From: Macrostomum lignano
Lineage: Eukaryota
Length of the DNA stretch: 64,000 nucleotides
Reading direction: 5' to 3'
Assembly (NCBI GenBank): GCA_002269645.1
Contig: NIVC01001308.1
Span: 98,501 to 162,500 of the forward strand
Position numbers and translations under genes: made by a program. How positions within the stretch are numbered: position 1 is the stretch's first letter; the number at the start of each line of letters is the position of its first letter. Positions 1 to 64,000 of the stretch are shown here, piece by piece. The notes beneath the pieces are model-generated. The model saw only the letters and a program-made list of their open reading frames with translations, made no database searches and had not been told where the DNA came from.

Positions 1-1
1 G

Positions 2-3000
2 CAACATCAAACAGCCGTTATCGCCGAACAAAAAAGACGAAACGAACAAGCCTCAGCCAGATGTTACTACTGCGGACAAGAAGGACATTATCAGATTAAT
101 TGTCCTCATTGGTCAACAAGATACGACAAATCACGACAGATATTCAACAATCAGAAGCCGCAGAAACCATGGCAGCAATATCAAAATCGCCAACAACAAG
201 GCATAAGACGCTTCGGAAATGATAGACGCTTCGGAAATAATGACCGCTCCGGAAATAATGGCCGCTTCGGAAACGAAGGCCGCTTCAGAAATAATGGCTA
301 CAGACCGCGAAACGCCAGATACATGCCCAAGCAACCAACGCAAGCGATGCAACGATACGCGAATGCCATCACGTACACACCGGAAAATGAGCAGCAGGAA
401 CAGCAAGTGTTCACAATTGACGACTTGGAAATGGACTTCACAGTCCCGGAACTTGACATCAGCTTGATCGAAAAGAAGACGACGCACGAGGACAACACTG
501 ACAACACAGAAGAGGCGAATGAAACCGAAATGATCAAATTAAAAGAGACCACCGGAGACAGCAGAGAAAACAGGAAGAAAGTAAACCACAAGAAAAGGGA
601 GGAGACGGAGAGCGACACCGGCAACGAAGAAAAGATAAAGACTGGCAGAGAAAACAACTATGAATCGACAACAGTGGATGACGACAAAACAAGCACAAAA
701 GACAAAGAAATGAAGGAAGAAGAAGAATGTATAAGTTACGGCAACGATCACGACTGCGACGTGCATGATGACACGAACGGATACCGAGCCGAAGAAGGAA
801 TGCAGGAAGAACTGAGAGCGGAAAATCTAAGCTCCGACAGCGATCAAGGCTACGAAATCCAATGGAAAGATGAAGAAATGGAAAAAGAACAGATAAAAGA
901 AAAGCCGAGTTCCGACAGCGACGAATGCTACGAGATCCGATACAAACGAAACGGTGAAGCCTATATTCAAACGGTCGACTACAAGGCAGAAAAAAGATAC
1001 CAAACGCAATGGAGTGAAACAACGGAAACATCGGAAGAAGCTGCAGACGAAGATACTGAAATAACCAAAGAGCAAAGCAAATCAGAAGCCTTCCGCCTGA
1101 ATCAGCCAATGGAACAACCGAAAGAATACGATGCGGACATGGAGGATAACGAATGGCAATCGCGGCCAATGCCAGCAAAGACAACGGCAAGGTCCAAGAA
1201 GTGGAAAAACTGGCTATACTGGATCATCGTGATACTACTGATAGCAGTAGTCGCCAAAGCAACGGCAACGGAAAAGCCAATGATTTGTCCAACGGAGGCG
1301 CATATCCAACCGATGATCTACAAGATACCAACCGACATCAAATGCAGCTACTTCAAGACAAACCAGACGAAGCCAAAGAAGATTACACTCGATCTCTACA
1401 AGGCTAACATCAAGAAGCATCGACAACTCGGAATAGTGTGCTTTAGAGACAAGCACCTAGTGGAAAAAGTTTGGCGAGGACAATGGAACAGAATTCGATT
1501 TTGGCAACACGAACTACATGTGTCGCACGCTGAATGTCTACAATGGAACCAAACACTGTTCTCAAAGGATGGTCAGCTAGAACCGGATGAGAAAGTGGGG
1601 GAGGCACAACTTTACCGAACAAAGAACTCAGCAAACGGACGATATGTACACTTTTCGGAAACATGGACTAACTACATGACACGAAACAGTTACCTAATCA
1701 GGAATATTCCATTCTACCACAATCCTTTTGAAAAAATGGAGTCGCTACAACTGCAATTAAGCGACTGCCGATACAGCAAAGGATGGTGTCCAACGCCGAT
1801 ACTGCGGAATGAGGAACTATACAGCTTACCGTTGAGTCCAACATATCATCAAGACTATCGATGGCAAATTATACGCAGAGGCGACTCACGATATGAAGAA
1901 CCATCTAAGTCACGACAATACTTCCTCGCGTGGGAAGTTGGGCCGGAAATTGACTGCAAGCTGCAAAAGTATCACACAGTTGAAGGAGGTCTACTGTCAA
2001 ATACGTTTTTGGCAAAGTCAGGAGACTTGGCACTGACGTTTCAAAAGAAACCAGTCGAGCAAAAACTGAAATGCAAGGATACAGACAAGACACTATTCAT
2101 CTCGGAACAAGAGATACCAGTCTACGTAAAAGATGACGACAAACAAACCTTTCTGGCAATCATCAACGGAACGTATCAACAGCAGGAACAACAGAACAGA
2201 CGACGACGTGACATCGAACGTCCCAAACTGGTATCAAACCGACTACTGTCAGCAAAGATAACGGCTTTGGATCACAATCTACACAACCAGTTAAACCACT
2301 TGCATCGAACACTGGTCCAGCTAACTTGCAAAATGCACGCAATCAACTTAAATTATGCCAGACAAAACTACTATGTCAACCCTACGATGACTTTTCGTAA
2401 AATCACCGGAATGACGAACGTTTTGGCAGTTCCAATATACGAGCATCTGTTGATATACAAGTGCACGCCGATACAGCACTTCAACATCTTGCCGTCAAAC
2501 ACGTCAACAACCTGCTACGATAAGCCAAGGATTGAAGCGTTCTACGAAGGAAGACGAATTCAAGGATTCTTGGACACGGTACACAACATCATCGTTGGCA
2601 CCGCAATACCGAGACCTTGCACCACAGCAGCAAACTACTATCAACTGGACAATGCACTACACGTCATCAAAACAACTGGAACGACAGCAAACATCACAGA
2701 ACCGGAAGTAATCGTCGACGAAAACTACGACATGGAGGATTTGAAAATCCGATTCAACAGAACGAAGTATACGCCATTCGCCGATATCCAACTTGACGAG
2801 ATAACACCAGGATGGACGATCAACGACTTCTTGCAAGCGTTCATCACCCAACGCAAGATGATTCACCAGCTGTTCACAAGAAAGGACAAAGAAACCGGGA
2901 CAGGAAGATTTCCCGTCCTTGTTTCAATGGACAGCGCCATCAAATCATTTTGGACAAACAGCTTCTGGGAGCTGCTAAATGGAAGAGGCAGTCTCTATCA

Positions 3001-3982
3001 AGGATTCATCTTCTACGGTGCTTGCATTGTGTGGATTGTCACGGCAATCTTCGTCATTTCATCGATCGTACGGTGCCTCAGTCAAACTTGTCCAAGAGCT
3101 AAGAAGACAGTGAATGCCATAATGCAAAGAACGACAACGGAAGGCGACAACAGTTTAGAACTAACAGAAACTGCACATCGTGAGGTTCAAGGGCAACCGA
3201 CACTAGCAACGCGGCTATATCCATCGATTCCGACAACACCAACGGCACCAAGGATACAACCACCCAACTATCAAGCAGAACAGCACGAGCCAAAATGGCC
3301 GGAAAACTACGTCTGTACGCTACACGCCGAGATTGGCAAAGCAATGGCTCAGGTCATTGTCAACAACTTGCCATGTCGAGCACTGCTGGATTCAGGCAGC
3401 TCGATCACAGTCATCTCGCAACAATTATGCAACAAGCTACGACTCGCGGTACGACCAGCAGCAATCGCAGTTGCAGGAGCAGGAGGACATTCACTCAACA
3501 TACTAGGAAAAGCAGATATCGACTTGAAAATTGCTAATAAACAGCTGACGGTCCCGACGTACATCATCGACAGACTACCAAACCAAGACGTCATCGTTGG
3601 AATAGACACGTTCAAACAGCTTCGACTACCATTGACCTTCGACTTCAACAAGCAAACGTTTAGGATCGACACGGTGGAGCAACCACTGATCAATCAGATT
3701 CGAGTACTACCGAAAGTAACTCTGCAGCAAGATGTCATCATCCAGCCTGAAAGCGCATGCTGGGTCAGAGCGAAAGCGACCAGCGCGGCAGATGAAGCAA
3801 TGATATTTGATCCGCACAGGAGAGTCACGGCGAAACATCAAATCATGATGCCTACGGCACTAGTGCTGGTTGCAAAAGATAAACAGCTGCCAGTACAAAT
3901 CTTCAACCCGAACGCGGAAATGGTTCATCTACGACAAGGAATGTGCATCGGTCATCTCAACACTCAGCATCGGTTATGCTGA
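2..3982 (+). CDS. Gag(NC)-Env-protease polyprotein, 5'-truncated by window edge
   Basis: Frame of the 323..3982 ORF has no stop back to base 2 (translated by hand): CYYCGQEGHYQINC at 62-103; hydrophobic WLYWIIVILLIAVVAKATA 1211-1267; Cys-rich ectodomain with several N-x-S/T sequons; RRRR 2198-2209; TM GFIFYGACIVWIVTAIFVISSIV 3002-3070; LLDSGSSITVIS protease; dUTPase-like tail about 3700-3970. Confidence 0.9.
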   Translation, partial: QHQTAVIAEQKRRNEQASARCYYCGQEGHYQINCPHWSTRYDKSRQIFNNQKPQKPWQQYQNRQQQGIRRFGNDRRFGNNDRSGNNGRFGNEGRFRNNGYRPRNARYMPKQPTQAMQRYANAITYTPENEQQEQQVFTIDDLEMDFTVPELDISLIEKKTTHEDNTDNTEEANETEMIKLKETTGDSRENRKKVNHKKREETESDTGNEEKIKTGRENNYESTTVDDDKTSTKDKEMKEEEECISYGNDHDCDVHDDTNGYRAEEGMQEELRAENLSSDSDQGYEIQWKDEEMEKEQIKEKPSSDSDECYEIRYKRNGEAYIQTVDYKAEKRYQTQWSETTETSEEAADEDTEITKEQSKSEAFRLNQPMEQPKEYDADMEDNEWQSRPMPAKTTARSKKWKNWLYWIIVILLIAVVAKATATEKPMICPTEAHIQPMIYKIPTDIKCSYFKTNQTKPKKITLDLYKANIKKHRQLGIVCFRDKHLVEKVWRGQWNRIRFWQHELHVSHAECLQWNQTLFSKDGQLEPDEKVGEAQLYRTKNSANGRYVHFSETWTNYMTRNSYLIRNIPFYHNPFEKMESLQLQLSDCRYSKGWCPTPILRNEELYSLPLSPTYHQDYRWQIIRRGDSRYEEPSKSRQYFLAWEVGPEIDCKLQKYHTVEGGLLSNTFLAKSGDLALTFQKKPVEQKLKCKDTDKTLFISEQEIPVYVKDDDKQTFLAIINGTYQQQEQQNRRRRDIERPKLVSNRLLSAKITALDHNLHNQLNHLHRTLVQLTCKMHAINLNYARQNYYVNPTMTFRKITGMTNVLAVPIYEHLLIYKCTPIQHFNILPSNTSTTCYDKPRIEAFYEGRRIQGFLDTVHNIIVGTAIPRPCTTAANYYQLDNALHVIKTTGTTANITEPEVIVDENYDMEDLKIRFNRTKYTPFADIQLDEITPGWTINDFLQAFITQRKMIHQLFTRKDKETGTGRFPVLVSMDSAIKSFWTNSFWELLNGRGSLYQGFIFYGACIVWIVTAIFVISSIVRCLSQTCPRAKKTVNAIMQRTTTEGDNSLELTETAHREVQGQPTLATRLYPSIPTTPTAPRIQPPNYQAEQHEPKWPENYVCTLHAEIGKAMAQVIVNNLPCRALLDSGSSITVISQQLCNKLRLAVRPAAIAVAGAGGHSLNILGKADIDLKIANKQLTVPTYIIDRLPNQDVIVGIDTFKQLRLPLTFDFNKQTFRIDTVEQPLINQIRVLPKVTLQQDVIIQPESACWVRAKATSAADEAMIFDPHRRVTAKHQIMMPTALVLVAKDKQLPVQIFNPNAEMVHLRQGMCIGHLNTQHRLC

Positions 3983-6852
3983 TTGAGCACGCGACTCCAC
4001 GAATAACGGAGGAAGAGTTCCAAAAGAAAATCAACCTGGACGACAGCCCGATTACGGAACAACAAAAGAAGAAAGTTCGACAACTGTTGTGGAAGTACAA
4101 CGAAGCCTTCTGCCATCATGATTACGACATCGGACGAGCTAAAGACATTAAACAGGAAATCAAGCTTCTACCGCACACGGAACCAATTCAGTGCAAGCCG
4201 TACCCGATCGCCAAGCATCTGCAACAACACTTTGACGAAATCATCGATAAAATGCTAAAGCACGGCATCATCAGCAAAGCTATTTCGGCTTACTCCTCAC
4301 CGTGCCTACTGGTACAAAAGAAGGAGACTAACGAAAGACGACTCGTATGCGACTTCAGACTGTTGAACAAGTACATACCGACGGATCAGCAAAGCCTACC
4401 GAAGATCTCCGAACTATTAGCGAAGCTCAACACGGCAAAACTGTTCACGGTATTCGACCTACGTCATGGATTTTGGCAAATAGAAATCGACAAGGAATCG
4501 CGCCAGTACACAGCCTTCAAGACCTACAATGGACAAGTATACGAGTACAATCGATCGCCGATGGGACTTAGCAACAGCCCAGCAACGATGAGTCGACTCA
4601 CAGCATACATGCTTGCAGGATGCACGAACCTGCTGCACTATGTCGACGACATTTTGGCCTATGGAGAGGATTTCGAGCGACTCTATGAAGCTACGGAGAA
4701 GGCCCTGGCGCTCATTCAACGCCAAGGTCTTAAGCTGCAACCGACGAAATGCAAATTCTTCCGAGACAACGTGCGTTACCTAGGACACCAAGTGACAGCC
4801 AGAGGAATTTCACCGGACCCAGACAACGTGGAGAAGGTAAAAAGGTTTCCTACGCCAACCAGTATAACGAAGGTCCAATCATTCCTTGGACTTGCGCAAT
4901 ACTTCAGGAAGTTCTTACCTAACTTCGCAAAGACAGCAAAGCCACTGTACGACCTGCTCAAGTTCGACAAATGGAAGCAAGACAACTGGACACAAAGACA
5001 ACAGGAAAGTTTCGACGAAATTAAACGACAGCTGACATCAGACGCACTGCTACAGCATCCGGACTTCGACAAGCCCTTCATCATCGAGACAGACGCCTCA
5101 GGAACGGGACTCGGAGCAGTCCTACTACAGGAAACCGAGGACAAGAAGGAACGACCTATTGCTTACGTCAGTCGAGCACTCAAACCAAATGAGACAAAGT
5201 GGTCAGCTACGGAACGAGAGCTACTAGGAGTCTTGTTCGCCCTGCGACAGTTTCATTACTACATCTATGGCTCTCCAATACAGACGATAGTACGCACGGA
5301 TCATGCACCATTGACCTACGTCGTAACTACAAAAGGACAGACCAACAACCGACTCATCAGGATGACACTCAAGATCCAGGACTACAACTACAAACTCGTC
5401 TACAAACCAGGAATTACCAACAAAGCCGCGGACGCCCTGTCAAGAGCCTATGAAGTCAACGCCATTCATCCAATCCCTAACATCAAGGAGTTGGTGGATG
5501 AAACCGAGCGCGATAACTTCTACCAATCGGTTAAAGACGACGACAAGAACATCAAACTCAGTCCCATGGAACGAAAATTCCTACGCAAGCAACGACAACA
5601 CCTAACAATCAATAAGTCACGGCTCTACTGGATGAGCGACAATAAACCTAAGATCTACGTACCATATTCGTTTCGGCAAGCAATTCTCAACGAGCTGCAC
5701 GACAACCCACTCGCCGGACACCTGTCGGCCGCAAAGACCATCGCGAGAGTGGAACAATACTACTTTTGGCCAACTATGTATGGCGACATCAAGCAGTATT
5801 GCAACAACTGCCATTCATGTGCTGCATCAAAGACAGGACGACGACAGAAACCACAGCTACAGTCCATTCCGAAGTCGACTACAATGGACTGTCTAAGCAT
5901 CGACATCACCGGACCACTGCCACCGAGCTGTCTCCAGGGCATCGCCTACACCTACATCCTAACCGCCTTGGACATCTTCTCGAAGTTTGCTATTGCCATA
6001 CCGATACCGGACATCACAGCTCAGACAATAGCAATGAGTTTCTTCAATGAAATCATTTGCAAGTACGGCACGCCGAAGAACCTCACCTCGGACAACGGAT
6101 CGCAGTTTACGTCTCAACTATTTCAGCAAGTTGTGAAGATTCTCAACATTACGCAGATCTACACATCGACCTACAATCCGAAGGCAAACATGGTTGAACG
6201 GTTTCACCGCAACCTGCACGAGATGATTACACATTTCGCGCACCAACAGCCGGAAGACTGGATCATCTACCTGCAATCTGTAACAATGGCTTACAACAGC
6301 GCTATTCATCGATCAACAGACAATACGCCATTCTTCCTAATGTTTGGACGAGACTTCCAACCGCCGAATCTGCTCGCACAGCAATTGCTACCATCGCAGT
6401 ACGTGGAAGTACCGACTTCCATTCAGAAATTCGTCACGCAACTACACCTCGCATGGAAGATCGCCAAGCACAACATTGACAACCAGGTGGCTCTGACCAC
6501 CGGCAACGACGCGAGATGGACAACCCTGACGGCCGGCGACATCGTTTACCTGCACTACCCGCCACAGCAGACGCATAAACATGCACAGAAGTATAAAGGA
6601 CCCTATCGAGTGGTCCAACTAACGTCACCAACAACGGCACGCCTGGCTAATGTGCAAGATCCACATCAGCATCAATTTTACGTGCACATTCATCGACTAA
6701 AGAAGATCAACACTGACACCGCGACGTTTCTACCCACATTGGACAACGCCGATCGCACGCGTTCAACGAACCGCCACATCGCGACGAAGCACGAGGAGAC
6801 TCAAACGACAGATGTGAGCCAGCCACATGGCTACAACCTACGACCACGCTAG
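3943..6852 (+). CDS. pol: Pol: reverse transcriptase - RNase H - integrase (no chromodomain seen)
   Basis: YSSPCLLVQKK, RLVCDFRLLN, FDLRHGFWQI, PMGLSNSP, YVDD; RNase H IETDASGTGLGAVL and ERELLGV; integrase LHDNPLAGH...CHSC, IDITGP, SDNGSQF, VERFHRNL; GPY/F motif KYKGPYRV. Confidence 0.97.
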   Translation: MHRSSQHSASVMLIEHATPRITEEEFQKKINLDDSPITEQQKKKVRQLLWKYNEAFCHHDYDIGRAKDIKQEIKLLPHTEPIQCKPYPIAKHLQQHFDEIIDKMLKHGIISKAISAYSSPCLLVQKKETNERRLVCDFRLLNKYIPTDQQSLPKISELLAKLNTAKLFTVFDLRHGFWQIEIDKESRQYTAFKTYNGQVYEYNRSPMGLSNSPATMSRLTAYMLAGCTNLLHYVDDILAYGEDFERLYEATEKALALIQRQGLKLQPTKCKFFRDNVRYLGHQVTARGISPDPDNVEKVKRFPTPTSITKVQSFLGLAQYFRKFLPNFAKTAKPLYDLLKFDKWKQDNWTQRQQESFDEIKRQLTSDALLQHPDFDKPFIIETDASGTGLGAVLLQETEDKKERPIAYVSRALKPNETKWSATERELLGVLFALRQFHYYIYGSPIQTIVRTDHAPLTYVVTTKGQTNNRLIRMTLKIQDYNYKLVYKPGITNKAADALSRAYEVNAIHPIPNIKELVDETERDNFYQSVKDDDKNIKLSPMERKFLRKQRQHLTINKSRLYWMSDNKPKIYVPYSFRQAILNELHDNPLAGHLSAAKTIARVEQYYFWPTMYGDIKQYCNNCHSCAASKTGRRQKPQLQSIPKSTTMDCLSIDITGPLPPSCLQGIAYTYILTALDIFSKFAIAIPIPDITAQTIAMSFFNEIICKYGTPKNLTSDNGSQFTSQLFQQVVKILNITQIYTSTYNPKANMVERFHRNLHEMITHFAHQQPEDWIIYLQSVTMAYNSAIHRSTDNTPFFLMFGRDFQPPNLLAQQLLPSQYVEVPTSIQKFVTQLHLAWKIAKHNIDNQVALTTGNDARWTTLTAGDIVYLHYPPQQTHKHAQKYKGPYRVVQLTSPTTARLANVQDPHQHQFYVHIHRLKKINTDTATFLPTLDNADRTRSTNRHIATKHEETQTTDVSQPHGYNLRPR

Positions 6853-6972
6853 AGTTTCGAGAACAACCCCGTGTAGTGACCGGGATAAAGAATAGCACTA
6901 CAGCTTCGCAAGCTTGTCGTAAAAGGCGACTAATCCGAGCGACACAAAGACAGCGACAAATTGACAACAATT

Positions 6973-7407
6973 ATGGGCAACGCACTGTCGAAACAGGCGC
7001 CCCAACTTCAGCAGCTATATGACTGCCCGATATGTTTAGCTGATGACTTGGCTGTCAAGCCACCGACTATTTGCATCAATGGACATAAAATTTGCGGACA
7101 ATGTTTAAGTGATTCACACTATATTCAGCCCTGGCAGAATTGTCCCCTCTGTAGAGATAGTTTGCGACAATGCGCCTATTGTTATTCTTGGCGCACGTTT
7201 CAATATTGTAACCAGTAACATTTTATTTGCATGCACGGTTTGAAGCAAACCGCTAGTAGGGGCATTATAGGATGCCCCTTATGTAATAGTATGCCGCGAG
7301 ACTGCACGTTTCGAAAGTGGTGTCGTATCAAACCTGATGCCACTCGATGTCTACGCGATATTCGAGTTTTGACCGCAATATGTACTGAAAAGTTTTTAGA
7401 GTTTTGA
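6973..7407 (+). CDS. Accessory ORF3: MGNALSK N-terminus plus two tandem C3HC4-like RING fingers; in-frame TAA at 7216-7218 interrupts the second finger
   Basis: RING1 CPIC-x12-CINGHKICGQC-x12-CPLC; read-through gives CAYC-x8-CNQ*HFICMHG-x12-CPLC and continues to TGA at 7405-7407. Confidence 0.75.
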
Positions 7408-7520
7408 CCAAACCCTCGCTTCTCTAGACGCGCACAAAATCAATTGTTTATTTCCTATATTAACAGATCACCACAGAATTTTATTATTTCATTGTTAAAA
7501 CTCGGGACGAGTTTTTTCGT

Positions 7521-7535
7521 AAAAAAGGGAGATTT
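7521..7535 (+). other. Polypurine tract
   Basis: aaaaaagggag lies immediately upstream of LTR start TGTAG (7536). Confidence 0.75.
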
Positions 7536-8399
7536 TGTAGAGTGTTCTACCGCCCGTTAAAAAAGGTAAAAAGAAGATAATCGTATAATGCTACTATAAG
7601 TAAGTAAGTACACGCATGTACGCCTAAGTTTTGAATGAATCACGCTACCAGAAAAAGATGTTACCAAAATGATACGCAATAAGCCATTTCCCCTTTTAGC
7701 GCAACACGTGAATTGTCATGATACTATTTTGGATCAAAAAACTTGCCTATAAATACAAGCGATCTGAAGCGGTACCGGAGCCATTCTCCCCACGGAAGAG
7801 GAGCGCTCCGAAGAGGAAGCCTTAGGAGGACTTCCTGATATACCAAGTCAAACGAGACTCGGTCGAGTTGTTGCGGTAAGCCTTCCTTATTTGCGCCCGT
7901 TGTGTTAGAGACGTCTCGCTCAAGTCTCTTGAGACTTGAGTCTATTTGAGTCTGTTGAGACTCTTGAGTCTGTTTAGACTCCATTGGTTGCAGTCTCCAG
8001 AAGGACTGCCCCTGATAGATCTTAGAGGACTATCAGTGGTTTCCGGAGCTATACCTAGAGTGCATAGAGGCACTGCTAGAAGAAGGAGGCTTAATTCAAA
8101 CCGCTGTTCGGCGCAGGGTACCCATTGTTGCTACGAGGCCTCTGATTGGTCCTGACGGAAGATACCGGCCGGAAGAAATTATCGGAAGTACAAGAGGAAC
8201 CAGGACCAGAGCAACTGAAGAATCAAGGCGCCTGATCTACGAGATCTACTGACGAGTTCCTAGCGAGTACTACTCAAGAAATTCAAATCCGGATTAAAGG
8301 TAATTAAATACCTTCGTTTGACTTACTGGGTTGCCTAGCTGTTGAGCTAGAAGTGAGTGTTCTTTGATTACCAAAAGTCGTGTAATAAGGAACACATCA
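7536..8399 (+). repeat. 3' LTR (about 864 bp, TGTAG...CATCA)
   Basis: Termini match inverted copies at 12966-13797 and 11390 onward; TATAAA at 7748-7753. Confidence 0.88.
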
Positions 8400-9157
8400 C
8401 CACCTCCGGAATCTTTAGTCCTGTCCTTTGTGCGGCAGGCATCACTTTTATGTCCCACTCGACCGCACTTGCTGCACGTCTTGCTACGGTAGGGGCAGTT
8501 CTTTGCCCAGTGATCTTGTGCATTGCAGCGGAAGCATCCAGATTGATTGTTTCTGTTGTTCTTCTCTGACAAGCCGTCTGTCAGATTTTTACTGGCTCTC
8601 GAAGACTTCACCGCCTGGATTGCACCAGTTGACGAAATTGTCACCACACCTCTTTCCGCTGCTTCCATCGCAGTCGCAAGGGTAAGTGCTCCAGTTAGTG
8701 TCAGTGTGTCTTCTTGCAACAGACGCTGCTGTGTCAGGCGATTCCTTAGGCCGACAACGAACCTGTCTCTCAGTGCCTCGTCCAAGAATTCATTAAAACC
8801 ACACGTGGCAGCCAACTTCCGCAGACTTGCGATGAAATCGCTCACATTTTCTCCTTCATGTTGGGCTCTGCTGTGGAAGTTGAATCTCTCGACAACGATC
8901 TTAGGCATTGGGTTAAAATGCTCCCTCAGGGCCTTGACTTGATCGTCGAAGTTCACATCCTTGGGCTTCTTTGGTGACAGCAGGTTGCGGAGCAATTGAT
9001 AGCAGTCATTACCAATCACTGTAATCAGATTTGCTCGCTTATGTGCCTCCTCGGTCACTTTGTTTACGACGAGAAACTGCTCGAGTCGTTCTTCATAAGC
9101 TTCCCATTGCTCCGGTTTAGCCACGTCGAACTCTCCGATTTTTACACTCGTCGCCAT
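8400..9157 (-). mobile_element. gag: gag of a second, unrelated Gypsy element (two CCHC knuckles), cut off at 8400 by the env-bearing element
   Basis: MATSVKIGEFD...WEAYEERLEQF...LRDRFVVGL...CFRCNAQDHWAKNC...CSKCGRVGHKSDAC; the track ORF tail (DVFLITRLL...) is read-through into the LTR. Confidence 0.88.
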
Positions 9158-9300
9158 TGTTATGTCCTCTTCTTCTGCTTCTATACCGACTATTGCCTCC
9201 AGGCTACCATCTGACATCAAAGTCAAGTCGAAGAAGCATTATTTAAAATACGAGCTGTTCACAAGCTTTATTTGCCTCTAGCCGGCGCACGTCTTGTTTT
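9147..9300 (-). repeat. PBS (TGGCGACGAG) and adjoining 5' LTR end (...CATAACA) of the second Gypsy element; far LTR boundary not resolved
   Basis: Minus strand reads ACATAACA-A-TGGCGACGAG with the gag ATG overlapping the PBS; AATAAA on minus strand near 9270. Confidence 0.6.
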
Positions 9301-9934
9301 TCCTTTGTAATACTGTTAGCCTTCAGCTCTTAAAGAAATAAAAGATTGTACCCTAGACTATAGACAAAAGAAGAGAAGCATTAGTGCATTTGCTAAACCA
9401 AAAGTCCATACACAACAACCCTGTCAATGCATCAAAAAACAAAACGGCATGTAAGCTGCAGGACAGAAAAAATCAAATTTTCAGCTTTTTAAATCGCAAA
9501 TTTCAGAGCCATGCGTACAGCTATAGCTATTTCTAGGGGGTAGAGAAGTGAGAGGAGAGGGAAGAGGAGAGGGGAGGGGAGAGGAAAGAGAGTAGAGAGG
9601 AGAGAAGAGGAAGGAGAGAGATCTCCAAACACAGTAGCCTACTAAAAGTAGTAACATAAAATTATGAACACAAATTTAAAAATAGCTATGTGTCATACTC
9701 TATTTTTAGTAATACCAGTCATATCACGCAAACAGTGAGTGGCTATGCTATTGTTCGAAAAAACCGGTTCTCGACATCTATTTTTAGAACTTCCAAATAT
9801 GGTAAATGTTAACCTGAATGTGACCCAAGTCTCACCCCTTTCTATTCAAAAACCCAACCTGTCAAATAATAAAATTCCTTTCGTGAACTCATCAAAAAAA
9901 CCGGTTTTGAGCTCAAGGTCGACTCAAGGCCGAA

Positions 9935-10045
9935 AAATTGTGTATAAATACAAACGCAAAATCCGAGCTGAAATCTCAGACTCGGAGCAGCCTCCGAAGA
10001 GGCTATATCTCTGAGGAAGAGGTAAACACCAATTGGTAAGCTTTG
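9935..10045 (+). repeat. Diverged LTR-like segment related to the env-element LTR (boundaries unclear)
   Basis: tataaatacaa...ggagcagcctccgaagagg parallels tataaatacaag...ggagcgctccgaagagg at 7748-7816. Confidence 0.35.
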
Positions 10046-11389
10046 TTCAAGTCTTCGTTATTTGGATTATTGAGAGCGATTGTTATTGCCGGCCGTTACT
10101 GTTCAGTCGATTTTATCGAGTCTATTGAGTTTGAGGCCTCCCTTTTCCTAAGGGATTGGATAGGATCTGCGGACCGATTCCGATACCCTTAGAGGATTAT
10201 TGATTTGATTGATTTTGGTTATCCTAGATTAACCGATAGGAGCACACGACTCCGATTCCGTTAGTTCTAGAAGAAGACGCCCTTTCTGGAGGACCTCGTA
10301 TAGAAGTTGATTCTGTTACTAGGGCGCATCGTTGACATTGATTTCGGCACTCGAGAATATATTGAATCCTGCACTTGAAGAAATACTGCGACGTCGATTT
10401 AATTGTTACGCTCTCACTTTCGGCCGATTCTAGACTTCAAGAAGACTACCCCGGGAGGAACAGCTCTAAGGAGACGAGCTCTACAGACGCGCGCGACAAA
10501 GAAGAGGAGCCCGCAACAGTAAGTGATCACTGAGTTTGTTCCCAGGCTTAAGTGTCTGGAAGTGGGAGTTTACGGGAGACTGATCACCTCCCGAATCAAC
10601 TCTTCAGATTGCTATTGTGAAGTTTCAAATTACACGAGGGCGGGATGGAGAGGCTTTGCCGGATTTTGCCGACCCCTGCCTGTTACATCGACTTTAACTT
10701 CCGGACATGAAAGTGTGGTATGGAGTTTCAGCAACTCTACACTTAATTATAGTTATTCCCCGCCGTGCTAACGATTAAAGGCTCGTGAAGCATGTCCCTG
10801 TTAATCCGGACATTGTTGCAAGGTTGGTGACAGATCATAGCATATACAGTGTATGATGCAACGCACAAGTTCTAGTCGGGCTATGTTGCTAGCTACCATT
10901 TCTTGGGAGCGTCGAGAGCGTCGGGTCGGTACGATTGGGCCAAGCTGCAGTGCCCGTCCACTATCCGCTGCGCCCAGCGGCGACTTCAACTGGATTCGAG
11001 ATTCGAGATTCGTGGACGAGATTCGAGCCGAGGGCTACTGCCCCCTGATCAGGACGTCCTCCTGCTCACCTTGCAGGGCCCGTTCAGACAGGGTCAGGTT
11101 CAAACCCGTCGATACGTGCATGGACTGCCTGCTGTGCGACGCTGGGGCGCCCGAGACTGCCAGCGGGGCGGAGCGGACCTATCGCTCTGTCGTCAGCTTT
11201 CTATTCTAATTCGGATAGTGTTAGTAGTAGAGTTAGGTCGGAATTAGCTCGTACTTTTTAATAATTATGAGGAGTATATTGCTGCAAAATCGTTTACTGC
11301 TGCACGCACAACGAGAACTTCATACAGCTGATTTTCGGCATTAACATGATGTGTGCGTCAGGGCATGACCTGCATAACCATCCACATTG

Positions 11390-11960
11390 TGATGTGTTCC
11401 TTATTACCAGACCTTCTCTGTAATCAAGGAACAATCACTTCTAGAACTTTAGCTAGGCAACCCAGTATTCAACTGAAGGTAGTTATTACCTTGAGTCCGG
11501 TTGAGTAGTTCTCTTCCTGTGAGTTGATCTCGCAATAGGAATCGGTTAGATCAGTTGATCTGGCGCCTTACTTCTTGTCTCGGGTCCGAGTCTTCTTTGT
11601 ATTCCTTGCCGGCCGGTATCTGTAGTGTAGACCAATAGGAAGCTTCCAATTAATAATAGGATCCTTGCGCCAACAGCGGTATCAAATAAGCCTACTCCTT
11701 CTAGCAGTGACTTGATGCACTCTAGGTATAGCTCCGGTAATCACTGATAGTCCTCTAAGATCTATCAGGGCAGTCCTTCTGGAGATTGCAACCAATGGAG
11801 TCTAAATAGACTCAAGAGTCTCAACAGACTCAAACTAAACTCAAATGAGACGTCTCAACAACAGGCGCAAATGAGTAAGGCTTCAGGAAGTCCTGCTGAG
11901 GCTTCCTCTTCGGAGCTCTTCTCCTTCCGGAGGATTTCTTGGCACTTGTATTTATAGGTA
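11390..11960 (-). repeat. LTR of the same family in inverted orientation (may extend to about 12393)
   Basis: Reverse complement aligns by eye with about 7750-8399, including the ...GGAACACATCA end; possible other end TGTAAAAA at 12393 with imperfect TSD ATTG/ATTT. Confidence 0.8.
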
Positions 11961-12965
11961 AATGAACCTCCTTCGAGGTCGTCCATCATCTTTTTCGTAA
12001 ATGTCAAAGGGTCACGCTTTGGTTGCTGTCAAGCATGACAGGGAAAAAAAATTGCGCAACTAGTCTACTGTAAACGCGCATGATTGGTTACCGTAGCTGG
12101 TAGCTTTTGATTGGTTCATCCGGGTGCAAACCGGGTGCAAGCCAAATGATGAATCGCAGGTGGGGTTTGAACTGACAAATGTAGGTCGCACGTGACCAAT
12201 GATGAGTCGCAGATGGGGTTTAACTTGACAATTGTAGGTCACGCATGATTGGTCGGTTGCAAAAAATAACATGTTCGACTTTACTCTCTTGTGGTTGGCT
12301 GACTAGAATATACTTGTGATTCAGTACTTAATTTTATACATGCTACTTATCTTACTACTGAGTTACTACTGGCCCAGCTGCTGAATTTTTACAATTTCTC
12401 GTCGATATCTTTAACCTTCTTTATTCAGTTCTTCATTCAAATTACTTATTGAAACTATATAAGTGAGTATTTAGTCAGAATTATTGTGCAAAAAGTACAC
12501 TGGCTCCGTAAGGAATATTGGGCCAGAATTGCGCCTCCACAAAGAGGTTCTCATCTATAGGTTTTAGTTATAGAAAAGTCCTTGGCCTAGTTATCCATAA
12601 AAATCCTGAATAAAACACTGCTCCCATCATTAAAAGCCTCGCTATACGTTATCTGCAGATGCCTCAGCTTCCCGCATGCCCGTGCATTGCCCAGCACGTC
12701 TGTCGCTCAGGAGTCAGGAGTGAGGGAGAGAGACTGACTCCATATATCAACTTTATTGAATCCTCTACTTGGCTCCCTGCTGCAATGTCTCGCTGCCTTC
12801 AATAAAGTTGCGCGTTAATTTTAGCAATTTGTCTGCATGCTGGTTGAGTTGAGCCGTTGAGCTTTGGAAGCAACGAAGAGATGCAGTGGGAGAGCTGGCA
12901 TATGGTAATGCATGCAGAGCAGTCATTGCTGACTTCGCTACTCCAACAGGATCCTCAAGCCAAAG

Positions 12966-13797
12966 TGATGTGTTCCTTACTACCAAGACTTTTTAGTAGT
13001 CAAGGAACAATCACTTCTAACTTCTTTGCTAGGCAACCCAGTTATCAGATAAAGGTACTTCTTACCTTGACTTCGATTGGAGATATCTCTTCAGGAGTTC
13101 TCTTGTAGATCTCGCTTGGATCTCTCTTTGATCTCGTAGATCAGGCGCCTTGGTTCTCCTGTTGCCCTGGTCCTGGTTCTTCTTGCACTTCTGATGAAGT
13201 GACTTCCGGCCGGTGTCTGCAGTCAGGACCAATCAGAGGCCTCGCATCAAATAATGGGTACCCTGCGCCGAATAGCGGTTTCTCCTTAGCCTTCTCCTTC
13301 TAGTAGTGCCTCTATGCACTCTAGGTAATGCTCCGGTAATCTCTAATAGATCCTCTAAGATCCTCTACTCAACAACAACTGGCGCAAATGAGAAAGGCTT
13401 ACCGCAACAGCTCGACCGAGTCTCGATAGACTTGGTGATCAGGAAGTCCCTCTAAGGACTTCCTCTTCGGAGCGCTCCTCTTCCGTGGGGAGAATGACTC
13501 CGGTACCGCTTTGGGCCGCTTGTATTTATAGACGATTTTGCAGGCCAAAAATAGTAACATGACTCATGGGTTGCGCTATAATTGGTAACATGACTCTTTG
13601 CGGCTATTATTAGAAAGTGATTCATTCCGTTGCAATAAATAGTAACATGATTCATTCTGCTGATATAAATTGTAACATGATTCATAACATGATTCATCGT
13701 TAAAGTTTAGGTCCGCATGCGTGCACTTACTTACTTACAGTAGCATCCATCCTAGGATTATCAATTACTTCTTTTGCGGGAGGTAGAACACTCTACA
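12966..13797 (-). repeat. Solo LTR of the same family with 4-bp TSD AAAG
   Basis: Minus strand TGTAGAGTGTTCTACC...GGAACACATCA; AAAG at 12962-12965 and 13798-13801. Confidence 0.88.
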
Positions 13798-14795
13798 AAA
13801 GCATCTCACAGTGCTTTGATGGGTTGAAAAATCCAAAAGCGCCATCTCAGATGTGCTCAGATTTCAACAGCCATTTAGAAAGTCAACAGGCAGCACTCAC
13901 GATTGTTGCTAACTACGAGAGCGTAATATTTTATCATAAGGATTCATAAAATGTGAGGATAGAAAGTTTTGTATATAATTGTTAGAAAAAAGTACGAGAA
14001 AAAAGGTTAATATAGTATAGCGACAATTACAGTAACTTACAGCTACTGTAAAAGTATCGAAGAGTCTCGCTACAGACATTACAAGCTTAATGACTCTGGT
14101 TAGCTAAAAATATTATTCTCACTTCTGTCACCGCAACATAAAGTTATTTCTTCATCATTGAGTGCTATAAGGTAAGCTGTCAAAGCTTAGTACAGCGATC
14201 AGTTTTAAGAACGAATGTTAAAACAAAGACCTGCTTTAATAAGCAAAAGCAACTCTACAATGGGGTCAAGAAGCAGACGGGTTGAAGAAAAACCTTCAGT
14301 TGTAAAAGCACTTTAAAATTACAAAGAAAACGATCATTTCATGCAGGCATGCTGCGCCACCAACCTAAACCAAAGCTGCTAGAGCTTGCATTAAATAAAT
14401 TTCTGTTGGATAAAATTTGTCCTGAAATTATTGGGGTCGTGACTCGACAAATCAATTAACGCAGCAGCTGACCTGCAGGAAGCTTTACGAACTCCCCACT
14501 AGCCCAGAACTGAAAAATTCACTAAATATGATTAGTGACACAAGGCTAAACAGTCTAGTTTAAATTCCAGAGGTTGGAATTTAAAGAGCTTAATTTTAGT
14601 AAATAATTACGGACAAGCAAGCAATCATTCATTCAAACATACAAATCTTAGAGATTTAGTGTATTTAGATTACTTCATCCCTCTCGGACGGTGCAATTTA
14701 TTCTCTGCAGGCACTTTAATTCTCTTTGATTCAACAGCAAATCCCTTCAATACTCTCGCACATCACAGTTTTCAGCTCAGTTGAAAATCAGGCAC

Positions 14796-15409
14796 TCAAA
14801 CGTCTTCATCGTCTTCATACGATAAAACAAGTGCGGTACCAGCCTCATTAAGATAGTAATAAAGACCCCGTGTGTTCATATTGGGATACTCTTTGTAGAC
14901 TCCGTTCGGGGACATGAATGTGCAATAGCCGTACCACCACCCGGAGGACTCTGCGCAGTTGCCTCCGCTCCAGTTGTCATTGTCGGAGTCCGGGGTGCTG
15001 AACTGCTTGTTGTTTCGGCGAGTAGTCTGTATGAGTCAGCTGTCCGACACTCGACCTGCTCGCGTCCAGAGGTCCCATCGAGCACCTGAACTTGTCGCTC
15101 GCTGGGCCAACAGAGAACGGAGCATTTTCAGCCCAGTACCAGGTGCCGTTCCAGTCGCTGAACTCCCAGCGGACTCTCCACACTCCAGTGGCGGTGAGCT
15201 GGTGGAGCTGCTCCAGTCCCAGTCCAGTAGTTGAGACTCTCGCCCTGACCGAATTCGCTCGCGTAGTCCGTCCAGCTGCGGTTGAAGCTGACGGAGCCGT
15301 CGACTCTGTGCTGGAAGGTCGTCCAGCACTTCACCGGGTTTCTCATCTGCAATGGGAGATGCGGTGCTGCAGTCACCATTACAGCGCAGATGAAGAGCAG
15401 AGAATGCAT
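14796..15409 (-). pseudogene. Intronless fibrinogen-related domain (FReD) gene, disrupted
   Basis: WTTFQHRVDGSVSFNRSWTDYASEFG, LGLEQLHQLT, WEFSDWNG, FSTPDSDNDNWSGGNCAESSGWWYGYC spread over different frames (breaks near 15225 and 15040). Confidence 0.75.
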
Positions 15410-15599
15410 TGTGCCGGAGACAGCAGTTGTTTGAGATTCCGCAGTTTTGCTCCACGCGTTTGCATCCCGAGAGGCCCCGCTTTGATAACTTGAGTTTGGA
15501 GGTGGGTGACTGAGTTTTGTTTATGCGCGACTGCTTGGCAACAATGAGCGCACAAGCGGATGAGAGAAGAGAATTGAGACATCAATTTCCCGGTTCCTA

Positions 15600-16350
15600 C
15601 TCAGTGTACAGCTGTGTTACTGAACCATATAGCTGGGACTTATGGTAATTGGTGGTCTGGATAAGCAGGGCTCTGTAGCATGTAGAATACGAGCGTAGAT
15701 GTGGAGATTGATGGGAAATGCATAATGGACGCCGGGTGTCTGAGGCCTCTGTGCACAGATGCTTTGATGAAGTTAGCAACTGGGACTGAGGGCAAGGCTC
15801 TATATCGACCGCTTGTGCTATTAATGTTCCTTTGCTGGTTTCCTGGTTGCTGGTTAATATGCTTAAGACCGAGGTGCTAATTGTGTCGGCTGCGGTGTGT
15901 CCGCAACGATGAAGTTAGCAGAAAAGAGGCGGCGTAGCTCCGGGACAGCGATACACAGCGAGCGCTGGCCAAGAGTGCGGACTTCGCGACCATCAACGCT
16001 GCGTAGGAGGACTTTTGCGGGTGCCAGCAGGTGGCGAGGCGAGGTCCAATGACAGCAGGGAGCACTATAGGCACCGATATCAATGACGAAACGAACAACA
16101 GTTTTGAACTGTTTACGAGCTACATGGTAGCTCGTAGTAACGAAGAATCGGCCTTGTTGAATCGTAGGTGACATAGGTGGGGTAGGTGAGGTGACGTAGC
16201 GGATAATGCCAGCAGGTCCGGGTGCAGGTGGAGGATGCGACACAGCTTTCAAGTCGCTGGCGGCGTGGGCTCGGCAGGAAGGTACATGTAGCTTATAGGC
16301 CTGGCCAAGGCGAAGTTCTACCCGTCTCCGAGTCGCACCAAGTCGCACTT
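15600..16350 (-). mobile_element. Degenerate Gypsy-type protease/pol-start remnant
   Basis: RFVIDIGAYS...LRSVDGREVRTLGQRSL...LRRLFSANFIVADT resembles retrotransposon aspartic protease with a decayed DTG motif. Confidence 0.5.
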
Positions 16351-18164
16351 GGTCGCGAGGACTTGGTCGCGAAGTCCCACTGTCTCCGAGGCGAGGTAGT
16401 AGACATTAGCGACGAGAACCTGGTGTCAAGTACATGTATGCAGTGAGGGTTGGTCGCAGTTGAACCGAAGCGAGGGCCAGGCTATATTTAAAAGTAATAA
16501 ATACTGGACTTCTTCGTGCGCACGGAGAGGCAAAAATTCTTGATCGTGCAATCTAAATATACTAAATCTCTAATATTAAACTAAACGTTTAAAATACGCA
16601 CAAAACAGGCACAAAATAAAACGGCCCAATTAGGGGCCACCACACGCGAAAAATACACAGATGAAATAGGAAATGATTATTAATTGTCAGTTTAATGCAA
16701 AAATCTGACAGCAGTACTGCATGCTCAGCTGCAGGATGTACATGTAGCTAGCTCGAAACAGTTTGTAAAAATGTTATCATGACAGCAAGCGAAAGTAGTG
16801 TAAAAAATTATAAATTTGTATTGTTTGCTACCTTCTGTACATGTACGGCTGCATATGCACTTTAAATAAAGAATAAAAAATTATACACAATAGTTAATAC
16901 GAGTATCAGGCGTCGGCAAACTCCGGCCCGCAAAGCCTCTCTATCCGGCCCTCGGGGTCCTTTGTAACTTCACAATAGCAATCCAGCCCACTCATGGTCT
17001 GTCTCTCTTCTTTTTTCTCCTTTCTTGCGCCGATCTCTCCTCTCCTTTCTCATCTCCTATCTCCTCTCTGGCCCGCAGTAATGCGCTACATGCACATCAG
17101 CATGTAAAATCTACTTGTACATCTGGCCCTTATGTTAAAATATTTCAACACAAAAGTTATTTAAATTACTCTTCAATAGGTGTAATCCATTATTTTATGA
17201 CAGCCCTCTCCTTCAGACGTGACTTGTCCATCCTGCTGCTGCTCACTGAACTCGTACTTTGTTGACGAACTTGCTGGTTCTAAGTGACAGTTATAACAAA
17301 AGAAAATCAATTATTTTTTACAGTTTCATTGTAAAAAATCAAGTTATAAATTTTTGAAGTCATACGTTCTGCTGAAGTGCCTTCACCATATTGCTGCTGG
17401 TACATTTGCTGTTGCTCCTGAATCTGCATCAGATGCTGCTGGTACTCTGGCGAACTCCTCACATCGCCAATGACGAGCTCGGAGAAGTGTTTCTTTGCAA
17501 TCGTCCAGATGCAGGGGGGCCGTAGCCCAGCGGTAGCGCAGCTGCTCTGGTGTGCCAGCGACCCAGGCTCGATTCCAAGTGCAGTCACATTAATTTGGGG
17601 CTGAATTGGAATCTCGGCTTGGCTCTGCTCGTGCAATTAACGGCCTTGAGAGCCAACCCCCCCAAGGCGCAGTGAAGTGTACATGCCTAACGATAATATA
17701 AAGTTAGGGCCGCTGTACGCTCCTGTGTGAGTGTGTGCCTGCGTACGTATCCGCGCGCTTGTATGCCTGCTCAGGGGAGTCGGCGGAATGGGCACTAATG
17801 CCTCTCGCCGGTTGTGTGCCCATGTCGCTTAAAGTGCGCCAGGGTGCACACAACCCCCCTGCCTCTAATAAAAAAAAAATCGGCCAGATGCTGCTGTGCC
17901 CGTTCACCTGTAAAAATATTTCAAAGCGATTATACGATAGAAATGCGTCTTACAACCAGGTATTAGTTCAGATTGATGACCGAGAAGCCTTCTAGGTGCG
18001 AATTTAAAAGGCCGAGAGGCACAGGCAGTTGTTACTGTAGTCGTAGCGAGTCATTCGCTTCTATGCTGGGTAGCAGAATGGCTGCCACCACTTCGCTAAT
18101 CATTTTCTTGCCTTTGAACTTTAGCTTCTGCCGGTTGGTGAATATGAATATGAGTTATTGAGAA

Positions 18165-18285
18165 TATATGAGCTCATGGGAGAACTGCTAAGATGCCGAG
18201 GCTTAACGGAGAATCTCTAAGATAGTTAGATGTCGAGGCTCATGGGGGAACTGCTAAGATGTCAAAGCTTATGTGGGAATCGCTT
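18165..18285 (-). repeat. Short diverged copy of the 30-bp minisatellite found at 60470-61220
   Basis: ctcatgggagaactgctaagatgccgagg resembles the reverse complement unit aatgggggagttgctgagatgccatggctc. Confidence 0.5.
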
Positions 18286-18705
18286 AAAAGTATGTGGCAT
18301 TAACAAGCTTTAGGAAATTAACAATAGCAACTGGTACTCGTAGATAAACTCGAAATTAATTAAAAAAATGTATATCTTTCTTTGTTGCCTCCCTGTTGGG
18401 GGGGGGGCACAGAATGCTAGTCTACTATACTAAAAAAACGCATTTTGATTTAACCCAATAATTTGATAACCAATCGTCACCTTGCGAATCTCAATGGTAG
18501 TTTTGTTCAGCTCTCGACACGATTGGTTGCGAATTTCGCCTATGATGCTGAATGACTCGCAGGCAGAAAACCGCGCCTATCCAGGTGAATGTTGGCCACA
18601 ATGTCTCCGGCGCAAAGACAGCTGAACAAGCTGCAGCACGACCTGGCTGGGGATCAGAAGTTGTAAATGGGAATCCCATTTTAATCCCATCCCTCCTCCC
18701 TGATG

Positions 18706-19822
18706 CTTCAGTGGCGCCTCCTCCTCCCCGATGCCTCAGTGGGTGCCTCCTCCCCGATACTTCAGTGGGCGCCTCCCGATGCTTCAATGGCGTCTCCTCC
18801 TCCCCGATGCTTCAATGGCGCCTCCTCCTCCCCGATGCTTCAGTGGTGCCTCCTCCTCCCCGATGCTTCAATGGCGCCTCCTCCTCCCCGATGCTTCAGT
18901 GGTGCCTCCTCCTCCCCGATGCTTCAATGGCGCCTCCTCCTCCCCGATGCTTCAGTGGTGCCTCCTCCTCCCCGATGCTTCAGTGGCGCCTCCTCCTCCC
19001 CGATGCTTCAGTGGCGCCTCCTCCTCCCCGATGCTTCAGTGGCGCCTCCTCCTCCCCGATGCTTCAGTGGTGCCTCCTCCTCCCCGATGCTTCAGTGGCG
19101 CCTCCTCCTCCCCGATGCTTCAGTGGCGCCTCCTCCTCCCCGATGCTTCAGTGGCGCCTCCTCCTCCCCGATGCTTCAGTGGCGCCTCCTCCTCCCCGAT
19201 GCTTCAGTGGCGCCTCCTCCTCCCCGATGCTTCAGAGGCGCCTCCTCCTCCCCGATGCTTCAGTGAGCGCCTCCTCTTCCCCGATGCTTCAGTGATGCCT
19301 CCTCCTCCCCGATGCTTCAATGGCGCCTCCTCCCCTCCGATGCTTCAGTGGCGCCTCCTCCTCCCCGATGCTTCAATGGCGCCTCCTCCTCCCCGATGCT
19401 TCAATGGCGCCTCCTCCCCTCCGATGCTTCAGTGGCGCCTCCTCCTCCCCGATGCTTCAATGGCGCCTCCTCCCCTCCGATGCTTCAGTGGCGCCTCCTC
19501 CTCCCCGATGCTTCAATGGCGCCTCCTCCTCCCCGATGCTTCAGTGGTGCCTCCTCCTCCCCGATGCTTCAATGGCGCCTCCTCCTCCTCCCAAATGCTT
19601 CAGTGGCGCCTCCTCCTCCCCGATGCTTCAATGGCGCCTCCTCCTCCCCGATGCTTCAGTGGCGCCTCCTCCTCCCCGATGCTTCAATGGCGCCTCCTCC
19701 TCCCCGATGCTTCAGTGGCGCCTCCTCCTCCCCGATGCTTCAGTGAGCGCCTCCTCCTCCCCGATGCTTCAGTGGGCGCCTCCTCGGCTCCTCCCCGATG
19801 CTTCAGTGGGCGCCTCCTCCTT
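18706..19822. repeat. 28-bp minisatellite (cctcctcctccccgatgcttcagtggcg), about 40 units
   Basis: Direct tandem units visible; source of several repetitive ORFs. Confidence 0.95.
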
Positions 19823-20749
19823 ATTATCGTCGATGTAAACTTCCTGGGACGCGTAGATTTCCCTGTCCTTTTCATTGCCTTTGTCAGATTGAACCTGGCT
19901 GCTTCCGAATGGCGTGACTTCAATGCCTGTAGGACCAATTCAGGACAGCGTTTCAATCAGGAATCTTCACAAATAAAAAACACAACAAAAGAGACCACTG
20001 CCATGAGAAACTACTGTAGAGGGACACAACACTCGCAAAGTTCACTCAAAGGCCGAGGCACGTAAAAGTTTAACAAAATTAAAAAAACTGAAACCGGTGT
20101 TCATTAAACGGACTAGCTATTTTGGATAAATTCGAATGGCCTATCGCTACAAACTTGTTAACTCGGTCAAGAAAAATCCCCACTAAAAATGCACCCAGTC
20201 GAGAGAAACAACGCAAATTTTGACATAACCTTGCCTAATTGCCACACTGGGGCCAGCAGTATTTCTAAGAAATAAAAATATACATGTTGATCTGACTGCT
20301 CCGTTATCTTAAGTATTAACGTAACATCAGGTAAACCACAAACTGGCTTAATTTTCTAGCTATCTGATCCTGACCAGGCCGGTAAACAGACTGCGGGTTG
20401 ATCTCGGAGTCTAGAAATTCAATGCTGAACTGTCAAAGTTTCATATTTCAGGCCGACAAAACAACTCGGTTACCTTAATGAGCTTTGATCAAAATCGCTC
20501 TTAGGACTTTTTTCAATCAAATATTTTTTGAGCAGACTTAGAATCTTGCCGTGCCGTACATACAGACTGATGCTGTACTTTCTTGAAAAGAAAATTCTGG
20601 TACAGCCTCGCGGCAAATGTATTCAGAAGTGTACCAATTATAATGTACATCTTGGGACTACTTGTATACATCTTATGACCAGAATATTCCTGCTGTCTGA
20701 AAGTCAATGATTGATACTACTGAGCCGGAAATGTTAAGTAGTTAAATCA

Positions 20750-21130
20750 GATCTGGATTATTGCAATCAGATCTGGGTCATTGCAATCAGATATAGGTCA
20801 TTGCAATCAGATATAGGTCATTGCAATCAGATCTAGGTCATAGCAATCGGATCTGGGTCATTGCAATCAGATCTAGGTCATAGCAATGGGATCTGGGTCA
20901 TTGCAATCAGATCTAGGTCATAGCAATGGGATCTGGGTCATTGCAATCAGATCTAGGTCATAGCAATCGGATCTGGGTCATTGCAATCAGATCTAGGTCA
21001 TAGCAATGGGATCTTGGTCATTGCAATCAGATCTAGGTCATAGCAATGGGATCTTGGTCATTGCAATCAGATCTAGGTCATAGCAATGGGATCTGGGTCA
21101 TTGCAATCAGATCTAGGTCATAGCAATCGG
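20750..21130. repeat. 20-bp minisatellite turning into a 40-bp dimer (ttgcaatcagatctaggtca / tagcaatsggatctkggtca)
   Basis: Monomers at left, strictly alternating variants at right. Confidence 0.9.
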
Positions 21131-22162
21131 AAATGGGTCAAGAATAGACTCGAAATAGAAATAGACTCAAAGTTTAACAATAAATAGTGCAAGGCACACA
21201 TGTGCTGGCTTTACCATAGTATAAGTATATTTTGATCATGAAACGTCAGATTAATATTGATAGGCTTTAAATTTTATAACTGCACCATCGTAATAATAAA
21301 AACATGAGTTAATTTTTGCAAGATTGCAATACACGCTATTGATAAATAAAATAACAAGTAAAGTGTTATTCAGTTATTCTGTAACAGATTCAGCTCGCTT
21401 TGCCATATACAATATAAAGAAAACAGTAATCATAGGAAATTTGTGGGAATCCATGCAGGTGCTCTACCCATTCCGCCGACTCCACGCACTTGTACACACG
21501 CTCAAACGGGGTGTACAGCGAACCCTCGAAGCAACCATTGGTATCGTGGCGCGAGAATAAGTGCTCTGGTCCCCAGGACTTTACCATAGACTATAAAATT
21601 AAAAGCACTGCTTTTAAGTGAGGGAGGTGAGCTGGGTGTGGGTGCCCATGGCCTCACTTTGAACCATAGACTCATTCTATAGAATCTGATGTACATATAT
21701 GATTCTGATTTACGAGTAAAGCCCTTTTAATTATCATTGTCGATTTTTATCTTCCATCGAAATGACTGACGAATATATGAATACAAAATTCTCTAGTAGA
21801 TTACTTGTAGAATTTTTTTGCTGTTTATGACCCTTGAAAAGTCGTTTTACGCTATAGATCACATTGAGCTGGAGAGTTGGTCCCGCGGTGAGAGCCAATC
21901 ATGGCCCGCATGCATCTACATCAACGTCAACAATAGTTGTCAATGGTAATAAAAATATTCAGTTGGTAAAAACAAAGTAGTAGTGATGATATTGATTTCT
22001 TGTGAAATGCGAAATTCTACGAAAATCTCTAAACAGACGCTCAATTATAAGTAGTATCATTGTCGAATAAAAGTGTATCTAGCGTTCTAGATATCTGTGC
22101 TTTTCATAAACTCAAGTCTTGCATGCTTATATCAGTCCTAATAAATAATAATAATTGATTAC

Positions 22163-22440
22163 ATCTGCCCTAATGAGCAGATGTGCAACCGACAGCTCAG
22201 CCGCAGCTATTGCAAGGCGCATCTGAAGGCTGCGTACGGCTGTTCAGTCCAAGGACTGGGGAGGGGGTCGCCACACACCCTCAACTACCCCAGCTAATGC
22301 TGACACCCATCTTACAGCTGTGTGAACTGACGTAATGCAGAGTTAAGCGTCTTGCTCAAATCACACAAATTGTTCTATTGGGATCGGGAATCGAACCCCC
22401 CACCCCACCGACCTTCAAGCCGACTACAATAAGTGTCACT
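22163..22440 (-). mobile_element. tRNA-derived SINE with CORE/MIR-like central domain, copy 1 (head decayed)
   Basis: Highly similar to 29705-29990. Confidence 0.75.
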
Positions 22441-22649
22441 AGTTGAAGCATGTAGAGCCAATGGCATTTCAGGCCAGGGCCATACACATAGAAACTGTCC
22501 ACAAACAAAATGACACAATTTATTGGTAAAGCCAGAAAAATGAACTATTGCAATTTTAAAATGACAGCATTTACTAAATTGCTTAATAAAATCTCCCCAT
22601 AAAATATGAAACAATAAAAAATTTAGTATGCAATCATATTTTTAGCGTA

Positions 22650-23420
22650 ACAGGATCTGGGAGACTGGCCCAGCAACTGGGGATCTGGGAGGCTGGCCCA
22701 GAAACTGGGGATCTGGGAGGCTGGCCTAAGCAACTGGGGATCTGGGAGGCTGGCCCAGCAACTGGGGATCTGGGAGGCTGGCCCAGCAACTGGGGATCTG
22801 GGAGGCTGGCCCAGCAACTGGGGATCTTGGAGGCTGGCCCAGCAACTGGGGATGTGGGAGGCTGGCTCAGCAACTGGGGATCTAAGAGGCTGGCCCAGCA
22901 ACTGGGGATCTTGGAGGCTGGCCCAGCAACTGGGGATCTGGGAGACTGGCCCAGTAACTGGGGATCTGGGAGGCTGGCCCAGCAACTGGGGATCTGGAAG
23001 GCTGCCCCAGCAACTGGGGATCTGGGAGGCTGGCTCAGCAACTGGGGATCTGGGAGGCTGGCCCAGCAACTGAGGATCTGGGAGGCTGGCTCAGCAACTG
23101 GGGATCTGGGAGGCTGGCCCAGCAACTGGGGATCTGGGAGGCTGGCCCAGCAACTGGGGATCTGGGAGGCTGGCCCAGCAACTGAGGATCTGGGAGGCTG
23201 GCCCAGCAACTGGGGATCTGGGAGACTGGCCCAGCAACTGGGGATCTGGGAGACTGGCCCAGCAACTGGGGATCTGGGAGAAATGCCCAGCAACTGGGGA
23301 TCTGGGAGGCTGGCCCAGCATTTGGGGATCTGGGAGACTGGCCCAGCAACTGAGGATCTGGGAGGCTGGCCCAGCAACTGGGGATCTGTGAGGCTGGCTC
23401 AGCAACTGGGGATCTGGGAG
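22650..23420. repeat. 28-bp minisatellite (ggcccagcaactggggatctgggaggct), about 27 units
   Basis: Direct tandem units. Confidence 0.95.
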
Positions 23421-23694
23421 GCCCCAAAATTTTATCTTAGCTTGGGAAGAAAGTTAGCTGAACAGTACAGGAAGTGGAAATGAAAATAGCAGTTTCAATT
23501 TTTCTACAAGCTCTAAAACACTACTTTAAATAGTCAAGCATTGAGAAGGCGAAGCATGTTTAACAGCTATGCTCGGTGAAAAAACGAAAAATATACTTTT
23601 TCTGCGGTCGAAACGGTTCTTTTACATCTATAAATTCCTTTTCAATTGGCTCGCATTAAAACATATTGCCATACTGGCAGTGCTGCAATTGTTG

Positions 23695-26600
23695 CTAGGC
23701 AACGGGAGCACCAGTTTTCCATCTTGACGCCTGCGCCGCCGCAGGCGGGGCGGTGGCCGCCAGTGGGAAGTAGGGGTAGCTGGGCGCCCACTGGCTTCTG
23801 GCGTTGAAGCTCCTGCCCTCCTCTTTGTCGATTTCCACTCGGCCGAACATGCACTCGGCGTAGCTGGGCGGCGCTGCAATGCAAGGCGGAGCAATTCCTG
23901 TTTTTTATTGGGATCTTAGCACTTCTACAATAGAATCTGAGCACTCTACAATAGAATCTGAGCACTCTACAATAGAATCTGAGCACTCTACAATAGAATC
24001 TGAGCACTCTACAATAGAATCTGAGCACTCTACAATAGAATCTGAGCACTTCTACAACCGAATCTGAGCACTCTACAATAGAATATGAGCACTTCTACAA
24101 TAGAATCTGAGCACTTCTACAATAGAATCTGAGCACTCTACAATAGAATCTGAGCACTCTACAATAATATCTGAGCACTCTACAATAGAATCTGAGCACT
24201 CTACAATAATATCTGAGCACTCTACAATAGAATCTGAGCACTCTACAATAATATCTGAGCACTCTACAATAGAATCTGAGCACTCTACAATTCTTCGTTC
24301 AGTTAAAAACAGCTGATGGAAAGCCATATGCTGTAAGTACACTGACATGCTTTCGCGCCTGTGCACCGGTATTTATTAGAGAAGCGAAATCTGAAGCTGA
24401 TTGGCAACGATGCGTTCTTATCGTTTGATCGAACGTACAAGGCTTTGTTGGTCAAATCGCTTCAGCAAAAAAAGGCTGTAGGCAGCGGTCCAAAGTACTG
24501 TCCAATTGACGACAAAGACTTCAACCGCCTACGCCTCTATTTCGATCGTTCGACGCCAACTTGACTGCAATTTGAAGTTCTGTTCAAGATTGTTTATGGC
24601 TTTGGTTTTCGCGGCAGGGAGTGGCTGCGAGAGTTGACTAAGGCCGATGTGATAATTTACGAGTGTGATGGTGTTCGCTATGTGGACCTGCTGAAGACAT
24701 CTATCGAAAAAACTGTGTCTGATAGTAATCCGTCGACATCTAAGAGCTTTATCTTAGCCGAGACACCGGATTATCCAGGCTCATGTCCTGTACGGGCGAT
24801 TGAGTTGTATCTGTGGGTCATTCCAGAAGATGTTGCCTGTCTCTGGCCCAAGCCTTTGAATCAAGCCGACAAAGACGGTATGTGGTACCACAAGACCCTG
24901 GTGCTTGGTAAGAATTGGTAAGATCAGGCTGGTCTGAGTTGCCGTTCCCACACAAATCATTGCATTCGAGCGTTGGTAGTGTCAAACCTTATCGAAGATG
25001 AAGTCACTAGATCAGACATTCAAGTCGTAACCGGCCACAAAAGAATCGAGAGTGTGGACCTCTACAACAAGAGAATGAAGTTCTCGAAGAAGGTAGATCT
25101 ATCAAACACTATTAGTCGTCGACTGGCTGTTCCAGGCCGGTCTGAAACAAGCTTTACCGCATCGAACACGTCGGTTGTATCGACTGGAGACGTAATCGAG
25201 AGATCGGCTACCGACTGCTCGACTAGCTCTGTTGTGCCGACTACGAACTCATTCACGAGATCAGCTACCAACTACTCTATTGCAGTCGGCAGTTCACAGA
25301 GTGCAAGCTCACTGTTTGAAAATTGCAAGTTTGAAAATTGTACGTTTAACTTTAATCAATCAAACTAAGGTCAGGAGGTATTCCGCGTGAGAAATCTAAA
25401 GACTGTCAATGGACTATATATCTAATGTTTATCTCATGTTAATGTTAATATCTAATATTAGCTGAAAATATACACATAGTTTCTTTGTGCCCACTTGGGG
25501 CCATAGACAACTTTTGCTGGCGGGCAGACATCGTAGCTTTCACCCTCGTTTCGGCAGGCTTAGGACTGCTACAATACAATCTGAGCACTCTACAATAGAA
25601 TCTGAGCACTTTACAACAGAATATGAGCACTCTACAATAGAATCTGAGCACTTTACAACAGAATATGAGCACTCTACAATAGAATATGAGCACTCTACAA
25701 TACAATCTGAGCACTCTACAATAGAATCTCAGCACTCTACAATGGAATCTGAGCACTCTACAATAGAATCTGAGCACTTCTACAATACAATCTCAGCACT
25801 CTACAATGGAATCTGAGCACTCTACAACAGAATCTGTGCACTTCTACAATAGAATCTGGGCACTTCTAAAATAGAATCTGAGCACTCTACAATAGAATCT
25901 GAGCGCTCTACAATAGAATCTGAGCACTTCTGCAATAGAATCTGAGCACTCTACAACAGAATCTGTGCACTCTACAATAGAATCTGAGCACTCTACAAAG
26001 GAATCTCAGCACTCTACAATGGAATCTGAGCACTCTACAACAGAATCTGTGCACTTCTACAATAGAATCTGGGCACTTCTAAAATAGAATCTGAGCACTC
26101 TACAATAGAATCTGAGCGCTCTACAATAGAATCTGAGCACTCTCATTAGGGTCTGAGCATTCTCATTAGGGTCTAAGCACTCTCTTAAGTTAAAGAAGAA
26201 TCGCCGAAGATTCAGGCGATCGCTCATCTTTGATAGCTTACGCGGAATAACCTGGCCACCAGGCTGCGGCTGCTGTTTGATGACGTCACTCATTGGCGCC
26301 GTTGGCAGCGGCGGTGGCATTCCGAAAGTCGACCAGAGCGGCACGCTGCCGATCAGCAGCTCGCAGCACTCTTTCTTCACCGACAGGCAGCAGCCGCCGT
26401 CTGCGTTTAGCTGGACACAGGATGAAAAAATGTACGAGTGCACTTTGATTGCTACTGATGTACTTTTGATGGCACTCGTGTACTTTTAACGGTACTGATG
26501 TACTTTTGACGGTACTAGTGTACTTTTAACGATCCTGATGTACTTTTGGTACTAAATTGGTGAATGTTACTAAAAAACTTATAACGTTACTGGTGTACTT

Positions 26601-29600
26601 CTCATGAAATTGAGTACATTTATAATAGTACAGATACATGTAATTTAAATTTCTAATGTTGATATGATACACTTTCAAGATAAGCGAGGTCGGCAATAAG
26701 CTTTTATTCGTTCCTTTAGAATCAGATTACTTGATAAAAATAACTTCTAAATAGTAATTTCAACCTACTCGAAAGTAGTAGTGCACGCGTATATTGTTGC
26801 AGCCTTCAATGTGCGAACTGGGCACGGGGTTGACCGGCAGAAGATGGTTGAGCTGCATCGACTGGCCCTGCTCAATGCCGGACAGGCTGACAGAGGACGC
26901 CACGCGGGACGAAGTTTTGCGCTTGCTGGGCGTTATGAATATGCTTTGCTGCAATGGCGGGATGGAATGTAGGAACTTGGGTTAGTTAAGTGAAATTATG
27001 TCAGAAATCGATGCTAGTCCTGTACTCTACAACTCACTTGAACGTTACAGAATTCTAAACAGTATTTCTTTTTACAAACAGAATACTCTGTGCTTGATTG
27101 TGCACAGGGTCAGGTGGGCTAACGCCCCCAACTGCCCCTGTCCTTCCCCCGCCCTCCGCAGGGCCCTGCTTGGACTCAACCGCAGGGACATCAGGGCGGT
27201 AACCATGGGCCCTCTCGGGTCCGCTACCTGAGGGCTACAGGGCGAGCGACAATCCACCTCCTGGACTCTCCTGAGGGGGACCATGCTGCACCACCGGATT
27301 TCCCTGCGCGACACCGCAGCACCAGGGGTTAAGCGGAATGGGCGGTGACGCCTCCCCCTGTATCCGGAGCCCCATGCAGCCAAGTCAAGTGCTTAACTTT
27401 TTACAAGCCTTGATGTGTTGGACTTCATAGATCCTCTACTAAACTGAATAATCAGACATCAGACAACAAAACAAAGACTGCAGGATTAAAAGCCCTGGTC
27501 ATCTGGTCTCTGCTCTGTTCTGGATAATTGCTGAGAATCATAACCTCCCCACTTTACGATATGCCCATTCTATCTCTGCAACTTGTGAACTTTTGGTTAA
27601 AAAAAGGTGAAGCTGTAGACTGTAGGTTAAACAAGTTAGCCAGACCTGATAAATCTCCAGGTTGACGCTCTCCAAGTTGGTCTTGCTGGTATTGCAGATC
27701 TCACCAGTGATGTGCACCTGTTCTCCTGGCACGTAGCCTTTCTTAGGCAGGGCTACGCTGACTCTAACTTTGCCACAGCAACAATTGAAGCAATAGCAGC
27801 ACTTTACGTCAAAATCCTCCTCGGATTTGAACGGTCCAACCTCGTCGGGTAGGCGAATGTTCAAGTCTAAGTCGCGAATAACGGTGAAATTTTTTTTGGT
27901 GTAGTCGTCAAACTTCCATGGCCGATCAATTTTAGCCTTGATCTCATAGCGAATTCGACCGATGCCGGATTCGAATGACGATGGAGCAGTCGGCGGTAGT
28001 TGAAACGTCACTGGGTAGATGTACTCCCCAGCTGGGTGGTGCTCCGCCGAGGGGCCCACAGTCTCGGGAGCTGTTAAGGCGGCGGGCACAACAAGAATGT
28101 GCAGCTGCGCGAATGACTAATAGACCAATAGATACTGTAGCTATTGACACTATACCGATACAAGGTGACGTAAAAAATGCAATCTGCTCAACTATAACAA
28201 TTTTAGCATGGTTAAAACTCCGCTTCGATCACAAGCACATGGCGTTCGTCCGACAGTCTAGCATATGGTACACGATTCTGGGACTGATCTTGCTCCTCCG
28301 CAGCAGTTGCAAAGTAAAATATAGAGGTGAAAATATAGAGCCGCTGTGGACCAAATTGATGCTTGTCGGACTGTTAAAAAGCAGAAAGCTTTAGGGTCCT
28401 AAATTCAACTGAAATTCTGAATTCGTAATCATTTATGCTGAAATAACGACCGCTCTGAAAGTTTTTCATTAAACCATCGCTGTGCGTAAGATACAATGAC
28501 GTTGCATAGTAGGTAACGGACCGTTACCTGCTATACAATCCACCATTACTTTCACAAACATATCTTGGATTAAGTGCCTGAGCGGTAAGAAACTGAACTA
28601 AATTCCCTATTTTATCCCTAATTATTCCTTTACTCAGTCCAAATTTAGGCAAACCACAAAACAAGGCCGACCGTCTTCTCTTGTCTGCTATCCTCTACCG
28701 GTTACTCCTCCTTCCTCTCTGCTAGTTCAACCCTTTTTACTATAGAATGAGTGAAGCAAAACGCTTATTTCTTGAAAAACCGAATCGAAGACTCGGAGGA
28801 CGAAAATCCCACGAGCTAAAAATGCTTGTATTTATAGCCGCTTGGAGCGAGGTTGCGGTGCGCGGGGTAGGTTGTAACAAAAATCAATTTAAACAAAGTT
28901 TTCTTCACGTTAATAAATTTTCCGTCTATAACAACATATAATCCACTTTAACAAATATCGTTGACTTAAACAAAATATCCGATTCAAACAAATTATTTAC
29001 GTAACTAAAGGATGTTTTTAGCGGAGATTCAAAATAGGGCGTGCCTTACTAGTAAATTTTCATAATTATTCATAATTAGTCTTTTCAACCTTAAAAATTT
29101 TTTGAAGCCGCTTTGGATTTTTTGCTAGTTTACATGTACTAAATTTTGCGCACTCATATGGCAAATCTGATATTCCCAAAGAGGAATCATTGAATAATGT
29201 AAATTTGCTTGCTGCAAATATAGACTTGAACATATTCCCTTTGAATTTCCAATACGGAAGTTACATACAAGCAAAAATTGACAATTCAAACAGATCTCAC
29301 TGTAAATAGCCACTTTCTGATCGATGTAAACTTCCTCAGATCTGTAGTGCACCGTTTCAGTTCGACGGTTGTTGCCAGATCCGGTTGACCTGCTCTCGGT
29401 CCAGTGTACGTAAGAATTGCCGAATAGCTTAACGTATATCGCTGGAGTAGATAAGTGTTGGGTGTGATTACTAAATTACGCTAAGCTGACTTAATTTCAG
29501 ATGGAGGTCCAATCATTTCGAGATTGGGGGGTTGTAAAGTCGATTGCAAGTATGAAAAGATTTGAAAATGTTCGCTTTCCAAAACACAAGTGTTGTACGA

Positions 29601-30412
29601 GTATAACAATCAGATTGTATCAGGAAGATTTTTAGCTAAACCAGCTCTACGCTAAACTAAAGCAGAAAGATTGTAATAATTATAATAATGATAATTGATT
29701 ACACCCACCCCAATTGGGCCAGACGTGTAACCGACAGCTCAGCCGCAGCTATTGCAGGCGCATCTGAAGGCTGCGTACGGCTGTTCAGTTCAAAGACTGG
29801 GGGGTCGCCACACACCTCAATTACCCCAGCTAATGCTGGTGCCCATTTTACAGCTGAATGAACTGAAGCAATACAGAGTTAAGTGTCTTGCTTAAGGACA
29901 CAAACTGTTCCAGTGGGATCAGGAATCGAACCCCCCGACCTTCAAGTCGTGAGTCTGACGCTCTAACCACTAGGCTACAACCCCTACTAGAAGGATTGTA
30001 GACTGATCGATCACTGATCCTCACAACTGCGAAAGAAGCAAGCATGTTTCTTTTGCGTAAAGTTGATTCAAAAGTTTTCGATATAAAATTAGTAATTAGT
30101 TTGGTTAATCAGTACAGACATTTCGTGTATAGTAGTAAAAAAGGAAAATACGAGTATTCTATCGCCCCTATTAAATTTGTAAGCTTGTAAGTGCAACAGC
30201 CTTCTATGTTAGTTTTTAAATATTAAAAGCATGTAAAAATGAAATGTTTTATAATTTATTGTAGCTTGAAACAGTGTGTACCAACCTCTGCACTTGACAA
30301 GCTCGGTCAGTCTCAGGTGAACCTGGAATGCGATGGTCTGACCGGAGCGGTACACAGCCTGTGGATTCACCTCGGCATCGTCGAATACAATGTCGAATAT
30401 TTCCACTTTCAT
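23695..30412 (-). CDS. ARRDC: Alpha-arrestin / arrestin domain-containing protein, 6 exons, 406 aa: 30412-30286, 29441-29301, 28070-27646, 26948-26769, 26410-26242, 23873-23695
   Basis: All introns GT-AG with consistent phases (1,1,0,0,1), total 1221 nt; arrestin-N (YPVTFQLP...SSFESGIGRIRY), arrestin-C (KGYVPGEQ, IGSVPL), PTAP and PPSY in the tail; family-level call only. Confidence 0.9.
23911..26190 (+). mobile_element. Crypton-like tyrosine-recombinase element with 21-bp tandem arrays at both ends, filling arrestin intron 5
   Basis: Arrays of gagcactctacaatagaatct at 23911-24290 and 25567-26185 in direct orientation flank the YR pseudo-ORF. Confidence 0.75.
24291..25368 (+). pseudogene. 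Tyrosine recombinase (Crypton/DUF3504-like), 5'-truncated, two in-frame stops
   Basis: Three track ORFs share one frame; catalytic-type motifs GFRGRE (R 24610), CPV, WY...LGKN, TNHCIRA (H 24958, R 24967), TGHK (H 25036), SVDLY (Y 25063); upstream FFVQLKTADGKPY in an adjacent frame. Confidence 0.85.
27130..27385 (+). mobile_element. Possible decayed 3' fragment of a non-LTR retrotransposon
   Basis: GC-rich island in an intron; ALLGLNRRDIRAVT resembles the C-terminal region of I/R1-type LINE ORF2; weak. Confidence 0.25.
29705..29990 (-). mobile_element. tRNA-derived SINE with CORE/MIR-like central domain, copy 2
   Basis: Minus strand A box tagcctagtggttag, B box ggttcgattcc, then gtgtccttaagcaagacacttaactct...cagctgtaaaatggg resembling the MIR/CORE consensus. 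Confidence 0.8.
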
Positions 30413-32586
30413 TATAGCGATTGTAGCTTGGCGAGAGCATGAAATTTCAGGCAAGGTGAATCAATATGCTGCAGTCCCACGGGTGTGCTAGGGAAAGGCG
30501 GGAGTGTGTCGGGTGGCCTATGCTCATGAAATATTGGCCTAAGCGCTGCAGATATATCGAGGGGTGGACGGTTTTCAAAGTGGGACTGCAAACATCCAAC
30601 TTGCAGTTCCGCTCTCTCTCTTTCTAACCCCTTTGAACTAGCTTTGGATGCCGCTTTCTCACTGACCAATCAACCGTTTGCATTCATGGTTTCTAAGGTT
30701 TTATCCTTGAGCTGCTGGGCAGACTTTTCCCTTGATCGAACGGTTTTTTGAGAATAAGACTGAAAAATTGCCGGCAAAACAACCAGGGAGGACTGGGTGC
30801 AGCTGCTAGCGGTTCATAAAAGCGGAAGATTTGAGAGCTTCCCTACTCCAAAACTCGACCGGGCTGAGCTAAATTATACCGTATAAGACTACTGTCGGGC
30901 GCATGTAGGCACTAAACAGTTCAGTTCTTAGTTCGGGCTTCTCGTATGCCCCGAACTCAAACACAAAACGAGGGGATAGAAAAAATGCCGACTTCCTCAT
31001 TCGCCCTCTTGCTCCCCTTCCCACGGAGTCGAATTTTCATTCACCCCTATCCCTAACTCTCCTTGATTTGCATTTCTCTGGTCTCTCGTGCCCGATATAA
31101 CTGATTGGCACGGGTGGTCAAAAACCACCCGGATCAAAGATTGGACCACCGCGGTGCAGCCCCCAAGCCATGGAGTTCTCATAAATTATCGGAAGAGATC
31201 GTCTAGTCTAGGCTCACTCCTAACCAGATTCTAGCTCTGAAACTCCATAAACGAAGCTTCCGTTACTAATTCTCTTACAGAGGAGAGAAAGGGAGGCAGA
31301 CAGATACGCGCAGTAGTGAAGGAATCTACAGCCAGAGAAATGCGAGAGCATCTATGCATGCCAATTTCTCGCGCAGGGGAGAAGATATTACTCACTTCTG
31401 CGTGGAAATGTTTTGTACAAGAAAAATATGGTTCCCCGTCTTTTTAGCTGCTCGGCTGCTATGGCTGCCCGCGGCAATGCAGAAGAAGATTGAAGAGTGG
31501 TTCAGAGAGTGTAAAAGAGAGAGAGAGACACTGGGTGAACGCACAGCGCTATTAAAGCAAAGTCAGCCGTCTAAGCGCACCCCATGTTAGCCTGTACAGA
31601 CAGTCAATGTAGTGCAAACAGTTAAAATCGAATTCATCGTACGCGCCTGCAACACAGACAAAGCGAAAGGCGGAGCCGCAGAAGTGTACCAAATGCACCC
31701 TGACGAACTATTACTTCCAGGCAACCCAGACAGCCAACAGAATAAATCATTGATACACAATTTTCAGATAAAATTTATGGCGAAATTCAAGCTTCAAAAC
31801 GCAGGCGATAATAAATAACTGTGGAAATTATTTTTTTAAAACAACAATGGCGTAGAGCAAAATTTAACCGATAATTTCGTAGAAAAGAAGAAAACACAAA
31901 AACCGCAAATTATTGATAGTTATATTTCACCAACCGCAACTACTGAGAGTAATGTAAGTAGAGGCATAAGCAGAAAACTCGTCATTGATAATGTTTCTCA
32001 GAACTTAGATAAATATTACGTATTCACAGCTGGAATAATTGGAATTTAAGAACCTGCCGCAACTGTTTTACCTTCAACTGCTTCGGGTGAAAAGCACTAA
32101 GAAACATAATGAAAATTTTGTTAATCAAAATAACTATCCAAATCAAAAAGCCACAATAACGGATCTTTGGTTACTAAGAAACGCAGTTTCAACTTGAAAC
32201 TGTGCAGTTAAGGACACATTGTATAAACGATAGTACTGTATACAGATTGTACAAACAATTCCAACAAGATTAAGCCATAAAAACGATCAAAAAACCACAC
32301 AACTGGGCCTAAACGATGAAAACTCAATCGATCTATATAAGAGAGAAGAGCTGAATATAAAAAGTATAATGCTTGAATAAAACATCACCACTAAACGACA
32401 ATACCAAAAAATACTCAAAAAGCTACCTTCCACATAGAAATGGTGCCTATCTGAGTATTCGGGAATAACTGCAGAAGAAAAAACCACATACTCGTAAACT
32501 TAGTGGCTGTGCAGTCTCAGTAATTCAAAGACAGACTCATAAAGACATTAATCATCCAGGGTGGTAGCAGGATACAAACTGCGACC

Positions 32587-34437
32587 TTATTGTCCACCAG
32601 GATATGGTGCACCACCTTGCTGTGCAACCGGATATGGTCCACCACCTGGTTGTGCACCAGGATATGGTGCACCACCTGGCTGTGCACCAGGATATGGTGC
32701 ACCACCTGACTGTGCACCAGGATATGGGGCAGAACCAGGCTGCACGCCAGGGTAAGAAGCATCGCCAAAAAAGCCACCCGAAATTCCGGCACCACCAGCG
32801 GCTGACGGAGCGTCGTTGCGAACTCGAGGCGGACCAGCTCGAATTCCGCGACGCCTCATCCACTCGCACACCTGATTCGGAAGCTCCGCCAGTACCTCCT
32901 TCGCCAAGGCATACCTGCTGCGATCAATGTTGCCACCCTGAATGAAACGACGCAAAGGAACGAATTGGACGACATCTCTTTCGGCGATCATCGACCCGCA
33001 GCGAAGTCGTTTGTCGTCTGAGTCCAGATCCTTCATCGCAGAGAAGTCCTCGTTTCCGACACCAACTATGATTATGGACATCGGTAGAGATGACGCCTTG
33101 ATGATTGCCTGCTTCGTCTTCTCGAAGTCCGTGATGATTCCGTCAGTGATGATCAGCAGTACAAAGTACTGAGCTCCTGTCTGGTGAGCCGCAGCCATTG
33201 ACGCTACGTGGTTGATCACGGGCGAAAAGTTTGTCGGACCGTACAGTCGCACCGCTCTGATGCAAGACCGATAGGCCGCGAGAAGACCTAGCATTCCTGC
33301 GCAGTACGGGTTTTCGGGCTGCAGAGTCAGCGAGAACGCATCCTGAACTCCCGAGAACATTGGAGGCAACAGAGCTCCGAAGCCCAGTCCGGGAAACTGC
33401 TTGTCTGAGTCGTAGTCCTGCACAATCTCTCCTACCGAAATTATCGCCAGCTCGTACTGGTTCGGTCGGCCGTCGGCGCTCACGTGGTGCAGCGAGCGAG
33501 GGTCTCTGGGGTCTCCGTTGCTGCCCGTGAAGTCGATTGCAACCGTGAAGTGCAGCTCAGTGCCGCCCTGAATGTAGTCGACGAACGAGTCGATGGTCTC
33601 GATTCCGATCTGGCTGAACACGATGGTTCCAGCCGACTTTTTCTTCTTGCTGATGAGGGTTCGTTGGGCGGAGCGGCTCCGAGCCACCTCCTGCTCCAAG
33701 CTCTCCAGGCTGCTGTAAAAGCTTCCTATCAGATCATGAGAGCCGTCTCCATCATAATCATAGCAATCAAATCGTAGGATTAAACGCTTATTACCACGAC
33801 AGATTCGAGCGACTGGTACAGAAAACATTGCCCATCGTGGGTTCAAGTTATTCTTAATAACCTCCGTTCGATGCACAAGAGACCAATTGCGAACGTGGTT
33901 TAACTCGTCTTCGCTTGTTACATCTTCAAGTGGTTGATAGATTTCAAGAAATGGATCTGATTTGCCAAGAAAGTCTTTTTTATCAAGTTTGTGCCCTTCA
34001 ATTTGAAAGTTAACAACTTGCTTGCACTCTTGAACTTCTACACAGGTTACAGTAATGATGGACGTCTTCGAACTTTTTGTCCTGCAAAGTTTAGTTTCGA
34101 ATCGACGTCGGCTTACAAGCTCGCCGATCGAAGTCTCCAACTCGCCGAGAAAGTCGTGCTCAGACAGTCGAGCACTCGGACTGTCCAAGTCGTAAATTTG
34201 AAACTTCACCAGCTGACGCTCCTCGAACATGAAGTCGACAATGAACCGATGGCTGAATTCGGGATCAAGCGTGTTGTTCAGTCTCTCAGTTCTGCCGATT
34301 TCTTGAAAGTTGGAAGTTCCCGGCTGGCGCAGGAACAGGACGCACTGAGGATCTGACTTGGAGGTGACGTCACGGTCAGGCAGATTTCTGCAGGACACGC
34401 TGATCTCAACGCGACTGGTTAGGCTTGGGCTGGACAT
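32587..34437 (-). CDS. CPNE: Copine A (C2A-C2B-vWA, PYPG-repeat tail), intronless, about 616 aa
   Basis: SKSDPQCV, KKDFLGKSDPFLEI, VAIDFTGSNG, LLIITDGIITD, SIIIVGVG, RDVVQFVP; first ATG at 34437. Confidence 0.95.
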   Translation of the reverse strand: MSSPSLTSRVEISVSCRNLPDRDVTSKSDPQCVLFLRQPGTSNFQEIGRTERLNNTLDPEFSHRFIVDFMFEERQLVKFQIYDLDSPSARLSEHDFLGELETSIGELVSRRRFETKLCRTKSSKTSIITVTCVEVQECKQVVNFQIEGHKLDKKDFLGKSDPFLEIYQPLEDVTSEDELNHVRNWSLVHRTEVIKNNLNPRWAMFSVPVARICRGNKRLILRFDCYDYDGDGSHDLIGSFYSSLESLEQEVARSRSAQRTLISKKKKSAGTIVFSQIGIETIDSFVDYIQGGTELHFTVAIDFTGSNGDPRDPRSLHHVSADGRPNQYELAIISVGEIVQDYDSDKQFPGLGFGALLPPMFSGVQDAFSLTLQPENPYCAGMLGLLAAYRSCIRAVRLYGPTNFSPVINHVASMAAAHQTGAQYFVLLIITDGIITDFEKTKQAIIKASSLPMSIIIVGVGNEDFSAMKDLDSDDKRLRCGSMIAERDVVQFVPLRRFIQGGNIDRSRYALAKEVLAELPNQVCEWMRRRGIRAGPPRVRNDAPSAAGGAGISGGFFGDASYPGVQPGSAPYPGAQSGGAPYPGAQPGGAPYPGAQPGGGPYPVAQQGGAPYPGGQ

Positions 34438-35863
34438 CTGTAATTTTTTGCACAAATTTTCTATCGCTTAAGTGTTGAAAAATTGTAGGAACATCTCAAC
34501 TTAAGCCATACTGACTGACAATTAGGCTAGTTCTGTCGGCTGTAAACTTAAGTATTGCGTTGGATATAGCATTGAGACACAGTCGGGGCTTATATTATAT
34601 ATTAAAATATTGAACCTTAAAATACAGAAGAAACAAACCTTTATTTTGCAGCCAATTTACCGCCAAAAAATTAAGCTAAATATAGAACCATGGCGGACGC
34701 ACCAAGTTTAATCTAGTAAAAGCAAGGTAGAAATAAAAATTGCTTGCTTCATTTACGCAACTATGTAGGTCATTGCTTCACTTTCGTCGCTTTGCGAAAA
34801 GAGTTAGTCATCTTTTCAGCAAAGCTTGCTACAGGCAAGAGAGAGACACTTAAGCGCCTGTTCAATAACCAAACACACGTAGCACTGAAGCAAACTCGTA
34901 ACAATATAATGCTTTCGTATACGTGATGCTTGCATACTACGAATTTCTAGCGACTGCCAAAAGCACAAAATATCTTTACTGTCTTGTTGTGTGGGTTAGT
35001 ATGCCAGAACCTTGTGCAAACATTCAGTGTAGCTATTTCAACTCGATTTGTAAGGCCACATTCGAATACACGCTGAGCATTCAAGTGTATGCTTATCGAG
35101 AAAATCTAAAAATAGCCTGCTTCTCAAACTTAATAAGATATGGTAGCTACATTTAGATTCAATGTACGCTCGTGCAGTATATTCATCGCCATATACTAAA
35201 TTTAGTATACAATTAATATATTCTGAAACTCTGAATAGCTTCCAGAAGGTCGTCTAGCGTAATCACTTATTCATAGTTTCAGTTAAAATAAATTGACTAA
35301 AAAGCAATGTTTTTCGCCAGGAAAACCTCTGGGAGCTGTACGTATATTATTCACAACTAGCGTAAACTGGCAAAACTTCACGGATCGCAGGACAGTAACA
35401 AAAAACAAATAATTATAAAGGAATAAAGACGGATTGCTTTTTTAACGCTGAATAAACACAACTGGAACCTCCATCGGACATTGTATGGATGTGTATGGAT
35501 CCTAAAAATATGTGTATGGATAGGCTTGTACATATCCTTTATAGCTTACTTTTCGTTAATGTAAGCAATGGTGGTATGAGTAGAACCGAGAGCTTCGAAC
35601 CGGATTGAAACATAGAGAGAAATATATGGCCGGGAAATTGCGTTGTAGGCAAAGTTCTGCGTGTAACTACTGATTGCTTCTCTTAGAGAGAAATCACCTC
35701 ATTGGTTACTATACAGTGAAGAATCTATTAAACATGTGTATTAATATGATACAAAAGCTTTGATTTAGTAAATACCTGGAGGATTAAGTATTGTATACGT
35801 CATTCCAAACTATTGTAGTAGTGTCAGTGAATGGAGCACACACGGCACAGAGGGAGGCGTGGG

Positions 35864-36575
35864 CACAGAATATTACATACGAGCAAAGAGTATTTGAGGT
35901 CGCCCAGTATAGAGTGCCAATAAGGGATATGAAAATCTGAAGCCGATTTTTAGAATCCACCCACCCCCTCCGGTCACCAAGCTTTCTAGTCTATGGCACA
36001 AGTTGCGGCTAGCATGGTGCACAAAGCCGATGCTCAGAAATATAAGACATTTCACACTTAGAAAATGCATGTATCAAATAAGCAAGACAACATCGCTCAG
36101 TCACCAGACTCAGTTGCCGTCGTCGATACACAACTCCGTAACAGCCATGCCATATAGCCTTATCACTTATGCCTTTTGCTTTTCCCACTGCTGCACCTTC
36201 ACTCTGCTTGTTTATCACTTTGTTTTTGTCTTTCCGACTCAGCTGCAAGAATCCTGCTCAACTTCTTTTCTCCTTACACAATGCAATCATCGTACGTACG
36301 GTTACAGTATAGATACAGAAATAAAGTCTTGAGGACGTCTTAAGCATACATGGTATTCGTCCAGCTACTAGCTACTTGTATTTTTCTCATGCACTCTATG
36401 TATATTTCTGAGCATCGGCCCTGCACGCCATTCTAGCCACAACTTGTGCCATAGACTAAAAAGCCTGGTGACCGGAGGGGGTGGGTGAATTCCAAAAATC
36501 GGCTTCAGATTTTCATCCTTATTGGCACTCTATACCAGGCGACCTCAATACTCTTTGCATACGAGTAATTCTGTG
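35864..36575. mobile_element. MITE-like element with about 190-bp imperfect terminal inverted repeats (CACAGAA...)
   Basis: About 35864-36060 is the reverse complement of about 36400-36575; no TSD recognised. Confidence 0.7.
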
Positions 36576-37742
36576 TAAATTCCTTGGATGTGGGGAAGAA
36601 GCCCTCGCTTTCTACCATAAACTAAGTTTCACTGCAACAGGCTAAATAAAACGTTTCTGTAGTCTATGGCCGTGCCTAGGCGGGGAATGAACTTTATTTA
36701 GCGTGTTTTGGTATGATATTAGCAAGGCTGCAGAAAAGTAACAAACTGGACTCAAAACGAGAAGCAAACAACAGCATAAAAACAAAACAATTTTTGGTTG
36801 CAGAAAAAATATAAAATTGTCGATAAAAATTCTGCAAGAACAATACACATTAGATTAAAAATGTGCTGCAAAATTTAAGAAATCATCACTTTTCGACAAT
36901 AGCAATGTAATTATTCATATTTAATTTGTTGTACAACATAGCTAGCTGTACCGAAATATTAAATTCAACACATAGACACTTAATATTATAGATATAAATC
37001 TTTAGCTCAAAAGACACTAAGCGTAGGAAAGAAGCGATCCTTAGTTTAAAACACATTTTAGAGCTAATTATAAAATTGATAATAGAAACGCCGATACGGA
37101 AGCCAACAAAAGCAGTAAAACATAATTAAAATGATCTAATGGATTTGACAATTGCTCTATAGAAAACACTTTTTACGATTATACTTGAATAGTGACTGAT
37201 TACAAGCAATTTAAGCACTAAAATATTACATGATTAATTCAATAATTAGAATTTTTATCGTCAATATTGCTTTGGTCGATTAAGAGCTCGTTCACACCGC
37301 CATTAAACAACGCCAAGTTTCATGTCATTACAAAATTTGTACATTCTACATTAACTCCTTCTCAACATCAGTCGTGGAGTGCCGGACGTAAAAAAGCCAT
37401 GCTATCTGCGAGCTTGTGCACGAGTGCGCAGAAGTCAGCGGAATGGGCCTTACAGTCTGTAGGGACGAAATCACCGAAGGCGTTGCATTAGAGAGCCCAC
37501 GATCCCTTTATTACAGTGAATGACTGTAAACGCTTCATTTATGACAATATGATGACGGTGTGAAAAAATTAAGGTGACAAGAAATCACTGTTTTAATAAA
37601 TAAAGTACGAATGTTTAGCTATTGGTCATCATTGATTAAAACTCAAAATTCTTGATGCAGTGCTGCATAACTGCAATTTTTTATCGGTAAAGTGGACAGG
37701 AACATCCAACCTGAACATAAACAAATGTACAATAACATCGAT

Positions 37743-39644
37743 TCAAGGAGCACTGGGAGGCACACCCAGATACGGAGGTACTGAAGCCTGGGCGCCGCCA
37801 GAAGCGGATGGATAGGCCGGCGGTGGTGCAGTCGGAGCCGCAGCTCCAGGAGCATAGACTGGACCTGCAGGATAGCCAGGCTGAGGGGCGCCAGGATATC
37901 CTGGACCCGATTGAGGCACACCGGGATACGGAGCACCAGGATATTGAGCTCCTCCTGGTTGAGTGCCAGGGTACGGAGCGCTTCCAGGAATTCCGGCACC
38001 ACCAGCAACTAACGGAGCGTCGTTGCGAACTCGAGGCGGACCAGCTCGAATTCCGCGACGCCTCATCCACTCGCACACCTGATTCGGAAGCTCCGCCAGT
38101 ACCTCCTTCGCCAAGGCATACCTGCTGCGATCAATGCTGCCACCCTGAATGAAACGACGCAAAGGAACGAATTGGACGACATCTCTTTCGGCGATCATCG
38201 ACCCGCAACGAAGTCGTTTGTCGTCGGAGTCGAGCTCCTCCATCGCAGAGAAGTCCTCGTCTCCGACACCAACTATGATTATGGACATCGGTAGAGATGA
38301 CGCCTTGATGATTGCCTGCTTCGTCTTCTCGAAGTCCGTGATGATTCCGTCAGTGATGATCAGCAGTACAAAGTACTGAGCTCCTGTCTGGTGAGCCGCA
38401 GCCATTGACGCTACGTGGTTGATCACGGGCGAAAAGTTTGTCGGGCCGTACAGTCGCACCGCTCTGATGCAAGACCGATAGGCCGCGAGAAGACCTGGCA
38501 TTCCTGCGCAGTACGGGTTTTCGGACTGCAGAGTCAGCGAGAACGCATCCTGAACTCCCGAGAACATTGGAGGCAACAGAGCTCCGAAGCCCAGTCCGGG
38601 AAACTGCTTGTCTGAGTCGTAGTCCTGCACAATCTCTCCTACCGAAATTATCGCCAGCTCGTACTGGTTCGGTCGGCCGTCGGCGCTCACGTGGTGCAGC
38701 GAGCGAGGGTCTCTGGGGTCTCCATTGCTACCCGTGAAGTCGATTGCAACCGTGAAGTGCAGCTCAGTGCCGCCCTGAATGTAGTCGACGAACGAGTCGA
38801 TGGTCTCGATTCCGATCTGGCTGAACACGATGGTTCCAGCCGACTTTTTCTTCTTGCTGATGAGGGTTCGTTGGGCGGAGCGGCTCCGGGCCACCTCCTG
38901 CTCCAAGCTCTCCAGACTGCTGTAAAAGCTGCCGATAAAATCGTGCGACCCGTCGCTGTCGTAGTCGTGGCAGTCGAAGCGAAGTAGCAGCTGCCTGTTT
39001 CCGCGGCACAAACGGTTCAGTGGAACCAAAAATTTGGCCCATCGCGGGTTCAAATTGTTCTTGATTACTTCGGTACGATGTACAAGTGTCCAATGTCGGA
39101 CTTTATTGACTTCATTTTCACTCGTAATTTCCTCCATTGGCTGATAAATTTCAAGGTAAGGATCGGATTTTCCAAGAAAGTCTTTTTTGTCAAGCTTTTT
39201 TCCTTCGGCAATGAAACTGACTATTTGTTTGCACTCTTGAAGCTCGAAACACGTGATTATAATTGTGGACTTCTTGTGTCCAGTTTTGGACAAAGTAGTT
39301 TCGAATCGACGTCGGCTTACAAGCTCGCCGATCGAAGTCTCTAACTCGCCGAGAAAGTCGTGTTCAGACAGTCGAGCACTCGGACTGTCCAAGTCGTAAA
39401 TTTGAAACTTCACCAGCTGACGCTCCTCGAACATGAAGTCGACAATGAACCGATGGCTGAATTCGGGATCAAGCGTGTTGTTCAGCTTTTCAGTTCTGCC
39501 GATTTCTTGAAAATTAGAAGTTCCCGGCTGGCGCAGGAACAGGACGCACTGGGGATCTGACTTGGAGGTGACGTCGCGGTCAGGCAGATTTCTGCAGGAC
39601 ACGCTGATCTCAACGCGACTGGTGAGGCTTGGGCCGGACATCAT
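37743..39644 (-). CDS. CPNE: Copine B, intronless, about 633 aa, tail with PTAP, PPAY and terminal PSAP
   Basis: Same copine motifs; first ATG at 39644. Confidence 0.95.
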   Translation of the reverse strand: MMSGPSLTSRVEISVSCRNLPDRDVTSKSDPQCVLFLRQPGTSNFQEIGRTEKLNNTLDPEFSHRFIVDFMFEERQLVKFQIYDLDSPSARLSEHDFLGELETSIGELVSRRRFETTLSKTGHKKSTIIITCFELQECKQIVSFIAEGKKLDKKDFLGKSDPYLEIYQPMEEITSENEVNKVRHWTLVHRTEVIKNNLNPRWAKFLVPLNRLCRGNRQLLLRFDCHDYDSDGSHDFIGSFYSSLESLEQEVARSRSAQRTLISKKKKSAGTIVFSQIGIETIDSFVDYIQGGTELHFTVAIDFTGSNGDPRDPRSLHHVSADGRPNQYELAIISVGEIVQDYDSDKQFPGLGFGALLPPMFSGVQDAFSLTLQSENPYCAGMPGLLAAYRSCIRAVRLYGPTNFSPVINHVASMAAAHQTGAQYFVLLIITDGIITDFEKTKQAIIKASSLPMSIIIVGVGDEDFSAMEELDSDDKRLRCGSMIAERDVVQFVPLRRFIQGGSIDRSRYALAKEVLAELPNQVCEWMRRRGIRAGPPRVRNDAPLVAGGAGIPGSAPYPGTQPGGAQYPGAPYPGVPQSGPGYPGAPQPGYPAGPVYAPGAAAPTAPPPAYPSASGGAQASVPPYLGVPPSAP

Positions 39645-41145
39645 GCACAAGTTTGTACCGATTAAACTCGATTCGGTTTAATACAGATTACCGCCCGTGT
39701 AATCAGTGTAGCTTTACTTTACTTGCATAGAAAAATGTCACCCTCATAATGCTACAATCGATGAGCAAAGTAAACATCCTGCCCTAAAATAGGTTTGCTG
39801 TTATCGTACTTTACTCGTTCAGGATCTGAAGAATGAGATTATATGCCTATGCAAGAGGCCATTGGCAATGAACTAATCTTAGTAATTACGACCTAGTTCT
39901 AGTTTAGGCATGCAAACTTGGCTGAAGTTACTATTTTAGAAAGATTAACTGGAACGTTGTCAAGAAGCAGTAAATGATTTATTAATTAATAATTCTATCG
40001 TACTTTTGCACAATTCCATAAGGAACAATTTAAATATTTGGAAAATCAGCACTTTTTGAATAAGCGAGATTTTTTTAGGCCTTGATCAAGTAATATAACG
40101 AAGCAAAAATATAATGAATATACAATTTCAGCATTTAGCTTGACGGCAATGTCGGAATAGCAGACGTACCGGTAGGTATTCAAAACCAGTAAATATTAAT
40201 TTCGTGGATACATGATTTAAAAACATACAATTGCGGCGAAATTGGATTGGCAAATAGTAGCAGTATAAATAGAGTGGGAAAAGTATTTTAATTAAAGTAC
40301 AAAACAGTTCACGTCTTATCCGTCGGATGCATTAATCTTTTCTTGTGGAAAGCAAAAGCAGAATAACTATTTAGTAACAAGAATTATATTTTCATAACTA
40401 CTGACGAGCAGCACTTTAAATTACGATTTCCAATAGCATTCTATGGAAAAATTAATAATTTCGATAATATTTTTATGTAAACTCGTAGTCACTGCTTGCT
40501 ACGTAAGGAAAAATGATCTTTCTAACCCGTCAGACAGAAAATTAGGCTTTTTTATTGCCTATACTCAATACAAATTAAAGCCAGCTTAGATCATTAACAG
40601 CTAGCAGAAACTCTGCCGATTACAATAGAAAACCAATTTGAATCTTTTTTAGGCATCTCAACTTTATGACAATTTGGTTAGAATGCATTCGAGTTGCTGA
40701 TACTGGTATAGAATTTCTATTCTTTTCAGTGTGGCCATATGTGACGACGTCGTTAGCATCTTAAATTTTTAGTTTCTATGTGAGTTTTTATTACTTAAAA
40801 TTATTATAGTTGATTAATTTGCAGGTTCCCCAGCCATTAATTTAATGTAATTTATTTAGAAAAAATGTACTTAAGTTTTATTTATTTAAGTCCAAGTTAT
40901 TACTACTTTTTTGATAGATATCTTAGGTTTAAATGAATCGGATTTCCCCGCCAATTTAAATTGTTGCCTCGCGCTCGTTTTGTACTCTCCTCAACTCGGC
41001 ATTTTGTCTCGTACCATGCGTGTCAACACTACTAATAATTGAACTAGCTAACCAATAAATAAATACTAATAAATAATTAACAAATAATTAATTAATCGCT
41101 GACTACATCTCGAACTCGCTACGTCACACATAGATAAGTGAAACG

Positions 41146-41292
41146 AGCGGGGAATAATGTATCGGTATTTATTCCCCACTACTCAGGCCTGGCCATAGAC
41201 TATAGGAATGTATTCCTTCGGCCTGGCGCAATAAAACTCCAATAAATATGTTTCTATAGTCTATGGCCGGGCCCAAGTGGGAAATAATAAAT
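41146..41292. repeat. Small hairpin / mini-MITE
   Basis: ggcctggccatagactatag ... ctatagtctatggccgggcc with outer tatttattcccca / tgggaaataataaata arms; related motif tagtctatggc at 35988 and 36661. Confidence 0.55.
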
Positions 41293-41761
41293 ATTATAAG
41301 CTAGTATATGCTACTTAAACGCACTATAGTTTTATTCAGAGGAAAAAACTGTCTATGGTTTAAGTGAGGGCTTCACCCTCACACCAAATACTGGCCCCAC
41401 ACCGACTGTCGCAATGGCAGTGTGACTTAGGCATAAATGTCTATGACACCATATTAATAGGATAGCCATAGCAACTCTTGACTCCAAAACAAAATGATAA
41501 AAAAATGAAAAAGCCATTAAAAGCTACAAATTCAATGCACATGGGTAGGCTGGATGATAAATAAGAGCATTAAAACAATACTGAAAAATCAACGCATCGA
41601 ATTCCTTTAAACGAAATAAATTAAAGAGTAATTACAACAGCAGACGTATTGTTTTTTTAAATGAGGAGATTACAAGACAATTCAAGACAAATAGAGCTAG
41701 CCATCAATGTTTTATATCAAATTTATACAGCAGACAGCAAGACTCGCAAAAAATCGTCTGT

Positions 41762-43900
41762 TTAAGGAGCACTGGGCTGCGTCCCTCCGGCTACAGAGTA
41801 ATTTTGAGCCAAGTGGCCATAGCCGGCTTGACGAGAGCTCACTTGAATACCGGGGTAATTTGCGGCGCCATACTGGCCTGGACCAGTAGGATATCCTCCA
41901 ACATTTTGATAAGCACCAGGATACCCTGCGCCACCAGTAGGAGCACCAGGATACCCTGCGCCACCCGTAGGGGCACCAGGATACCCTGCGCCACCCGTAG
42001 GGGCACCAGGATACCCTGCGCCACCCGCAGGGGCACCAGGATACCCTGCGCCACCCGTAGGGGCACCAGGATACCCTGCGCCACCCGCAGGGGCACCAGG
42101 ATACCCTGCGCGACCCGCAGGGGCACCAGGATACCCTGCGCCACCCGCAGGGGCACCAGGATACACTGCGCCACCCGTAGGGACACCAGGATAAGAAGGA
42201 GCTGAAGCAGGAGAGCCATCAGTACCTGGTGCGGCAGTAAATGAGGATGGGGCAACAGGGCCTGACGCTGGAACATTTGAATCAGATCGCACTTTAGGCG
42301 GACCAGCTCGAATTCCGCGACGCCTCATCCACTCGCACACCTGATTCGGAAGCTCCGCCAGTACCTCCTTCGCCAAGGCATACCTGCTGCGATCAATGCT
42401 GCCACCCTGAATGAAGCGACGCAAAGGAACGAACTGAACAATGTCTCTCTCAGCGATCATCGAACCGCAGCGAAGTCGTTTGTCGTCGGAGTCGAGCTCC
42501 TCCATCGCAGAGAAGTCCTCGTCTCCGACACCAACTATGATTATGGACATCGGTAGAAATGACGCCTTGATGATTGCCTGCTTCGTCTTCTCGAAGTCCG
42601 TGATGATTCCGTCAGTGATGATCAGCAGTACAAAGTACTGAGCTCCTGTCTGGTGAGCCGCAGCCATTGACGCTACGTGGTTGATCACGGGCGAAAAGTT
42701 TGTCGGGCCGTACAGTCGCACCGCTCTGATGCAAGACCGATAGGCCGCGAGAAGACCTGGCATTCCTGCGCAGTACGGGTTTTCGGGCTGCAGAGTCAGC
42801 GAGAACGCATCCTGAACTCCCGAGAACATTGGAGGCAACAGAGCTCCGAAGCCCAGTCCGGGAAACTGCTTGTCTGAGTCGTAGTCCTGCACAATCTCTC
42901 CTACCGAAATTATCGCCAGCTCGTACTGGTTCGGTCGGCCGTCGGCGCTCACGTGGTGCAGCGAGCGAGGGTCTCTGGGGTCTCCGTTGCTGCCCGTGAA
43001 GTCGATTGCAACCGTGAAGTGCAGCTCAGTGCCGCCCTGAATGTAGTCGACGAACGAGTCGATGGTCTCGATTCCGATCTGGCTGAACACGATGGTTCCA
43101 GCCGACTTTTTCTTCTTGCTGATGAGGGTTCGTTGGGCGGAGCGGCTCCGGGCCACCTCCTGCTCCAAGCTCTCCAGACTGCTGTAAAAGCTGCCGATAA
43201 AATCGTGCGACCCGTCGCTGTCGTAGTCGTGGCAGTCGAAGCGAAGTAGCAGCTGCCTGTTTCCGCGGCACAAACGGTTCAGTGGAATCGAGAATGGAGC
43301 CCATTTTGGGTTTAAATTCTTTTTAATGAATTCGGTTCTGTGCACCAAGACCCAACTGCGAACTCTGGGTACTTCTGATTCAGTTTGTATTTCATCCATC
43401 GGCTGATAAATCTCCAGAAAAGGGTCAGACTTGCCAAAGAAGTCTTTCTTGTCAAGTTTGACGCCTTCGACGCGAAAATTGGCAATTAGTTTGCACTCCT
43501 GAAGCTCCAAGCAGGTCAGTATAATGAGAGATTTTTTTGTACTGCCAGTCTTGGTCAAAGCCGCCTCGTACTGTCGCCGACTGACAAGTTCACCAACAGT
43601 GGTCTCAAGTTCGCCTAAAAAGTCATGGTCCTGCAGGGCTGCGCGCGAGCTGTCAACATCGTAGAGCCGAAAAATGACTACCTGTCTTTCCTCGAAGCAG
43701 AAGTCTACTTGAAACTTGTGATTGAATTGCGGGTTTAGGGTGTTCTGTATGCATTCAGTGCGACCAAATTCATGCGTTGATGTTGGCGTTTTCATGAACA
43801 GGACACACATTGGATCAGATTTGGACATGACATCACGATCTGGCAAGTTCTTGCAAGAGACAATGATCTCCACCCTGCTAGTGAGCTGAGGAGCTGCCAT
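41762..43900 (-). CDS. CPNE: Copine C, intronless, 712 aa, 27-bp GYPGAPxGGA repeat tail, terminal PSAP
   Basis: Same copine motifs; about 9 tandem 27-bp units at about 41920-42190. Confidence 0.95.
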   Translation of the reverse strand: MAAPQLTSRVEIIVSCKNLPDRDVMSKSDPMCVLFMKTPTSTHEFGRTECIQNTLNPQFNHKFQVDFCFEERQVVIFRLYDVDSSRAALQDHDFLGELETTVGELVSRRQYEAALTKTGSTKKSLIILTCLELQECKLIANFRVEGVKLDKKDFFGKSDPFLEIYQPMDEIQTESEVPRVRSWVLVHRTEFIKKNLNPKWAPFSIPLNRLCRGNRQLLLRFDCHDYDSDGSHDFIGSFYSSLESLEQEVARSRSAQRTLISKKKKSAGTIVFSQIGIETIDSFVDYIQGGTELHFTVAIDFTGSNGDPRDPRSLHHVSADGRPNQYELAIISVGEIVQDYDSDKQFPGLGFGALLPPMFSGVQDAFSLTLQPENPYCAGMPGLLAAYRSCIRAVRLYGPTNFSPVINHVASMAAAHQTGAQYFVLLIITDGIITDFEKTKQAIIKASFLPMSIIIVGVGDEDFSAMEELDSDDKRLRCGSMIAERDIVQFVPLRRFIQGGSIDRSRYALAKEVLAELPNQVCEWMRRRGIRAGPPKVRSDSNVPASGPVAPSSFTAAPGTDGSPASAPSYPGVPTGGAVYPGAPAGGAGYPGAPAGRAGYPGAPAGGAGYPGAPTGGAGYPGAPAGGAGYPGAPTGGAGYPGAPTGGAGYPGAPTGGAGYPGAYQNVGGYPTGPGQYGAANYPGIQVSSRQAGYGHLAQNYSVAGGTQPSAP

Positions 43901-46900
43901 GTCTGTGAATGTTCATAAATTGTAGCAACTTATTATTATTTTACTAGCCTATAGTAGAGAAATTTAACAAGATCAAAAATGTTTTGAAAAAATCAGGAAA
44001 ACTATGCATTTATGATGTGTTGAGTGCATGCTTAGGGATTAGTGGAATATGTATCTAGCTACTACTTTTTTGACCAGCTATGGCTAATATGTCTATATTG
44101 TAACATTGATTTATTATTAACTTAAAGACCCTAACTAACCTAAATTTGAGCTAACAACAGAAAAGGATTTCAATTAGTTGCAAAGCTGTAAATATGATCA
44201 ATTTGTTACTAAAATGAACACATATTCATTAGTATTATATATAGGGTTAATATTTATACTTAAAAACTTCAAAAATAGCGAAGTCCTAACTGTATATTAT
44301 GCTAAGTATATAGCCTACTAAAAGAATATAATATCCTATTCATAGGCAAGTTCTAGCTAGTGCTATCATAAACCAACTATAAAAATATATATGCAAGCCT
44401 AATTCTAGTCTTATTATATACAAAAGGTTTAATCTTATGCATAAGACCAAAATTATTATGGCTAGATATTTTAAAATATTTTAATAAATATTTTATCAAT
44501 GTTTTTGGCACAAATTTGAATTAAAAAAACAATACTAGATATAGGCCTATGGCATACTAAACCTAAGTTTTTTATCAATTGATTTTAAAAATATTAGTTT
44601 GTATAAAAATGCTAATCAGAAACAACCTAGACCTAGACCTTAATGATAATATATGTAGAATATAAAGTAATAATTTATCATAGAATTAATAATAGAAACA
44701 ATTTAAGGCAATTTATTTATACATTTAAGTGAATTAGGCTAAGCTAAACCATAAAAATTTATTTTAGTCTGAGTAATATTCCTAAGCAAATATAAACAAA
44801 AAATATAAGGTATTTATAATAAACTATATAATATAAAGTTAATAGACACTTCAAAACGCATTTATCATTAGATAGGGCCTAGGGGCTTAGGGGCCTATAC
44901 AGTATAAATAAAAAGTTTATTATCAACTTCCAATTAGCTAAGCCCAAAAGGTATAGAAGTGAAAAATGCTGTTTTAAAAATTTGATCCAAGTTGCATTTA
45001 GATTTAAGCCATTAGTATTAAAAGTGCCAAATGTTAGGCTTAGACATAGCTAGGCTTAAGTAAGGATTTGAAATCTAGTCTATGAATCTATCAATTGTTT
45101 TTTAATAAAAATAATATAAATTTACTTAATTTTTATGGGCTAGCCTACACTACACATAATTTATTTCTTTTCCTATTATTTATGGGCGTCAGTTTTAATG
45201 ACACTGTAATTTTGTTAGAATGGTCTTTATGCAGTATGCAGCCAGTACTACTATTGCCATAATTATTGCTACAAGGAATAGGCCTGGCTAGTGACATTAG
45301 AAGAAAAAAGTACTCGTAAAATAAAACACTTTACTTAGGTTAACTAATTTGAAGTTATAGCCAAGGACGCAGAATCATTGTGGCCATAGGCCTATTATCC
45401 TAGGGGCTAGGCCTAAAACGCATTAATAAATTACTTGCCCTAAGGGTGCCCTAATGCTTAGGCCCTATCTTGAAAGCATTACCTAGTACTAGTAGGTCAC
45501 TAGGGCTATCACATGTGACGTGTGTATGTGGATCGTGGATGTAATATTTTCTAAAAATCAATGCAAGGACCCATGTTAAAAATGCCGTTTGTACACACTT
45601 ATCAATTTAAACTAAATATTATAAACTATACTATAGCAAAGGTTTGATTTAAATAACGATTAATATTGCTGTATTAAGAAAAAAGATTAATAAATATTAA
45701 TTTTTGAACCATAGTCCTTTAAGGTTTACTGTTCGTGTATCGTGTTAACTAACTTCCCAGTCCAGGACAACTTAAGCAGATCTAGGACAGGAAAATTGGA
45801 AAATATTAGGAGGCAGGTTTTACCGAAAAAATATGTTACGGAGTTGCGATTAATCGAATTATTATTAGTTACCAAGTTCAGGGCCAAGAATTCAGCAGGG
45901 CATTACCGCGTACCTGCATTCTAATCTTGCCAGCTCTGCCTATTTTCTCATCTGCCATTGAATCGTGTGGCATGAAGTGTGAGTAGAGATTGCGCCTGTC
46001 GCAGGGGATAGAATAGAAGCTGAGGATCAGAGTGCAAAATTACTGAGTATGATCGCCGAGTACATCCAAATATAAATGATCATAACACAGTAACACTATG
46101 TATTTCGAAGTACAGTGTAATCGAGCCCCATCACATGTACATGAAGGAGGAAAGATATTAGAAAGTCGTTATCTATTATCTACCCTTGTGATCCTGGGCT
46201 TAAGGGAATTGTAGCCTAGAATCGCCAAACGACTATAAATGGGGGTCATTTATATCCAAATAAAGTCCTCGTTTACAACACTTGTGTGGCGTTCGATCAT
46301 TCGCGACCTGGCCTTGAGGCGCGCCTTGTGACGCTGAACGCGTATTCTGTTGTTGTTGCTGTACTAGAAGATGAGCAGTTAACTGCTTCCAATAAGATAC
46401 TGCCATACTGTGACAAATAACTATATAGTTCTTATCGATCTGTATAGTGTATTTTTTGGAAATTTAACCAAATATTTTCTTAGAAACGAATTGTTTTATT
46501 TCCCGTCTTTCTGCACTTATATTTTGTCCTTGTGTAAGTACACTGTAATGTGCATCAAATATGTGCACCAGTTGAGCTGCTGTCTGCTGCTGACGTTACA
46601 TGTACGTCCTACTCGTGAAAAGCTATATGATCGTAGCTATAATTGCTATAAAATCCAATTGTGACTTGACTTGGATCATTTGTTGTGGTACAATTGTAGA
46701 GTGCACTGTACAAGTATATATGGAAGTAGTTCTTCTTACGCGGGATGCTTAGGCATGATGTAGGACGCATGCTGGCCGTAAGTGGGTTGTAAGCCGGAGG
46801 TACATGTGGCGGGGCGTAATCTGGGAAAAAAATTTATAGCGTGTTCAAGCCCACAAGCATTCCAGTTTATGTTCTTAGAACGCGTCATGTAAGTCCACTC

Positions 46901-47734
46901 GCTGTACTGCTTCTATAGCTATTGAGTTTCCTGTTGGCACAACCGGTGCATTCTAAGGTCACAACCGAAACAAAATGACATATGAAAAAACGGCCCAGTT
47001 GCTAAGACGTCTCAAAATTATCCATTTTCTAAAAGGAAATTCTGTTTCTGATTTTTAGTAGCTGCTCAATGATTCAGAATATTTAGAAAAAAAACGCCCT
47101 GTCTGTATAAATGTACATGTGCATATTTGTCCATAGTGCGCTGAATTTTGAGCAGAGACTCGATTGTATTTTACTGAGTCTGCCTCGAGACAGACGGATG
47201 TCTGGAGTTTGAGCACAGTGCACATGAACTCGTAGCTTGCACTCTGCTTTATTATGGTGTGTTAAATTATATTAAAAAAGTTTTTATTGGATTTTTCATT
47301 AAAATTCAATATTTTGTCCTTACATTTCGAATTATAAGTGAACGCGAGACGAGATTCCCGAATCACCCTCTGCATCAGAAATAACGGATAGCTAAATATC
47401 CGCGAGAGGGCTTTTGCTTAAATGTCCGGAATTAGATTTATTATTCAATAATTTGAATTACTGTGCGAATCTTACAGAATTTGAGCAGCGAGGTGAGACA
47501 ACCAATTGCATGCTTTGTGGCCAGCGATTTTTTTGCGTATATATCCGCTGTAGCCATGGCTGCAGAATGCCAAAATGGAAGGCAAAAATAGCTGGAATAT
47601 TTCTTATACGTTGGTTTAATTTAATTTTTCTTACGCTTCTTACAAAACGCTTCTTAAAGTCCATGCAAATGCTTACGGTACGATAGCAGGTTTCAACAAA
47701 AGTACCATTTGTACCATTTTAATAAAAATATGTC

Positions 47735-48270
47735 TCTTGGGGGGCGCCCCTGTCTCTTGGTGAGCGCCCCCGTCTCTTGGTGGTCTCCCCTGTCTCGTGG
47801 TGGGCGCCCTTGTCTCTTGGGGGCGCCCCTGTCTCTTGGTGGCCGCCCCTGTCTCGTGGTGGTCTCCCCTGTCTCTTGGGGGGCGCCCCTGTCTCTTGAT
47901 TGGCGCCCCTGTCTCTTGGTGGCCGCCCCTGTCTCGTGGTGGTCTCCCCTGTCTCTTGGGGGCGCCCCTGTTTCTTGGGGGGGGCGCCCCTGTCTCTTGG
48001 TGGTCTCCCCTGTCTCGCGGTGGTCTCCCCTGTCTCTTGGGGGCGCCCCTGTCTCTTGGGGGGCGCCCCTGTCTCTTGGTGGTCTCCCCTGTCTCGCGGT
48101 GGTCTCCCCTGTCTCTTGGGGGTGCCCCTGTCTCTTGGTAGTCGCCCCTGTCTCTTGGTGGTCGCCCCTGTCACTTGGTGGTCGCCCCTGTCACTTGGTG
48201 GTCGCCCCTGTCTCGTGGTGGGCGCCCCTGTCTCTTGGTAGTCGCCCCTGTCTCTTGGTGGTCGCCCAGC
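47735..48270. repeat. GC-rich 21-23-bp minisatellite (cccctgtctcttggtggtcg variants)
   Basis: Direct tandem units; followed by ttagg/ttaggg-rich tail to about 48420. Confidence 0.9.
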
Positions 48271-48750
48271 TGTCTCTTTGTATCCTAGGCTGCTGGATCC
48301 CACGTCTAAGAGGAGACAAAAGTTAGGTTTGGATTAAGTTTTAAGACAGGTCCAGGTTAGGGCTCAGTTTTAGGTTAGGCCATTATGATGTAGGATAAAC
48401 TAATTTTAGGGTTAGGTTCGACAGCCAACCGTTGTATAGACGCAGTTTTATCCTAATTAACTTTGGTTAAAACCGATCCCGAAGCAATCGACAAAATCAA
48501 GACAAGTGTTTAACGCGTGGTATGCTGTGCAAAGGGCGTCCAATGTTTTAACTTTGCACTCATATCTTTTTATTTATTCTGAGATTGACTACTAAATTAG
48601 ACTCAATTATACTCTAAATCTGATGATAAATAGTTGATTGTTGGCATTCAGATTTTTTAGCATCTATCTATCCGACAAATAGTTCGTATTGTCGTTTGCC
48701 ACAGTTCCAAGCTCTTTAAATAATTAGTCGCTCTTAACAATAATAACATT

Positions 48751-49301
48751 TCATTCGTTTTCAAACACCACGGCCTCGGCGCAGTAGCCGCTGAGGTAGC
48801 GGACGGTGCAGGTCCGGCAGCAGCACCTCTGCACCAGGTTGTCTGTGTTAAGTCTGCACCTCAGCTTCAACAAAGAGACGTTCTTCTTCATTCTCTCGCT
48901 GCCTGAAACAACAGATCAATTAGTGAAACGCTTACTGTGTCTCTGTATTCTGACTTTTAATAAAAGCTGCATGGTTTCAATGCAACACGACTCTCACTGA
49001 GTATCTCTCGAGTCCTCTTTGCGGTGCGGAACCTGCCGTAGCTGTTGTACATCCTGCCGTCGCAGACTTTAGCCACGGCGTCGATTAGTTCGCGGCCGCA
49101 GAAGTTGACAACCGTGTTCTGCGGGTAATAGACAGATTAATGTGCTAATAGCATTATTGACGGTAGCGTTTGGCACGATAAAAGTACTTTGTACGAGCTC
49201 ACCGGATTTTTCTCGTCGAAATCCAAATAGTTATAGGAAGCGAGAAGACCACTGAAACAGCTGAGCAGGATAACTGCGAACAGTACATTTGCAAATTGCA
49301 T
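48751..49301 (-). CDS. Insulin-like peptide precursor, 3 exons (49301-49203, 49118-48998, 48902-48751), 123 aa, 8 Cys
   Basis: Signal MQFANVLFAVILLSCFSGLLA; B chain FCGRELIDAVAKVC; KR and KK sites; A chain CC-CRT-C-TVRYLSGY-C; GT-AG introns of 84 and 95 nt, phases 0 and 1 join in frame. Confidence 0.9.
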
Positions 49302-49544
49302 GGCGACTAGTTGGGAGAATAGGATTTTTAAAATAAAAATTGGCAAGGAGTGGCGCTTGCTTGTCTGCAGTTATTAACGAGCAGCCTTCAACGGACGCAG
49401 GATTTTGAGGCAATGAGATTTCGGCTTACATTTTATTGATTTTATAGACTTTGCGAAGCCAAGGTGATTGGAGGGCTCATGGAAAACCAATTGAATATAA
49501 CAAATACTACTGTTTGCCATCGACATTCCTATAGTAGTCAATGA

Positions 49545-50490
49545 AAAATTACCCATTCATTCTGCTGCAATCAAGTCATTCATTCTGCTGCAATCAAGTC
49601 ATTCACTCTGTTGCAATCAAGTCATTCACTCTGTTGCAATCAAGTCATTCACTCTGCTGCAATCAAGTCATTCAATCTGCTGAAATCAAATCATTCACTC
49701 TGTTGCAATCAAGTCATTCATTCTGCTGCAATCAAGTCATTCACTCTACTGCAATCAAGTCATTCACTTTGCTGCAATCAAGTCATTCATTCTGCTGCAA
49801 TCAAATCATTCACTCTGTTGCAATCAAGTCATTCATTCTGCTGCAATCAAATCATTCACTCTGTTGCAATCAAGTCATTCACTCTGCTGCAATCAAATCA
49901 TTCACTCTGTTGCAATCAAGTCATTCATTCTGCTGCAATCAAGTCATTCACTTTGCTGCAATCAAGTCATTCATTCTGCTGCAATCAAGTCATTCATTCT
50001 GTTGCAATCAAGTCATTCATTCTGTTGCAATCAAGTCATTCACTCTGCTGCAATCAAGTCATTCATTCTGTTGCAATCAAGTCATTCACTCTGCTGCAAT
50101 CAAGTCATTCACTCTGCTGCAATCAAGTCATTCACTTTGCTGCAATCAAGTCATTCATTCTGCTGCAATCAAATCATTCACTCTGTTGCAATCAAGTCAT
50201 TCATTCTGCTGCAATCAAATCATTCACTCTGTTGCAATCAAGTCATTCACTCTGCTGCAATCAAATCATTCACTCTGTTGCAATCAAGTCATTCATTCTG
50301 CTGCAATCAAGTCATTCACTTTGCTGCAATCAAGTCATTCATTCTGCTGCAATCAAGTCATTCATTCTGTTGCAATCAAGTCATTCACTCTGTTGCAATC
50401 AAGTCATTCACTCTGCTGCAATCAAATCATTCACTCTGTTGCAATCAAGTCATTCACTCTGCTGCAATCAAGTCATTCACTCTGCTGCAA
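49545..50490. repeat. 21-bp minisatellite (ctgttgcaatcaagtcattca), about 45 units
   Basis: Direct tandem units; source of 370-490 aa spurious ORFs. Confidence 0.95.
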
Positions 50491-51320
50491 TCAAGTCATT
50501 CACAAAGCAACAATCAACCGTTCACAAAACAGCAATTTACCACTCACAAAGCAATCATCCAAAATTCACAAAGCAACCATCCAATATTCACAGAGCAACC
50601 ATCCAACATTCACAGAGCACCAATTTACTATTCACAAAGCAACCATCCAACATTCACAGAGCACCAATCTACCATTCACAAAGCAATCATCCAACATTCA
50701 CAGAGAACCAATCTACCATTCACAAAGCAACCATCCAACATTCACAGAGCACCAATCTACCATGCATTCACAAAGCAACCATCCAACATTCACAGAGCAC
50801 CAATCTACCATGCATTCACAAAGCAACCATCCAACATTCACAGAGCACCAATCTACCATTCACAAAGCAATCATCCAACATTCACAGAGAACCAATCTAC
50901 CATTCACAAAGCAATCATCCAACATTCACAGAGCACCAATCTACCATGCATTCACAAAGCAACCATCCAACATTCACAAAGTAATTAACAATCAAAGCAG
51001 GGTGAATGTCAGTTTTAGATAATTTTTACGAGCTCATCATGTGATTGATATGCGAGTAATATGAAATTATTGATGGTTTTAGTGTGAAAGGAGGACTGTT
51101 ACGGAGCAAGTCGTGAATGGCAGATCCCTTAGTTGTGAATGGTAGATTGCTAAGTTGTGAATGGCAGATCCCTAAGTTGTGAATGGCAGACTGCTAAGTT
51201 GTTAATGGCTGATCCTTTTTAAGTTGTGATTGGAAGATCGTAAAGTGGTGAATGGTATATTGCTAAGTTGTGAATGGCAGATAGATAGAGAACAGTTAAT
51301 GTGAATAGCTGATCGTGAAT
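50490..51320. repeat. Two 22-bp arrays in inverted orientation around a short spacer (foldback-like)
   Basis: ccaatctaccattcac units at 50490-50990 versus gtgaatggtagattgc units at 51110-51320. Confidence 0.6.
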
Positions 51321-51673
51321 GGAAGAACCAAATACTATTATTAGCGTGCTTTTTCTGATATTTGTTTTGCTTTGGTTACAGAGACAAATTTGGCAGTGCG
51401 CTCAAGCTGGATCAGCGATCCAAAGATTTCCTCGGCATTAACTTCTTTGCAGACACGCAGCGGGCGTTGTGTTGCAGAAACTGACGTTTGATTGCTTTGA
51501 GCAATTTTAGACAAACTTCGTGCCAGAGAAATCTGGAAAAATAGCTGAGCTTTTCTGTCGACAGGTGTCCCCTGTCAGGCCTTTAAAATTGCACAGCTGA
51601 CTGAGCAGCGTCTCAACTCAGGAAATAAATTTCAATTGACGTGCAGCGAAAACTCTCCACCCTCGATTTTTGT

Positions 51674-52350
<677 letters not shown>

Positions 52351-53158
52351 CATCTTGTGCACTGTATAACTTGCCTAGCAGTGTTTACAGGGTGATGGTT
52401 TGCTGAGTCTGGGCTTAAGAAAGCTCTCCATCAAATTTCGACTCCGAGATACGAAGTAGTTGAGCTCGCGAAATGTGTGCATTCATATACTTAGGATATT
52501 GTTAGCAAAGTCCAACTAGGTCGAACAAACAAAGTCTGACAAGCAAAGTCCATTCAACCGCCTCCTACAAGAAAATACTTGCCTAGAGTACAAAAAATAA
52601 TTCAAAATGCAAAGTCATCTAAGCGCGGTACGCAGTGCTTGTGCTTATTTCTGGTTCAATTTCGTTTCATCGTCTTGTTTATTTGCTGGAAGCAAGAAGG
52701 AGCCGCATCAAAGGCAAAAAAGTACAATTTTCAGCCCTCTATTTAAAAGAAAATTAGGCCTAATTAGTGAATTATCCTTTGTTGCATTAGCTAATATGAG
52801 CAACAAGCTACTTTAATATTGTCTAGCGCAAAAGTGAGAATAGCTGCATACATATTATAGGTGCCTTATTACTGTTAAAAAACTAGCTATACGAAATGTC
52901 CAACCTTGCAAGTGAAATATAAATTATCTATGAGTGCAAACTGAGAATCAATTCAGAGGCCACATGCTATGGCGACGCATGCCGCACTCACAAAGGTGTC
53001 AAATTAGCCATATAAACTTGTGCAGCGCAATGCCAACGGATGAGCTAACAGAATGGTCTATCTTAATTTAAGTTTTCATTTTATAAAAAAAGAGACGCGT
53101 ACGTTCAAAAAAACATGATGCAAAACTCAGGACACAGTACTAACTGTCCAGTCTGTCA

Positions 53159-62076
<8,918 letters not shown>

Positions 62077-62831
62077 CTTTCAAGGTGTTGTTTTAAACAA
62101 ATGGAAACTGTTGTGACTAAAATTTGTCAAGAATTATAAACATTTTCTGCATTGATGTCTAACTTCGAACTTGCTCGAAAAGTATTTAGGACCAAGTTCA
62201 TCAAAATAATTTGACTACTATAAATATGACGCGATCTGTTGTGAACAAAGAAATGCAGTCTAGTAATATGGTTAGATAAGCTAAGGGACTCCAGGATCTT
62301 TAGGAAAAAAGCTACATGTATGTAAACGCGGACTATATATAAGAGCTATTAGAAAATGTGATAAAATAGTCAAATAAAACACTTCTCACCTCTGCAGCCA
62401 TATTTCATATAGAGACAGAGAAAAATTATAGCTAGAAAAAACACACAGCCGCTGGCCCAGCCACTCTGTCAAATTTATCTCAAAATGGCGCCATAAATGT
62501 GTCCTCGCGCACATAACGAAGATCGTTATAAGCAGTGAATAAAGCCGGAATTTTTATCGGCTTAAAAAGTTTTCTATCCAGACTTAATTTTCATCTATTC
62601 GTCTCGCATTTACACCCAAACTTGCATTTATGATTTTAAAGCTCTATTTACAGCTCTATTTATATTTACAGCTTTAAAAGATAATAAAATATATACACGA
62701 ATAATAAAATTTGGAAATTTGAAATTTGAGCACGAACAAGACATTGTGTCAGATATGCGACTCGTATGTTATTGCTTAGTCAGAAAAAACTGAACTGAGC
62801 TATTTTGATACAAAAATAAATAAGGCACGGA

Positions 62832-63300
<469 letters not shown>

Positions 63301-64000
63301 TTGACTGATAGATACTTTAGTTTCAAACTGTTTTTCTGTAGTAAAAAATCCCTCCCACATACTGAACAGACAGCCCAGTACTTATCAGAACATGATGAAA
63401 ATGTCTGGCATGTAAATGGCACGAAAGGCACGGAATCGAACTCGCTGACTTTGGCACAAATGCCGGCCGTGTTCTCAGTAGCTCTTATAATTTTTTTATG
63501 CTGACCGAAAAAGAAAATAAAAACTTACCTATAGCTGAGATCAAAAGCGCTCATTTATAGACACCGGTAAAAAAAGTTTGAAAAACCAATAAAAGAGAAA
63601 ATTCAAGCCTCTCAATGGAAATTCACGCAGAAATTGATCTTGTAGAAAGTATATTTCTCCATGGAGTCGAATAGATGTTAAAAATATTTTCATACATCCA
63701 AATAGACTAACCCATGAAGGCTTACATCCAAGACGTGGGTTAAAGTCCAGTGACACGTTTGTTTACCTGTTCAAAATTCGCAACAATAAGCTGTAAGAAC
63801 ACTCCCCAAACTGATTAAGTGTTAGTCTGGAATGGATTTGCTACTTTGAAGCAACTGAAGCAAGAGAAGGACATTGCGTCGGGGTTGAGGCTCCTCTCTT
63901 ACCCTATTTAGTTTAGTACAGACCTTCGATTTGAGCCATCTGCGAAAAGCAACGATGATTTTAGGGAATTCAGCAAAGCCGAATGTTTGAAGAGCGTGCT

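Follow-up and report, generated by a model that had tools for sequence, protein, structure and literature searches.

The window, by which is meant the whole analysed stretch of 64,000 nucleotides of Macrostomum lignano (contig NIVC01001308.1), was found to contain at 2..3982 (+) the C-terminal part of a Gag-Env-protease frame that was open for 1326 aa and had its start upstream of the window. With the upstream DNA (locus L021) the frame was found to comprise 1581 aa, its first Met lying some 640 bases upstream of the window, and no Gly-2 myristoylation signal was found at the N-terminus of Gag. A CCHC nucleocapsid zinc knuckle was present at 62..103 (+) (Pfam zf-CCHC at aa 21-36), followed by the presence of five copies of an 18-bp tandem repeat at 205..298 (+), which code for basic R-F-G-N-rich repeats, and of an acidic linker with 28% D+E at 332..1186 (+). 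An earlier note on this DNA had described the frame as open from base 2 and as carrying the knuckle, and this was confirmed; the positions it gave for the knuckle, the membrane segments and the DSG of the protease were right as well.

The aspartic protease was found at 3350..3619 (+) (Pfam aa 1117-1206, E 9e-10) with its DSG at 3389-3397, followed by a conserved post-protease segment of unassigned fold at 3650..3961 (+). The label of a dUTPase-like segment, which had been proposed for this part, was not supported, as no Pfam match was found for the segment alone or in six aligned copies, the profile of the six aligned copies gave 0 PDB matches at E 10, and the single-sequence structure model (pLDDT 30) was unusable. 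The pol frame was present at 3883..6852 (+) and contained by Pfam the reverse transcriptase (RT, about 4315-4794), RNase H (RH, about 4987-5385) and integrase (IN, about 5659-6180), with a GPY motif near its end, all on the + strand. The Pfam scan of the window thus gave the order PR-RT-RH-IN with a gypsy-type RNase H and an H2C2 integrase. This pol frame differs from that of 2..3982, so that of the single polypeptide put forward earlier the part from nucleocapsid to protease stood, whereas RT-RH-IN were found to occupy a separate frame in the window copy, a point that had been missed. The frame break between the protease region and the RT (3960..3982 (+)) was specific to the window copy. Near 3960-3980, 17 of 19 other loci were found in the phase of the uninterrupted ones, unlike the window copy, and a programmed frameshift was rejected for this reason; from the phase comparison the break is read as damage or an assembly error.

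The 3' LTR at 7536..8399 (+) contained 864 bp bounded by TG...CA and was identical to the 5' LTR, which was found upstream of the window at L021:3781-4644. A polypurine tract was present at 7521..7531 (+). The target-site duplication CCAC at 8400..8403 (+) had been predicted before the upstream DNA was at hand, and the same four bases were found to precede the 5' LTR. The gag start, the primer-binding site (PBS) and the 5' LTR, all of which had been expected upstream, were located in L021. The PBS followed the 5' LTR and was complementary to the 3' end of the host tRNA-Val(AAC) genes, with a match of 14 bases in the window family as against 20 printed bases in the sister family; the first tRNA pattern used matched loci without tRNA genes and was discarded. 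The features of an LTR retroelement, namely two TG...CA LTRs, a target-site duplication, a PBS and a polypurine tract, were thus all present, and the identical LTRs together with the duplication show that the insertion is recent and was made by an integrase.

An env-less LTR element in the opposite orientation (window 8297-9238 (-) and L021:479-3835 (-)) was found to harbour this insertion. The pol of this env-less element lies left of the 5' LTR, whereas beyond the 3' LTR, on the right, its gag was found, Retrotrans_gag-like and with two knuckles; its RT was 31% identical to that of the window element. Further right, at 11390-11929 and 12966-13797 (-), fragments 75-89% identical to the LTR of the element were present, the broken remains of older LTRs that belong to a related family.

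Between pol and the 3' LTR the two remnants of a broken tandem-RING accessory ORF were found, the first half at 6973..7218 (+) (81 aa; Pfam Sina_RING E 2e-4, below the cut-off) and the second at 7231..7407 (+). Compared with longer copies, the cassette of the window copy is short of about 1.05 kb, a second RING ORF among it. These longer copies contained a 222-aa ORF followed by the second RING ORF, and the sister family contained ORFs of 216 aa and 248 aa. A RING ORF was present 2-6.5 kb downstream of 71 of the 77 env matches described below as against upstream of 8, when the best 115 of 151 RING matches were considered. The RING proteins were found to keep 15 of 17 cysteines between families, and their Pfam scores were below the curated cut-off in three of the four proteins scanned. 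They are probably E3 ligases. Of 93 candidates with lengths of 122-389 aa, none was a homologue of the RING ORF at E 0.001, and the Atlas look-alikes of this ORF were viral RING proteins at 0.90-0.91, a recognition below threshold that serves only as a lead. An arenavirus Z-like, myristoylated RING was considered and was not found to be general, the MG start of the window family being absent in loci L027, L028 and L034. Shortened cassettes were found in many copies, so that a copy may not need the cassette in cis. The window copy, broken between protease and RT and again in its RING cassette, would depend on other copies.

At least 77 genomic matches to the env segment were found, 73 of 264 candidates having been scored, and the RT was found to have 81 matches from 150 of 4182 candidates scored. 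An env match was present within 3.5 kb upstream of 70 of the 81 RT matches and within 4.5 kb downstream of none, and an RT was present downstream of 73 of the 77 env matches. Eleven RT matches were without an upstream env; nine of these were more diverged (45-83% identical), and their env may have gone unscored, and the other two were 92-99% identical. Open frames of 2370-2538 aa were found to contain 12 of the 77 env matches, and the order CCHC-env-PR-RT-RH-IN was found in one frame in 12 of 14 fetched regions, which were chosen for long frames. The expectation that the order is conserved in other genomic copies was therefore borne out by the counts around the RT matches.

A misjoin between knuckle, env and protease was checked against the contigs of four runs, which came from four studies (runs without an RNA record), and all 30 bins were found to be covered. 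Single contigs spanned the junction of knuckle and linker (19-695), of linker and Env start (896-1315), of Env and tail (2569-3313) and of tail and catalytic DSG (3144-3492). As env lies upstream of 70 of the 81 RT matches and the junctions are spanned by contigs of independent runs, the gag-env-pro-pol layout is neither a product of chance nor an assembly join.

The sister family (L027/L036 and L028) was found to be 64% identical to the window family in env and 82% in RT; its LTRs of about 920 bp were 99% identical, and it contained two tandem-RING ORFs. Among the databases 54 homologues of the Env were found, and the 25 of them with 900 aa or more were scanned. In 8 of these 25, including one from a nematode, a single chain contained env with RT behind it, and the BEL/Pao order of pol followed by env was present in 1 (P0039). 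Those with a name were from Macrostomum lignano and Panagrolaimus superbus. The nearest named relative was a 2852-aa protein of Macrostomum lignano (P0003) with the same domain order in a single chain. Its family was 29% identical to the window in env and 42% in RT, and PSAP was present in its tail as well as ahead of its first hydrophobic segment. In another homologue (P0019) env was flanked by aspartyl-protease matches. In a small RT tree, built without named reference elements, the window, L026, L027, L034 and P0003 formed a group (99/98) apart from the other homologues. Contigs C2121, C1130, C87, C272 and C4009 were found to contain dense clusters in which copies are nested or in tandem and RING ORF matches are numerous; these clusters could be trap or piRNA-cluster-like loci.

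The Env ectodomain at 1277..3001 (+) contained 575 aa with 12 cysteines and 6 N-glycosylation sequons, and it was assigned to the class III (gB or nyamivirus-like) fusion proteins. The sequons were only mildly enriched in it (1.0 per 100 aa as against 0.4-0.9 elsewhere). Pfam Monjiviricetes_fusion was matched at aa 749-885 with E 2.8e-5, below the curated cut-off; the single-sequence PDB search gave nothing meaningful, a word-based search gave 1 homologue, and no match was found among phages. A profile of 41 Env sequences matched herpesvirus gB chains, with EBV gB as the best (E 2e-15). The AlphaFold model of the Env (pLDDT 76, pTM 0.50) was found by Foldseek to match KSHV gB as the top entry of the PDB (E 5.6e-21, TM 0.51), with the gB of HSV-1 and EBV also matched. 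In the viral library the Midway nyavirus glycoprotein was the top match (E 1e-23), with chuvirus and rhabdo-like glycoproteins also present. The question of whether the ectodomain is a genuine fusion-protein homologue is thus answered in its favour by the profile and the fold searches, and by profile and model the Env is to be classed as a class III fusogen. The 12 cysteines were common to all eight frames scanned, and a furin-type site, RRRR at 2198..2209 (+) in the window, was present as R-x-K/R-R at the same place in all eight. Among four within-family pairs the dN/dS of env was 0.04-0.14, that of RT and integrase 0.004-0.05, and that of the acidic linker, the least constrained part, 0.31-0.48. 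The env is under purifying selection, and the family is, on this reading of its sequences, real and functional at the family level.

By hydropathy just two segments (1214-1270 and 3002-3058) were found to be of membrane length, and pol contained none. The first, a predicted internal signal/anchor, was preceded by a basic stretch (together 1196..1270 (+)) and had an Ala-X-Ala end resembling a signal-peptidase site, at which cleavage would be expected. The second, at 3002..3070 (+) with its best 19-residue window at 3002-3058, is the predicted transmembrane anchor of the Env. Both segments were kept in all eight frames scanned, though the first was only 20% identical between families. The two-pass topology proposed in the earlier note fits the hydropathy of the Gag-Env-protease frame. 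Its suggestion that signal peptidase would release Gag was not supported: signal peptidase cleaves on the lumenal side, and such a cut would leave segment 1 on Gag as a C-terminal anchor until a viral or an intramembrane protease cuts. The stoichiometric coupling of Gag, Env and enzymes, also proposed there, would hold at a ratio of 1:1:1 wherever a copy has its frame intact, and stays conjectural.

The cytosolic tail that links Env to the protease was found to contain LYPSI, PTAP and PPNY at 3215..3271 (+), which are putative late-domain motifs and which, by labels borrowed from retrovirology, would be ligands of TSG101, ALIX and Nedd4. They fall within 19 residues and make up three of the four such motifs in the 2538-aa frame. 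The window, L027, L034 and P0003 each contained both P(T/S)AP and YPx(L/I) in the tail, and in shuffles both turned up at frequencies of 2.5e-4 to 8.5e-4, for a motif set that was picked after inspection of the tail and for four families that are related to each other. The order of the motifs was swapped in the tails of L027, L034 and P0003 with respect to the window, and the first two families shared only 35% identity in their tails. The tail of L028 contained PNAP where PTAP was expected, and among the nine homologues with a callable tail a late-domain-like motif was present in only three, P0003 being one of them.

The earlier note knew of no described family with this order, and this does not hold. 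In the text of Chary & Hayashi (eLife 2026, PMC13524379) errantiviruses of Nematoda, Bryozoa and Platyhelminthes are described with a gB-type env and the order GAG-ENV-POL, Sacco et al. 2022 (J Gen Virol 103:1739) are credited for nematode elements with Env before pol, and for M. lignano the ORFs of the ENV-POL type are counted as 93 for pol and 51 for env. The elements described there resemble the window element in gag-env-pol order, in an Env between two hydrophobic segments, in a Ty3/Gypsy pol and in being multi-copy. The env of the window element was found between gag and pol, with its class III ectodomain between a signal/TM and a TM segment, as in gB-type errantiviruses. Platyhelminthes_Rhabditophora_Mlig_errantivirus_2 is listed in the same paper (PMC13524379) with 16 copies, an 864-bp LTR, an LTR spacing of 9727 bp and a gB-type env; the window element was found to share the LTR length and the same 12-nt PBS, and its spacing was 9755. 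The PBS of that entry is classed there as 'others', whereas the PBS of the window element matches tRNA-Val(AAC). The window element is very probably Mlig_errantivirus_2, on the basis of LTR length, PBS and spacing, the env of that entry being absent from the supplement sequences searched.

The main text of PMC13524379 was found to contain no mention of polyprotein, in frame, RING, accessory or fused. The single-frame topology, the tail motifs and the RING cassette are thus not discussed in that main text, though its figures or the authors' repository may show the single frame. A literature search, with most subscription journals outside its range, gave no report of RING in LTR retrotransposons, no relevant report of late domains in gypsy elements and no further report of a Macrostomum envelope in a gypsy context. 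Against the published text covered, the gag-env-pol order is already known, and what is new here is the late-domain-like motifs of the tail and the RING genes 3' of pol.

Nematode endogenous retroviruses share with the window element an Env that precedes pol and differ from it in their hosts, and the Panagrolaimus protein was found to contain env-PR-RT-RH-IN in one chain. Those of Sacco and colleagues reportedly contain a continuous gag-env-pro-pol ORF, a nyamivirus-like env and extra ORFs for a helicase or a small unknown protein and not for a RING, and are said to form by RT a monophyletic nematode clade (NERV). The RT of the Panagrolaimus protein, the one named nematode homologue, was about 29% identical to that of the window and fell in another clade, which argues against NERV membership of the window element. 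In the structural polyproteins of flaviviruses, alphaviruses and hepaciviruses the capsid precedes an internal signal by which the glycoprotein is translocated, and signal peptidase makes the cut. They work alike and are unrelated RNA viruses, with class II fusogens and without RT, integrase or LTRs. Atlas virus, from nematodes, shares with the window element one polyprotein (Gag-Pol-Env, 2828 aa), identical LTRs and a non-myristoylated Gag (text covered of 10.64898/2026.03.22.711591), and differs from it in an Env that comes last and is class II (phlebovirus-like), in three knuckles and in belonging to BEL/Pao. The window element was found to contain one CCHC, no Peptidase_A17 match and an env before pol, and so does not fall in BEL/Pao. 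LTR elements of bdelloid rotifers (Rodriguez et al. 2017, PMC5408684) resemble it in captured accessory ORFs 3' of pol; these are GDSL esterases and DEDDy exonucleases, RING being absent from the text of that paper.

Taken together, the element is quite probably a recently active, multi-copy Ty3/Gypsy GAG-ENV-POL errantivirus of gB type that assembles by an ER-tethered polyprotein route. The chain would be made on the ER with Gag in the cytosol, as the basic residues before segment 1 would keep Gag cytosolic and direct the ectodomain, through segment 1, into the lumen. Signal peptidase would cut after Ala-X-Ala and free the N-terminus of Env, with Gag left tethered by segment 1. Segment 2 would return the chain to the cytosol, so that tail, protease and Pol would hang on Env until the protease dimerises and cuts, and clustering of Env trimers would bring the protease monomers together. 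Furin would split Env, the tail motifs would recruit ESCRT through TSG101, ALIX and Nedd4-type ligases, and an enveloped particle would bud. The RING proteins would act as ubiquitin ligases, either in budding or against host silencing.

The same anatomy might instead serve budding into the ER or endosomes or direct passage from cell to cell, with no free extracellular virion. This is held to be unlikely: a Gag without the myristoylation signal, which would be ER-anchored by segment 1, and the high copy number, which is typical of genomic spread, would suit it, but the element keeps a furin-type site, a feature of late secretion, as well as a complete class III ectodomain on which purifying selection is strong, and both fit a later fusion, wherever this takes place. 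A little less likely again is that the main product is something other than the single frame and that splicing, premature termination or ribosome drop-off would give Gag-only and Gag-Pol products in a ratio other than 1:1:1. Most LTR elements make an excess of Gag, and the RING ORFs behind pol would need their own message or re-initiation, so that sub-genomic RNAs probably exist; against this, no clear env-skipping splice was found among the 15 joints listed of 19, in contigs that by their nature cannot show absence. That a viral glycoprotein was inserted in frame once, or that the assembly was misjoined, is hardly credible, as the broken state of the window copy near 3960-3980 is set against an order kept in dozens of copies, in sister families and in long database homologues down to a nematode, against purifying selection on env and against the spanned junctions.

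Within the favoured reading, the ER-tethered route of an errantivirus, the assembly itself may be novel, with Gag on a C-terminal membrane anchor in place of an N-terminal matrix domain, late domains on the Env tail and not in Gag, and the element's own tandem-RING ligases for budding and counter-defence, a proposal put forward tentatively and with somewhat less than even confidence. If true, it would describe a 'complex' errantivirus in which the signals for budding have been transferred to Env and accessory genes for ubiquitin ligases have been gained. The assembly of gag-env-pol elements is not addressed in the literature covered, and the M. lignano family offers testable handles, namely two conserved membrane segments, the furin-type site, the tail motifs, the tRNA-Val primer and the RING cassette, in a laboratory flatworm.

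The remainder of the window was found to contain three tandem, apparently intronless paralogues with Gly-Pro-Tyr-rich tails at 32587-34467, 37743-39677 and 41762-43912 (-), which by their sequence resemble copines. These were followed by the presence of long open frames at 54031-56154 (-), presumably those of a Na+/K+-ATPase alpha subunit. Long tandem-repeat arrays with spurious open frames were present at 18.5-20.1, 22.6-23.5, 47.7-48.3, 49.5-52.4 and 58.6-63.5 kb of the window.

Follow-up and report, generated by a model that had tools for sequence, protein, structure and literature searches.

Late-domain-like motifs on the predicted cytosolic Env tail of a young gag-env-pol Ty3/gypsy element in Macrostomum lignano

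In this study, we analysed a 64,000-nt stretch of the Macrostomum lignano genome (contig NIVC01001308.1; hereafter the window), which begins inside an LTR element read on the plus strand. The first open frame (2..3982) holds the 3′ part of gag, env and the protease, and extends 255 codons further upstream, beyond the window. Along it follow a CCHC zinc knuckle of the Gag nucleocapsid (NC; 62..109; Pfam PF00098, E 6e-4), a putative internal signal/anchor segment (TM1, 1214..1270), an Env ectodomain with six N-glycosylation sequons (1271..2992) and a candidate furin site, RRRR (2198..2209), the Env transmembrane anchor (TM2, 3002..3067), a predicted cytosolic tail or linker (3068..3301) and an aspartic protease (3344..3634; PF13650, E 9e-10). 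The RT-RNaseH-integrase frame lies at 3883..6852, which gives the Pol order PR-RT-RH-IN with env between gag and pol; in the window copy the frame is interrupted between PR and RT, while other copies run as a single frame of up to 2538 codons. Downstream are an accessory RING-finger ORF that ends early at 81 aa (6973..7218; up to 222 aa in other copies) and the 3′ LTR of 864 nt (7536..8399), with a CCAC target-site duplication. The LTRs have TG..CA ends and a primer-binding site is present. The 5′ LTR, which lies upstream of the window, and the 3′ LTR are 100% identical, so the insertion is very recent.

The window element is a young Ty3/gypsy element of a published type. GAG-ENV-POL elements with a gB-type Env have been described in Platyhelminthes, Nematoda and Bryozoa (Chary & Hayashi, eLife 2026, PMC13524379), and LTR length and primer site of the window family agree with the supplement row for Platyhelminthes_Rhabditophora_Mlig_errantivirus_2, a match by these features rather than by sequence. 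With these errantiviruses the window element shares gene order, a gB-type Env flanked by two hydrophobic segments, the host group, the 864-nt LTR and the primer-binding site. That work analyses their ectodomains. A protein 96% identical to that of the window element is likewise labelled Macrostomum lignano. The insertion itself is nested in the gag of another, env-less LTR element (window 8294-9238, minus strand; G000:C1308:95814-96077), whose protease was found on the far side of the nested insertion. Elsewhere in the window, exons of a P-type ATPase, read as Na/K-type, occupy 54031-56154 (minus strand), and many minisatellite arrays with units of 8-30 nt are spread over 18600-62000.

The Env ectodomain is predicted to have a class III, gB-like fold. 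We modelled it with AlphaFold2 from 14 sequences (pLDDT 70, pTM 0.41) and searched with the model in Foldseek, where every listed match was a herpesvirus gB, the best with an E value of 2e-19 at a TM-score of only about 0.25; a Pfam match to PF24664 (E 2e-5) lay below the cut-off. By hydropathy, the ectodomain comprises 570 aa flanked by two hydrophobic segments. Net charge is +5 before and −1 after the first segment, and 0 before and +4 after the second. Together, hydropathy and charge bias predict that the tail is cytosolic and forms part of a disordered segment, which agrees with the placement of the motifs on a membrane-anchored Env tail in an earlier reading made from the sequence alone.

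This tail carries matches to all three patterns of viral late domains, P(T/S)AP, YPxnL/I and PPxY. The ALIX-type motif LYPSI (3215..3229), the TSG101-type motif PTAP (3239..3250) and the NEDD4/WW-type motif PPNY (3260..3271) translate exactly as first reported and span 19 residues (aa 1072-1090 of frame 2..3982), after the hydrophobic segment at aa 998-1028 and before the protease DSG at aa 1129. The 1326-aa frame has no further late-motif matches, and none occurs in the pol frame of 989 aa. LYPSI had been regarded as an imperfect match to the ALIX consensus; we consider it a fair one, because YPxL/I is the published PalA/ALIX motif and the YPxI of yellow fever virus NS3 binds ALIX (PMC10532540). 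When the 80-aa tail was shuffled, all three motifs appeared together in 1 of 200,000 trials, each singly in 1.4-2.5%; as this test is post hoc, the comparative tests below carry the weight. An overlapping ORF constraining the motif block was rejected: over the 300-nt stretch examined, every other frame is interrupted.

Within the window family (family A), the motifs are nearly invariant. In 50 of the 65 long family matches, the window copy among them, we found [LM]YPSI in 50/50 copies, PTAP in 49/50 and PPxY in 50/50, the latter with a variable x position. One predicted family protein, P0002, is devoid of the whole motif block. Counted in 42 gap-free copies, the shared variants comprised 17 amino-acid and 14 silent changes for the first half of the tail, 4 and 8 for the motif block, 16 and 58 for Env, and 11 and 56 for the protease, so that a variable N-terminal half of the tail adjoins a more constant motif block. 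At the level of sites within family A, variation affected 2 of 13 motif sites versus 19 of 57 other tail sites, a difference that is not significant (p=0.18). The within-family level says little, given the closeness of the copies and the reported redundancy of the published assembly (PMC12801592).

More informative are the diverged Env families of the same genome, represented by a cross-family set of 20 loci, one of them env-less, to which family H was added through a protease-family search and hence not by tail likeness. PTAP is present in 3/4 loci of family B, together with IYP[KR]I in 4/4; PSAP in 7/7 family C loci with a readable tail (one further locus has none); PSAP and LYPTL in 3/3 loci of family D; PSAP in 2/2 of family E; LYPKI alone in 2/2 of family G; and PSAP with IYPTI in 3/3 of family H. 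Thus, P(T/S)AP occurs in six of the seven env families and hydrophobic-YPx[LI] in five. The seven families amount to only about three independent clades (A/B, C/D/E and G/H), between which RT identity is 37-45%; both motifs are present in all three, and their order is reversed between the sister families A and B. PPxY, by contrast, is found in the tail of family A only and is absent from the tails of the other six. The conservation of the motifs against a divergent tail background, which the sequence-only reading had named as a check, therefore holds for P(T/S)AP and YPx[LI], which recur in tails that cannot be aligned, but not for PPxY with its one family in seven. P(T/S)AP and YPx[LI] are the core of this lineage, gained, lost and reordered, and PPxY is an add-on of family A. 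As to the Env proteins themselves, those of families C, D and E are about 210-270 aa longer than those of A, B and G, the added block lying in the middle of the ectodomain.

Families A and B also differ in what follows pol. Between pol and the 3′ LTR both have an array of accessory ORFs, one to three or more in number and about 200-225 aa long, each of which combines a Sina-like RING with another Cys/His cluster (L176, L178, L207, L208, L209, L210); these are possibly ubiquitin ligases encoded by the element. A RING pattern after pol was not found in seven loci of families C, D, E, G and H, some of which have other ORFs of 160-310 aa. The term "RING" does not occur in the main text of PMC13524379 or in PMC5408684. 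An Atlas match of the RING ORF to arenavirus Z (score 0.90, 139 shared features) serves as a lead only. Because a Met-Gly start is confined to family A and the RING ORFs examined contain no late motifs, we rejected their interpretation as a Z-like myristoylated matrix protein.

To relatives outside the genome we extended the comparison from the best 150 matches, after removal of nine same-genome or near-identical proteins. Together with six families, this gave 81 Env-bearing proteins, of which 24 were truncated, too short or without a detected anchor and 57 contributed a tail. Among the 51 tails from outside the genome, P[TS]AP occurred 6 times versus 0.41 expected from shuffles, PPxY 6 versus 1.02 and YPx[LI] 7 versus 1.47 (each p <= 0.001), which amounts to a 5-15-fold excess of each motif type. 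Eleven scrambled control motifs stayed at background (0-2 versus 0.4-1.5 expected), local shuffling left the enrichment unchanged, and for each motif the canonical order ranked first among its permutations, approached only by overlapping forms such as [TS]APP. At least one motif was present in 22 of all 57 tails (3.5 expected), at least two in 6, and none in 35. All three were found together in a single tail, so the three-motif cluster, though real in family A, is not general. In 20 tails a motif lies beyond the first 20 residues; on a quick, midpoint-rooted FastTree phylogeny of the Env C-terminal part, which carries no support values, these tails are scattered, but a branch comprising 27 sequences contains just two of them.

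The enrichment is regional as well. Per 1000 aa, P[TS]AP amounts to 2.06 in tails, 0.21 in the NC-Env spacer, 0.15 in ectodomains, 0.04 in Pol and 0 in Gag; this is 19-fold over shuffles in tails, background in Pol and zero in 10,734 Gag residues. The motif is also 5-fold over shuffles in the lumenal ectodomains (4 versus 0.76), so some of its excess is background, and PPxY is mildly raised in the NC-Env spacer (3 versus 0.71). Two Gag-Env proteins, P0055 and P0160, end after their motif-bearing tail, which consequently is not a protease leader in these cases. P0160, whose tail has PSAP, additionally contains LYPNL in a proline-rich Gag N-terminus. Near the tail-protease junction, a Trp-Pro dipeptide is found 19 times versus 7 expected over the 57 tails, perhaps as a mark of a cleavage site or of the N-terminus of the protease. 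Further searches were of limited yield: word-index protein searches matched only near-identical proteins (one and two matches) and no stand-alone gB-type Env tails; a metagenome scan with a single protein gave 54 pattern matches, of which 0 were confirmed; and no GT..AG joint was among 11 listed in contigs of 4 of 24 runs, which are RNA by guess, a count with no bearing on expression or splicing.

Late domains are known from Gag and matrix proteins, frequently in combination (PMC8402826, PMC2958808): MLV Gag has PSAP, LYPAL and PPPY, HIV-1 p6 has PTAP and YPXnL, EIAV p9 has YPXL, and the motifs are interchangeable (PMC8402826). The family A tail has the same three motif classes, but these follow the Env anchor in what would be a single membrane-threaded precursor, and their late-domain role is predicted from sequence. 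Late domains on a membrane protein have a viral precedent in NS3 of bluetongue virus, an integral membrane glycoprotein that recruits TSG101 and NEDD4 by its PSAP and PPRY motifs so that the virus is released (PMC7409164); NS3, however, is a non-structural protein of an unrelated dsRNA virus and not a fusogen, whereas the family A motifs are on a fusogen tail. Foamy viruses resemble our proposal in that their Gag is devoid of signals for membrane targeting and Env is required for budding (PMC7828637), yet their Env is a separate protein and their PSAP late domain is located in Gag (PMC3705263). The motifs of West Nile virus E are disputed, with an effect independent of ALIX and TSG101 (PMC10532540). 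Our literature search, which covered few subscription papers, found no publication on late domains in a Ty3/gypsy Env tail, and the terms ESCRT, late domain, cytoplasmic, RING and ubiquitin do not occur in the main text of PMC13524379, nor do the corresponding terms in the text, supplements aside, of bioRxiv 10.1101/2025.03.14.642691. Element type and motif classes are each already known.

Placement of such motifs on Env had suggested that a Gag function was reassigned to it. The family A Gag and its NC-Env spacer indeed contain no P(T/S)AP or PPxY, and Gag is without an N-terminal Gly (Gly2); apart from a single NYPAL inside the predicted capsid region, family A has nothing at the usual late-domain site in Gag or matrix. 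Nevertheless, reassignment does not follow. Gag and Env are parts of one precursor, and families B, C and D carry PPxY, YPPI or PSAP after NC, that is, also on the Gag side. Further, the env-less control (14 families, 64 loci; a relaxed protease pattern found 76 of 77 loci) showed one PTAP in 510 residues of NC-protease linker, leaving 13 of 14 families without a motif, and one PPxY in 4,383 residues of Gag. In the env-less family L150, Gag ends in PTAP three residues before the stop, a p6-like position without an envelope. No env-less family is a close RT relative of the window element, as the top RT matches all carry env or belong to env families, and for this reason a history of motifs moved from Gag is not established by the comparison. 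Motif gain along with env fits as well as reassignment from Gag.

Candidate partners for the tail are found among the host genes: a TSG101 UEV domain (E 7e-39), an ALIX V domain and many HECT domains, the last counted as HECT ligases in general, are encoded in the genome. The host UEV (L077:1468-1869) aligns to human TSG101 at E 8e-45, with Tyr68, Met95, Val141 and Ser143 kept and two substitutions, Y63H and F142V, at positions that we take to be residues of the TSG101 pocket. In the window, two of three tandem copine-like host ORFs on the minus strand (37743-39677 and 41762-43912) end in PSAP directly before the stop, following Gly/Tyr/Pro repeats, and the third (32587-34467) has no terminal PSAP; the two endings suggest host use of the same motif.

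We consider it very likely that the tail motifs are under selection and likely that their partners are ESCRT factors; that the outcome is particle scission rather than turnover is somewhat less certain, if still probable. Taken together, the late-domain-like module on the tail of this known element type is real and probably selected. The reading that we favour, by a little over even chances, is that the tail recruits TSG101 and ALIX for membrane scission of enveloped particles. Accepting the predicted topology, a single Gag-Env-Pol precursor, which intact copies encode in one frame, would be threaded twice through the membrane. TM1 would direct Env to the ER lumen while Gag stayed cytosolic, so that a Gag without N-terminal Gly would be held by TM1, Env would face the lumen, and tail and Pol would hang off TM2; with this arrangement, assembly would have to occur on the membrane, and scission of the particle would be directed away from the cytosol. 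Env trimers and the Gag lattice would cluster the tail, which could recruit TSG101 through PTAP, ALIX through YPxI and, in family A, also a NEDD4-type ligase through PPxY. From the known biology of these motifs, the arrival of ESCRT-III and VPS4 would then sever the neck, either at the plasma membrane or on budding into endosomes. As the protease adjoins the tail, fast scission could matter by analogy with HIV, in which delayed budding lets the protease act too early (PMC4900648).

The earlier claim that the element makes enveloped extracellular particles nonetheless reaches beyond the motifs, since membrane proteins also reach multivesicular bodies through these motifs. This is the main competing explanation, to which we give a minor but appreciable share of the probability: the motifs would be cargo-sorting signals that direct Env or excess precursor to multivesicular bodies, for degradation or exosome-like release, and so limit fusogen at the surface. 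The same host factors would be engaged, but genome-containing particles would not be cut off by the motifs. A late domain in E-cadherin is reportedly one example of sorting through a membrane-protein tail. PTAP, PPxY and YPxnL on such tails are known to sort in cells, for instance ALIX and PAR1 (PMC3341166), and HSV gB goes to exosomes through ubiquitin (PMC10532540), while lysines are present in the tail here and many relatives, with 35 motif-free tails, lack the motifs. Classical endocytic and lysosomal signals, on the other hand, are not enriched, whether generic YxxPhi (Y[^P]x[LIMFV], 24 versus 24.7 expected) or dileucine (5 versus 4.8). Moreover, with a one-piece precursor, sorting into intraluminal vesicles would take Gag and Pol along and would thus be budding by another name.

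It appears less probable still that the block is a p6-like piece of the structural precursor that would act in budding, but as an old Gag C-terminal late domain displaced downstream by the insertion of env and perhaps freed by the protease, with nothing handed to Env. HIV p6 sits just before the protease, as the block does here. The Gag-terminal PTAP of L150 and the motifs after NC in families B, C and D would suit such an origin, and lentiviral L domains are C-terminal in Gag (PMC3705263). Against it, the linkers of 13 env-less families are empty, albeit in families of which none is a close RT relative, the turnover of motif order and identity points to repeated gain, and both P0055 and P0160 terminate with the tail.

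Scission of particles and sorting alike presuppose an ESCRT role, which would be lacking if the motifs were by-products of a proline-rich disordered linker or bound SH3/WW adaptors or AP-2. The tails are 10% Pro, YPSI also fits YxxPhi, the within-family site test was not significant and P[TS]AP is in excess in ectodomains; but the excess in tails persists under composition-keeping global and local shuffles, is not shared by scrambled controls, ranks canonical orders first among permutations and, for YPx[LI], is specific to Pro, and we regard this explanation as very unlikely. An AP-2 endocytosis signal as the main reading is rejected, because YPx[LI] numbers 11 versus 1.7 expected in the tails in which Y[^P]x[LIMFV] stays at its expectation.

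The motifs suggest how a little-studied, env-carrying group of Ty3/gypsy elements may leave its cell, and, being probably selected, they name three candidate host factors in a worm with a very recent insertion bearing identical LTRs. In the broadest version of our proposal, which we advance tentatively and hold to be somewhat short of an even chance, a branch of invertebrate Ty3/gypsy elements makes one membrane-threaded Gag-Env-Pol precursor that buds through ESCRT, with late domains that arose repeatedly on a gB-type fusogen tail. If true, this would provide indirect evidence that gB-type elements make enveloped particles, with their late domains on the fusogen tail, and would describe an envelope-driven exit route unlike the Gag-driven budding of retroviruses. 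It would also supply a sequence mark separating lineages that leave the cell from those confined to it.

Follow-up and report, generated by a model that had tools for sequence, protein, structure and literature searches.

An expandable row of small RING-finger genes lies behind pol in a group of Ty3/gypsy elements of the flatworm Macrostomum lignano. The window analysed here (the whole stretch of 64,000 nt from contig NIVC01001308.1) contains one member of this family at positions 6973 to 7407, which is a defective, shortened allele of a genuine accessory gene that is conserved in the family. This single copy is of little importance in itself; the larger find is the row. With a probability of roughly 0.55, we propose that these genes code for element-encoded E3 ligases that would act in trans against host control.

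The carrier of the window gene is a young, env-carrying Ty3/gypsy element of GAG-ENV-POL order, and the RING gene starts 120 nt past the pol stop. The element shows the hallmarks of errantiviruses, namely protease, reverse transcriptase, RNase H and integrase in that order, LTRs, a primer-binding site, a polypurine tract and a target-site duplication. Its 5' LTR, located upstream of the window, is identical to the 3' LTR at 864/864 positions. The features of the element and of its RING gene are as follows.

2 to 3982, + strand: 3' part of ORF1, with the Gag zinc knuckle, an env-type glycoprotein and the protease in a single frame; the ORF starts upstream of the window
1208 to 3082, + strand: env-type (class III, mononegavirus-like) glycoprotein, flanked by two hydrophobic segments
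3218 to 3271, + strand: late-domain-like motifs YPxI, PTAP and PPxY, with the env membrane segment on one side and the protease on the other
3883 to 6852, + strand: pol, with reverse transcriptase, RNase H and integrase; frame open
6868 to 6932, + strand: non-coding block conserved in all three lineages (A, B, C); two small hairpins are predicted in it
6900 to 6905, + strand: candidate splice acceptor of gene 1, inferred, with AG at 6902-6903
6973 to 7407, + strand: accessory RING gene 1, truncated and broken copy
6973 to 6993, + strand: N-myristoylation-type start (G2, S6, K7), found in lineage A only
7024 to 7155, + strand: RING1 (C3HC4, SINA-like spacing) with a conserved Arg after the last Cys; intact here
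7171 to 7284, + strand: finger 2, C3HC4-type, disrupted by the 7216-7218 stop and by a lesion at 7237
7288 to 7445, + strand: linker remnant and beginning of the helical domain, ended by the stop at 7405-7407 and a deletion of ~1.05 kb
7521 to 7532, + strand: polypurine tract, read from the sequence
7536 to 8399, + strand: 3' LTR of 864 bp, TG...CA, with TATAAATA at 7748-7755 and a single donor-like site at 7875/7876
8400 to 8403, + strand: 4-bp target-site duplication

The sequence-only reading had placed the RING gene in the slot normally occupied by env. This does not hold: env is present in ORF1, between gag and the protease, and the RING gene is therefore no env replacement. The assignment of a class III-type env to this position is based on hydrophobic segments at 1208-1273 and 2999-3082, a furin-like RRRR at 2198 and a match to Pfam Monjiviricetes_fusion (PF24664) that stays below the cut-off (E 2.8e-5). 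In the window copy, ORF1 and pol overlap in two frames (3883-3982), and in several other copies a single frame of ~2,500 aa runs through the integrase; the frame change may be specific to the window copy. The RING-bearing element is itself nested within another gypsy element, on the minus strand. The interrupted element is a different one, and its gag and pol flank the insertion (window 8294-9238 and L061:4377-7736, both on the minus strand).

Much of what had been read from the window gene was borne out. The ATG at 6973 opens a frame starting with MGNALSK, and codons 18-60 form a SINA-like C3HC4 finger (Pfam Sina_RING and zf-RING_2, both at a sub-cut-off E of 0.003, the protein being scanned with an X at the stop position). 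The TAA at 7216-7218 and the pattern of a second finger with similar spacing, at codons 67-104, are also there. Besides the TAA, this finger has a lesion at 7237, common to the window copy and L008, that abolishes one of its metal-ligand positions. The next stop in the frame is at 7405-7407. The resulting 144-codon frame is a partial gene: its relatives code for 222 aa, and similarity continues beyond the 7405 stop to about 7422-7445. The ~1.05 kb absent in the window's subfamily corresponds to the remainder of gene 1 and a second paralogue. A DNA search of the genome gave 40 scored matches, with 30 loci listed, one of which is the window. In the 29 other copies, the first open frames are of 144 aa (six copies), 124 aa (15) or 113 aa (two), frameshifted (two) or long (four). 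Most of the closest relatives of the window copy are likewise truncated or broken.

Full-length members of the family are ~200-222 residues long and are composed of RING1, a second C3HC4 finger and a helical domain. Relatives with ~99% identical integrase harbour a 222-aa gene 1 followed by a 210-aa second paralogue ahead of the LTR, and the homology between these two types extends over their whole length (hhalign 99.8%, 195 columns). The genome contains at least 150 matches to the family, among the matches listed. Tandem rows occur in three element lineages, with 1 to 7 matches each, several of them broken; the 7-match row is found at a duplicated block that is broken in part. The two lineages other than that of the window, with integrases ~70% identical, have two to three or more genes. 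At every locus with an intact upstream context the row lies behind the integrase, and several loci present orphan fragments beside LTR-like pieces or without an element marker in the stretch examined. Dense nests of full and partial element copies with several cassette variants were observed on G000:C2121, C87 and C1130, resembling a transposon graveyard or a small-RNA cluster.

In more distant families, with integrases 34-44% identical, no RING was found within ~4 kb behind pol at any of 10 loci, eight of which have env in view. Three of the four distant-family loci that we inspected carry unrelated ORFs of 254-318 aa there, with no convincing Pfam match. The slot behind pol is thus a variable cargo position. 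By eye, the L151 and L152 proteins resemble each other. Separately, an ORF of 105-132 aa close to the 3' end is common to distant families (56% over 45 aa, E 2e-16) and has no Pfam match.

L151:2953-3717, L152:2796-3578 and L159:2342-3298, - strand: unrelated ORFs behind pol in sister env-carrying families
L074:7079-7477 (+ strand), L071:2282-2680 (- strand), L151:1390-1731 (- strand) and L152:1422-1739 (- strand): shared 105-132-aa ORF

A profile search of 1.84 billion proteins returned 132 matches at E up to 0.001. Four of these (P0001 to P0004) span nearly the whole profile, P0005 covers both fingers and P0045 the C-terminal half; most of the others match RING1 alone. P0001 is a UniRef entry labelled Macrostomum lignano that contains a near-identical downstream paralogue, and P0002 to P0004 are full-length homologues from other samples (E 1e-30 to 1e-36). 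The single-protein homologue search scored none of its 93 candidates, and among 2061 candidates profile A5 recovered only two of its own members. With the whole protein, the Atlas pointed to generic viral RING clusters at ~0.9 with low recognition, which is a lead only, and it gave no usable match for the helical part.

Pairwise Nei-Gojobori estimates, calculated without a recombination model, indicate that the cassette family is under purifying selection, with dN/dS mostly at 0.1-0.3 and near-saturated dS. Of 12 pairs of first-position genes, two were saturated and the other 10 have dN/dS values of 0.11-0.38. For downstream genes, dN/dS is 0.17-0.31 in eight of 10 pairs; the remaining two are a near-identical pair (0.42, wide interval) and a saturated one. 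Each of the three parts of the protein, RING1, finger 2 and helical domain, is under constraint. All 16 zinc-ligand positions, including the eight of RING1, are invariant in 10/10 orthologues, as is Arg61. The same Arg does not vary in the 15 aligned downstream paralogues either, and Pro58 is nearly invariant.

The element has been mobile recently, with or without a working gene. Of the 18 copies tested, full and truncated, 17 have LTR pairs that are 99.3-100% identical, and the 5' LTR of the remaining one was not found; in a copy of the diverged L078 type, whose gene is dead, they are 99.7% identical. In cis the element can do without the RING gene, as is to be expected if the product acts in trans, since copies devoid of a working gene can then still move. 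The spread of ~21 copies with the early stop of the L078 type, among the matches listed, and of 15 with another premature stop would likewise be compatible with a gene that is of little use at present.

We propose that gene 1 would be the first member of an accessory cassette held between pol and the 3' LTR by this Ty3/gypsy clade. RING1 would recruit host E2-ubiquitin, finger 2 would be a structural element or a degenerate duplicate, and the divergent helical domain would select the substrate. The products, which would be made from spliced subgenomic mRNAs with a single donor in the 5' LTR and one acceptor ahead of each gene, would act in trans, leading to the removal or disabling of host proteins involved in restriction or silencing. 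Gene 1 of lineage A would in addition have gained a myristoylation signal directing it to membranes.

The earlier suggestion of a captured E3 ligase stands at the level of motif and fold. RING1 has the C3HC4 ligand set, and Sina_RING matches 13 of 14 family members, with a best E of 2.4e-7. In the AlphaFold2 model of the full-length protein (pLDDT 88.3), residues ~13-65 superimpose on RING E3 ligases, namely RNF146 (Z 4.4, rmsd 2.2, 48 aligned residues) and HHARI (Z 4.2, rmsd 1.9, 48 aligned). RING1 is the only part of this model that has fold relatives, all with Foldseek E-values above 0.001 and Z scores under 5. Many RING folds are not ligases; a ligase is expected to have a basic residue straight after the last Cys together with hydrophobic E2-contact residues. 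RING1 has both, in the form of Arg61 and Pro58. We take Arg61 to be the E2-ubiquitin ‘linchpin’ and, from RING biochemistry, the Arg-bearing RING1 to be the E2-activating finger. Finger 2 has eight invariant ligands in a C3HC4 pattern, a first loop of eight residues and no Arg after its last Cys; its profile matches are weak (TRIM32, E 0.009; BRE1, E 0.37). The C-terminal domain is all-helical (pLDDT 81.5 when modelled alone). Its best fold match is the N-domain of ATP synthase delta (Z 6.2, rmsd 3.0, 83 aligned), within the range common to helical proteins. Thus it has no confident fold match, which does not by itself make the fold novel, and comparison with viral structures gave none under E 0.5.

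RING1 resembles that of host SINA (hhalign 96%, E 1.5e-9), with the similarity confined to 44 RING columns, and that of a host RING-B-box cluster (hhalign 94%, E 2e-7), with the likeness limited to RING1. Like the SINA/SIAH and TRIM ligases, the family has a C3HC4 RING in which the spacing is C-x3-H and the last Cys is followed by an Arg. In contrast with them, neither the SINA zinc fingers and substrate-binding domain nor a B-box or a coiled coil was detected in the family; their place is taken by another C3HC4 finger and the helical domain. Membership of the SINA/SIAH family was rejected: the SINA zinc fingers and TRAF-like domain were not detected and the C-terminus is all-helical. The host genome also has TRIM-like clusters of RING, B-box-like and helical genes in both orientations (G000:C210, C1491 and C2920; L171-L173), possibly an expanded restriction-factor family.

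The C-x3-H spacing that RING1 shares with host SINA and the RING-B-box cluster is also what a decoy would display, i.e. a protein that binds host RING ligases (SINA or TRIM-like) or sequesters their E2s, thereby blocking them, and itself ligates no ubiquitin. Truncated forms with RING1 alone, of 124-144 aa, occur frequently, which suits such a role. Nevertheless, selection constrains the helical domain no less than the fingers, and this speaks for a distinct binding partner; the Arg that follows RING1 has been retained as well. We therefore regard a decoy as unlikely.

If the cassette proteins are ligases, they have to be expressed from behind pol, and candidate splice sites suggest how. Each of three LTR types has one donor-like site, 109-127 nt after the TATA box and with no ATG between. 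Ahead of gene 1, ACAG|CT at 6900-6905 is invariant in 8/8 aligned haplotypes, and splicing from the LTR donor to 6904 would make the Met-Gly codons the first start. A YAG is found 0-2 nt ahead of the ATG in 23 of 30 upstream sequences of downstream genes by eye and in 20 of 30 by script; the count by eye corrects three cases in which the script chose a second Met. One row was transferred out of the first-position group. The same holds for 0/19 first-position sequences and 61/852 background ATGs, the upstream sequences being related and not independent. The adjacent YAG is mostly missing at third and later genes. In the computed gene model of P0001, this very LTR donor is joined to the ATG of a downstream gene. 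Together, the donor and the acceptor-like sites suggest spliced subgenomic mRNAs as in complex retroviruses. Spliced-leader trans-splicing is also possible in this host, whose spliced leader ends in ATG (PMC8629364). Several acceptors are 2 nt off the gene ATG, and cis-splicing would suit them better.

The 6868-6932 block around the gene 1 acceptor is strongly conserved, which would also be expected if the product regulated the element's RNA through it, in the manner of Rev or CERV, by controlling export or splicing. There is a precedent in the nematode gypsy element Cer1, which encodes CERV for the export of its genomic RNA; the described domains of CERV (H, M and G) include no RING (PMC10309623). 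Structure searches gave no RNA-binding fold match, a regulator in cis has no need of several diverged paralogues, and the block persists in copies whose gene is dead. Folding of the conserved spacer is not significant (z-scores -0.83 to +0.06). We consider this role improbable.

The start of gene 1 had led to an analogy with the arenavirus Z protein, as a matrix-like membrane adaptor. Four lineage A haplotypes have a strong G2-N3-A4-x-S6-K/R7 start with three different Ser6 codons, and G2, N3, A4, S6 and K/R7 are kept in 5/5 sequences of the lineage. Gly2 is missing in two of the 29 close copies. The Gly codon never varies in lineage A, so the evidence for a functional start is modest, and we give about even odds to myristoylation being functional there, as a late gain. 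A lack of purifying selection on the Cys and His residues and on Gly2 in decayed copies had been named as evidence against the reading; such selection is seen for the zinc ligands and only in part for Gly2, which occurs in four of 10 orthologues, all of one sub-lineage (lineage A), and in none of 15 downstream paralogues.

A separate membrane anchor is conceivable, since the first Met of the Gag frame is not followed by Gly. However, scanning for P[T/S]AP, PPxY and YPxL/I revealed no late-domain motif in any of 25 family proteins (the 10 orthologues and 15 paralogues). In 11/11 elements other than that of the window, the stretch separating the env membrane segment from the protease contains one or more of these motifs (L062, L080, L117, L119, L130, L151, L152, L154, L157, L159 and L160), RING-less families included, whose integrases are as little as 34% identical. 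This distribution suggests that the env tail of the Gag-Env-PR polyprotein recruits ESCRT, and it makes a Z-like matrix role for the RING protein unlikely. Moreover, the sister env-carrying families manage without a RING gene behind pol, and the copies with dead genes are young. Arenavirus Z has 90-99 residues, one RING, and conserved myristoylation and late domains (PMC3509680). The likeness is limited to the RING fold and, in one sub-lineage, the myristoylation-type start; the family proteins are ~200-222 residues long, have two fingers and a helical domain, mostly lack Gly2 and have no late domains. The analogy is poorly supported, and a budding adaptor has little chance of being the right description.

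That the gene is a neutral fragment of a host gene, carried along and decaying, describes the present state of the window copy, which is truncated and broken like most of its closest relatives. For the family it is largely refuted, and very improbable, by the low dN/dS at near-saturated dS, by the full-length homologues P0002 to P0004 in other samples and by the lack of an intron-bearing host parent gene among the loci examined. Finally, programmed read-through of the TAA at 7216, yielding one- and two-finger products, is ruled out: nothing beyond the open frame behind the TAA speaks for it, the stop is private to the window copy (0/29 other copies), the codon is sense in the L078 type and in the main contigs of all four public runs (a second, diverged contig spans the site in two of these), and finger 2 bears the further lesion described above. 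The TAA thus represents either copy-specific decay or an assembly error. Recombination with the decayed subfamily of L078 type was also considered as the source of the stop and rejected, as that type has a sense codon there.

Returning to element-encoded ligases, extra ORFs and ubiquitin-related cargo are already known in LTR elements, flatworm ones included. GAG-ENV-POL errantiviruses with an HSV/gB-type env have been described in Platyhelminthes, and the window element probably belongs to the Mlig_errantivirus_2 family, a match made by listed features and not by sequence (PMC13524379). They share the GAG-ENV-POL order, an LTR of 864, an identical 12-nt primer-binding site and many young copies, with a listed total length of 10,591 vs 10,619 for the window element. 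The words ‘RING’, ‘accessory’, ‘zinc’ and ‘ubiquitin’ do not occur in the main text of that paper, and the parts examined show no cassette behind pol. In the planarian giant gypsy element Burro/GYPSM1, env is likewise in frame between gag and pol, and its extra domains, which have links to ubiquitination and apoptosis (MATH/TRAF, BIR and an AIR1 ‘RING Zn-finger’ annotation), were proposed to meddle with host systems; they lie mostly inside a ~5,000-aa polyprotein or an upstream ORF (PMC6431247). Unlike these, the cassette consists of separate small genes in a tandem row of variable length behind pol, each coding for a RING, a finger and a helical domain. Bdelloid LTR retrotransposons have captured ORF3s after pol, typically expressed from spliced messages; the text contains neither ‘RING’, ‘zinc’ nor ‘ubiquitin’, and the parts examined report no tandem rows of paralogues (PMC5408684). 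Our literature search, which may not have covered subscription journals, Repbase and M. lignano repeat papers and saw its sources in part, found no description of the cassette.

Further parallels are found in complex retroviruses, with Vif, Vpr, Vpu and Nef in lentiviruses and the tandem orf-a and orf-b of walleye dermal sarcoma virus. Their accessory genes are small and 3'-located, are expressed by multi-acceptor splicing from one 5' donor and act in ubiquitin-based counter-defence, and Nef is myristoylated. Retroviral accessory proteins are adaptors that borrow host ligases, whereas here the RING is apparently encoded by the element itself, in an invertebrate Ty3/gypsy lineage. A full invertebrate counterpart, with an LTR donor spliced to a series of acceptors, an accordion-like row of RING ligases whose helical domains would each be aimed at a different host factor of restriction or silencing, one ligase membrane-targeted by a newly gained myristoylation signal, and cheaters devoid of the cassette, is a tentative and on balance doubtful extension. 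To our knowledge, few transposon-encoded counter-defence proteins are known in animals. Through its substrates, a conserved, duplicating RING set in a recently active element would point to host factors that restrict LTR elements in the stem and germ cells of flatworms. Such a set would also be a case of an accessory cassette of the retroviral type that originated separately in Ty3/gypsy elements, and its helical domain is one to which no fold could be matched with confidence.

Other features of the window lie outside the element. Diverged pieces of a related LTR, inverted and 83-97% identical, are found at 11672-11834 and 13130-13563 (minus strand). Exons at 14796-15581 (minus strand) presumably code for a fibrinogen-like domain. 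Lastly, three paralogous ORFs of 626-716 aa with 30-nt repeats of the Pro/Gly/Tyr type are present on the minus strand at 32587-34467, 37743-39677 and 41762-43912.
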